A stretch of 60,031 bases of DNA from NCBI GenBank assembly GCA_002104905.1, contig MCFE01000544.1:1-60031 (forward strand). The letters run 5' to 3'. This document shows positions 1-60,031 of this stretch, piece by piece (positions within the stretch are counted from its first letter, which is position 1; each line of letters begins with the position of its first letter). Source of the stretch: Basidiobolus meristosporus CBS 931.73 (Eukaryota > Fungi > Basidiobolomycota). Under the pieces are notes generated by a model, which saw nothing but the letters and a program-made list of their open reading frames with translations, ran no database searches and was not told the DNA's origin. Made by a program: the position numbers and the translations under genes.

Positions 1-2640
1 GTAGATAATGGATACAGTAGCGGCAGAGATCTACACATTCAGCTTTATGTTTGTAGTAAAGCTGCTCAAATCCCATCACAAACTCTTCACACAACAGCTG
101 TAGATGCATCAAGTTGGCATTAGTGATCCGCTTCTGGATAAATACTCCTACAATGTCCACATATGACTCCCAATGCTTCCAATGTACTCTTGGTAGGAAT
201 GGCTTCAGAACACCACTTGAATAAATACATATCCAGTTCACACAGTCTTTGCATTTGTATTGTTGCATATGCATATTAATATTAGTTGGAGCCTGTGAGA
301 AGTACTTAGGGTAGCAGATACTCTGTAATATCTTGCCAATTCTTTCAAATTTCTCCAGTATCTTGAAGGGCTCATTTAGCTTGAAATGCCTCATGTGCAA
401 CTTGATCATCAATATATGGATATTGTTGAAAAGCAAATGCATTGCTCCCAGTGGAAAGCTTTTGCTCCAACAAATACCCTCTATCTTAAGTATCTCCAGT
501 GTAGTGGGGTGACAGTGACACCCACCGACAGATGTGCTCATTCCCATGTTTTCTACTCTCCTATATCTCTACTACACTTGTTTTAGTTTTATCCCATTTG
601 TCTTACCCAATCAGTACTATCCCATAAGCTGGTTGACTATCACACCTGCTTACCTTATTGCATAAGTCACCCCTCACTTTATGTAAGATTACTAGCTATA
701 AGTGCTTCTATATTAGGCAAGTACCCGCACCAGTACCTGTAACACATGATCAAGCCATGTCACCACCTTTACCATTTCCGTACCATATATGGTATCCCTA
801 TGTTACACAGGTTTCAGAATACTGATTCCTGATTGGTTGGATGTGCTGTGCCTCTTAGAACCTTCCGGCACCTACTAAGAACATTCTTAGGTCATTCTGA
901 TGTCATTAAGATTTCTATTGATACCCGGAACCTTCTGGAATACCATGCTTAGTAATCACTTAGCCAGTGAGAAAAGTATATAAGGGAGGCTATCCCTCAA
1001 CAATAAATCATCATCCCTTTTATCAATATTCCAACTTGTTGATTAGTGTGATCACTGCTACCTGCTGCCACCTGAACTTCCAGCCCCAGACCACAGGACA
1101 CTCCCAGGAAACCGCGCTGACAGCCAACTGACCTTAGAGGCACTACTTGTGAGGAATACTCAGAGTAGGTATCTTTTATTATATTTGATTCTTTCCCAAG
1201 TTTGTTCTTGTACAGGCAAAGATACTTTTCTGTCTTTGTAACTATTGACCACAGCTGCATTCTTATCAAGTCCCTGCTAGTGGAGTCTACAGTTGTTTTG
1301 ACTTTGGAAGCATTAGTACATTGTCATCTCAAAGGACACTGAACCCAGCACATACTTTTGTTAAGACGCCAACTAAGTTGGGGATTGTAGCTCAATAGTT
1401 TTCCCTTGACAAGCTTGTGGCTTTGTTCCCCTTCACATTATATTATAGACAGAACCCAAGTATTCCTAGCAAGCTTTTGCCAGAGGTTATTGCACCCAGT
1501 GAACACCCCACACACAAAACACTCAAGAAGTGTTGGACATATTTCTCCCTTGGACCTATACACCACAACACCGGTTTCCAATTGATTCCATATTCTGGCC
1601 AATGGCTCATAGCTTGCCAACTTTGCTGCAATTGGATGCTTACTTCTGTATGTTCTCTCTGTGGAAAGATGATGTTCTTAGTGCTAGTGCTTGGGTAATA
1701 ATAATGTGTGTGAGTTATGGAGTATATCACCTGGATCTTACACATTTGACAGCAATACTGTCCATTGTGCCTGGAAAAACCCACCTTCTTGCTGATGGCT
1801 GGGATGTCTCCAATGCAGATAATAATATGCGGTTTTACATGATGGCCATTTAACATTATCCCGCTGGAAAGCTTACAAAATTCATCCAGTAATGGATACA
1901 GGTAGCTATCCAGGTCAGATGGTGATTTGGGTCCAGATACCAGTGAGACTATCATTGGATTGTTGCTCTGATACAGTAAGATGGGTGGCAGATTCAGATT
2001 GATGAGAATAAGTGGCCAGCAGGATTTGCTGTTAGAGTACTTGTTTAAAGAGAATCCATCAAGTCCTAAGGCAAAGGCATGGTCCTATATACCTTCAAAG
2101 TAGCCCTTGCTTCTTAGCTGATTGTAATATTTGCCATCAAGTATATTTGATATGTTTGCACTTGATTGATACTTAGTGTGGTTCTGTATAGCTTTGCAAT
2201 ATTTGTTGGACTGCATTAGCTTCCTCTGATGGGGTATGATCAGAATATATCTGGAGTGTGAACAATGTTTTCCCTCAATGGTGGTGGATTCCTGACAATT
2301 TGGACACATTGCAATGGTAGCATTTTGGATGTGAATGCCATGTAACTGTTAACACATGCTAGAATCAGGACAGTCTCAGGATCATATGTTGCCAGCCACA
2401 TGATGGTTGTCCACTTCTACAATGTACATGGTAAGTTGCATCCTGGTATGATTTTGACAAGAAGTAGTAATAAATCCTCCAAGCCCCCATTACTGATATT
2501 AGTGGAAACACACTACTTCTCTAGCCACAACATTACATCAATCACCAGTAGATGGATTACTGGGCTCACTTGGATCCATAAAGTATCCTTGGCATTTGTT
2601 TCAACGGTGTTGCCTAATTGCATATAGGCATTTGAATGGG
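1..2640 (-). pseudogene. CACTA/CMC (Transposase_21/Tnp2-like) transposase, decayed, split by solo LTR-A at 500-1570
   Basis: Minus-strand translation gives AFALGLDGFSLNKYSNSKSCWPLILINLNLPP, VSGPKSPSDLDSYLYPLLDEFCKL, ICIGDIPAISKKVGF and FEQLYYKHKAECVDLCRYCIHYL, all En/Spm Tnp2-type motifs. The frame continues across the LTR once one TSD copy is removed. Confidence 0.85.
500..1570 (+). mobile_element. Solo LTR, Ty3/gypsy family A (1071 bp)
   Basis: Termini TGTAGTGG...CACAACA. Near-identical to 3474-4543, 19547-20616 and the 5' LTR at 54685-55755. Flanks CCAG/CCGG are a 4-bp TSD with one CpG transition. Confidence 0.95.
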
Positions 2641-3242
2641 CTCATATGTGGTACTGTTGTTAGGGGAGATAGGCTCAAAATCCATCAGTAAACCTTCTTT
2701 GTCAGAGCTATCACTCTGTGTGCCATATTAAGAAGGCTTAGGTGGGCCTAGAGGCATCAAAAGCTCACCTGACTTACTTTTTGCAAGGTGACAAAGACAG
2801 CCAGGTGCTGATATAGAAGTATCAACTGGCCAGCAAGATAATGTTGGTAAGTAGTGACCAATGAATGGTCAAATATAACTGAGGTGGCAAAACACTGGCT
2901 GTGATCCTTGTAATACTTCCTATGCTGTCTGTGTGCTTCATGGCTGAAAGGCTTGCCACAATAGCCACATGGTCATTTTTCTCTTCTCTTACGGCATTGA
3001 ATCAAAGTAGTCTTGTCCATGGGGCAAATAGTTTGACCTTCAACAACATAACACTATTATATCACTTTTTGGTCAATACCTATGTGAGCTTAAGACAGTC
3101 TTGCATTTGAGACATTGCACCTACATGAATGTAAGATTCAATGATGACCTGCCATAGTAAGCATTATTAATAAAGTTGTGGCACCACATATACACATATA
3201 TGTAACACAATTTCCCCTTTGATTTGACTCATTCCCATACAT

Positions 3243-4660
3243 ATGCCGCCAAAAAATAAAGCAAAGTCATCTAGTTCTCAACCAAACGCCACTGCTGACA
3301 GCATCAGAAGAAAGGTTGGACAACAGCTTGCTTTGACATTGAGTGCATCAAGCAGGGCTACATCCAAAAAAGGCACTGTGGACAGTATGCCCATTGAAGG
3401 TAATAATGCAGACTCCTCAGGCTCTCAGTCACGTAGGCAATTAAGAACCTCTGCAGAGCCACAAGCTGACTGTTGTGGTGGTGTATAAGTCCAAGGGAGA
3501 GATACGTCCAACACTTCTCAGGTGTTTTGTATGTGGGGTGTTCACTCGGTGCAATAACCTCTGGCAAAAGCTTGCTAGGAATACTTGGGTTCTGTCTCTA
3601 ATATAATGTGAAGGGGAATAAAGCCACAAGCTTGTCAAGGGAAAACTATTGAGCTACAATCCCCAACTTAGTTGGCGTCTTAACAAAAGTATGTGCTGGG
3701 TTCAGTGTCCTTTGAGATGACAATGTACTAATGCTTCCAAAGTCAAAACAACTGTAGACTCCACTAGCAGGGACTTGATAAGAATGCAGCTGTGGTCAAT
3801 AGTTACAAAGACAGAAAAGTATCTTTGCCTGTGCAAGAACAAACTTGGGAAAGAATCAAATATAATAGAAGATACCTACTCTGAGTATTCCTCATAAGTA
3901 GTGCCTCTAAGGTCAATTGGCTGTCAGCGTGGTTTCCTGGGAGTGTCCTGTGGTCTGGGGTTGGAAGCTCAGGTAGCAGCAGGTAGCAGTGATCACACTA
4001 ATCAACAAGTCGGAATATTGATAAAAGGGATGATGATTTATTGTTGAGGGATAGCCTCCCTTATATACTTTTCTCACTGGCTAAGTGATTACTAATCATG
4101 GTGTTCCAGAAGGTTCTGGATATCAATAGAAATCTTAATGATATCAGAATGACCTAAGAATGTTCTAAGTAGGTGCCGGAAGGTTCTAAGAGGCACAGCA
4201 CATCCAACCAATCAAGAATCAGTATTCTGAAACCTGTGTAACATAGGGATACCATATATGGTATGGAAATGGTAGGGATGGTGACACGGGTTGATCATGT
4301 GTTACAGGTACTGGCACAGGTACTTGCCTAATATAGAAGTACTTATAGCTAGTAATCTACATAAAGTGAGGGGTAACTTATGCAATAAGGTAAGCAGGTG
4401 TAATAGTCAACCAGCTTATGGGATAGTACTGATTGGGTAAGACAAATGGGATAAAACTAAAATAAGTGTAGTAGAGATATAGGGAAGTAGAAAATGAGGG
4501 AATGAGAACATATGTCAGTGGGTATCACTGTCACCCCACTACACCATTATGCTCAGGCAGATGAGAATGTAGCAAACACAGTACCTTCAGCTGAAGATCA
4601 GCAAGTGGCCATGACAACATCACCACCACCCATATTAGCAGGTATGTTGTCAGCTTATAA
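3243..4660 (+). pseudogene. N-terminus of CMC ORF2 (MPPKNKAK...), divergent from the transposase, split by solo LTR-A
   Basis: ORF 3243 MPPKNKAKSS...EPQAD resumes after the LTR as YAQADENVANTVP...MTTSPPPILAG. Homologous to 32750-33031/41179+ and to the minus strand of 46300-46774. Confidence 0.7.
3474..4543 (-). mobile_element. Solo LTR, family A (1070 bp), inverted
   Basis: Reverse complement of 500-1570. Flanks CTGT/CCAT are both single CpG-transition derivatives of CCGT. Confidence 0.95.
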
Positions 4661-7543
4661 GCCAATAGGACTCAGTTTCAGCATTGACAATACTGGATGT
4701 GGGATCACTGATCAAAATGGTGCTCATACTGCTTTGGGTATCAGAGATTGAAATCTATACTAGTGGACTTCTATTCCATCATATCTGGAAGCCAATAGAA
4801 GTAACTTAAATGAGGAAACACCAATGCTATGGCACAGGAGATTTGGGCACATCAATTTTGATTATTTGCACAAAATGATCTAAAATGAGCTAATTTCCAG
4901 AGTAAAAATTGATCCCCAAGCTAATTTGGAGCACTGTGAAGCCTACATATAAGAGAAACAAGCCAGACAACTGTTCAAGAGCTCTGTGTTAGTCAAGAGT
5001 AAGAAAAGATTAGATATAAATCACTCTGAACTATGTGAACATATGTAAAAATTATCCTTAGGTGGGATGAAGTATTTAATCACTTTATTTGATAATTATA
5101 CAAGATACATATGGATCTACTTCATGGAGAGAAAGTAAGAAGCTCTGTCTAACTTTGGGGAGCTTACATTGGTGGTGGAGAGAGAACCTGGTGGAAAATC
5201 AAGAAAATAAGCTCTGACAATGGTGCAGAATTTACCTCAAAACTTGTCATCCACTTCTGCAAAATTCTTGGCATAAAGCAAGAGACTACTGTACTATACT
5301 CCCCACAGCAAAATGAAGTAGCAGAATGTGCAAACAGATCAATAACTGACATGGAAAGATCTATGATCCATGATTAAAAGTTATCCTATGATTTTTGGGT
5401 GGAATCAGTTGCTGCAGCTGTTTTCCTTGAAAAGAGGAGCTATAACAGAATACTTAGTGATTCTACTCCACTTGAAGCATGGTATGGATACAGACCAACT
5501 GCAGAACATCAAGAACTTTTGGGTGTACAGCGTATGCCCAGAAACTGCCCAGAAATCAGTAAAAATTTGAGCCAAAAAGTGTAAAATATATATTTTTTGG
5601 CTGCTACAATGAGAGTGTAGCATACAGACTCTAGGGTACCAAAGCAAAGAAGCCAATCAAGCCCAGGGATGTGCTTTTTGATGAAAATTCAGAGTTTTTA
5701 CACTAATATGACATCAGATGATGACAAAAATCTGATCTCAAATCTACCAATTTTCCAAATTGAATCAGAGCAAAATAATGAGGATTATTTCACTCAGTAG
5801 GACTCTACAACTGTGGTTCAGCCTGAATTACTGCCCAGGAGCTTCCCAGAAGAGATCATTCCAGTATCAAATGCCTGGAGATCCAACTGGACAAGAAACA
5901 GACAAAATTAGTATATCAGTGAGGGTACAAACTTAGCCTATGCCTATTCAGTCCATATAGACAAGCCCCAGGCTGTAAAACAGGCATTAAACAGCACTCA
6001 GACAAAGTATTGGGGATCAGCAATGACTGAGGAATATCAGGCCCTGATGGAAAATCAAACTTGAGACTTGGTCAAATTATCAATCAACCAATGATCAATT
6101 GGATTCAGATGAGTCTTCAGAACAAAATAACAGGCTAATGGTACAATCGGAAGATACAAAGCAAGACTTGTGGCCAAAGAATACTCTCAAACAACAGGAC
6201 TTGACTATACTGAGACCTTTGCATTGGTAGCCAAGTTTAATTCCATCAGATTAATATTGGCTATTGTGGTCAAATATTAGTTTCTTATTCATCCATTGGA
6301 TGTAAAAGCTGCATTCTTGAATGATATCTTAATGAGGACATGTATATGAGCCAGCCTGATGGGTTTGCTGACCAAGATAACCTCTACTTGGTCTGCAAGC
6401 TTAAGAAGTGTCTAAATGGTCTCAATCAATCACCAAGAGCCTGGAGTTGCAAAATAGATTCTTATTTAGAGTTTTTGAGCTTTCAAAGGAGTAATGCTGA
6501 CTATAGTATATACTATATGCCAGATAGAACAAATCCAGCTCTATTAGCTCTATATGTGGATGATCTTATTATAGCCTCCAATAACCTAGCAACATTAGAA
6601 GAGACTAGATCCAGCCTATCTAAGGAGTTCAAGGTGTCCAATCTAGGAGAACTCAGTTACTAACTAGGGATTAAGTTCTCCATAGACAGAAGTACCCAGA
6701 CTATTACCCTAGGCTAATCCAAGTATATTCAAGATATACTAAAGAAGTACCAAATGGAAGACTGTGAACTGGCAGCTACCCCCATGGAGACAAACCTTAA
6801 CTTGGTCAAAATGCAATCAAATCAAGAGAGCTTGGTGCCATCTGAAAGCCCTGACTTTCCCTGTCAATCTATAATTGGCAGTATGATGTATATCATGCTT
6901 GGTACATGTCCACATATCTTGTATTTGATGGGAGCTGTCAGCCAACATAATCAGAACTATGGATCTGATCATATTGCAGCAGTTAAGTGGATTTTTAGAT
7001 ACCTAAGAGGAACTGCTAATATCTGCTTAAGATACACTAATAAGAGAACAGAACAGGATCCTGTGGGATATTCTGATGATGATTAGGGACAAAATTGGAT
7101 GACAGAAGATCCACCACAGAATACACCTTTGTTTACTGTAAATGAGCAATTTCATGGAACTTGAGAAAGCAACCAACTCTACCACTTTCTACCAAAGAGG
7201 CAGAATATAAGGCAGCCTATGAAGCTACAGAAGAAGTAATGTGGTTAAGAAAGCTTTTTACTGATTTAGGGCTATGCCAAAATATGCTAATTGCTTTATT
7301 TCAAGATAATCAGTGTTACATACAATTAGGTAGAAATCCAACTTTTCATGCCACAACTGAGCAGATAGATATTAGATATCATTTCATATATGAAGCTACA
7401 GAGAATAACTGAGTTAGCTTAGTTTACTATCCCTCAGATGAAATGATTGCAGACATATTTACCAAACCATTATCCAGAGACAAGTTTGAATATCTTAGGT
7501 CAAAATTAGGATTGGTGAGTATCAATATTTAGCTCAGTGGGAG

Positions 7544-8626
7544 TGTTGTAAAGGTTTGGAATTCCACTTAAATATTCCCCTAACTCAGTCACTTAGATCA
7601 TCATCTTCAGTACCGGAGAATGCTGACCAAATCCCTTGTTGGGATTTACTTGGAATATTTTCAGCAAAATACTAGGTACCCAGAACATGAAAATTTTCAA
7701 AGTTGTCCAAACAGCCTCAGACTTTGCACACATGCTCTTGGGGCCTTTCTTAGCCTATTCTATGCGTTTGTAAAGCCAAGATCATGTAAAAGTATAATTA
7801 CCAGTTTTAAACTCACTAAATCATTAGACTTGTCTGTTGAATAATGCCACATTGAGCTATAAGTGCCAAATGATGCCATTGTGTGCCAGGGAGGCCAGGT
7901 GAGCTTATACTTGGCCACATTGTGCAAAACCTAGCTCTGCATCTTCATGCAAAGCAGCCCCTGCGTTTCACCCATTGTGCTGGAGAAAATCCATTTTTTG
8001 ACCTTTTTTTGCGCATCAATGTTGTTCACAATATGTAAGAGCACAAAAGGATTGAAGATATGCATCTGGCACTCAATACCCATGGCACTCTAAATATAGC
8101 TCCTGTGGCTTGTAAAATGTCACAAAAATGCATGGCACTATCTTGGTCCATTGGCACTATCCGGCACCATATTTAGTCATTAGCCCTAAAGTAAGACCTT
8201 TACAAAGCACTTATAGTGCCAGATAGTACCAGTGGGCCAAGATAGTGCCATGCATTTTTGTGACATGTTACAAGCCACAGGAGCTAGATTTAGAGAGCCA
8301 TGGGTACTCAGTACCAGATGCATATCTTTAATTTTTTTGTGCTCTTAAAAATCCTGAACCACATTGATCCACAAAAAAAAGTAAAGAAATGCATTTTCTT
8401 CTGCATAATGGGTGAAGCACAGGGGCTGCCTTGCATGAAGATGCAGAGCTATGTTCCACACTCTGTGGGCAAGTATAAGCTCTTTTGGCCTCTCTGGCAC
8501 ACTATGGCATCTTTTAGCACTCATGGCTCAATGTGGCACTATCAAATTGAACAAGTCTATTAAGTGAAAACCAAATAGTCTACTGTCCTCACAATCACTT
8601 CCAGTATCCCCAAGGCTCTTACAACT
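7544..8626 (+). repeat. 3' LTR of copia E (~347 bp) interrupted by a foldback MITE
   Basis: Matches LTR-E copies at 33032-33378, 40831-41178 and 48087-48433 once 7826-8558 plus one ATT is removed (AAATC-ATT-AAGTG). Confidence 0.85.
7826..8558. mobile_element. Non-autonomous foldback MITE (733 bp, ~345-bp inverted arms, ~40-bp spacer), TSD ATT
   Basis: Termini AGACTTG...CAAGTCT. The arms are reverse complements along their length, with repeated GGCACTAT/ATAGTGCC motifs. The empty site is seen in other LTR-E copies. Confidence 0.92.
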
Positions 8627-9025
8627 GAAGATACACTCTGATAATTGTGAGCTTTATACCTGAAAACTCTCTATTAAATTGTGCAAAGTTCATAGGATAA
8701 ACCAAGATACTGCTGTAACATATTCCTACAGAAAATGAAGGAGCAGTACCTGCAAAGAGATCAATAATTGATGTGGTACGATCTATAATCATGATCAATA
8801 TTGTCTTATGATTTTTGGGTAGTATCAGTTACTACAGCTGTATCTCAAAGATAGGAGTGTTTGCAGAGTACTTTGCAATTCTACCGCATTTGAGGCATGG
8901 CATGGCTATAGACCAAGTGCAGAGAACCTAAAAATACTTGGGTGATTAGTATATGCCAAGAAACCACCTGGAAATCAGTCAAAATATGATCCAAAAGGTT
9001 AAAATGCTTATTTCCAAGTTACTCC

Positions 9026-12000
9026 TGTTATGATCTGCCGCTTGAATGTTTAAGTTAGATTAGTTTTTAGTCAAATCAATTAGTATATGTTTAGGTTATC
9101 AGTATATCAGTATTATCTATGAAATCAGTAGCATTAGTCAGCAAATGAATCAGCAGATCCTTATCAGACAGAAATAGATATATTAAGTAGGATCTTATTG
9201 GGTGATGCTGATGCAATCAAATGAGTCATCAGCCACAACCTACATTAGGAAATACAATTAGTCAGCAATTGATCTGGCAAAATGTATATAAGGAGCTGCT
9301 GGAACCTCAATAAAAATCAGTTCAAGTTTTAGTGAATACAATACTAGCTAAACTCCCTATTCCTCTACAACTCTTATACCAAGACTTGTAACATTGGTAG
9401 CAGCAAAACCAGAAACCTCCCTCCTGAAGAAAGAAGAAACCACCCTCAAGATGTCGGATAATCAAGAATGGAAGAATGCCATGCAGCAAATCCTGGCCCA
9501 ACAGCAACAGTTACTCCAGATCCTCAGCCAACAGCAACAAGGAATGGCTACCATGGCTCAGAGCCAGCAAAGCCCTGTCAAGAGCAACTTTAGTGTGAAG
9601 GTCAACTGGTACCATGGCAGAGTCAATGAAAACCTGGGAACTTGGCTCTTTCAGATTGAAGAAGCATTTAAAGCTAAAGGAATTGCTCCAGAGAGCAAGT
9701 TGCATTATGCAGCTTCTTACCTGGCAGATGCAGCTTTACAGTGGTACCACAACAAGATCAGGTCAGCTACTATGATGGGATGCTCTACAATCTCTACCTG
9801 GGATGAGTTTGTGTCGGAAATTCAGGATGCTTTTGAACCTCCACACCAGCAGACACTACTAAGAAGAAAGTTAAAGACACTCAGACAGAAAGGAATGGTG
9901 CAAGAATACATCTATGAGTACAGATGTCTACTTGGACAAATTGAAAGAATGGACCCCTTGGATCAAGATGAATACTTTGTTGATGGGTTGAAAGAAAGAA
10001 CTTGCAAGGAAGTCAATTACCAAAGACCTCAGACTATTGAAGAAGCCATCAAGATTGCCATTGACTATGACTCAGCTATGTTTGGAGTTGGGAAGCCTAC
10101 AGTGACTAATCAGAAAGGCTATAATCATTATGAAAGAAGACAATCAGAAGTAGTACCAATGGAAATAGATGCTATGCAGAAGAATCCCTCCTCAGAAGAA
10201 TGCAAGAAGAGAGGACTTTGCTTCAATTGCCACCAGCAGGGACATATTGCAAAGTACTGCCCTAAGAGAAGAAATGAACACCAGCCAACAAGAACCTTCA
10301 ACCATATTGAGTCCCATGAACACAGTAATGTGGAAGATGAGCTTGAAGAATACTTGGAACTCACCTTCCATATGACAGAAGAGTACTTGTCCCATATGAC
10401 TTCAAACTCAGGGAAGTTATTATACTTGAATGGAGTAATCAATGGAGTACCTGCCAAGATCATGATTGACTTGGGAGCATTGCATGAGTACATGTCAGAG
10501 CAATTTGCTTTGAAAGCTGGAATCAACTCGGAACCTACCAAATCAACTTCAGTTTCCACCGCTGATGGGAACTCCCACATAATCAACCGTATTACCCAGC
10601 CAGTAAGAATGAAGATCAATGACTATGAAGAAGACCTACAGGCTTATATATTTGGGAACTGCAAGTTTGACATTGTACTTGGGAAAACCTGGCTATTTTG
10701 TTGTAATCCATCAATCAACTGGAGAACCCATGCTACTCAGATCCAAAAAGACAACAAGACCTATGAGCTATTACCAGCCAGGCTGGATTTCAACTTGGTC
10801 AATTCCAGTGTGTGTGAGACAAGTGAGCTTAGCAAGACCCAGTTCTGTAGAGCACTGAGAAAAGGTATCCAGATGTTCCTCATGGCAGTATTACAGGAGG
10901 ATTCCTCTACCCCAGCACCCCAGCAGGTCCAGACTCTCTTGAAGAAATATTCAGACATGTTTCCAGATGAGCTTGTAAGCCTACCACCAGTCAGAGACGT
11001 GGATCATGCCATTGACACAGGAGATAGCCCTCCAGTGAGCAAGACACCTTACAGAATGAGTCCATTAGAATTGGAGGAAATGAAGAGACAAATTGATCAG
11101 CTATTGGAACAAGGATACATCAGGCCCAGCAAGTCACCCTGGGGAGCACCAGTGCTTTTTGTGAAAAAGAAGGATGGAACACTTAGGATGTGCATTGACT
11201 ACAGAGCCCTGAACTCAGTTACCGTCAAGAATAAGTACCCCATACCTTGGATTGATGAGCTTTTGGACCAACTTAATGGCACCACTATTTTCAGCAAGAT
11301 TGACCTCATGTCAGGATACAACCAGATTAGAGTGAAACCAGAAGATATCCCTAAGACAGCATTCAGGACCAGATATGGACATTATGAGTACTTAGTCATG
11401 AGTTTTGGCCTCACTAATGCCCCTGCAACATTCATGACGCTGATGCAGACTGTCTTTCAGGAGTACTTAGACAAGTTTGTGATAATCTACCTGGATGACA
11501 TATTGATATACAGCAAGACAGAAGAGGATGACATAGTGCACATTGAAAAGGTCTTGAAGAAACTAAGAGAGAACAAGCTATATGGCAAACTAGCCAAGTG
11601 TGAATTCTTCAAGGAACACATAGAATATCTGGGACACATAGTTACTAGCACAGGAGTAACCTTAGACCCCAAGAAGGTGGAAGTAATCAAGAATTTGAAG
11701 CAGCCCCATAGCATATCAGAACTCAGATCCTTCCTTGGAATGGTTTCCTATTATCGGAGATTTGTCAAGTCATTTGCAAGTATTGCAGCCCCTTTAACTG
11801 ATATCCTCAAGAAAGACAATACCTACAAGTGGGACATAGCTTGTGAGACTGCCTTCCAGACGCTAAAGAATGAACTTGCTAAACTGCCAAGCTTAAGAAT
11901 ACCAGACTTCAGAAAAGAGTTCACTCTATGCACAGATGCTTCAGATTATGCAATTGGTGGAGTGCTGAGCCAAGAACACAAGGGAAAGACTACCCTGTTG

Positions 12001-13960
12001 CCTTTGAATCCAAGAAACTGAACTCAGCAGAACAAAACTATCCAGTCCATGAGAAGGAGATGCTTGCTATAGTACACTGTTTGAAGACATGAAGATGCTA
12101 TATTGAAGGAGTCAAATGCACTGTGAAGACTGATCATGCCTCCCTCAAGTATATATTTACTCAGAAGGTACTCTCTAGAAGAATGACAAGATGGAGTGAA
12201 TACATTCAGCAATTTGACCTGGAGATTGTCTACTGTCCTGGAAAAAACAACACAGTTGCTGATGCCTTATCAAGATTAGATCAAGTTGCACAACTCAACT
12301 TGGTGCATGAATCAGATTGGCCTAGCCTATTACCAAAGTACTTGGAGGACCAAGTCATTCATAATGAGGTGGATGAAGATATCAAGAAGATAATCCGTGA
12401 TGAAGCCAGCAAATTTGTTGTACAGAATGAAACACTCTACCAAATTGTTGATGGAAGCCCTATTGCCTATTGTCCTTATGTTGCTTGCCTGGATTTAATA
12501 CATAAGATACACAATGGATATGGACATCTTGGGATTGAAGGAACCTATAGCCTTGTGAAAGCCAGAGCATGGTGGCCCAGAATGAAACAAGACATTGAGA
12601 AGCTAGTAAAAACATGCCCAAACTGCCAAATCAATCAGGGCCAACCACAAAGAATTGCCAAACTCTTCCCTTTGGAGCCTGTAAGACCATTTGAGAGATG
12701 GGGAATTGACTTTATTGGAAGAATGCCAACTACCAGGAAATGCAACTGTTGGATCCTAGTAGCAATTGACCATACCACTAAATGGCCAGTTGCTAAAGCT
12801 GTACCAATAGCCAGTGAACAAGAAGTTCCAAGTTTAATTTACCATGAGATCCTAATGAAGTTTGGATGCCCTGTGGAGATCTTATCCAATAGAGGAGCAA
12901 ATTTTATGGCAAAGACATTAGAGGCTTACCTGGAAATGCAGCAGATCAGACACTTGAAAACCTTGGCATATCACCCCAGAACTAATGGAGTCACTGAGCG
13001 GTTTAATGGTTATTTGGAAAAATGCTGACCAAGTATGCAAATGGAGTTGTCAGTAGATGGGATGAGTATATAGACCAAGCACTCTTTGCATGCAGAGTCA
13101 GAGTACACAACACCACCCAGCAATCACCATTTTACTTAGTTTGTGGATGTGAACCAAGGATTCCAGGAGATCTCACACAACCAAAACTTACAGACACCTC
13201 AGAAGATGAACTCAGTCAGCCAAGTAGACACCAGCAGCTGGAACAAAGACGTCAAGAGGCACAGACCAAAGTATCTCAAAGTGCAGAAAAGATGAAGCAG
13301 AGATTTGATAAGACTATAGCACCAGAAGCATTGACAGTTGGGAACTTTGTATTGCTAAGAAACAACACTTGAAAGAAGTTTGAGCCACAATGGACAGGAC
13401 CATTCAAGATCATCAGAGAATGTCCATTTGCAACTTACCAACTGGTGGACAAACAAGGCAATGTCCGGGAAGACTTAGTGCATAGGGACAGACTCAAGCG
13501 TGCAAGACTTGCTGATAATACTGAACCATCAAGATATTGGTATCACAAGAAAAGAGATTCAGGAGAACCCTCTCAACTTTAGTAGGGGAGAATGTTATGA
13601 TCTGCCGCTTGAATGTTTAAGTTAGATTAGTTTTTAGTCAAATCAATTAGTATATGTTTAGGTTATCAGGATATCAGTATTATCTATGAAATCAGTAGCA
13701 TTAGTCAGCAAATGAATAAGCAGATCCTTATCAGACAGAAATAGATATATTAAGTAGGATCTTATTGGGTGATGATGATGCAATCAAATGAGGCATCAGC
13801 CACAGCCTACATTAGGAAATACAATTAGTCAGCAATTGATCTGGCAAAATGTATATAAGGAGCTGCTGGAACCTCAATAAAAATCAGTTCAAGTTTTAGT
13901 GAATACAATACTAGCTAAACTCCCTATTCCTCTACAACTCTTATACCAAGACTTGTAACA
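9026..13960 (+). mobile_element. Full-length Ty3/gypsy family B, copy 1 (decayed), TSD CTCC
   Basis: 368-bp LTRs at 9026-9393 and 13593-13960 (5 differences counted). PBS-like TGGTAGCAGC at 9395, PPT AGTAGGGGAGAA at 13581-13592, CTCC on both flanks. Confidence 0.97.
9451..13582 (+). pseudogene. gag-pol: gag-pol of family B copy 1
   Basis: Colinear with the intact 1377-aa ORF. Lesions: 1-nt deletions near 11990 and 13015, TGA at ~12090 and at 13370-13372, and protease DSG changed to DLG. Confidence 0.95.
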
Positions 13961-14420
13961 CTCCAATGCAAATAAGGCATACAGACTATACAATACCAAA
14001 GGAAAGAAGCCAATCAAATCTAGGGATGTGTTGTTTGACTAAAACTCAAGATTTTAACTAAAAATGACACCATGTGATGTCAAACATTTAATCTCAAGCA
14101 CACCAACAATTGGAATGGAATCAGAGCAAAACAGTATGATTTTTCATTGCAAAGGATTCTACAACTGCAGTTCAGCCTGAATTAGTGGCCAGGAATATCC
14201 CAGAAGTGATTGTTCAGTGTCACAAGGCAGATGATCAAACCAGATTAGAAAAAGCCCAAATTATTATGTCATTGATGGTAGAAGCTTAGTCTATGGCAAT
14301 TCAGTCCATTTTTGTCAGCCTCCTAATATAAAAGAGGCCCTCAGCCAAAGTTTTGAGATCTGCAATTACCAAGGAGTAGCAGGCCCTGATTGAGAATCAT
14401 ACTTTGGACTTGGTAATATT

Positions 14421-16864
14421 TATTGTAAGAATTTGTAACTCCACCTAAATATTGGCCCCACTAGGTTACTTAGATCACTATCTACAGATATTAGAGAATA
14501 CTGGCCAAATGCCTGATTGGTATATACTTGGAATATTTTCATCCAAGTATCATGTACTCAGAGCATGAAATTCTCAAAGTTATTGAAACAGTCCCAAACA
14601 TTGCACACATGCTATTAGGTCCTCCTATGAAAAATTATTGTAAGGATCCCATCAAAAGGCCATCACAAAGTTAAAGTTCCATAACTAAGAGGTACTGATC
14701 CTGTCACAACACTGTCCAGACACCTGACCTGATGTTTCTTTTTTGCTTGCTTTGATCTCTCAACTGTAGTTGTGATGGGCTCCTGTAAAAGCTGCTAATT
14801 TTTATCACTGCCCAGTCCTTCACTACTACTTTGACTGAGTACTTCTTGAGTGGTACTACACCTTTTCCTTAATAAATGTTGTGCTGGTGCATCTGTGTCT
14901 GTGCACTTGTCCCTAATTTGCACTCTTCCAGCTACCTGGATATATTCCAGTCATACCCCATCTGTGGAAGTTGATGCAGTCCAACAAATATTGCAAAGCT
15001 ATACAGTACTGCACTCAGTATCAATCAAGTGCAAACGTATCTAATATATTCAATGGCAAGCATTACAAACAGCTAAGAAGCAAGGGCTACTTTGAAGGTA
15101 TAAAGGACCATGCCTTTGCCTTAGCACTTGATGGATTCTCTTTAAACAAGTACTCTAACAGCAAATTCTGCTGGCCACTGATTCTCATCAATCTGAATCT
15201 GCTGCCCATCTTACAGTATCAGAGCAATAATATGATGGCAGTCTCATTGGTATTAGGCCTAAATCATTGTTCAGCCTGGATAGCTGCCCGTATCCATTGC
15301 TGGATGAGTTTTGTATGCTTTCCAGCAAGATAACAGCAAATGGTCATCATGTAAAAGCACATATTAATAGCTGCATTGGAGACACCCCAGCCATCAGCAA
15401 GATAGCAGGTTTTTCTGGGCAAAATTGACAGTATTGCTGTCAAATGTGTGAGATCCAGGAGATTTACTCCTTAACTCACACACTATACTATTACCCAGTC
15501 ACCAGAACTGAGAACATCATCTTCCCACATAGAGAAAGTACAAAAGTCAGCATGCAATTGCAGCAAAATTGGTAAGCTATAAGCCATTTGCAAGAATATG
15601 GAATCTATTGGAAGCTGGAGATATTTAAGATAGAGTGTATCTGTTGGAGCAAAAGCTTTCCACTGGGAGCAATGAATTTGCTTATGAACAATATCCCTTT
15701 ACTGATGACCAAGTTGTATGTGATGCACTTCAAGCTATATGCTCCCTCTGAAATACTGAAGAAATTTGAAAGAATTGACAAGATATTACAGAGAATCCAC
15801 TGCCCTAAGTACTTCTCACAGGTTCCAATCAGTATTTATATGCATACAGTAGACCTCTGCCACTACTGTATCAATTCTCCACCACATCTTGCGTGGTGTG
15901 TGGAGAATTTTGGGCCTTGCTTCACCTTTTGGGAGCTTCTTATGGAGTGGATGTGTGGGTGGATAGGAAGACAAGTCAAGTAGCAGGTACTATTTTGTCC
16001 CAATCTCATCAAGAATATTACCTTCAAGTCCTTCATGAATATGATGAGTTGACACATGGAGGACAGCCAGGAAGAGTTGGAAAATACTGAGGACAAATGT
16101 ACACATGGAGACACCTATGTCTATGGCATTAAGAAGCTAAGCAGCCTCAATGCATGGGTAATCAGTTAAGTAATGCAAAGTTGGGTTGGGTGCTTTTTGA
16201 TTCAAACTATATTTGAAATACCCAAGGTAGTAGTGGGCAAGCAAATAAAGTGGTGTGATTCTACAGTGGAATATATGAATTGCACTAGGAGAGGTAGAAA
16301 AAGGAAATACCATTTGGTAAATTGGTACAGTAGCATTGTACAGAACTAGCAGTAGGCCACCACACTGCCACTATAATTCTATCAGAGTCTTGCTGTGAGG
16401 CAGTCAAAATACCGTCAAGTTTCTTGCCATACAAGGTAATGTATTTCCTGGCTGGTTGGATTTATTGAAAATAGTTATAGAGCGCAAAATAACCGCAACA
16501 ATACCATGCAAGTATTGTCACAGCACCAATCAAATCTTGTCAAGTTTTATGACTTTAATAGGCAGTAAAATTAGCCAAATACCCTTGTGATCCCAGCAAA
16601 AGATTGCTAGAAGGGTCACTAATTCCAAGCTGCTAGTATTATGATGATCTTTAAACAGGATTTTGATGGCAGATCTGGATAGGATCCACCCATGGGACCA
16701 AATTATTCTCATAGGGTCCTTCCTAAGCATATTCTTTATGCTGATTATGCCAAGATCAGATAAGGTATATATATTACTTCTACAATCAATGAATCATCAA
16801 GTGAGAGCCACATAGTCCACTTATTCTGCAAATCACTTCTAATGTCTCCAAGACACTTACAACA
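14421..16864 (+). repeat. 5' LTR of a copia E element split by a CMC insertion
   Basis: 14421-14622 plus 16720-16864 join into one LTR-E. It is followed by a decayed PBS (GCTTGTAAGCCC) and a gag start. Confidence 0.8.
14623..16716 (+). mobile_element. Internally deleted CMC element with both ends (2094 bp), TSD TCC
   Basis: Left end TCCTATGAAAAATTATT (C-to-T of CCC), right end AAATTATTCTCATAGGG, TCC on both flanks. Contains ORF2 scraps and plus-strand transposase remnants (HAFALALDGFSLNKYSNSKFCWPLILINLNL). Confidence 0.85.
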
Positions 16865-17110
16865 GCTTGTAAGCCCTATCTGCAATGTCTACTACCGCTA
16901 AAACTGGAGCTGTTCCCTTGGCTAAAAAGTTGAATGGAGCTGACTACCAAGCCTGGAAGGTGAAGATGAAGATGAAGATGTAGAAACTGCTATAGGAAAG
17001 AGGCCTTTTGGATATTGTAGTGGGAGAAGGATGCCCTTCTAAGGATGAGGCAGAGGAAGCCTTGATGCACTAGAAGAAATTACAAAGTGCCTTTAATTGC
17101 ATTTGCCTTA
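16865..17110 (+). pseudogene. Copia E gag N-terminal stub
   Basis: ATGTCTACTACC...KLNGADYQAWKVKMKM, aligning with 33410-33620. Confidence 0.75.
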
Positions 17111-17570
17111 CCCTATGGAAATAAATATGATGATCCCAACAAATGGCTGTTGCAAAGCTTAGATCCCATGACCAAGAGGTACTGATGCTGTTAGGACACC
17201 ATACAAAGGCTGTTTAGAAAAAACTGCACTCAGATTCCACAAAAAGCTTGGTCAAAACTTTTCATCACAACAATATTTAAATGGCTGATGATAGGTTCTC
17301 TGCTAGTTCTCTTGCTTACTGATTGTGGACACTCAATTGCCACACATATTTGTATACATTGATTGGTATTGCCTCTTTCTCTCACTCCGTACTTCCTGAC
17401 TCAATCAATGCTTTTACTTTTCATGCATACAAGCTGGTTTTTTTCCTGCCACACTACAGTTGTAACTAAATTGCCAATTGTACTGACCTTTACAAGTCCC
17501 TGTAGCTAGCACTAACATTAAGACCAACCTCACACTCAGCAAGTAGCTCCTTTGGAATCCAATGTTCAAT
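17111..17570 (-). mobile_element. CMC element end (ORF2-side terminus) inserted in copia E gag
   Basis: Begins CCCTATGGAAATAAAT and is reverse-complement homologous to 25070-25520 and 43200-43644. Confidence 0.8.
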
Positions 17571-17743
17571 AGACTTGTTCTGTTGGATAGTGCTGCATAG
17601 TGCCAGCCTGTTTATAGTGCTGGATCAATCTGGCATTATCTGGCACTATAGTTACTACCATAATCCCAGTGGTAGGATATAGTGATTAGTAATATTACTC
17701 AATCTTACTTATGTTGCTCAGAGTAGTACATTCCTTGCTTTAT

Positions 17744-18540
17744 TCACTCTTCGTAATGTTCCAGACACATTTCTCTCAGTGGGTGTCTTCTTGCATGAAT
17801 ATACTATGCATTGATAAGTATCTTAACTACTTTACTTATTTTGCTGTTTTCTCCTATGTATGACCTTCCTCTGTATTTACCTGCCAATATGCTGAATCTC
17901 TTCAGATATCCAAATGTATGCTCTACCCTCACTCTGAAATGATTAAATATCTTGTTGTAGAGCTTCTACTTCCTGCTAAGCACACCATTCCTTGGTATCC
18001 TATAAGCTGTAATACATCCTAAACTCTGACAATCCTCTCCTATATAGGCTAAGTCTGCCATACATTTCTCCCCTCTACTGAATTCTGGATGATTCTCCAC
18101 CCAGTGTGCTTTGTCATGCCTACTTCAAGCAAATGGTCCACTAAACCAGATGATGTAACCCTCAATGTCAGACAATGCCTGAAACTTCACACAGTGTGCC
18201 TTGTACTTGCCAGAATAAAAGTGCCTCAGTCTTCTAGAAGGTCTGCTAATCCTGACTGGGAAGGTATCCCAATACTCCCTACATGGAACCTGTTACTGAA
18301 CACTCTGGGATATGGAGGTCTATTGGAGCTTCTGAACCTAGAACTCCAAGCTTGCTCTAAGTCATCCATACCCTCTGCAAGGTGGTTCTCCATTGCTGTC
18401 AGCTGCAAATGAAAGCTTCTAGGACTTTTGTTGCCATGGATGGTGGGATGAAACCTTTTAGGGCAGTACTTCTTTTAATTGCAGAGAAGCTTAACCAGGG
18501 ATCTTGTTGAGTAGATTGGGGTAGATGAACCACAGAAGAT
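17744..18540 (-). pseudogene. DDE_Tnp_4-type (IS5/ISL2/Harbinger-like) transposase
   Basis: Manual translation: VGSI/DTFPVRISRP...YSGKYKAHCVKFQALSDIEGYIIWFSGPFA*SRHD...MADLAYIG...YNKIFNHFRVRVEHTFGYLKRFSILAGKYR. Catalytic D at 18266-68, D at 18053-55, E at 17921-23. One frameshift just before the first D and several stops. Confidence 0.88.
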
Positions 18541-18989
18541 TGGGCTGAGGTGATTCAAATTGATCTGGTGCAATCAGCTTTATTTACCTGATTTTCCATA
18601 CATTATGATCAAATATCCATCAATTGCCGTGTATCCCATCATTATGTTGCAAAAAGCATCCTCAAACAATAACTGGGTATTTTTATTGATGTTTTACTCA
18701 CCAATCTATATTCAAATAGGAGATCTGCAATTGATGTGATCTGATCCATGTCAATGCAATCCAAGATGCATCATTCACAATATATATGGAAAATTCAGCA
18801 ATCATATTAGTTTTGATATGTATTTCATATAAGACCAGGTTGATGCCAATGCACTACTGTATAAGTATCCAAATCTGCCACTATAGTCCCTATACCAAGT
18901 CTCAACTCATCTTTAGTACAACCCAGATAAAACCTATCCCCCAGCTCATAAGCATGGTCTGGTCTGGAAAAGTCAATGTTGGATCTGTT

Positions 18990-21204
18990 TGAGTTCTTGC
19001 CAAATGATCTCAGTATGGCCCAAGTGTATATGATGAGCCTTCATACAGATATTTGTGCACTGCTCATTAATCTAGCAGAACTAGATACCTTGGAGAGTCA
19101 ACAGAGATGAAACAACCAGAGTAGAAATCTGTGGCATGAGTTCTACATCAAGATTCCAGCAGATGTATGCAAGATGTTATATAACAAGATAAGTATTGAA
19201 ATCAAGAATGAGCTGAGAGTGAGGGGATATGATGAGGAAGCTGTGTGGGAACAATTTTGCATGCAGTTTGCTCAGTACAGGCTGGGCATGTCCATTTGTG
19301 CCTTGACTTTGGGAGCTAAAAATATTCTGAGTGTTTTTTTACCTCAAATGACTAATGTATTATGTGATATATTAGTAGAGCTAAGTGGCTTCCAAGAGCA
19401 ATATACAAAGGACTCATCCAGGCAGCAGTTCCAAAGTATTAGACAGAGGGTAAGTGAATACCTTGAGGAATCAGAAGGTGAGCTCCAAGAGGAGTAATAC
19501 AGACCACAAGCAACATTGTCTATATCATGCCAGCACACCTCACCGGTGTAGTAGGGTGACAGTGACACCCACTGACAGATGTGCTCATTCCCTTATTTTC
19601 TACTTCCCTATATCTCTACTACACTTATTTTAGTTTTATCCCATTTGTCTTACCCAATCAGTACTATCCCATAAACCGGTTGACTATCACACCTGGTTAC
19701 CTTATTGCATAAGTTACCCCTCACTTTATGTAAGAATACTAGCTATAAGTACTTCTATATTAGGCAAGTACCCGCACCAGTACCCGTGACACATGATCAG
19801 CCCGTGTCACCATCCCTACCATTTCCATACCATATATGGTATCCCCATGTTACACAGGTTTCAGAATACTGATTGCTGATTGGTTGGATGTGCTGTGCCT
19901 CTTAGAACCATCAGGCACCTACTTAGAAATTCTTAGGTCATTCTGATGTCATTAAGATTTCTATTGATCTCTGGAACCTTCTGGAACACCATGATTAGTA
20001 ATCACTTAGCCAGTGAGAAAAGTATATAAGGGAGGCTATCCCTCAACAATAAATCATCATCCCTTTTATCAATATACCAACTTGTTGATTAGTGTGATCA
20101 CTGCTACCTGCTGCTACCTGAACTTCCAACCCCAGACCACAGGACACTCCCAGGAAACCACGCTGACAGCCAACTGACCTTGGAGGCACTACTTGTGAGG
20201 AATACTCAGAGTAGGTATCTTTTATTATATTTGATTCTTTCCCAAGTTTGTTCTTGTACAGGCAAAGATACTTTTCTGTCTTTGTAACTATTGACCAAAG
20301 CTGCATTCTTATCAAGTCCCTGCTGGTGGAGTTTACAGTTGTTTTGACTTTGGAAGCTTTAGTACATTGTCATCTCAAAGGACGCTGAACCCAGCACATA
20401 CTTTTATTAAGACGCCAATTAAGTTAGGGATTGTAGCTCAATAGTTTTCCCTTGACAAGCTTGTGGCTTTATTCCCCTTCACATTAGATTACAGACAGAA
20501 CCCAAGTATTCCTAGCAAGCTTTTGCCAGAGGTTATCGCACCCAGTGAACACCCCACACACAAAACACTTGAGAAGTGTTGGACGTATCTCTCCCTTGGA
20601 CTTATACACCACCACACCGGATTCATTATCCTCCCTTGCAACATCAGCATGCTGGCATACATCAGTCCAAACTATGCCAACACTCTTCACAAGAGCACCC
20701 CACATTAAGTCAACACCTATTGGGTCAATGTGTGTGCTTCAGAGCAAAATCACCAGAACTTACCAAACTGCTCAAGAAGACACAAGTCCATTGGAGCAGG
20801 CCAAGTCGCATCAACAAGCAGCATCACATGAAACTCAGCCAAGGACCATGCCAGTGCATCAAGTTGCATCTGCACATGTCATTACACCTAACCATCAGCA
20901 AATTTCTTCTGGTGAACTGACTAATGATGATGCACATGAAGTGCTTCCACCACTAAAGCCTTTGGCAAGTAAAAGAACACATCAGCACATAGCACTGCAG
21001 GCCGGCTCTGTTGCATCATCTGGAGCAATTCAGCGCAGCCAAGTTGCAGCATTGCACACATCTGCTAGGAGGCAAAATATTGACTACAAATATAGCAGTA
21101 GCCAAGAGGATAGTCAACAAGAAAGTAGTTTAGGTGTGCAAAGTGAATTGCTACCAAATGCTTCTGTAGTAATCCCTGTGAGAAAAAAACCTAGGAGAAG
21201 ATAA
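18990..21204 (+). pseudogene. PHIS ORF2, unknown protein ending in RKKPRRR, split by solo LTR-A
   Basis: ORFs 19174-19497 and 20545-21204 are in one frame after removing the LTR and one CCGG (..HTSP/DSLSSL..). The frame extends upstream to LDLFEFLPND with two stops. The start is uncertain. Confidence 0.65.
19547..20616 (+). mobile_element. Solo LTR, family A (1070 bp), TSD CCGG
   Basis: Termini TGTAGT...CACCACA with perfect CCGG on both flanks (19543-46, 20617-20). Confidence 0.96.
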
Positions 21205-21429
21205 TGCAATTGCATTGAATAGCTATTATTTGTAATGGTCCAAACAATGCGTTTTTTTTTGCAATCCGCATTGAGCCATTGCAAAACAGTGATCACTAAA
21301 TTTTTGATATAAGCAATATCAAGGTTGTCTCACATTTGAGACAGGACCCCTATATATGAACACCCTGCATATGTACACATTGTCTGTGGCACCAGTGCAG
21401 CCATTTGGTCTGATTTGCACCTATACAAT

Positions 21430-21811
21430 TGGTTGGGAATCAGTGAATGAACAATGGTATAAAGCCATGGGGTTCTGGCCAAAGTAATGGAAAAAGGTCA
21501 TTTTGGGCAGATGTGCTTATTGAATGGTGAATTGTGAAGGAGTCACTTGTGTAATACCCAATCAATGTACACCAATGAAGGAGGTGATTGAGTGTCCAGG
21601 ATCAGAAACTTAGAGAATTGGCATAGAAACAGTCAAAAGCAGCTTATGAATTGATGTGATAAGATTTTGACAAGTTTTTTGTGAAATCTGAGGCGCATCT
21701 TCTTCTTGACAGTCTTTGCACAGTTTCCTGATAGCATCAATACTTCACAGTCATGGGATCTAATTTCTGTGATGGCCCATTGCTGGGATTGTTGCAATTA
21801 TTTTATAGATT
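21430..21811 (+). mobile_element. CMC fragment: Trp-rich end of ORF2 plus decayed terminus
   Basis: WESVNEQWYKAMGFWPK*W. Aligns with 24980-25520 and ends ATTATTTTTATAGAT. Confidence 0.7.
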
Positions 21812-22040
21812 GTATGCCAAGAAATGGCCTGGAAACCAATCAAATTCTGAACCAGAGAGTGTAAGGAGCATACTTTGTGGACTGCTGCAGTAGGAGTATA
21901 GCAAACTGACTTTGCAGTGCAAGAATATCAAATGGAAGACTGATAATCTGCAGCTACCTCACCAGAAACACACCTTAACTTGGTTAAAACTCAATCAAAT
22001 CAAGAGGGCTTAGTGCTATCTGATAGTACTTAATCCCCTT
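21812..22040 (+). mobile_element. Copia E scraps
   Basis: Two joined pieces similar to 8950-9000 and 6745-6850. Confidence 0.55.
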
Positions 22041-22044
22041 GGAT

Positions 22045-22110
22045 TTTAGCTTGGCTCCCTATTGCTCTACAACTATTATACTAAGATTTGTAACATTGGT
22101 AACACCAGAA
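22045..22110 (+). repeat. Short remnant of an LTR-B 3' end plus PBS
   Basis: CTCCCTATTGCTCTACAACTATTATACTAAGATTTGTAACA-TTGGTA matches the LTR-B end at about 36/41 nt. Confidence 0.7.
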
Positions 22111-22114
22111 AGTC

Positions 22115-23046
22115 AATGGTAGAGCATCTGCCAGTCAAATCACTTCCTCAATCTGAGTCACTATGCCCATTGAATACTGGCATATTAGCTGCTCCAGAGT
22201 ATTCCAGAGATATATTTGGTACCTTGCAGATATCTGTAGATTTGCTTAACTGCTGCAATTTGATCAGACCCATAACTCTGCATAATTCAGCTCTCTGTGA
22301 GGACAGCCACTGCAATCTCTAGGCATATAGGTACCCTCAGGTACTTCTGGATACCATCCATTGATCTAAAGGGAAAGTTTTGGTCTATATTTGAGTTGTA
22401 TTCACCCAAAACTGGCATAGAATTGATCACTTTGAGATTGATATCCATGGGGGTTGCTGCATGCTTGTAATTTTTCACTTGGAAGTGTGTCAGAGTGTTC
22501 CTCACATACCTAGACAGATTCAGCACAATGTCTTGGGTAGTTATGTAAAATTGAACTTCAATTCTAGGAAAATAGCTTAATTTTACATGATTGTTGCTTT
22601 TGAACTTATGGTAAAGGTCCAACTTTGTCTGTTCAAGTGCCTTCTGGTCACTTTTGGCTATAATTTGGCCATCTACACTTAGGTATTAGGACAACTGCTC
22701 CCTTTTTTAAGCTGTTTCAACTATGTTCAGTGATCTGCAGTGCTACCAATAAGTCTAATCTCCTCTGGATATGCATTAATCTTATTTACTATGTTTTAAG
22801 TACTGGCTAATGTCTATGTAACAATTTTCAGAGTCTGCACACCTTATAGGGGCTTTTTGGATAATAAACATTCTAGTTGCTCCCACTATAGTTTTTTGCA
22901 GATCCATATTGAAAAAGATGGTTTTGCTGTTCACATAGTGCAAATCTAGACTGTGCACAGCTAATAGTGCTAAAACTGACTTAATCAAGTTAAATTTGGC
23001 TACCAGAGCAAATATTTTCTTAGGTTTAGTCTCTGAATCTGGAACT
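22115..23046 (-). pseudogene. Copia D-like RT fragment
   Basis: [25 protein letters not shown] and ATPMDINLK align with 38240-39170. Confidence 0.8.
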
Positions 23047-24085
23047 TGTTGCAATTTAAGAAGTGATTTGGATATAAGGAACTTATCACGAAATAGTAAT
23101 AATATTTGAACTGTTGTTTATTCATAAAGAAGCTCAGTATTTATATTTTTGTAGAAGTAACACAGCCGTAATACTAAGTAAGAAGGTTTCTCAATATTCA
23201 GGAGCATTCTGTAACAGTTTCAGGGTTAGTATATAACGTTAAGTAATAGCGCTAATTTGATCCTGACTATAAGGGAGTAATCATTAGATCATAGATCTGA
23301 GGAAAGTAGCAAAGTTGGAGCTGCAAATTAGTCCCACAGTGACCAAGACTAGTCCAGAATTGTTAAGTAAATTTTTAGCTGCTGAATAATACCAAAGAGT
23401 CCAATATTTTGACACTCCCCCTCAACTAAATAATTTCTTAATCCTAATTCCTCTCTGAGATTCTCAAATTGTGGCCTAGTTAGTGGTTTTGTCAATATAT
23501 TTGCCACCATTTTGTTAGTTGGGCAGTACACCAACTCTACTAAGTTATTTTCTACAGCTTCCCTCACAAAGTGATGCTGTATATCAATGTGCTTAGTTCC
23601 GGCATGATTAGTAGGATTTCTAGCTAATGAAATACAACTTTGATTATTGTTGTAAATACATGTTGGTTCATCCAAATTAAAACCTAAGTTGTTGAATAAT
23701 TTTTGTAGCCATATAACCTCCTTAGTTGCTTGACATGCAGCCATATATTTGGCTTCAGTTGTAGATAGGGCCACAGTTGGTTGTCACTTGCAATTTCAAG
23801 TAATAGCTGCACAGGCATAAAGGAATACATAGCCTGTGGTAGAGCATCTGTCAATCAGATCCCTACCCCAATCTGAATCACTATAACCATCAAATATTTG
23901 CTTATTAGCTGCTCCAGAGTATTCCAGTACCATATTTATGGTACCTTGTAGATATCTGAAAATCCGCTTAACTGCTGCAATTTGATCTGATCCATAATTC
24001 TGCATGAGTTGACTGACTATTCCAACTGCCACTTCAATATCTGGATATGCAGACACCATCATCTACATTAGGCTACCAACCATGC
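23047..24085 (-). mobile_element. 3' part of a copia D element: RT end, RNase H, PPT and 368-bp 3' LTR (23047-23414)
   Basis: ALSTTEAKY...TKHIDIQHHF...ILTKPL. PPT GAGGGGGAG. The LTR is homologous to 35279-35647. Confidence 0.9.
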
Positions 24086-25520
24086 TAAAAACCAGTGGCT
24101 TCCTTAAGAGCCCATTTCAAGCAAGGCCAAAAGCTCTAAACAATTGTCAAAGATGCAGCAGGCAGCTAGAAGAGTACCAATAAGAGAATAGCAGGCAGAT
24201 ACAGATGCATCAGCCCAACATGTACAAAGGAAAAAGCACACTTCTACTTTGGAAGCACACAGTCAAAGTAGCAGTGAAGCACCTATCAGTGATAAAAACA
24301 AGCAGTTACCTTAGGAGCTCATCACAGCATGGGCTGAGGGCTGAAAACATGCATGAAAGAAGCATCAGGTTGCCAGCAGAGTGCCAGCAAGGGACAAGCA
24401 GGCCACATGGATGCTTTGGAGCAGCATTTGTGAAGGAGAAATGTAGCTTAAAACACAAAGCACTCAGTCAAAGTAGCAGTGAGAGAACTTGCAGTGATAA
24501 AGGAAAAGGTAAAGGGGAAAAGTCTACCCAAGTCAGAGACAGGGAAGTGAAAGAGAAAAGCTGCAGTTCTTGCCAATTAATGCTGCAAGCCCAGGTCAGA
24601 CTGAGTCCCATCATGGCCAAGAAGAATTACCAACAAGAAAACAGCTGCTTTCACAAGAGTTGGTAGCACAGCCTGTTGAGCTGCACTACAATGAGGTCAA
24701 TGAGTTTACAGAGGAAGACACCTTGTCTACCTCAGTGTTCATATCCTCCATTGTTGACAGAGTGGGGATCCTACTGACACATAAGTAGCAATGTCAAGAA
24801 CTCAAGAGATTAATACAATGCCTTTGGAGGTGTTTTGAAGCATTAGTAGGCATGCCAAGAGATTGCAGCACTTCTTCAAGAGCAGTATTCAAGAAAATGC
24901 TCTTGGATACTGCAAGGATTTATTGCAAAGACTGGCAGATGTGGTGTTAGACCTTGCAGTGCCAGTTGAAAACCAGCATGCATGGGGACCAGTGAATGAA
25001 CAATGGCATAAAGCTTTAGGGTTCCTACCCAAGCTGTGGAAACAGAGTGTTTCCACAGAAATACTTATTGAGTGGTGGATCTTAATGGAGTTACTTGTTG
25101 TGAGTGAGGTTGGGCTTAATATTAGTATAGGGTATAGGGACTTGTATAGGTCAATACAATTGGTAATTGAGGTAAACTGAAGTTTCAATGGAAATAAATC
25201 AATTCTTATGCATGAAAAAGAAGAGAAATAGCTGAGTCAGGCAGTATGGAGTGTGAAAATGAGGCAATTGCCAATCAATGTACACAAACTTAGGATGTGA
25301 TTGAGTGCCTGGGATTAGAAGTGAGTAAATTGGCAGGGAACCAATCAAAAGCCACTTTTAAATTGTTGTGGTGAAAAATTTTGACCAAGTGTTTTATGAT
25401 ATCTGGGGTGCAATTATTTATTGATGGTTTTTGCATGGCATCCTGATGGAATCAATTCCTCTTAGTCACAAGACTTAGAACTTGTGACAGCCTTTTGATG
25501 TGATCAATGTAGTAATTATT
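24086..25520 (+). pseudogene. C-terminal half of CMC ORF2 (two 207-bp repeats and Trp-rich domain) plus 3' region
   Basis: Aligns with 41750-43620 and encodes FFKSSIQEN...LQRLADVVLDLAV...WGPVNEQWHKALGFLPKLW. Confidence 0.7.
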
Positions 25521-25544
25521 AGTATCCTGCTGCAAAGCTTACAA

Positions 25545-26570
25545 AGTTCATTCAGCAATAATTATGGGTAGCTGTTCAGGCTGGACTGTAATTTAGACCT
25601 CGTCACCAATGAGACTACTATCAGATTTCTGCTCTGATACTGTAAGATAGGTGGCAGATTAAGGTTGATAAGAGTCTGTGGCCAGCAGGATTTGCTGGTG
25701 GAGTACTTGTTTAATGAGAATCCACCCAGTGCCAGGGCAAAGGCATGGTTATTCATACCTTCATAGTAGTCCTAGCATCTTATTAGTGCAATGCTTGCCA
25801 TTGAATATATTGGAAATGATTGTGCTTGATTGAAACCAAGAGTGGTACTTTATAGCATCTCAATATTTGTCAGACAGCATGAACTTCTTAAGATAGTGTA
25901 TTACTGGAATATGCTCAGAGTCTGAACATTGTTTTCCTCCTATTGTGGTGGATTCCTGACAAGTTGGACACCTTGCAATGGTGGCATTTTCTGATGTGGA
26001 TGCCATACAAATGTTGATACATGCTGGTAGCAGGATGGTCCCTGGGTCTTATGTTGCCAGTTGTATGAGGTTGTCTATTTGAGCCATGTACCTGGTAAGT
26101 TCTATCCAGGAAGGATATTTGCATGAAGTATTAGAAGATTCTCAAAGCCGCCATGGCTAATAGTTGCAGAAATGTGCCACTTCTTGAGCCAGAACATTAT
26201 ATCATTAACCAGTAGATGCATCACTGGGTTCACTTGGCCCCATAAAGTAGCATTGGCATTTTTTGTACAGGCGTTGTCTCATTGCATGTTGGGGTTTTGC
26301 TGGGCTCAGGTGGGGTAATGTAGAGGAAATGAGCTCACAATCTATCAGTGGACCTTCTTCTTTGGAGCAGTCACTCTGCAAGCTATATTCAGGAGGCTGA
26401 GGTGAGCCTCATGTGTCACAGACTCACCTGACTCAGTTTGTGCAAGGTGACAAGTACAGCTAGGTGCTGTTATAGATGTATCAAATGGCTGCCAATATAT
26501 TGTTAGCAGAGTAGTAATTGATGCATGGTAAACTATGACTTGGGTAACAAATCACTGCCCATGACCCTGT
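25545..26570 (-). pseudogene. CMC transposase N-terminal half
   Basis: HAFALALGGFSLNKYSTSKSCWPQTLINLNLPP. Colinear with 1870-2910. Confidence 0.82.
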
Positions 26571-26652
26571 TGTGTTTTATTATGATTAGTTTAGGGCTTG
26601 TTCTGCAATGTAGAGGCTAATCAATAATATACAAAAACTTCCAGTATGCCAG

Positions 26653-29600
26653 TGTTACAAGTCTTGGTATAAGAGTTGTAGAGGACTAGGGAGTTTAGCT
26701 AGTATTGTATTCACTAAAACTTGAACTGATTTTTATTGAGGTTCCAGCAGCTCCTTATATACATTTTGCCAGATCAATTGCTGACTAATTGTATTTCCTA
26801 ATGTAGGTTGTGGCTGATGACTCATTTGATTGCATCATCATCACCCAATAAGATCCTACTTAATATATCTATTTCTGTCTGATAAGGATCTGCTGATTCA
26901 TTTGCTAACTAATGCTACTGATTTCATAGATTATACTGATATACTGATAACCTAAACATATACTAATTGATTTGACTAAAAACTGATCTAACTTAAACAT
27001 TCAAGTGGCAGATCATAACATTCTCCCCTACTAAAGTTGAGAGGGTTCTCCTGAATCTCTTTTCTTGTGATACCAATATCTTGATGGTTCAGTATTATCA
27101 GCAAGTCTTGCAAGCTTGAGTCTGTCCCTATGCACTAAGTCTTCCCGGATATTACCTTGCTTGTCCACCAGTTGGTAAGTTGCAAATGGACATTCTCTGA
27201 TGATCTTGAATGGTCCTGTCCATTGTGGCTCAAACTTCTTCCGAGTGTTGTTTCTTAGCAATACAAAGTTCCCAACTGTCAATGCTTCTGGTGCTATAGT
27301 CTTATCAAATCTCTGCTTCATCTTTTCTGCACTTTGAGATACTTTGGTCTGTGCCTCTTGACGTCTTTGTTCCAGCTGCTGGTGTCTACTTGGCTGACTA
27401 AGTTCATCTTCTAAGGCATCTGTAAGCTTGGGTTGTGTGAGATCTCCTGGAATCCTAGGTTCACATCCATAAACTAAGTAAAATGGTGATTGCTGGGTGG
27501 TGTTGTGTACTCTGACTCTGCATGCAAAGAGTGCTTGGTCTATATACTCATCCCATCTACTGACAACTCCATTTGCATACTTAGTCAGCATCTTTCCAAA
27601 TAATCCATTAAACCGCTCAGTGACTCCATTAGTTCTGGGGTGATATGCCAAGGTTTTCAAGTGTCTGATCTGCTGCATTTCCAGGTAAGCCTCTAATGTC
27701 TTTGCCATAAAGTTTGCACCTCTATCGGATAAGATCTCCACAGGGCATCCAAACTTCATCAGGATCTCATGGTAAATGAAACTTGCAACTTCTTGTTCAC
27801 TGGCTATTGGTACGGCTTTAGCAACTGGCCATTTAGTGGCATGGTCAATAGCTACTAGGATCCAACGGTTACATTTCCTGGTAGTTGGCAGTCTACCAAT
27901 AAAGTCAATTCCCCAACTCTCAAATGGTCTGACAGGCTCCAAAGGGAAGAGTTCGGCAATTCTTTGTGGCTGGCCCTGATTGATTTGGCAGTTTGGGCAT
28001 GTTTTCACTAGCTTCTCAATATCTTGTTTCATTCTGGGCCACCATGCTCTGGCTTTCACAAGGCTATAGGTTCCTTCAATCCCAAGATGTCCATATCCAT
28101 TGTGTAGCTTATGTATTAAATCCAGGCGAGCAACATAAGGACAATAGGCAATAGGGCTTCCATCAACAATTCGGTAGAGTGTTTCATCCTGTACAACAAA
28201 TTTGCTGGCTTCATCCCGGATTATCTTCTTGATGTCTTCATCCACCTCATTAGGAATGGCTTGGTCCTCCAAGTACTTTGGTAATAGGCTAGGCCAATCT
28301 GATTCATGTACCAAGTTGAGTTGTGCAACTTGATCTAATCTTGATAAGGCATCAGCAACCGTGTTGTTTTTTCCAGGGCAGTAGACAATCTCCAGGTCAA
28401 ATTGCTGAATGTATTCACTCCATCTTGTCATTCTTCTAGAGAGTACCTTCTGAGTAAATATATACTTGAGGGAGGCATGATCAGTCTTCACAGTGCATTT
28501 GACTCCTTCAATATAGCATCTCCATGTCTTCAAACAGTGTATTATAGCAAGCATCTCCTTCTCATGGACTGGATAGTTTTGTTCTGCTGAGTTCAGTTTC
28601 TTGGATTCAAAGGCAACAGGGTAGTCCTTTCCCTCGTGTTCTTGGCTCAGCACTCCACCAATTGCGTAATCTGAAGCATCTGTGCATAGAGTGAACTCTT
28701 TTCTGAAGTCTGGTATTCTTAAGCTTGGCAACTTAGCAAGTTCATTCTTTAGCGTCTGGAAGGCAGTCTCACAAGCTATGTCCCACTTGTAGGTATTGTC
28801 TTTCTTGAGGATATCAGTTAAAGGGGCTGCAATACTTGCAAATGACTTGACAAATCTCCGATAATAGGAAACCATTCCAAGGAAGGATCTGAGTTCTGAT
28901 ATGCTATGGGGCTGCTTCAAATTCTTGATTACTTCCACCTTCTTGGGGTCTAAGGTTACTCCTGTGCTAGTCACTATGTGTCCCAGATATTCTACGTGTT
29001 CCTTGAAGAATTCACACTTGGCTAGCTTGCCATATAGCTTGTTCTCTCTTAGTTTCTTCAACACCTTTTCAATGTGTACCATGTGATCCTTTTCTGTCTT
29101 GCTGTATATCAATATGTCATCCAGGTAGATTATCACAAACTTGTCTAAGTACTCCTGAAAGACAGTCTGCATCAGCGTCATGAATGTTGCAGGGGCATTA
29201 GTGAGGCCAAAACTCATGACTAAGTACTTGTAATGTCCATATCTGGTCCTGAATGCTGTCTTAGGGATATCTTCTGGTTTCACCCTAATCTGGTTGTATC
29301 CTGACATGAGGTCAATCTTGCTGAAAATAGTGGCTCCATTAAGTTGGTCTAAAAGCTCATCAATCCGAGGTATGGGGTACTTATTCTTGACGGTAACTGA
29401 GTTCAGGGCTCTGTAGTCAATGCACATCCTAAGTGTTCCATCCTTCTTTTTCACAAAAAGCACTGGTGCTCCCCAGGGTGACTTGCTGGGCCTGATGTAT
29501 CCTTGCTCCAATAGCTGATCAATTTGTCTCTTCATTTCCTCCAATTCCAATGGACTCATTCTGTAAGGTGTCTTGCTCACTGGAGGGCTATCTCCAGTGT

Positions 29601-31591
29601 CAATGGCATGATCCACGTCTCTGACTGGTGGTAGGCTTACAAGCTCATCTGGAAACACGTCTGAATATTTCTTCAAGAGAGTCTGGACCTGCTGGGGTGC
29701 TGGGGTAGAGGAATCCTCCTGTAATACCGCCATGAGGAACATCTTGGTACCTTTTCTAAGTGCTCTACAGAACTGGGTCTTGCTAAGTTCACTTGTCTCA
29801 CACACACTGGAATTGACCAAGTTGAAATCCAGCATGGCAGGTAATAGCTCATAGGTCTTGTTGTCTTTTTGAATCTGAGTAGCATGGGTTCTCCAGTTGA
29901 TTGATGGATTACGACAAAATAGCCAGGTTTTTCCAAGTACAAGGTCAAACTTGCAGTTCCCAAATATATAAGCCTGTAGGTCTTCTTCATAGTCATTGAT
30001 CTTCATTCTTACTGGCTGGGTAATACGGTTGATTATGTGGGAGTTCCCATCAGCTGTGGAGACTGAAGTTGATTTGGTAGGTTCCGAGTTGATTCCAGCT
30101 TTCAAAGCAAATTGCTCTGACATGTACTCATGCGATGCTCCTGAGTCAATCATGATCTTGGCAGGTACTCCATTGATTACTCCATTCAGGTACAATAACT
30201 TCCCTGAGTTTGAAGTCATTTGGGACAAGTACTCTTCTGTCATATGGAAGGTGAGTTCCGAGTCTTCTTCAAGCTCATCTTCCTCATTATTGTGTTCATG
30301 GGACTCAATATGGTTGAAGGTTCTTGTTGGCTGGTGTCCATTTCTTCTCTGAGGGCAGTACTTTGCAATATGTCCCTGCTGGTGGCAATTGAAGCAAAGT
30401 CCTCTCTTCTTGCATTCTTCTGAGGAGGGATTCTTCTGCATAGCGTCTATTTCCATTGGTACTGCTTCTGATTGTCTTCTTTCATAATGATTATAGCCTT
30501 TCTGATTAGTCACTGTAGGCTTCCCAACTCCAAACATAGCTGAGTCATAGTCAATGGCAATCTTGATGGCTTCTTCAATAGTCTGAGGTCTTCGGTAATT
30601 GACTTCCTTGCGAGTTCTTTCTTTCAACCCATCAATAAAGTATTCAACTTGATCCAAGGGGTCCATTCTTTCAATTTGTCCAAGTAGACATCTGTACTCA
30701 TAGATGTATTCTTGCACCATTCCTTTCTGTCTGAGTGTCTTTAACTTCCTTCTTAGTAGTGTCTGCTGGTGTGGAGGTTCAAAAGCATCCTGAATTTCCG
30801 ACACAAACTCATCCCAGGTAGAGATTGTAGAGCATCCCATCATAGTAGCTGACCTGATCTTGTTGTGGTACCACTGTAAAGCTGCATCTGCCAGGTAAGA
30901 AGCTGTATAATGCAACTTGCTCTCTGGAGCAATTCCTTTAGCTTTAAAAGCTTCTTCAATCTGAAAGAGCCAAGTTCCCAGGTTTTCATTGACTCTGCCA
31001 TGGTACCAGTTGACCTTCACACTAAAGTTGCTCTTGACAGGGCTTTGTTGGCTCTGAGCCATGGTAGTCATTCCTTGTTGCTGTTGGCTGAGGATCTGGA
31101 GTAGCTGTTGCTGTTGGGCCAGGATTTGCTGCATGGCATTCTTCCATTCTTGATTATCCGACATCTTGAGGGTGGTTTCTTCTTTTCTTCAGGAGGGAGG
31201 TTTCTGGTTATCGCTGCTACCAATGTTACAAGTCTTGGTATAAGAGTTGTAGAGGACTAGGGAGTTTAGCTAGTATTGTATTCACTAAAACTTGAACTGA
31301 TTTTTATTGAGGTTCCAGCAGCTCCTTATATACATTTTGCCAGATCAATTGCTGACTAATTGTATTTCCTAATGTAGGTTGTGGCTGATGACTCATTTGA
31401 TTGCATCATCATCACCCAATAAGATCCTACTTAATATATCTATTTCTGTCTGATAAGGATCTGCTGATTCATTTGCTAACTAATGCTACTGATTTCATAG
31501 ATTATACTGATATACTGATAACCTAAACATATACTAATTGATTTGACTAAAAACTGATCTAACTTAAACATTCAAGTGGCAGATCATAACA
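26653..31591 (-). mobile_element. Intact full-length Ty3/gypsy family B, copy 2, TSD CCAG
   Basis: LTRs 26653-27020 and 31224-31591 look identical (368 bp). PBS-like TGGTAGCAGCG, PPT, CCAG on both flanks and an uninterrupted ORF. Confidence 0.98.
27031..31164 (-). CDS. gag-pol: Single-frame Gag-Pol polyprotein, 1377 aa (CA, CCHC, PR, RT, RNase H, IN, GPY/F; no chromodomain)
   Basis: [64 protein letters not shown] and WTGPF. Confidence 0.98.
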
Positions 31592-31630
31592 CCAGTACTG
31601 AAATAGTTTATTGGGGCTTCTTGTATTGGT

Positions 31631-31740
31631 CTCTAAAGTGGACTTTACACTAAAGGGGTGCCTAAAGGGGCTTCTTTGGAGTAAAGGGGTATCTTAGAGG
31701 GATCTCTAAAGGGGTGTCTAAAGGGGTTTCCTAGAGGGGA
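31631..31740 (+). repeat. G-rich ~12-bp minisatellite (consensus TAAAGGGGTNYC)
   Basis: Seven G3-G4 tracts spaced 12, 19, 13, 12, 12 and 13 nt apart. Confidence 0.85.
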
Positions 31741-34700
31741 CATTGGAGACAGAAAAGTTGTAGTTTTCTTGTAGAGCTTAGATTGGATTCTTGTAAGCTT
31801 TGCCATATCTTTATTGATGTGATACCAAATAAAGTCAGCATACACAACAGTGCAAGTGATGTAGGGGAAGTCTTATAACCTTTAAACTTGTAATTGTGGT
31901 GTGGAAATTCTGGAAAGAGAGGCTCCCCTTTTATTTTTCAGCTAGGGAAGTCATTTATATGAAAATTCTGAAGGATCAAAGTTCTTGTGCAATTGCGCAG
32001 CAATCCATATGATTCAAAGCTAAAATCTTGCAGTGGTACAGATTGGACATAGGCACAGCACCTGTTAGAGTTTCATGAGACTTGATTGGCTGGTTCAAGA
32101 GGTACCTGCAATTGAAGTCACCATAGTAACCCTGGCAAGAGAGGCTTAGTATATATGGTAATTGGACTCCTTTCATTGTAACCCCTTAAGTACTGCTTCA
32201 AATGAGCTGTATTTTGAAGCATGTGTTGGCTACTGAGTGTTCTGCATGAATATTTTTGGATGGATTGCTTGTCAGGATCTAGAGCATTTGTCCTTTAAAG
32301 TTGGAAATTCTTGATCTTTTACTTGTGTGTTACAATAGTCAAAAGCAAAATAAAGAAATAAGTGCAATATTGGTTTTGAGATATGTAGTAATGGATTACT
32401 TTCCATTACCACTATCCTTGTCATACTTCCTATGCTGTCTGAATGGTTCATGGCTGAGAGGCTTGCTACAATAGCCACATATTCTTTTTCTCATCTCTTA
32501 TGGTGTTAAATCAAAGTAGCCTTCTCCATAGGGCAAACAGTTTGATGCTCAAAAACATAATGCAAATATATCGCTTTTTGTCAATACTCACATGGATTCA
32601 AGATAGTCTTGTATTTGGGACATTGCACCTGCATTAATGGAAAATCAATGATGACCCACCATAGCAAACATTTTAAATAAAGTTTTGGCATAACATACGC
32701 AAATATATGCTGCACTATATCCCCTTTGGTTTGACTCATTTCAACATATATGCCACCAAGAAATAAGGCAAAGTTGTCTGGTTCCCAACCAAACCCCATT
32801 GTTGACAGCTGTAGAAGAACTGCTAGCCAACAGCCTGCTTTGACATTCAGTGCAACAGGCAGGGCTACATCCAAAAATGGCAATGTCAACAGTGTGCCCA
32901 CTGAAGATAAAAATGTAGACTCCAAATACTCTGAGCTTAGTAGGCAAATGAGAATCTCTGTAGAGCTGCAAGCTGATCACAATGCTCAGGCAGATGAGAA
33001 TGTAGCAAATGCAGCACGTATCTGTCATAACTTTTGTAAATATTTGTAATTCCACCTAAATATTTACCTAATATAGTCACTTAGATCATTACCTTCATAT
33101 CCTAGAGAATACTGACCAAATTCCTTGTTGGATATACTTGAATACTTTCACCAAGATACCAGATACCCACAAAATGAAAATTCTCAAAGTTGTCCAAACA
33201 GCCCCAAACTTTGCACACATGTTCTTGGGACCTTCCTTAACCTATTCTAGGTGGTTGTAATGCCAAGACCATGTCAAGGTATATATACCACTTTTACATT
33301 CAATAGATCATTAAGTGCAAACCACATAATCTACTTGTCCTCCTAATAACTTCCAATATCTCCAAGTCTCTTACAACTGGCTATGAGCCCCTGGCTGTCA
33401 CTCCTTGCAATGTCTACTACTGATATTACTGGAGTTTCTCCCTCTGCTGAAAAGTTGGATAGATCTAACTACCAAGTGTGGAAGGTGAAGATGAAGATGC
33501 TGCTACAGGAAAGCGGTCTTTAGGATATTGTCATGGGAGAAGAATGCCCACCTAAAAACCTGGGAGAGGAAGCCTTAAAGTACCAGAAGAAAGAACAAAG
33601 TGCCTTTAACAGCATTTGCCTTAATGTAAAGGCAAATTGCTAGTTCAATGCTCAAGAGCAAAAACAGCAAAGTTTGCCTGGAGGGCATTATATGGCACCT
33701 GCTAGTCATGTTCAGCTGCCAAGAAATGAATCTGAGACAAAAATTCATTACTACAAATATGCAGCCTGGAGGAGAAATGAAAAATTTAATTTACAGAATT
33801 ACCCTGCTGGTAGATGAGAAGAAATCTGTGGGTGTACCAACTACTGATGAGGATGTGATAGTAACCATGCTGAATAGCCTGACAGATGAGTTTCAGGGCC
33901 TTGTATCAGCCCTAGAGTCCAGAACTGAAGATTTGACTTTGAATTATGTATATGGAAGGCTCCTGGATGCAGAACTAAGAAAATCAAATGCCAACAAGAA
34001 GGAAAAAGAAAATGCTTTAATAAACAATGTTAATCATGAAATGATGTACCCAAGTCTTTACAAAGGCAACAGCAACCTGTTTTGCAACTATTGCTAAAGG
34101 AAAGGACACACATCAGACCGGTGTCTCAAAAAGAGAGATAATCCGCAAAAGAAGCCTGAACATGAAAAACTGCAACAACTGAGGATAGACAACTCATATC
34201 TGCACTAAATACAACCTCAAACAAGGAGTTGTAAGGTGTGGTACACTGACTGTTGAGCATCTCAATACTTTGCACACCAAACAGGTCTTTTACCCATTAT
34301 CAAGAAATTCCAATTAAGAAGGTTTTCATAGGTGACAATAAAACACTTGATGAATTGGGAGAAGGAACTATCCAAGTAGACCTTAGAAGCAGTGAGGGAA
34401 GCCATACACTGACCTTTCAAGAAGTACTCCATGTACCAGGAATAGCCAAGAACCTACTATCTGTAGGTAAGGCAACTGCAGAAAGACTCAGTTTCACCTT
34501 TGACAATTCTGGATGCATGATCACCAATCAAAATGGTGCCCATGTTGCTTTGTGTATTGGAAATCAGAATCCATACAAGTTGACTTATATTCTGTCATTT
34601 CTGTAAGCCAATATAAGTAACCCAAACAAAGAAACACCAATGCTTTGGCACAGGAGATTTGGTTGCATCAATTTTGATTATTTGCACAAAATGATCAAAG

Positions 34701-35647
34701 ATCAGCTAATTTCTGCAGAAAAATTGATCCCCCAGCTAATTTGGAGCACAGTGAAGTCTTCATATATAGAAAACAAGCTAGACAGCTGTCAGGAGCTCTG
34801 GGTTGATCAAAACCAAGAAAAAACGAGATCTAGTTCACTCAGATCTGTGTAGATTTATACAAAATTTATCCTTAGGCAGGATGATATATTTATTCACTTT
34901 TATTGATGATTATACAAGATACACATGGGTCTACTTCATGGAGAGAAAGGAAGAAGCTCTTTCTAAGTTCAGGAAGCTTACAGTCATGGTGGAGAGAGAA
35001 ACTGGTGAAAAAATTGAGAAAATATGCTCTGACAATGTTTGAGAATATACCTCAAACCTCTTCATCCACTTCCATAAAGCTCATGGGATAAAGCAAGAGA
35101 CTACTGTATCACACTCCGCACAGCAAAATCAAGTAGCAAAATATGCAAACAGATCAATAATTTATATGGCAAGTTCTACAATCCATAATCAAATACTATC
35201 CTATGAACTTTGAGCAGAATCAGTTGCCACAGCTTTATACCTTGGAAATTGGAGTTATAATAGAATACTTAGTGATTCTGCTGAAATATTGGACTATTTG
35301 GTATCATTCAGCAGCTAAAAATTTACTTAACAATTCTAGGCTAGTCTTAGTCACTGTAGGACTCATTTACTGCCTTAACTTTGCCACTTTCTCCAGATAT
35401 ATGATCTTATGATTATTCCCCTATAGTCAGGATCAAATTAGCACTATTACCAAACATTATGTACTAACCCTGAAACTGTTACAGAATGCTCCTGAATATT
35501 GAGAAACCCTCCCTACTTAGTGTTGCAGCTGTATTACTTCTACAAAAGTATAAATACTGAGCTTCTTTATGAATAAACAACAGTTCAACTATTATCACTA
35601 TTTCTTGATAAGTTCCTTACATCCAAATCACTTCTTAAATTGCAACA

Positions 35648-35661
35648 GGTTATGAGCCCTG
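35648..35661 (+). promoter_or_regulatory. PBS for a half-molecule tRNA-iMet primer
   Basis: GGTTATGAGCCCTG is the exact complement of CAGGGCUCAUAACC, the anticodon arm of yeast-type tRNA-iMet (copia/Ty5 priming mode). Confidence 0.85.
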
Positions 35662-35684
35662 ATTGCCTTAATCTATTCTAAAGA

Positions 35685-38600
35685 TGACTTCTACCAGCAA
35701 ACAAAGCAATACAACATCTTCCCTGTAAAGGAGAGGTTTGATGGGAAGAACTACAGACTTTGGAGAATCAAGATGCAGATCCACCTTGAGGAAAGAAAGC
35801 TTTGGAACATAGTAACAGGAAAGGAAGTTGAGCCCAAAGGAACAGCAGAAGATGTGGAGAAGTTTCAAGAGAAGGAGAGAAAGGCCTTCAATGCAATATG
35901 CATCAATGTGCAAGACTCCTTCATTGGACAAATCCATGCCTCAAATACTGCCAAAGCAGCATGGGAATCCTTAGAGAAGATCTTTAGAGCAAAGTCAGTA
36001 TCTAGCAAGCTTTATTTAAAACAAAAGTTCTTCAACATGAGAAAAAAGCCAGATGATGACATGCTACAACTCATTACCAGAATGGAGACACTTGCAGAAG
36101 AACTTTACAGTATTAATGCTGGTGTAGATGATGAAGAAAAGATACTCTGTCTGCTTTGCAGCCTACCAGACGAGTATGAGCCACTCATACTTTCTTTTGA
36201 AAGCATAGAAGACAACTTGACTTTAGACTATGTCAAAGGAAGACTTCTCCATGAAGAACTCAGACGTAATGATCAAGCAGAGAAAATTGAAGATAATGCT
36301 TTATTCAGTTCAGAAAGGCATACAGAAAAGAAGGGAAAGCAACAAAACCGAAGAAAACCTGGCTGCTGTAACTACTGTAAGAAGCCAGGACACTGGGCAA
36401 GAGAATGCAAGAAGAAACAAGCAGACGAAAAACAGAAACTAGAGCAGGCAAACCATATAACTACTGATGAACAGTTATTTGTCACTGTACAAGAGAGTGC
36501 AAGTAACCGAAGTAATGAATGGTATATTGACTCTGGAGCATCACAGCATATTTGTGGTATAAAGGATTGGTTCAGCAACTTAAAGACTATTCCCGTAAGA
36601 AAGGTTTATCTGGGAGATAACTCTGCATTGGAAGCTACCGCTAGTGGGTCTATACAACTAAATATGAGTGATAACTCAGGGGCAACAACAGCAAAACTGA
36701 CTGACGTACTCTATGTACCTGGAATAGCTAAGAACCTACTCTCAGTCAGTAAAGCAACTACTCAGGGACTGAAATTTGTTTTTACTAAGCTGAGCTGCTC
36801 AATATTGAGTGAAAATGGACAAAAATTAGCTTTGGGAATCAGAGATCACAATATATACAAGTTACAATGCAAGATCATTGTACCTGAGTATGTCAACATT
36901 GCTGAAACTGATGAAACCAACTGGGAGACGTGGCATAGGAGGCTAGGACACATAGGGTAACAGAAAATGAGCCAATTGGTGAAAAATCAGCTTGTTTTGG
37001 GCCTAAAATACTCAATTCCGATCAAATTGAATGTTTGTAAGGGATGTTCATATGGCAAACAAGCTAGGCAACGTTTCAAGAGCTCAGAAGGCATTAATAC
37101 CACCAAAATATTGGCTATTGTACACTCAGACATATGTGGCCCCATGAGAACACTGTCCTTTGGAGCCAAGAGATACTTTATGACGTTTATTGATGACAAG
37201 ACAAGATATACATGTGTGTACGTCCTCAAAACAAAGGATGAAGCTTTAGAGACGTTTAAGCACTTCAAGAACGTGGCAGAAACACAAACTGGGTGTAAAT
37301 TGAAGGTACTACAAAGTGACAATGGAGGAGAATACTGCTCAAAGGAGTTTGCAAAATACTGCTTGTCTACTGGTATACTTCAACAGACCACAGTTCCTCA
37401 TACTCCACAGCAAAATGGAGTAGCAGGACGTGCAAATAGAACAATAGTAGAGATGGCAAGATCTATGCTACATGATAAGGGAATGGACTACAGGTTTTGG
37501 GCTGAATCTGTTGCTACCGCTGTATACATCAAGAACAGATGCCCAACAACAGCACTACGTGATTCTACACCCTTTGAAGCATATACAGGCAAAAAACTAG
37601 ATCTCCAGCACCTCAGGATCTTTGGCAGTGATGTTTTTTATCACATCCCTGACAAAAAAACGCTCAAAGTTGGAACCAAAGAGTAGAAAAGGGATCTTTC
37701 TTGGGTATTGTGAAGATACTAAAGGGTATAGAGTGTATGATGGCAAAATTCAGCAGCTGATCAAGAGCAGGGACTTTGTATTTGAGGAGAATTCAGATCA
37801 GAAAGCCACAGAAATCATTGGCCAGCTGCCTGATGATGCAATCAGCACAAATGAAGAAGATACGTACCAAATCCAGCCAGAGATGGAAGATACTTCTACC
37901 AGTTCCAGATCAGAACAGATTATCCCAGTTAGGAGATCTACCAGAATAAGAAATGCCCCTGGATCCTGGTGGCAGACATCCAATGATCATGAAGAAGCTT
38001 ATCTTGCCTTATGTGCCAAACCTCAGAATCTGGAACAGACAATGCACGGTCCAGATGCTACTAAGTGGCAACAAGCCATGCAGGAGGAGTACCAATCACT
38101 GATCAAGGCAAAAACGTGGGAACTGGTAGATTTACCAAATGGGAGAAAGCTAATAGGATGTAGATGGGTCTACAAGATCAAGATAACCTCAAATGGTGCC
38201 GTTGATAAGTACAAGGCTAGATTGGTAGCTAAAGGCTATTCCCAGATCCAGGGACTAGACTTTAAGGAAACATTTGCTCCGGTTGCCAAGTTTAACTCTA
38301 TTAGGACAGTTCTAGCCCTGGCAGCTGTACACAGTCTAGATCTACACCAAATGGACGTCAAAACAGCCTTTCTAAATGAGGATTTGCAAGAAACTATATA
38401 TATGGAGCAACCAGAAGGTTTTACCAATCCAAAAAGCCCCCATAAGGTGTGCAAACTTAGAAAATTGTTGTATGGGCTTAAGCAGGCACCCAGAGCATGG
38501 TATATCAAGATTGACACATATCTAGAGGAAATTGGGTTCTCTTGTAGCACTGCAGATCACAGTATATATGTGAAACAGCTCAAAAAGGGTGTGATCATCC

Positions 38601-39595
38601 TATTTCTTTATGTGGACGACCTAATTATAGCTACAAGTGATCAAGAGGAACTTAAACAGACAAAATCAGATATCTTCAGCAAGCTTGAGATGAAAGATCT
38701 TGGAAAATTGAGCTATTTTCTTGGAATTGAGGTCAAATTTGACATACCTACGCAGAAAACTGTGCTGAATCAGTCTAAGTACATCAGAGACATTCTTAGA
38801 CGCTTCAAAATGGAAAATTGCAAGCCTGCAGCAACCCCTATGGACAATAACCTGAAATTAAGCAAATCTCGGCCAGTTATGGATGAAAACGGCTCAAATA
38901 TGGACCAAAACTTTCCCTATCAATCAATGGTTGGTAGCCTAATGTACTTGATGGTGTCTACACGTCCAGATATTGCAGTAGCAGTTGGAATAGTCAGTCA
39001 ATTCATGCAGAATTATGGATCAGATCAAATTGCAGCAGTTAAGCGGATTTTCAGATATCTACAAGGTACCATAAATATGGTACTGGAATACTCTGGAGCA
39101 GCTAATAGGCAAAAATTTGATGGTTATAGTGATTCAGATTGGGGTAGAGATCTGATTGACAGACGCTCTACCACAGGCTATGTATTTCTTTATGCTGGTG
39201 CAGCTATTACTTGGAATTGCAAGAAACAACCAACTGTGGCACTATCTACAACTGAAGCCGGATATATGGCTGCATGTCAAGCAACTAAGGAGGCTATATG
39301 GCTACGATAATTATTCAAAGACTTAGGTTTTAATTCAGGTGAACCAACATGTATTTACAAGGATAATCAAAGTTGTATTTCATTAGCTAGAAATCCTACT
39401 AATCATGCCAGAACTAAGCACATTGATATACAGCATCACTTTGTGAGGGAAGCTGTAGAAAATAACTTAGTAGAGCTGGTTTACTGCCTAACTGACAAAA
39501 TGGTGGCAGACATATTGACAAAACCACTAGCTAGGCCACAGTTTGAGATCCTTAGAGAGAAATTGAGATTAAGAAATTATTTAGTTGAGGGGGAG
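35685..39595 (+). pseudogene. gag-pol: Copia D gag-pol with about four lesions
   Basis: FDGKNYRLW, CNYCKKPGHWAREC, WYIDSGAS, WHRRLGH, HSDICGP/DNGGEY, YVDDL and GYSDSDW. TAA at ~36958 and ~39308; probable 1-nt frameshifts near 35720 and in the A-run near 37655. Confidence 0.93.
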
Positions 39596-42500
39596 TGTTG
39601 AAATATTGGACTATTTGGTATCATTCAGCAGCTAAAAATTTACTTAACAATTCTAGGCTAGTCTTAGTGACTGTAGGACTCATTTACTAACTTAACTTAA
39701 CTATATGGCCTCAAACAATTGCTGAGAGCCTGGAATTGCAAGATAGATACTTATCTGGATTCTTTGAGCTTCAAAAGGAATAATGCTGCTAAGGTATATA
39801 CCATAAGCCAGATGGAGCAAGTCTAGTTCTGTTAGCTCTATATATGGATTACCTTATTATAACCACCAATACCTAGCAACTTTGGAAGAAACTAAATCCA
39901 GCCTATCCAAGGAGTTCAAGATGTCCTATCTAGGAGAATTCAGTTACTACTTAGGGATTAAGTTCTCCATAGACAGAAGTGCCCAGACTATTGCCTAAGC
40001 CAATCCAAGTATACTCAAGATAGACTAAAGAGGTACCAAATGGAAGACTGTAAACTAACAGCTACCCCAATGTGGACAAACCTTTACTTGGTCAAAACTC
40101 AACCAAATCAAGAGAGCTTGGTGCCATCAGAAAGCCCTGACTTTCTTTATCAATATATGGCTGGCAGTCTGATGTATAACATGCTTGGAACACTTATGAA
40201 TATCTCATATTCAGTAGGAGTTGTCAGCCAACATAATCAGAACTATGGATCTGATTGTATTGCAGCAGTTAAGCAGATTTTTAGATACCTAAAAGGAGCC
40301 ACTGATATCTACTTAAGATAGACTTATAAGGATTCAGAAGAGGATCTTGTGCATTACTCTGATGCTGATTGGGGACAAAATTTGGTAAACAGATAATCCA
40401 TCACAGGATACACCTTTCTTTACTATAAAGAAGTAATTTCATGGAATTCAAGAAAGCAACCAACCGTAGCACTTTCTACCACAGAGGCAGAGTAAATAGC
40501 AGCTTGTGAAGCTACAAAGGAAGCAATATGGTTAAGAAAGCTGTTTGCAGATTTAGGCCTATGTCAGAAAATGCCTATTGATTTACATCATGATAATCCA
40601 GGATGTAGACAATAAGGTAGAAATTCAACTTTTCATGCTGGAACTAAGCACATATATATTAAACATCATCTCATATGTGAAGCTATAGAGAATAACTTAG
40701 TTAGCTTAGTTTACTGTTCTTCAGATGATATGATTGCAGACATGTATACCAAACCATTAGCTAGAGACAAGTTTGAATGTCTTAGTTTAAAATTAGGACT
40801 AGTCAGTACAAGCATTTAGCTGACTGGGAGTGTTATAAAGATTTGTAATTCAACCTAATTATTCACCTAACTTAGTCACTGTGACTGTTACCTTCCAATC
40901 CTAGGGAATACTGACCAAGTTCCTTGTTGGATTTACTTCAAATATTTTTGCCAACAAACCAGGTACTCAAAATATGAAAATTCTCAAAATTGTCCAAACA
41001 TCCCCAAGCTTTGCACTCATGCTCTTGGGACCTTCCTTAACCTGTTCTATGTGCTTGTAATGCCAAGACCATGTCAAAGTACAAATATTACCTTTACATT
41101 CTATAAATCATCAAGTGAAAACCACATAATCTACTTGTCCTCCCAATTACTTACAATATCTCCAAGACTCTTACAATAATGACTTTACCATCACCCTTAT
41201 TACCAAATATATTTTATGCTCATATCAAAGCATTAATGAGGCAATTATGTGCTGTGGCTGATAGGATGAATGTAATAGCTTGTAGAACTCTGGAAATAGT
41301 CAAGAAACAGGATGAGCAGCTATTATTTGTAGAGCAATCAATATCCCAAGTAGAGAATGCAGCATCTTTCATGTAATGCTTTTACCAAAGCCCAAAAATC
41401 AAAAGACATGGAAGATCTGTGAAGCCATTGAGTGCAATGACAATGAGTGGGCTAATATTCAAGAGGCTGTAAGAGGTCTAGTATGGCATCACCATGAGGT
41501 CAGAATTCCATGAGACCATCAGGAACTCAAGGCCAAGCAGCATATGCTTCACATGCTTCATGAGCATTATTTTGGATTCAGGCAAGCAAATGGATTTTTT
41601 GCCAGCATTGGTATGCTACAAAAGTATCAAGAATAGCAGAAACTATCAAAGGCACAAGTACAAGCATGCCATGGCTAAAAGCCAGCAGCTTACTCCAGAG
41701 CCTCTTGCAAGCAGGGCTGAAAGCTCTAAGCAAGCAGCAAAGATATGTCATGTAGCTAGAAGAGTGCCAGTAATGAACATAGAGGCAGGAAAAGCTGCAG
41801 CAGTGCAATTATAATCCACAGGAAAATGTAGTTTAATACAAAAATCATTCACCCAGTGCAGAAGTGAAGGACCTGATGGTGCTAAAAACCTGCAGCTTTC
41901 TCAGGACCCAGGCACAACCAGGGCTGGATATTCCAAACAGGTGGCAAGGAAATGCCATGTTACTAGGAGAGTGCTGCAAAGGGACAAGCAGGCAAATATG
42001 GATGCACCAGTGGAGCATTGATCAAGAAGAATACAAAGGATAAAACTAGAAGCACTTGGTCACAATAGCAGTGAAGGACTTGACAGCAATAAAGACCTGT
42101 GGCTTTCCCAGGTGCCCATCACAAGCAGTGCTGATAGTTCCAAGCATGCAGTATAAAAAAGTCAGGTTGCCAGGAGAGTGCTGGCAAGGGACAAGCAGGC
42201 AAAGTGGATGCACCAGTCCAGCTTATATCAAGGAGAAAATAGAGTCAATACAAGAAGCCCACAGTCAAAGTTGCAGTGAAAGACCTGGCAGTAATAGAGG
42301 TAAAGGTACAAGAAAAAGCTGTACCCAAGCCAGACAGAGGGAAGCATGAGAACAATGCTGTAGTTCTTACCAATTAACTCTGTAAGCCCAGAACAAGCTG
42401 AAATCCATTATAGCCAAGAACATATACCAACAAGACAAAGCTGACTTCTCAAGAGTAGTTAGAACAGCCCACTGAGAAAAAAATTGAGAAAAGGCCAGCA

Positions 42501-43644
42501 GAATACCTTCATAATCTCAGCTGAATTTCATGTTTCTCAAAAATGACAAGTCTCAATATCCCTGGTACTGGCAGTTAGGCACAATAGCATATGCATTGTC
42601 CTGGAAGAGACCAGTCCAACTTGCAACAAGATCAAACTTGGTAATCAGATGATTACCACCTATGTCCAAAGTTACAGCTAAATTTGAAGAAAAAGCACCA
42701 GCTAAATACCAGCAAAATACCATTTGAATGCCATGAGAATACCAACTGAAATCCAATGCATTCCAAGTTTCAGATTTCTCATAGGGGCCAGTAGAGCTAC
42801 ACCCCAGTAAGGTAGGTGAGTTTGCAGAGAAAATCAACTTGTCAACTGCTGCCTCCATTCTCTCCATTCTAGACAGAGTAGAGATCCCACTGATAGCCAA
42901 AGCAATAATGTCACAAACTCCAAAGACTATCACAATGCCTACAGTGGAATCTTAGAAGATCAATAGGCATACCAAGAGGTTGCAGGACTTCTTCAAGAGC
43001 AGCACTCAAGAGAACACACTTGAATAGAGCAAGGATTCATTGCAAAGACTAGCAGGAGAGGTGCTGGACCTTGCAGTGTGGGCTGATGACTATGACATAT
43101 GGGAACCAGCAAATGACCAGTGGCATGAAGCAACAGGGTTCCTGCCAAAGTTATGGGAAAGGGTGGTACAGCAGGGATACTTATTAATTGGAGAATCTTA
43201 ACAGAGTTACTTCTTGAGTGTATTGTTATGCTTAATGTTGGTGTTAGGTATTGGAACTTATATTAGTCAATATAGCTAGCAATTACGGAACAAATGGAGT
43301 TTTAATGCAAGGAAATCAGTTTGTATGCATGAAAGTAAGAGAATTGGTTGTGTTAGGAAGTAAGAAGTGTGAAAAAGAGGCAACAACTAATCAATGAACA
43401 CAAATGTAGGAGGCAATTCAGTGCCTGGGAGCAGAAAGCAAGAGAAATGGCAGAAAATCAATCAGAAGTTACTTATGCATAGTTGCAATGAAAAGCTTAG
43501 ACTAGGCTTTTTGTGAACTCTGCAGTGCAATTGTTTTTCAATGGTCATTGCATGGTATCCTGATGGGTTCAATGCCTCTTAGTCACAAGACTTTAATTTT
43601 GTAACAGTCATTTGAAGGGACCCTCATAAACATTTCTCATGAGG

Positions 43645-44704
43645 TCAATCCTATCATGGATGTGATGAGTTGGCACATGGAGGAGAGCAAAGGAGAGTTG
43701 GAAAATACAGAAGACAGATGTGCATAATCAGACATCTATGCCTTTGTCATTAAGAAGATAAACAACCCTAATGTGTGGGTAATCAGTCAAATAAAGCAAT
43801 GTTGGGCTGGATACAGCAAGCAGTTAATTTTTGTTAGAACAATTTTACCAAAGAATGCTGGATTTTTCCTGGCTACAAGCCAGTTTTGCATCAATCAACA
43901 CAGATTCACACAAAGAGCTACTGGAGTATGCCTAAATGAGGGCTAGAATCTGGTAAGGAAAATGAATATATTGACCAAGTACCAACAGTAGTTTGCAGAT
44001 TTGAAGAGGTATTTGTGAAAGAAGTGGTAGCAGCTAAACATATGTTTGCAAGATGTACATGTTACCAGCAATACAAGGTATATGGCCACTTTGCAAGTAT
44101 CATGCTGGAAAGCCATAAAGTTGATATGGTAGAAGTGTATCAACTGCAGTACATATGTGTGTATATATTGGCCAGTAAGCAGAAGCCCATAGTTTTTTAT
44201 GCTTTGAACCATATGTGGAATACCCACACTGTAGTGGTAGGCAAATAAAGTGGGGTGTTTCTATAATGAGTTATATGAATGGTGCAAGGGAAGGTTGCAG
44301 AAGTATATAGCACTTGGTAAATTAGTATTTTAGCATTATACAGCACTAGCTTGAGGCTGCTGTACTGCTGCTACAATGCCAACAGATGTCCACATTATGG
44401 CAGTCCAAATACCATGATGTTTTTTCACATATATTGCATTTGTATGTACTGGTCATTTGGATCTGCTCAAATGAGTGAAGGCTGCAATAGGACTGTCAGA
44501 TGTCTTTCAAGCTCTGTCAAAGGGCCACTAAAATACCATCAAGTTTACATTAAAGAATCAGCAAAGCACTGCCACAATCCCATCATAAGGCTGTGAAGAG
44601 GGTCAACATTTCCAGACTGCTAGCATTATAATGGCCTCATTGCAGGTTCTTGCTGGCTACTTGAGATTTGAGCCACTTGCAGGGTCAAATTATTTTTCCC
44701 TGGG
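43645..44704 (+). mobile_element. CMC transposase C-terminal region plus decayed terminus
   Basis: Aligns with 16030-16716 and with the reverse complement of 51318-52341. Ends AAATTATTTTTCCCTGGG. Confidence 0.72.
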
Positions 44705-44879
44705 ATTGAAGCACTGCAGTTCATGATTGATATATGAGCTAGCCTCACATGGGAGTGCTTCTCAGGATCTTTGTGTAGGCTGCCCATCAACAGTAACAAG
44801 CAGTCAGGAGGTCTTCATATGTGGGGAATTAGCCAACCACAGCAAGTCTGAGATGGAAGATATTGGAAAATTAGGTAGT

Positions 44880-45135
44880 GTTCTCAGGATTGATGTCAGT
44901 CTTACAGTTCTATGCAGATCAATGTGCTGGGTCAATGTCAAAACATCTTGGACATTATTGGCTGCTTTAAAATGAAAAGCAGCAAGCCTGTGGCAACTCC
45001 AATTGAGACTAACATAGAAATGAGTAAACATTGGCCAATTATGAGACAAAACTCTTCACATTTCAGTCACAGCTTTCTCTATCAATCAATGGTTGGTAGC
45101 CTGATGTGGATGATGGATTCTACAGGTAATATTAT
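44880..45135 (+). pseudogene. Copia RT fragment
   Basis: FKMKSSKPVATPIETN...YQSMVGSLM. Confidence 0.7.
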
Positions 45136-45139
45136 TGCC

Positions 45140-46780
45140 AAAGCAGTAGGTCAAGATGCTTGATTCAAGGAGATTTGTGGATCCATCAGGTTACATATTT
45201 GATGACATAAAACAGAGCAAGCACCCTATACCTGAGCATTCACTACCAACAGTCCGATGATGTGCAAGTCATTTGTTGCTTGCATGCAGACTTCTTTCAG
45301 CCACTTGAGTATTGACCCTCTCTTTACTTTTGTATCCATAGGCTTCACAGATTTTCATATCTTGATATATTTTCTGTGAGCAATATGTTACAGTCACTCC
45401 ATCCCCAGATGTGATATACTTTTCAGTGGCTGGTATCTATAAGTATTGTGCTTAGGATTGAGAGACTCCAATGTTTGCTCTAGTATAACATTGGGGAATA
45501 GCTTAAGTCTGGTATAAGCTGTTGAGCTACTGGGAGGCCTATACTGCTGCAAAGCTAATAGACCTGTTCCATTAGATAGTGCCATATCAAGCTTTGAGTG
45601 CCAATTGATACCATAGTGTGCCAGGGAGGCCAAGTGACCCTATACTTGCCCACAGAGTGCAAAATATAGTCCTTCATCTTCATGCAAAGCAGCCCCTGTG
45701 TTTCACCTATTGTGCTGGAGAAAATCCAATTCTTAACCTACTTTTTGGGATCAGTAATGTGCAGGATGTGTAAGAAAAGATAAGGACCAAAGATATCTAT
45801 CTGGTACTCAATACCTATTGCACTCTAAATCTAGTTCCTGCAGCTTGTCACATGTCATAAAAAGGTATAGCACCATCTTGGTCCACTGGTACTATCTGTC
45901 ACTATATTTAAACAATAGCCCTAAAGTAAAACCTATACAAAGCACTTGTAGTGCCAGATAGTACCGGTGGACCAAGATAATGCTATACCTTTTTGTGATA
46001 GGTTACAAGCTGCAGGAGCTAGATTTAGAGTGCCATAGGTATTGGGTATCAGATAGACATCTTCAGTCCTTCTGTGCTCTTACACATCCTGCACATCATT
46101 GATCCCCAAAAAAAGGTCAAAAAATGGATTTTCTCCAGCACAATGAGTGAAGCATGGGGGCTGCCTTGCTTGAAGATGAAGAACTATGTTTCACACTCTG
46201 CGGCCAAATTTAGATCCACTATTCCTCTATGGCACACAATAGCATTATTTGGCACTCATGGCTCAGTGTAGCACTATCCAACAAAACAAGTCTAATGTAT
46301 TCTCCACCTGGGATATTTGATTACCCTACATGCATCATTCATTTATCCAGCCTCTAAACTGTGCTCTTATTACTTGAAGCCACTTTATAAATCCTCTTGG
46401 CTACTTAGCTTGTTTAGCTCTATAATTCTGCAGTATAAGCTGACAATCAATCTGCATATACTGGCAGTGGTGTTGTACTAATGGTCATTTGCTGGTCTTC
46501 TACCAGAGGGACTGCAATTGCAACATTGTTGTATGGCTTTGCAGTATGCTCAGCTTATAGCTCTACAGATACTTTCAACTGCCTACTTGACTGAGAACCT
46601 GAATTGGATAGGGTGGTGGCAGATTGCCACTATTATCAGTAAGCAGGGTTTTGAAACTCACTGCTAATTCTTGTCATATTGCTCTGTGATGCAGCTTTCT
46701 ATGAACCTGGTGCAAGGGGAAAACTGCTGTGTAGCTGGCTCCATCTGACCCAGAGAGCTTACTGATGCCAGCATATGTTG
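45140..46780 (-). pseudogene. Third CMC ORF2 copy (N-terminal half), split by a MITE
   Basis: The reverse complement of 46400-46620 aligns with 3415-3470 joined to 4550-4660. 45330-45370 encodes MKICEAY, homologous to WKICEAI at 41410. Confidence 0.65.
45560..46293. mobile_element. Foldback MITE copy 2 (734 bp), TSD AAT
   Basis: Termini AGACCTG...CAAGTCT, AAT on both flanks, colinear with 7826-8558. Confidence 0.92.
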
Positions 46781-46899
46781 CATTATACTTTGGAGTATTG
46801 GAAGTGATGTGGAGAGCTAGATAATTTCATGTTATTCACTGTTAAATTTAATGATCAAGAGTATTGTATTCATACTTTTGATAGAGTGGAGCAAGCAAA

Positions 46900-47045
46900 T
46901 GTGTAAAGTTTGCTAAGGAAAGTCTCAATATTATTTGTGCACAGTTTGGTATCTTTTGGACAACTTTGAGAAAGATCATCATAAAGGTACCTTTTAATTT
47001 GGTGAAAATATTTCCGGTATATACCAACAATAAATCTGATCAGCA
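46900..47045 (-). repeat. Diverged LTR-E-like fragment
   Basis: TTTGGACAACTTTGAG...GGTGAAAATATT resembles the reverse complement of the LTR-E middle. Confidence 0.5.
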
Positions 47046-47329
47046 CAGAAGTCTAATCACACAATGAGATCTATACAACTAGGTTAGCATGAATATCTTG
47101 GAGACAACTTAGTCATTACAACAATGTATGCTTTTAGTTGCATAAGACTCACATCAGAAAATGCTACCATTGGAAGATACCCAACTTGTCAGCAATCCAC
47201 CTTGTTAGGAGCAAAACAATCTGGCTATGTTCCAGTATACCCTATCTAAAGAGGCTCAATAAGCAGATATGAGAAGTCTATCTTCTGTTGTTTCAGCATT
47301 TACATATTCAGGTTTCTTTTGCTGATTAT

Positions 47330-50300
47330 CACACTTTCTGAAGCACTGGTCTGATTCATGTCCTTTCATTTTGTAATAGTTGCAAAACAGATTGCTGTTG
47401 CTTGAAAGGATCTTGAGTACCTCCTTTTTTAGTCATTATTACGTATTAAAGCATTTTCTTCTTCCTTCTTATTCATGCTAGATTTTCTTAATTCTTCATC
47501 CAGTTGCCTTCCATATATAATTTAAGGTTAAATCTTCAGTTCTGGACTCTAGGACTGATACAGGGCCCTGAAACTCATCTGCTGAGCTATTCAGGATGGT
47601 AACTATCACATCCACATTAGTGTTGGTATGCCCACAGATTCCATCTCATCCACCAGCAGGGTAATTATATTAATTTAATTTTTAATTTCTTCTCCTGGCA
47701 GCATCTTTATAGCAGAGAATATTTGTCTAAGATACATCTTCTTAGCAGCTGAACATGACTGGTATATGACTCATGATGCCTTCCAGGTGCTCTTTGCAAT
47801 TTTTGCTCTTGAGCACTGAATTAGCAGTTTGTCATTGACATTGAGGCAAATGCAGTTAATAGCACTTTGTTCTTTCTTCTGGTACTTCAAGGATACCTCT
47901 CCCATATTTTCAGGAGGGCATTCTTCTCCCATGACAATATCCCAAAGGCCTCTTTTGTGTAGCAGCATTTTCATCTTGGCCTTCTGCACTTGGTAGTCAG
48001 ATCCCTGCAACTTCTCAGCAGAGGAAAAACTTTCAGTAAGAGAAGTAGTAGACATTGCAGAGAGTGGCAGCTTGGGGCTCATAGCCTGTTATAAGAGTCT
48101 TGGAGATATTGGAGGTGATTAGGAGTACAAGTAGATTATGTGGTTTCATTTATTGATTTATTGAATGTAAAAGTAGTATTTATACTTTTACTTGGTCTTA
48201 GCATAACAAGCACATAGAATAGGTTAAGCAAGTTTCCAAGAGCATGAGTGCAATATTGGGGCTGTTTGGACAACTTATCTAATTTTCATGTTCTGGGTAC
48301 TTGGTATTTTGGTGAAAGTATTCAAAGTGAGTCCCAACAAGGAACTAGGTCAGCATTCTCTAGGATTTGAAGGTAACAATCTAAGTGACTAAGTTAGGTG
48401 AATATTTAGATGGAATTTCAATTTTTTCCAACACTCCCACTCAGCAAAATATTTGTACTGGCTAGTCCTAATTTTGACCTAAGATATTCAAACATGTCTC
48501 TAGCTAATGGTTTGGTAAATATATCTGCAATCATTTGATTTGAAGGTCAGTAAGCTAAGCTAACTAAGTTGTTCTCTATAGCTTCACATATGAAATGATG
48601 TCTACAATCTTTGTGCTTAGTCCTAGCATGAAAAGTTGGATTTCTACCTAATTGGATACATCCTTAAGTATCTTGAAATAAAGTAATAGGCATTTTTTGT
48701 CATAGAATTAAGTCTGTAAAAAGCCTTCTTAACCATATTGCTTCTTATGTAGCTTCACAGGCTGCCATACACTCTAACTCTGTGGGAGAAAGTGTTACAG
48801 TTGGTTGCTTTCTGGAATTCAATGAAATTCCTCCTTTACAGTAAAGAGAGGTGCATCATGTGGTGGATCTTCTGTCTTCAAAATTTTTTCCTCAATCATC
48901 ATCAGAGTATTCCACAAGATCCTGTTCTGAATCCTTATAAGTATATCTAAGCAGATATTAGTAGTTCCTTTTTGATATTTAAAAATCTGCTTAACTGCTG
49001 CAATATGATCAGATCCTCAGTTTGGATTATGCTGGCTGACAACTCCCACTGAATATGAGATATCTGGACGTGTTCCAAGCCTGGTTTAAATCAGACTGCC
49101 AGCCATAGATTGATAAGGAAAGACAGCCTTTCAGATGGCACCAAGCTCTCTTGATTTGGTTGAGTTTTGACCAAGTTAAGCTCTGTCCCCATTGGGGTAG
49201 CTGCCAGTTTACAGTCTTCCATTTGGTACTTCTTTAGTCTATCTTGAATATACCTGGATAGGCCTAGGGTGATAGTCTGGGTACTTTTATCTAAGGGGAA
49301 CTTAATCCCTAAGTAGTAACCAAGTTCTCCTAGATCTGACATCATGAACTCCATAGATAGGCTGGATTTAGTCACTTCCAATATTGCTAGGTTATTGGTG
49401 GCTATAATAAGATCATCCACATATAGAGCTAATAGAGCTGTATTTGCTCTATCTGGCTTATAGCATGTATTATGGTCAGTGTTACTCCTTTTGAACCTCA
49501 AGGACTCCAAATAAGAATCTATCTAGCAATTCCAGGCTCTTGGTGATTGTTCAAGACTATATAGAGATTTTTTAAGCTTTCAGACCAAATGGGGGTTATC
49601 TTGGCCAACAAAGCCATCAGGCTGGTTCATATACACATCCTCATCAAGTTATTCACTCAAAAATACAGCTTTTACATCCATTTTATGTATAAAAACATAT
49701 ATTTGGCTGCAATAGACAATATCAATCTGATGGAGTCAAAGTTGGCTACCAGTGCAAAGGTTGCAGTATAGTCAACTCCTTTTGTTTGAGAGTACTCATT
49801 GGCCATAAGTCCTGCTTTGTATTGTTCAAATGAACCATCAGCCTTGTATTTTGTCTCAAAGAGCCAACAGTATCCAATTGATTTTTGGTTGATTGGTAAT
49901 TTGACTAAGTCCTAAGTTTGTTCTTCCATCAGGGTCTGATATTCCTCAGTCATTGCAGATCTCCAAAGCTTTGTCTGTGGGCTATATAGGGCCTCTTTTA
50001 TGGTCTGGGGCTCAGCAATATAGACTGAGTAGGCATAGGCTAAGTTTGTACCCTCATTGGTATAGTAATTTGGGCTATTTCTGGTCCGGTTGAATCTCCT
50101 GGCAATTGATACTGGAATGATTACTTTGGGGTATTCTTGGGCACTGATTCTGGCTGAACCATGGTTGTAGAGTCCTCTGGAGTGAAAGGTTTTCACTATT
50201 TTGCTCTGATGCAATCCTTACTATTGGTGGACTTATGATCAAATTTCTGACATTATCTGATGTCATTTCTTGTAAAATTTTGAATTTTATCAGACAACAC

Positions 50301-51317
50301 ATCCCTGGACTTGATCAGCTTCTTTGCTTTTGTATTGTAGAGTATGTATGCCTTACTGTCGTTGCAGCAGGCCAAAAATATGCATTTTACACTTTTTGGA
50401 TCAAATCATGACTGATTTCCAGGCAGTTTCTTTGCATATGCTATACACTCATACACAACTGTGCCAAAGCATTAGTGTTTCTTCATTTAAGTTACTTTTA
50501 TTGGCTTCCAGATATGATGGAATATAAGTCCACTTGCATAGATTTTGATATCTGATACCCAAAGCAATATGAGCACCACTTTGATCAGTGACCCTACATC
50601 CAGAATTGTCAATGCTGAAACTGAGTCCTTCCATTGTGGCCTTACTTACAAATAGTAGGTTGTTGGCTATTTTTGGTACATAGAGTACTTCTTTAAAAGT
50701 CAGTGTATGGCTTCCTTCACTGCTTCAAAGGTTTACTTGGATAGTTCCTTCTCCCACTGCATCAAGTGTTCCATCATCACCCATGAAAACCTTCTTAATT
50801 GGAATATCTTGGTATTGGGTAAAAAGTTCTGTTTGGTGCGTGAAATGTTGAGATGCTCCAGCATCAATATACCATGTCTGAGAATCCTTGTTTGTGGTCA
50901 AATTTAGTGCAGATACAAACAGTCTATCTTCAGTTGTTGCAGCATTTCCACATGCATGCTTCTTTTGCTGATTATCTCTCTTTTTGAGACACCAGTTGGA
51001 TGTGTGTCCTTTCCTTTTGCGGTAGTTGCAAAACAGGTTGTTGTTGCCTTTGTAGGGTCTTGGGTACCTTCTTTGTTGGTTATCATTGCTTATTAAAGCA
51101 TTTTTTCTTCCTTCTTATTGGTGCTTGATTTTCTTAATTCTTCATCTAGGAGCCTTCCATATAGGTAATTTAAGGTCAAATCTTCAGTTCTGGACTCTAG
51201 AGCTGATACAAGGCCCTGAAACTTGCCTAGCAGGTTATTCAGGATGGTAACTATCACATCCTCATCAGTAGTTGGTATGCCCACAGATTCCATTTCATCT
51301 ACTAGTAGAGTAATTCT
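47330..51317 (-). mobile_element. Two tandem degenerate copia E internal regions sharing one LTR (48087-48433)
   Basis: Right of the LTR: PPT, RH, RT, PR and gag, with the integrase core deleted near 50460. Left of the LTR: PBS GGCTATGAGCCC and gag. Confidence 0.85.
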
Positions 51318-52341
51318 CCCTATAAAAATGATTTGGTCCCACAGGTGGATCCAATCCAGATCAGCCATCAAGACCCCATTTAGAGACCATCATAATAACA
51401 GCAGCTTGGATTAGTGACCCTCCTAACAATCTTATGATGGGATCATGATGGGGTTTTGCTAATTTTACAACCAAATAAAGGGATAAAACTTGACAATATT
51501 TATTGGTGCTGTGACAATAGGTGCATGGTATTGCTGCTGTCTTTCAGCGCTCTGTAACTATTTTAAGTGGATCCAGTTGGTTAGGACATCCAATTGCCTT
51601 ATATGGCAAGAAACCTGCCTCACAGTCAGACTTTGATGGCATTACATTGGCAGTATAATGGCCTATTGCTGGCTCTGTATAATGCTACCGTACTAATTTA
51701 CCATATGGTATTTCCTTTTTCTACCTCCCCTTGAGCAATTCACATATTCTACTGTAGAATCACCCCTCTTTATTTGCTAACCCACTACTACCTTGAGTAT
51801 TCCTCATATAGCTTAAATCAAAAAAAATTATGGCCTCCTGCTTACTAACCTCTACAAACATGCACACCTGCCACAATTGACGTCCTTCTATCACCTCAAC
51901 TTTACGGCTTTTTAGTGCGATACATGCAAAGTTGCTATATACCTTGTACTGCTGGTAACATATGCATCTTGCAAACATATGCTTGGTTGTTACCACTTCT
52001 GCCATGAATACCTCCTGAATATCTGCAAAGAAATTCTTGGTATTTATCCAATATGTTCCTTCCCCTTTCTGGATTCTAGTCCCCCTTATAGGTGTGCTCT
52101 GGCTTTTGTTTGTGTGAATTCCATATTGAATGGTGTAGAAGCTGGCTTGTGACCATGAAAAATCTGGCATATCTTGGTAGAGTTTTCCTGATAAAAATTA
52201 GTTGCTTGTTGCACCCAACCCAACTCTGCATTACTAAACTGATTACCCATGCATTGGGGCTGCTTAGCTTCTTATTGGCATAGGCATTGGTGTCTCCATG
52301 TGCTCATTTGTCCTCAGTATTTTTCAACTCTTTCTGGCTGT
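51318..52341 (-). mobile_element. CMC terminus plus transposase C-terminal region
   Basis: Starts CCCTATAAAAATGATTTGGTCCC with several CCATCA/TGATGG subterminal motifs. Homologous to 16030-16716. Confidence 0.8.
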
Positions 52342-53275
52342 TGTCATGATCACATGACAACCATGAACACCCATGCCAAGTTTCAGCTTCCTAGCCCAAT
52401 TTCTAAGAGATTCCTTCTGGAACCTTCAACCACCTTCCAGAAAGTTCCTGACCATTCCAAACCCTTGTTACACAATGGAACATTCCATGGAAGCTTCCCA
52501 TCATATTTTTCATAGTCCAGTACCATATATGGAAATACCAGGTCACATGATTTAGTCACTTGATTGGGTGATCCAATCCATCTCCCCATCCTGTCTCAGT
52601 GCCTTGCCTTTTATATTATTATCCCTAGCACATTGCTGTGCTGCACCCCACAACCCCATTAGTATTAGCCAATATCTCTCAGCATCAGTATAACCAAAAA
52701 GTATATAAAGTCCTATTCCCCCTTAAGTATTCCTCAGTCCAATAAACACAGGTCTTGAATAAACAGCCTTGCCTTGGAAATATGCCTTGCCTTGTTGATC
52801 CACACCTAAGTCCTTTCCTGGTCCTGCCTTGCCTAGCCCTACTCTCCTGCCTTGTGTCCATTCATAACAGCTTTATCAGACTCTCCTGACTTACCTGTGG
52901 ATCCCTGCCTTCTGCACAAAGTTTGAAGAAAACTTGTAAAAGGAATACTCACCGTAAGTATCACCCATCATCTTTCCCTAGTCTTGTCCTATAAAGGCAA
53001 AGATACTTTATCCTTGTAATACTATTGGTCAAAGCTGCATTCACTTTGTTACCCTGCTGGTGGAGTTTACAGTTGTTACAGTATTGGAGGCTTTAGTACA
53101 ATACTCTATCAAAGGACATCAAAGCCAGTACCTTCTGATGTGACGCTAACTTATTTAAGTTGAGGATTGTGGCTCAATAGTTGTATTCTTGACATACTAG
53201 TGGCTTTACAAACCCACAACCTAATTTAGTATATTCCAGTATTCCTTGCAAGTTCATCTGCCTTCCTCTGCTACC

Positions 53276-54205
53276 ATGTCCAACCAAGAGCTGAACTTTG
53301 CCCACCTCATGGATGCCTTTACCCAACTGCAGCAAGACCATGCAGACCTCAGAAACACTCTTGCTCAGTTCTAGAACCAAAGTGTCCAGCAAACCAGCCA
53401 TGTCCCAGTCTACCAAGAACCCAAGTATACTCCTGCTACCAAGTCCAATGGCTCTCAGAATGAATTCCGTGGCTTCATCAACATGGTGAAGAACAACCTT
53501 GCACTCCAGCCCAACCGGTACCCCACTGACCAGGCCAAAGTTGGTTTCATCTCCAACCTGCTTACTGGTACAGCTAAGTGGTTCTCCCCATTAGTGGAGA
53601 CCAACTTTCCACTCCTCAGAGACTACCAAGCTTTTCTCACTGAAATGGAGCTAACATTTTGTAACCTTGACCAAGCCAGAACTGCTGCCAACAAGATCAA
53701 GACCCTCAAACAAGGGAACAAACCAGCATCAGTCTATGCCTCAGAATTCCAACAACTCTCCAGTGACCTCAGCTCCTGGGGTCAAGCAGTCTTGATAAGC
53801 CAATTCCAAGATGGCCTTAATGATGAAGTTTGTGATCTGCTACTCACACTCCCAGATCCAGATACATTGGTTGAGGCTATGCACCAAGCAATCCGGTGTG
53901 ATAACAGACTATTCCAGAAGAAGCAAAAGTACCGTCAAAGACACATTCCTGTTGCAGTCCCAGCCCCTCCTGCTCCCCAAGTCACTCCAGAAGATCCTAT
54001 GCAGATTGATAGTGCCAAATACAAGAAACTATCAAAGAGTGAAAAGTCCAAACGTCAACAAGCCAACCTCTGTCTATACTGTGGCCAACCAGGTCACTTT
54101 GCCAAGTCCTGCCCCAACATGAAGTCCTGCTTCAAGCTGATGCAGTCCTCCAGTAACCAACCTGATTCAGATCTGTTGGGAAACTCCAATGTCCAGTTGC
54201 ATTGA
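53276..54205 (+). pseudogene. gag: Family C gag (PEG10/sushi-like) with CCHC knuckle
   Basis: MSNQELN...EPKY...FRGFIN...YPTDQAKVGFISNLLTG...PMQID...CLYCGQPGHFAKSC. One TAG at 53372. Confidence 0.9.
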
Positions 54206-54299
54206 CAGGCCTTCAACTGGACCCACCCATGAGAATCCAGCATTTCAAAGAATCTTCCTTTGACACAAAATCTATCCAGTCCTTGAGAATGCCTGTCAA
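54178..54299 (+). promoter_or_regulatory. -1 ribosomal frameshift signal: GGGAAAC plus predicted pseudoknot
   Basis: G GGA AAC at the gag end. The -1 frame is open into the protease (LALIDSSASSCFID). Two perfect 9-bp stems follow. Confidence 0.85.
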
Positions 54300-55759
54300 A
54301 ATCCAGATCCCTGACTCCAGTCCTGTCCCAGCCCTAGCCCTGATTGATTCCAGTGCTTCATCCTGTTTCATTGACCAAGCCTTTGTCCAGAAGCACTCTA
54401 TTCCTGTTACCTTCAAATCCTGTCCAGTCCAAGTAGAAGTTATTGATGGAAGATTGCTCTCCACTGGTGTTGTTACACATGAAACATGTCTACTTCAGCT
54501 GTCCAGTACTGTTCACCAAGAAAGAATTGCCTTCAACATCATCAACTCACCACACTATTCTATTGTGCTTGGAAGCTCATGGCTGAGCTACCACAATCCA
54601 AGTATTGATTGGAAATCCAAGATCCTGTCATTCACCAAATCCCACCAAGTCAACTCCATGAAATCTCCAGACCCTGATAACCGTTGTAGTGGGGTGACAG
54701 TAACATCCACTGACAGATGTGCTCATTCCCTTATTTTCTACTTCCCTATATCTCTACTACACTTATTTTAGTTTTATCCCATTTGTCTTACCCAATCAGT
54801 ACTATCCCATAAGCCAGTTGACTATCACACCTGCTTACCTTATTGCATAAGTTACCTCTCACTTTATGTAAGATTACTAGCTGTAAGTACTTCTATATTA
54901 GGCAAGTACCCGTGCCAGTACCTGTGACACATGATCAGCCCGTGTCACCATCCCTACCATTTCCATACCATATATGGTATCCCCATGTTACACAGGTTTC
55001 AGAATACTGATTCCTGATTGGTTGGATATGCTGTGCCTCTTAGAACCTTCCGGCACCTACTTAGAACATTCTTAGGTCATTCTGATGTCATTAAGATTTC
55101 TATTGATCTCCGGAACCTTCTGGAACACCATGATTAGTAATCACTTAGCCAGTGAGAAAAGTATATAAGGGAGGCTATCCCTCAACAATAAATCATCATC
55201 CCTTTTATCAATATACCGACTTGTTGATTAGTGTGATCACTGCTACCTGCTGCTACCTGAACTTCCAACCCCAGACCACTGGACACTCCCAGGAAACCGC
55301 GCTGACAGCCAACTGACCTTGGAGGCACTACTTGTGAGGAATACTCAGAGTAGGTATCTTTTATTATATTTGATTCTTTCCCAAGTTTGTTCTTGTACAG
55401 GCAAAGATACTTTTCTGTCTTTGTAACTATTGACCAAAGCTGCATTCTTATCAAGTCCCTGCTGGTGGAGTTTACAGTTGTTTTGACTTTGGAAGCTTTA
55501 GTACATTGTCATCTCAAAGGACGCTGAACCCAGCACATACTTTTGTTAAGACGCCAACTAAGTTGGGGATTGTAGCTCAATAGTTTTCCCTTGACAAGCT
55601 TGTGGCTTTATTCCCCTTCACATTAGATTAGAGACAGAACCCAAGTATTCCTAGCAAGCTTTTGTCAGAAGTTATTGCACCCAGTGAACACCCCACACAC
55701 AAAACACTTGAGAAGTGTTGGACGTATCTCTCCCTTGGACTTATACACCACCACATATT

Positions 55760-55776
55760 TGGCACCCAATGTGGGG
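55760..55776 (+). promoter_or_regulatory. PBS, tRNA-Lys(CUU) type, with both CpGs deaminated
   Basis: TGGCACCCAATGTGGGG versus the canonical Lys1,2 PBS TGGCGCCCAACGTGGGG. Confidence 0.8.
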
Positions 55777-55896
55777 GGTTCATACAAGCTCCCTAGGACC
55801 CAACAAGATTTACCTGAAGATTTGAGCTGTTATCCACCTATTGAAAAGAGACTACCAATATTACCAAGATTACAACACCAACATACCTGCCCAAAA

Positions 55897-58800
55897 ATGA
55901 ACTCTATGCCATTACCACTCTCACATGGAGCCCCACGGTTTGATGGAAAGAATGTGGAGAGCTTCATATTCAAATGGGAGAAGCTCTGCAAGATGTGCAG
56001 CCTATCTGAACAAGAAATGGCTGAAGACTTCCCCTACTACTGCACCGATGATATTACCACTAAGCTTCTCAGACAAGGAGACATTCTCACTGACTGGGCC
56101 TTAATGAAGACCTACCTACAGACTGAGTATGGTAGACCCCAGATATACTATGGAATTGAAGACCTCAGGCACTTTGGAAGAACTGGACTTTCCAAGCTAC
56201 CACTTGAAGAGTTCATTCAACAGTATGAAGATATGGCCAAGCCACTCCTAGAGTCCCAGGCTATAACTGAGTTTACCATGACACTTTACCTTGCACAAGG
56301 GCTTCTCCAGGACTTGGCAAGGAAAGTTGACTTACATGCAGCCAAGGATGACAAGTCTGGCATTTGTTGCTTTGCAGAGATGAAACGTGTTCTCCTAGAG
56401 GCAAAGCAAACTTCTACCTTTATGAGACTCCTGACATCTAATCTGCCAGACCAGTCAACCAAGGAGCCAAGGAGTGCTGCTGCTGACAATCAGACCTACA
56501 CTACCGACAGAATTGACCAACTTGCTGAACAGCTACAGAAGCTAGCCCTCAAGATTAATGGCTCAGCTGAGGTTGCTACTGATGGACAAAGACCTTTGCC
56601 CAGGCACTGCAGCTGGTGTGACACTACTCAGCATGCCAGACAAGAATGCTCAGAGCTTAGCCAGCTACTCAGAGAAGGAGCAGTACAGTTTGATGCTGAT
56701 GGAATGCTTGCTGACAAGGAAGGAAGAAGGATTCCCACTAATTTCCAAAGAGGAGGGATGAGAGCCCTTTTCCAGAAATCTGACTCAGCAACCAGAAAGA
56801 TTACTGTTGATGCCCCTATTGGGACTCATAAAGTGAATCCAAGCAGCCCTGACAACAGACAATACAAAGTTGATGCCTTTGCTACCAAAAGACACCTCCC
56901 TGAAGAACCTGCCAAACCCATCCTTAGAAGACCACAATTTGAAGAACCTGAAGTTGTTATTGACAAGAGACCTAGTATGCTGCCCACCCAAGATACATTG
57001 CCTCACTTTCAGATGACCTCAAAGATAGCAAGCTACTCAATCCCTCAACTGATTACTGAGAAGCTGCTGAAGCAGAACCTCACTTTGTTGGTTGGAGAAA
57101 TCATGAGTGTATCCCCATCTGTTAGGAAGACCTTTGATGAGCAGCTTAGGACAAGACGACAAGCTGTTGAACATATGGACACCCATATAATTCAGACAAA
57201 CCATGAAGACCACCAAAAAGACAACAACACTACTGAATGTAAGACCTTTTACTCAGTTGCAACTGCTGTGGTGAAAGGATATATATATGATGACCCTGTT
57301 GACTGCCATATTGACAGTGGCTCAGAGATTTGTGTTATGCCGCTAGACTTCTGGAAGACACTTAGAAGCAAGGAGCTACTGCCTGTTGATAGAGATATTG
57401 GATGGAACATGACTGATGCAAACTCAGGATCTAGTCCACTCTAAGGTGTAGTGCACAAGTTCCCTACTGAGGTACAAGGAATCAAGGTCTGGCTTCCCCT
57501 CTTCATCTGCCAGAAGGCAAACTTTGACCTTCTGCTAGGTAGACCATGGGAAACCAGTACTAAGTCTACAACTACCAACTATTCCGATGGGTCAGTATGG
57601 TACACCATACAAGGATCCAACCCAGGACTACAGTCAACCTTCTGTGGTGTAACACCCAACAATAAGAGGACACATACTGCTTGCCAGAAGGCACATCTTG
57701 TTATGGAAGAAGATGAAGAGCCTGACAATATACATCCCAACATTTGGAGCTGCTCATTAGGTATACAGGAGCAAACAGCTATGGTTCAAACAAAATACAA
57801 GACAGTAGAACAGAAGATTAGACCATCACTTACCCCACTGACTGATGGATCTTGACCTGCTGATTACATTAGACCACCAGAAAAAACACCAGATGATATA
57901 CAACTTACACCTGAGAGACTTAAGCAACTTATCATTGGTGATGGAAACCTAACACCAGAGGAGATACTATTATTCAAGGAGACCTTGAAAAGGCATGATA
58001 AGGTCTTCTCATATAATGACAAGGAGATGGGACTCTTAAAGACATTGGTTGAAAAACCCATCAAGATTCATACAGTGCCCCACACACCCTGGTCATTTAA
58101 GCCTTACCCACTGCCCAGAGGACTCCAAGCTGATGTGCATGACCTACTTAAGAAGAAGATAGAAGCTGGTATCCTAGAACCTTGCCATGGACCCTATGCT
58201 AACAGATGGTTTGTGACCAAAAAGGAGAATGGAAAGCTCCAATTCATTCAAGACATGCAACCTGCAAATGCTGTCACTATCAGAGATGCTGCTATACCTC
58301 CATCTATTGATGACTTTGCAGAAAGCTTTAGTGGCCACTCCATCTACTCAATATATGATCTCTACTCAGGATATGACCAGATCCCCCTTGATGAGACATC
58401 AAGAGATATGTTTGCACTACAGACACCATTTGGACTGTTAAGGATGACAAGACTCAGTCAAGGGGCTACAAACTCCGTGGCTCAGTTCCAGAGATGCATG
58501 GTAAATGTGCTGTATCAGTTTATACCTGAGAAACTTGCTGTCTTTGTGGATGACATAGGCATCAAAGGATCAAAATTCCGGGACACCACTGAAGTTATGC
58601 CTGGAGTAAGAAAGTTTGTCTATGACCATATTGCAGACAATGATGCCATATTAGGAGCCATTGAAGAAGCTGGACTCACCATCAGTGGTGAGAAAAGCAG
58701 CTTTGGTGTATCAGAGATATCCATTGTTGGACAAAAATGCAACACCTTTGGTCGTTCACCTGGAGACTCCAAGACACAAAAGATATGCAACTGGCCTACC

Positions 58801-60031
58801 CCCACAAATCTCACACAAGCTCGTGGCTTTGTGGCTGCTTGTGGGTTCTTTAGGATCTGGATCCCAAGATTTTCTGAGATAGCAGAACCAATTTACCAAC
58901 TACAGAGAAAGAACACCCCATTTATCTGGGGAGAAGAGCAAGAAGAAGCCATGCAATTACTGAAAGAGGCCTTAGTATCTCCACCAGTTCTGAGACCTCT
59001 TGACTATCAAAACACTGAATGCCCACCTATTTTGACAGTGGATGCAAGCCCCATAGGAGCTGGAGCACTACTTGGACAAGATGATGAAGATGGCAACCGC
59101 TATGCCTGCAGATATGAGAGCTGCCTATTCTCTCCTAGAGAACAAAGATACTCACAGATTAAGAGAGAACTACTAGGAGTTGTGAAGATGCTGAGGAAAC
59201 TGAAGTCACAACTCTACATGACACATTTTATCCTGGAGACAGATGCCAAGCCACTGATAGGAATGATCAACAAGCCTGACCTACCTGATGATGCCACAAA
59301 CCGATGGATGGCAAGGCTGAAAATGTTTGACTTTGAGGTCAAACATATCCCTGGCAAGACAAATGTTGTGGCTGATGCACTCTCCAGGAAGGGACCACAA
59401 TTATTTGAAGACTTGGACCCTCACTTTGATGATATTATTGATGCAGAGATCCGACAGATTGCCATCAAAGACCAAGAGAGAACTACCTGGAGTCTGATCA
59501 AGGAATATCTAAGGACACTTAAGAAACCTAGTTGGATGGATATTCAGGAGTTTAGAAAACTCAGGAAGAAGGCACACCACTACTATCTTAAAGATGATCT
59601 TCTCTTTAAGCGAGTGAAACCTGGACTTATGCCAAGAAGAGTAGTCACTACCCCTCAAGAGCAACTGAACATCATGACAAGTATCCACCAAGGAGAACCA
59701 GGAGGACATAGAGGACAAGAAGCCACATACAATACTACAGCTCAGAGGTACTACTGGGAAAACATGTACTATGATATCCAACACTTTGTTGAGTCATGTG
59801 TAGCCTGCCAGAAGAGATCCTCAAAGCGTTATGAAGAACCACTGCATCCTACTTACACAATCTGTCTATGGCAAAAGGTTGGTATTGACCTTGTCCACAT
59901 GCCAACAGCTGGATCAAAAAAGTACCTGATTGTTGCTAGAGATGACCTTAGTGGATGGGCAGAGGCTCAAGCCTTGCCCAACAACAAGAGCCATACCATA
60001 TGGAGATTTATACTTGAAGACATCATCTGCA
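55897..60031 (+). pseudogene. gag-pol: Family A single-frame gag-pol with two in-frame stops (57442-44, 57853-55); open from 57856 to the window end
   Basis: APRFDGKN, CSWCDTTQHARQEC, HIDSGSEIC, DLYSGYDQ, VFVDDIGIKG, VDASPIGAG, HQGEPGGH...CVAC and GIDLVHMP, all in one frame. Confidence 0.93.

What the first reader, a model, noticed from the sequence alone, without database searches (positions are those of the whole stretch)
17571..21300. Hidden autonomous PHIS-type transposon that is the likely mobiliser of the foldback MITEs
Seen: an AAT|AGACTTGTTCTGTTGGATAGTGCT terminus matches the MITE ends over ~27 nt and is followed by the same TGGCA(C/T)TATCTGGCACTAT motif found in the MITE arms. About 170 bp inward ends a minus-strand DDE transposase that the ORF track misses (DTFPVRISRP, YSGKYK-H, ADLAY, RVRVEHTFG). 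Established: these motifs fit DDE_Tnp_4 enzymes of the IS5/ISL2/Harbinger group. Inference: this is an autonomous-plus-MITE family with an AWT target, unlike the TWA of classical Harbingers or the AT of ISL2EU. I recall ANT duplications being reported for the Pangu group; this needs verification. It may be an undescribed fungal family.
Basis: partly seen in the sequence, partly recalled or inferred. Interest (0 to 1): 0.75.

Follow-up and report, generated by a model that had tools for sequence, protein, structure and literature searches.

The report
Dead Pangu-type transposon copy beside MITEs
This is a broken, one-ended copy of a two-gene cut-and-paste transposon of the already described Pangu (Harbinger2) group, whose end sequence and 3-bp A-T-T target match the two hairpin mini-transposons in the same window; it is real but ordinary, and this copy can no longer move anything.

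Summary
AAT|AGACTTGTTCTGTTGGATAGTGCT at 17571 is a true insertion boundary, shown by an uninterrupted paralogous site. It matches the ends of two 733/734-bp foldback MITEs (23/24 nt to one end). A minus-strand DDE_Tnp_4 transposase gene ends 176 bp inward.

This copy is not autonomous:
- The transposase (17747-18630) has four in-frame stops and one frameshift.
- A divergent second reading frame (18952-21204) has two stops and a solo LTR inside it.
- No right terminus exists; the element breaks off before about 21384-21434.

The AWT target is not new. It defines the Pangu group of Han et al. 2015 (ANT duplication, AG-starting ends, a DDE-only transposase plus a partner gene with no known domain; Harbinger2 in Repbase). 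That group is already catalogued in fungi, with AWT noted for Melampsora, Tuber and Talaromyces.

Distant relatives of the transposase, fetched with flanks, also end in AGACTTG...CAAGTCT next to A-N-T. They include bacterial IS5-family elements with ATT/ATT duplications. This ties the enzyme clade to this terminus.

The MITE link is plausible at family level only. Earlier reports of this scan describe the same family many times on other DNA of this genome.

Verdict: new member of a known kind, low interest.

The parts
17118..17567 (-). Left flank: fragment of an older dispersed repeat ('X'; other copies at 24080-25506 and 41669-43636) into which the element inserted
   Evidence: BLAST at 71-72% identity to 25076-25506 and 43204-43636. 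The alignment shows the repeat cut exactly at its ATT.
17568..17570 (+). Target trinucleotide AAT (ATT in the orientation of repeat X) next to the terminus. It is one copy of the presumed 3-bp duplication.
   Evidence: Three uninterrupted X copies read CTT-ATT-GA at this point.
17571..17609 (+). Left terminal inverted repeat, AGACTTGTTCTGTTGGATAGTGCT... It matches the MITE ends.
   Evidence: The terminal heptamer AGACTTG is conserved at the ends of elements that encode related transposases.
17631..17649 (+). Subterminal motif TGGCATTATCTGGCACTAT. It holds inverted copies of the ATAGTGCC box of the terminus and is shared with the inner ends of the MITE arms. It is a possible protein-binding site (inference).
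   Evidence: 4 matches, 0 expected; read directly.
17747..18630 (-). Transposase pseudogene (DDE_Tnp_4 only, about 294 codons). It has four in-frame stops and one frameshift near 18270. The catalytic D (WDTFPV), D (SRHD) and E (RVEHTFG) motifs can still be recognised.
   Evidence: The aligned part is 17750-18537; the N-terminal 31 codons are inferred from length only.
18825..18902 (-). Internal, inverted terminus-like sequence (...GCCACTATAGTCCCTATACCAAGTCT|caa on the + strand) in the gap between the two genes. Its meaning is unsettled.
   Evidence: heptamer plus CACTAT box; weak similarity to the left end over 120 nt aligned, visible mainly in the first ~75 nt; 10 of 500 shuffles reach the score.
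18952..19546 (+). Partner reading frame (ORF2), first part. It runs away from the transposase gene and has in-frame stops at 19108-19110 and 19495-19497.
   Evidence: Once the LTR is removed, one frame stays open for 392 codons with only 2 stops, where I estimate about 25 from base composition (my arithmetic). No Pfam domain.
19547..20616 (+). Solo LTR (TG...CA) inserted into ORF2, flanked by CCGG/CCGG (19543-19546 and 20617-20620). It is not part of the transposon.
   Evidence: 94-97% identical to 493-1578, 54680-55755 and 3474-4545. Ends and flanks read.
20621..21204 (+). Partner reading frame (ORF2), second part. It is rich in S, Q and T and ends in KKPRRR.
21205..21433 (+). Unassigned tail. 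The element breaks off here without a terminus, and another, uninterrupted copy of repeat X (plus orientation) starts at about 21384-21434.
7826..8558 (+). Foldback MITE 1 (733 bp; 331-nt arms, 85% complementary) with ATT/ATT duplication
   Evidence: Three paralogous empty sites show the 3-bp duplication.
45560..46293 (+). Foldback MITE 2 (734 bp; 346-nt arms, 81% complementary) with AAT/AAT duplication. Its right end is the closest match to the terminus at 17571 (23/24).

Best explanation
The stretch from 17571 to about 21400 is the decayed remnant of one copy of a two-gene cut-and-paste DNA transposon. The element belongs to the Pangu (Repbase: Harbinger2) group of the PIF/Harbinger-ISL2EU-Spy (PHIS) superfamily.

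How the family most likely works:
- A short DDE-only transposase, perhaps with the partner protein, recognises AGACTTG... ends that carry ATAGTGCC boxes. It excises the element and reinserts it at A-N-T (here A-W-T) sites, duplicating 3 bp.
- The 733/734-bp foldback MITEs carry the same ends and the same duplication. They are non-coding riders that such an enzyme could move in trans.

Shown here:
- The left end is a genuine insertion boundary at an ATT.
- The transposase gene lies 176 bp inside that end and reads towards it.
- The MITEs make 3-bp ATT or AAT duplications.
- Relatives of this enzyme are bounded by the same heptamer and by A-N-T.

Inferred:
- ORF2 belongs to the element.
- The boxes are binding sites.
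- Enzymes of this family moved these MITEs.

This copy is dead. Its transposase has 4 stops and 1 frameshift. ORF2 has 2 stops and a solo LTR inside it. The right end was lost in a rearrangement.
For: Terminus and motif are non-random and shared with the MITEs.

One-sided empty site: three intact copies of the flanking repeat read CTT-ATT-GA where the flank is cut by AAT|AGACTTG.

MITE1's ATT duplication is proven by three paralogous empty sites. MITE2 is flanked by AAT/AAT.

Transposase: Pfam DDE_Tnp_4 on two pieces. Its best relative among 1.84 billion representatives is P0001 (294 aa, DDE_Tnp_4 only). tblastn covers residues 32-294 at 62% and 43% identity. The family alignment keeps the D, D and E motifs.

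Relatives fetched with flanks are bounded as follows:
- L004: ATT|AGACTTGG...CCAAGTCT|AAT, 3640 bp
- L011: ATT|AGACTTGG...CCAAGTCT|GTT, 3358 bp, with opposite-strand ORFs upstream of the transposase
- L003: |ATT
- L020: |AGT
- L021: |AAT, with the end AGACTTGTTCCCG
- Bacterial IS elements L005, L006 and L007: ATT/ATT

ORF2: one frame of 392 codons with 2 stops after removal of the solo LTR, divergent from the transposase gene.

Literature: Pangu has an ANT duplication, 11-40-bp TIRs starting AG or GG, two ORFs with a DDE-only transposase and a partner without known motif, and an average length of about 3.5 kb. It occurs in ascomycetes and basidiomycetes, several with AWT. Harbinger2 = Pangu.
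Against: - No second terminus was found, so the 3-bp duplication of this copy cannot be checked and its full length is unknown.
- ORF2 has no detectable relative anywhere: Pfam, atlas, word search and tblastn against 26 related loci. Its membership rests on position, frame length and analogy.
- An inverted terminus-like sequence at 18825-18902 would bound a 1332-bp one-gene unit that excludes ORF2.
- Similarity to the MITEs is confined to about 39 nt at the tip plus a 19-45-nt subterminal block. The arms do not derive from the part of the element preserved here.
- Placement in a tree with Pangu, Harbinger, ISL2EU, Spy and Nuwa references was not done.
Confidence: 0.8

Rival explanations
1. The real element is a compact, IS-like, one-gene transposon of 1332 bp (17571-18902), bounded by imperfect inverted repeats. 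The reading frame to its right (18952-21204) is unrelated neighbouring DNA.
For: - ...ACCAAGTCT at 18894-18902 is the reverse complement of the terminal heptamer. A CACTAT box lies 11 nt inside it; the MITE ends have it 9 nt inside.
- The two ends align weakly when 120 nt are aligned, the visible matches lying mainly in the first ~75 nt: score 12 against 5.0 +/- 2.4 in shuffles, reached by 10 of 500.
- Its first 11 nt equal the L004 terminus AGACTTGGTAT.
- Bacterial relatives are one-gene elements of about 1 kb.
Against: - The flanks do not match (AAT against CAA).
- The DNA right of 18902 is not the continuation of the interrupted flanking repeat, as a simple insertion would require.
- A 392-codon frame starts 50 bp beyond it and shows a similar degree of decay.
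- Eukaryotic relatives L004 and L011 are 3.4-3.6 kb, with about 2 kb upstream of the transposase inside their ends.
- Pangu elements normally have two ORFs.
- Other reports of this scan describe 3.4-kb two-gene copies in this genome (a lead, not tested here).
Confidence: 0.14
2. The AGACTTG end at 17571 belongs to a separately inserted, internally deleted MITE fragment. It lies next to an unrelated, truncated transposase relic by chance.
For: - The first ~80 nt (17571-17652) look like the outer ~39 nt of a MITE arm joined to the 19-nt inner-arm motif.
- By eye, similarity may continue for about 25 nt into the MITE loop; this was not tested statistically.
- The region is a dense mosaic of nested repeats.
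Against: - The orientation and the distance to the stop codon (176 bp) are in the range seen in relatives, whose transposase frames end roughly 40-580 bp inside a CAAGTCT end (read).
- The terminal heptamer is conserved at the ends of elements that encode this enzyme clade, from bacteria to eukaryotes. An AGACTTG end is therefore what this transposase gene is expected to carry.
- About 270 nt of arm sequence is absent.
Confidence: 0.05
3. This copy is itself a working autonomous element that currently mobilises the MITEs, which is the literal sense of the finding's title.
For: None beyond the shared terminus.
Against: - The transposase has four in-frame stops and a frameshift.
- ORF2 is interrupted by two stops and a 1070-bp solo LTR.
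- There is no right end.
- The MITE copies differ from each other by about 20%, so they are old.
Confidence: 0.01

Closest known systems
Pangu group of the PHIS superfamily (Han et al. 2015, PMC4482050); called Harbinger2 in Repbase (Kojima 2025, PMC12730594)
   Same: - 3-bp A-N-T (here A-W-T) target duplication.
- Terminal inverted repeats within 11-40 bp that start with AG.
- A short transposase with a DDE_Tnp_4 domain and nothing else.
- A second ORF without a known domain.
- Affinity to bacterial IS5.
- Presence in fungi, with MITE derivatives (for example Pangu_PStr, 199 bp).
   Different: - The host is apparently an early-diverging fungus (Basidiobolus, according to other reports of this scan), which is not among the 15 species that Han et al. 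list as carrying Pangu.
- The non-autonomous partners here are about 730-bp foldbacks with 330-346-nt arms.
- This copy is broken and one-ended.
- Clustering with Pangu reference proteins was not tested.
Canonical PIF/Harbinger elements (for example Ping/Pong with mPing; Tourist MITEs)
   Same: DDE_Tnp_4 transposase plus a second ORF, a 3-bp duplication, and MITEs that share only the termini with the autonomous partner.
   Different: - The target is A-W-T, not T-W-A.
- No Myb/SANT domain is detectable in the partner frame.
- The transposase is shorter (about 294 aa). No extra N-terminal domain was detected in its relatives.
Bacterial IS5-family insertion sequences (NCBIfam transpos_IS5_4 type), as found here in L005, L006, L007 and L015
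   Same: - Homologous transposase: 30-33% identity to P0001, and IS5_4 HMM hits of E 1e-15 for the eukaryotic proteins.
- Ends AGACTTGT.../AAACTTGT...
- ATT/ATT duplications.
   Different: They are about 1 kb with a single gene and sit on bacterial contigs. The element here is eukaryotic and larger, with a second reading frame.
ISL2EU and Spy groups of PHIS
   Same: The same transposase superfamily.
   Different: ISL2EU makes a 2-bp AT duplication, and its transposase carries THAP with a YqaJ partner. Spy makes no duplication. Neither fits the 3-bp ATT/AAT shown by the empty sites here.

Membership tests
PHIS superfamily (PIF/Harbinger-ISL2EU-Spy) | Transposase with a DDE_Tnp_4-type catalytic domain that can be aligned over the whole catalytic region | tested here: met
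   Pfam DDE_Tnp_4 on pieces of the relic and on its relatives (E 1e-19 to 1e-23). tblastn covers residues 32-294 of P0001. The D, D and E motifs are aligned.
Pangu / Harbinger2 group | 3-bp target-site duplication 5'-ANT-3' (the group-defining criterion of Han et al.) | tested here: met
   - MITE1: ATT/ATT, confirmed by three paralogous empty sites.
- MITE2: AAT/AAT.
- Relic left end: at the ATT of an otherwise uninterrupted repeat.
- For the relic itself only one side can be seen.
Pangu / Harbinger2 group | Terminal inverted repeats of 11-40 bp, usually starting AG or GG | tested here: met
   The ends start AGACTTG. The shared terminal block is about 24-39 nt.
Pangu / Harbinger2 group | Two ORFs: a DDE-only transposase and a partner protein without known motifs | tested here: inconclusive
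   A DDE-only transposase is shown. A 392-codon divergent frame without a Pfam domain is present. Its membership in the element is not proven, because there is no right end and no homologue.
Pangu / Harbinger2 group | Transposase clusters with Pangu/Harbinger2 references, next to IS5, in a phylogeny | not testable with these tools
   No Repbase reference sequences could be obtained as tool output. Indirect support only: IS5_4 HMM hits, and bacterial IS5-family relatives with the same ends and target.
Canonical PIF/Harbinger group | TWA (TTA/TAA) 3-bp duplication and a Myb/SANT partner protein | tested here: not met
   The duplications are ATT and AAT. No Myb/SANT hit in ORF2.
ISL2EU group | 2-bp AT duplication; THAP domain in the transposase; YqaJ partner | tested here: not met
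   The empty sites show 3 bp duplicated. No THAP or YqaJ hits.
Autonomous (functional) element | Intact transposase ORF and two matching termini | tested here: not met
   4 stops and 1 frameshift. No second terminus.

The most novel reading that the evidence does not exclude
The transposase unit 17571-18902, bounded by inverted AGACTTG termini, is a self-sufficient IS-like core. On this reading the Pangu two-gene elements of eukaryotes are built around a bacterial IS5-type module whose enzyme, terminal heptamer and ATT target have all been conserved from bacteria to fungi. That would be a sequence-level trace, at the DNA ends as well as in the protein, of a prokaryote-to-eukaryote transposon lineage.
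Probability: 0.15. Interest if true: 0.45.

Novelty: new member of a known kind. Interest (0 to 1): 0.2.

Why it matters
It adds little beyond annotation. It places one more decayed copy of an abundant Pangu/Harbinger2-type family in a repeat-rich fungal genome. It also shows, with paralogous empty sites, that the family and its foldback MITEs use A-W-T targets.

The only point of wider interest concerns the element ends. Elements encoding this transposase clade share the terminal heptamer AGACTTG (AAACTTG in two of them), and most share the ATT target. This holds from bacterial IS5-family elements to eukaryotic two-gene elements. It supports the proposal of Han et al. that Pangu and IS5 are one lineage. 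It also gives a practical handle, terminus plus target, for finding such elements where gene callers miss the broken transposase.

Tried and rejected
- Second terminus. I looked for it by pattern with 3 mismatches, local alignment of the left 90 nt in both orientations, and a heptamer scan with 1 mismatch over 21150-22100. None was found.
- Tail against MITE arms. With lenient gap costs the tail 21150-21480 seemed to resemble the MITE arms. With stricter scoring this vanished into the shuffle range, so I rejected it.
- ORF2 relatives. Pfam, tblastn against the 26 related loci and against the window, the ESM Atlas and the word-index protein search were all blank. The word search sees only proteins of 70-224 aa for this 128-aa piece, so that blank is weak.
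- Word search with P0001 found only 2 further proteins.
No intact same-genome copy could be examined.
- Tree. A tree with Harbinger, ISL2EU, Spy, Pangu and Nuwa references was not built, because no reference sequences were available as tool output and I did not type any.
- Broken genes. Both were searched piece by piece, by reference. The two halves of ORF2 were joined across the solo LTR only inside a script, to read the frame. The joined sequence was not sent to any search.
- The ATAGTGC pair at 22935/22964 is a chance match.
- The left boundary of the right-hand X repeat copy could not be pushed beyond about 21384.
Full report
**Setting.** The window is TE-dense eukaryotic DNA with 40% G+C. 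CpG is almost erased (observed/expected 0.09) while CAG/CTG are not depleted. It holds Ty3/gypsy and copia elements, Tnp2/CACTA fragments and a DUF4100 ORF. Other reports of this scan name the genome as the fungus Basidiobolus meristosporus. I did not verify that.

**The observation.**
- The 24-mer AGACTTGTTCTGTTGGATAGTGCT lies at 17571-17594. Within three mismatches it has one other match, at 46270-46293 on the minus strand, with none expected by chance.
- That second site is the right end of a foldback element, 45560-46293. A second foldback lies at 7826-8558. Their arms are 346 and 331 nt long and 81-85% complementary.
- Alignment of the 17571 end with the four foldback ends shows a shared start of about 25-39 nt. 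After that the similarity stops.
- The motif TGGCAYTATCTGGCACTAT occurs 60 nt inside the 17571 end and at the inner ends of the foldback arms.
Two stop-free pieces hit Pfam DDE_Tnp_4.

**The transposase.**
- A 55-aa piece was searched against 1.84 billion representatives. It found 36 proteins. The best is P0001 (294 aa, 71% identical over the piece).
- The five relatives scanned, P0001 among them, carry a DDE_Tnp_4 domain; four have nothing else and one (P0014) adds a chromodomain. They also give sub-threshold hits to an IS5-family model.
- tblastn of P0001 against the window aligns residues 32-294 to 18537-17750 in two frames. Identity is 62% in the catalytic part and 43% before it. There are four in-frame stops and one frameshift near 18270.
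- The D (WDTFPV), D (SRHD) and E (RVEHTFG) positions align with the family.
- The gene is therefore full-length but dead. It ends 176 bp from the terminus and reads towards it. It is the only such relic in the window.

**Is 17571 a real transposon end?** Yes.
- The left flank 17118-17567 is a fragment of an older repeat, here called X, that has other copies at 24080-25506 and 41669-43636.
- Three copies of X read CTT-ATT-GA without interruption exactly where the flank is cut by AAT|AGACTTG. One of them lies just to the right of the relic. This is a one-sided paralogous empty site, and the target is ATT.
- For foldback 1 the flanks have three paralogues in the window, around 33312, 41112 and 16798. 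In these the left and right flanks overlap by three bases (ATT, ATC, ATC), which shows a 3-bp duplication of ATT.
- Foldback 2 is flanked by AAT/AAT.

**Does this enzyme go with this end?** I fetched 26 metagenomic loci that encode relatives of the transposase. Many of them are bounded by the same heptamer next to A-N-T:

| Locus | Ends and flanks | Note |
|---|---|---|
| L004 | ATT\|AGACTTGG...CCAAGTCT\|AAT | 3640 bp |
| L011 | ATT\|AGACTTGG...CCAAGTCT\|GTT | 3358 bp |
| L003 | ...CAAGTCT\|ATT | right end only |
| L019/L020 | ...GGGAACAAGTCT\|AGT | right end only |
| L021 | ...GGGAACAAGTCT\|AAT | right end only |
| L005 | ATT\|AGACTTGTAGCG...CAAATCT\|ATT | bacterial IS, about 1 kb |
| L006, L007 | ATT\|AAACTTGTCGCG...CAGGTCT\|ATT | IS of about 1 kb, two different sites |
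| L008, L013, L015 | heptamer end present | flanks do not fit A-N-T |

- L005 and L015 are bacterial contigs; their neighbours include MltG and radical-SAM genes. L006 and L007 carry the same kind of ~1-kb IS, but their contigs were not checked.
- Per locus, the heptamer is expected 0.1-0.8 times per strand by chance.
- An AGACTTG end flanked by A-N-T is therefore a property of elements that encode this enzyme clade. This argues against a chance adjacency at 17571.

**The rest of the span.**
- 19547-20616 is a solo LTR (TG...CA). It is 94-97% identical to three other copies and is flanked by CCGG/CCGG.
- Removing it, inside a script only, restores a single plus-strand frame from 18952 to 21201. 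The frame has 392 codons and two stops, where I estimate about 25 from base composition (my arithmetic).
- This frame diverges from the transposase gene, as do the opposite-strand ORFs upstream of the transposase in L004 and L011.
- It has no Pfam domain and no detectable relative. That matches the description of the Pangu partner ORF, but it leaves its membership in the element as an inference.
- To the right of its stop codon no terminus exists. An apparent similarity to the foldback arms did not survive stricter scoring.
- At about 21384-21434 another, uninterrupted X copy begins in the opposite orientation. The right end of the element and the rest of the interrupted X copy have therefore been lost in a rearrangement.

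**An unresolved detail.**
- At 18825-18902, between the two genes, lies ...GCCACTATAGTCCCTATACCAAGTCT|caa. It is an inverted copy of the terminal heptamer together with a CACTAT box.
- It aligns weakly with the left end when 120 nt of each are aligned (the visible matches lie mainly in the first ~75 nt); 10 of 500 shuffles reach the score.
- Together with 17571 it would bound a 1332-bp one-gene unit. I rate that rival at 0.14, for four reasons:
  - The flanks differ (AAT against CAA).
  - The DNA beyond 18902 is not the continuation of repeat X.
  - A long frame starts 50 bp beyond it.
  - Eukaryotic relatives are two-gene sized.

**Comparison with what is known.**
- Han et al. 2015 defined the Pangu group of PHIS by four features: the 5'-ANT-3' duplication, 11-40-bp TIRs that usually start AG or GG, two ORFs (a DDE-only transposase and a partner without motifs), and closeness to IS5.
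- Their Table S3 lists fungal families. Melampsora, Talaromyces and Tuber are noted as AWT. A 199-bp Puccinia MITE family is noted as ANT.
- Kojima 2025 equates Pangu with Repbase Harbinger2.
- Muszewska et al. 2017 report large PIF/Harbinger expansions in Basidiobolus.
- Every defining feature that I could test is met. Only the phylogenetic placement could not be tested.
- The element is therefore a new member, at most a new family, of a known kind.
- The scan itself holds 92 notes that mention Pangu for this genome. They include follow-ups that describe intact 3.4-kb two-gene copies with AGACTTGTTCC ends. I treat these as leads that agree with my reading, not as evidence.

**The mobiliser claim.** The shared tip (23/24 nt with one MITE end), the shared subterminal box and the identical target make it reasonable that enzymes of this family moved the foldbacks. 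The copy in this window cannot have done so in its present state. The foldback arms do not derive from the part of the element that survives here. They may derive from the missing ORF2-proximal end, which could not be tested.

**Limits.**
- No reference tree was built.
- The broken genes were searched piece by piece, by reference.

Noticed in passing
window 26649-31519 and 9020-13962: A young Ty3/gypsy element has 100% identical 300-nt LTR starts (26649 and 31220) and an intact 1377-aa gag-pol ORF (27031-31164, minus strand). A second, inverted copy is 96-98% identical, and its ORF is split into 875 and 301 aa.
   Followed up: partly
L005:4-1046, L006:~16-1043, L007:~898-1925, L015:4131-5147: IS5-family insertion sequences of about 1 kb, related to the fungal transposase, end in AGACTTGTAGCG or AAACTTGTCGCG. 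Three of the four are flanked by ATT/ATT. L005 and L015 lie on bacterial contigs; the L006 and L007 contigs were not checked. These ISs share the terminal heptamer or a near-copy of it, and the target, with the eukaryotic Pangu-type elements.
   Followed up: partly
window 17750-18537 (minus): All 26 arginine codons of the transposase relic are AGA or AGG, and CpG observed/expected is 0.05. This agrees with earlier notes of this scan on a CpG-free transposase lineage in this family.
   Followed up: partly
P0014, P0043, P0004, P0020; L011:3307-3732: Some relatives of the transposase carry a C-terminal extension. P0014 has a chromodomain (Pfam E 9e-11). Four others share a V.V....WW.G.V block that looks Tudor/Agenet-like. 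This may target insertion to chromatin marks.
   Followed up: no
window 18825-18902; L011:2018; L020:1188; L021:307: Terminus-like CCAAGTCT sequences lie about 260-370 bp upstream of the transposase gene in several family members. In the window the orientation is inverted relative to the gene-proximal end; in the three loci it is direct. Possible readings are an internal binding site, a promoter element or a vestigial end.
   Followed up: partly
window 17118-17567 and 21384-21790: Two old copies of the same dispersed repeat (X, part of a unit of at least 1.4 kb also at 24080-25506 and 41669-43636) flank the relic in inverted orientation. Only the left one is interrupted at the insertion site, which points to a later deletion or rearrangement on the right.
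   Followed up: partly
window 1443-1955 (minus) and 55675-57444: A Tnp2/CACTA transposase fragment (Pfam Transposase_21, E 2.5e-6) and a 589-aa ORF with a marginal DUF4100 hit lie next to copies of the same LTR that sits inside the relic.
   Followed up: no
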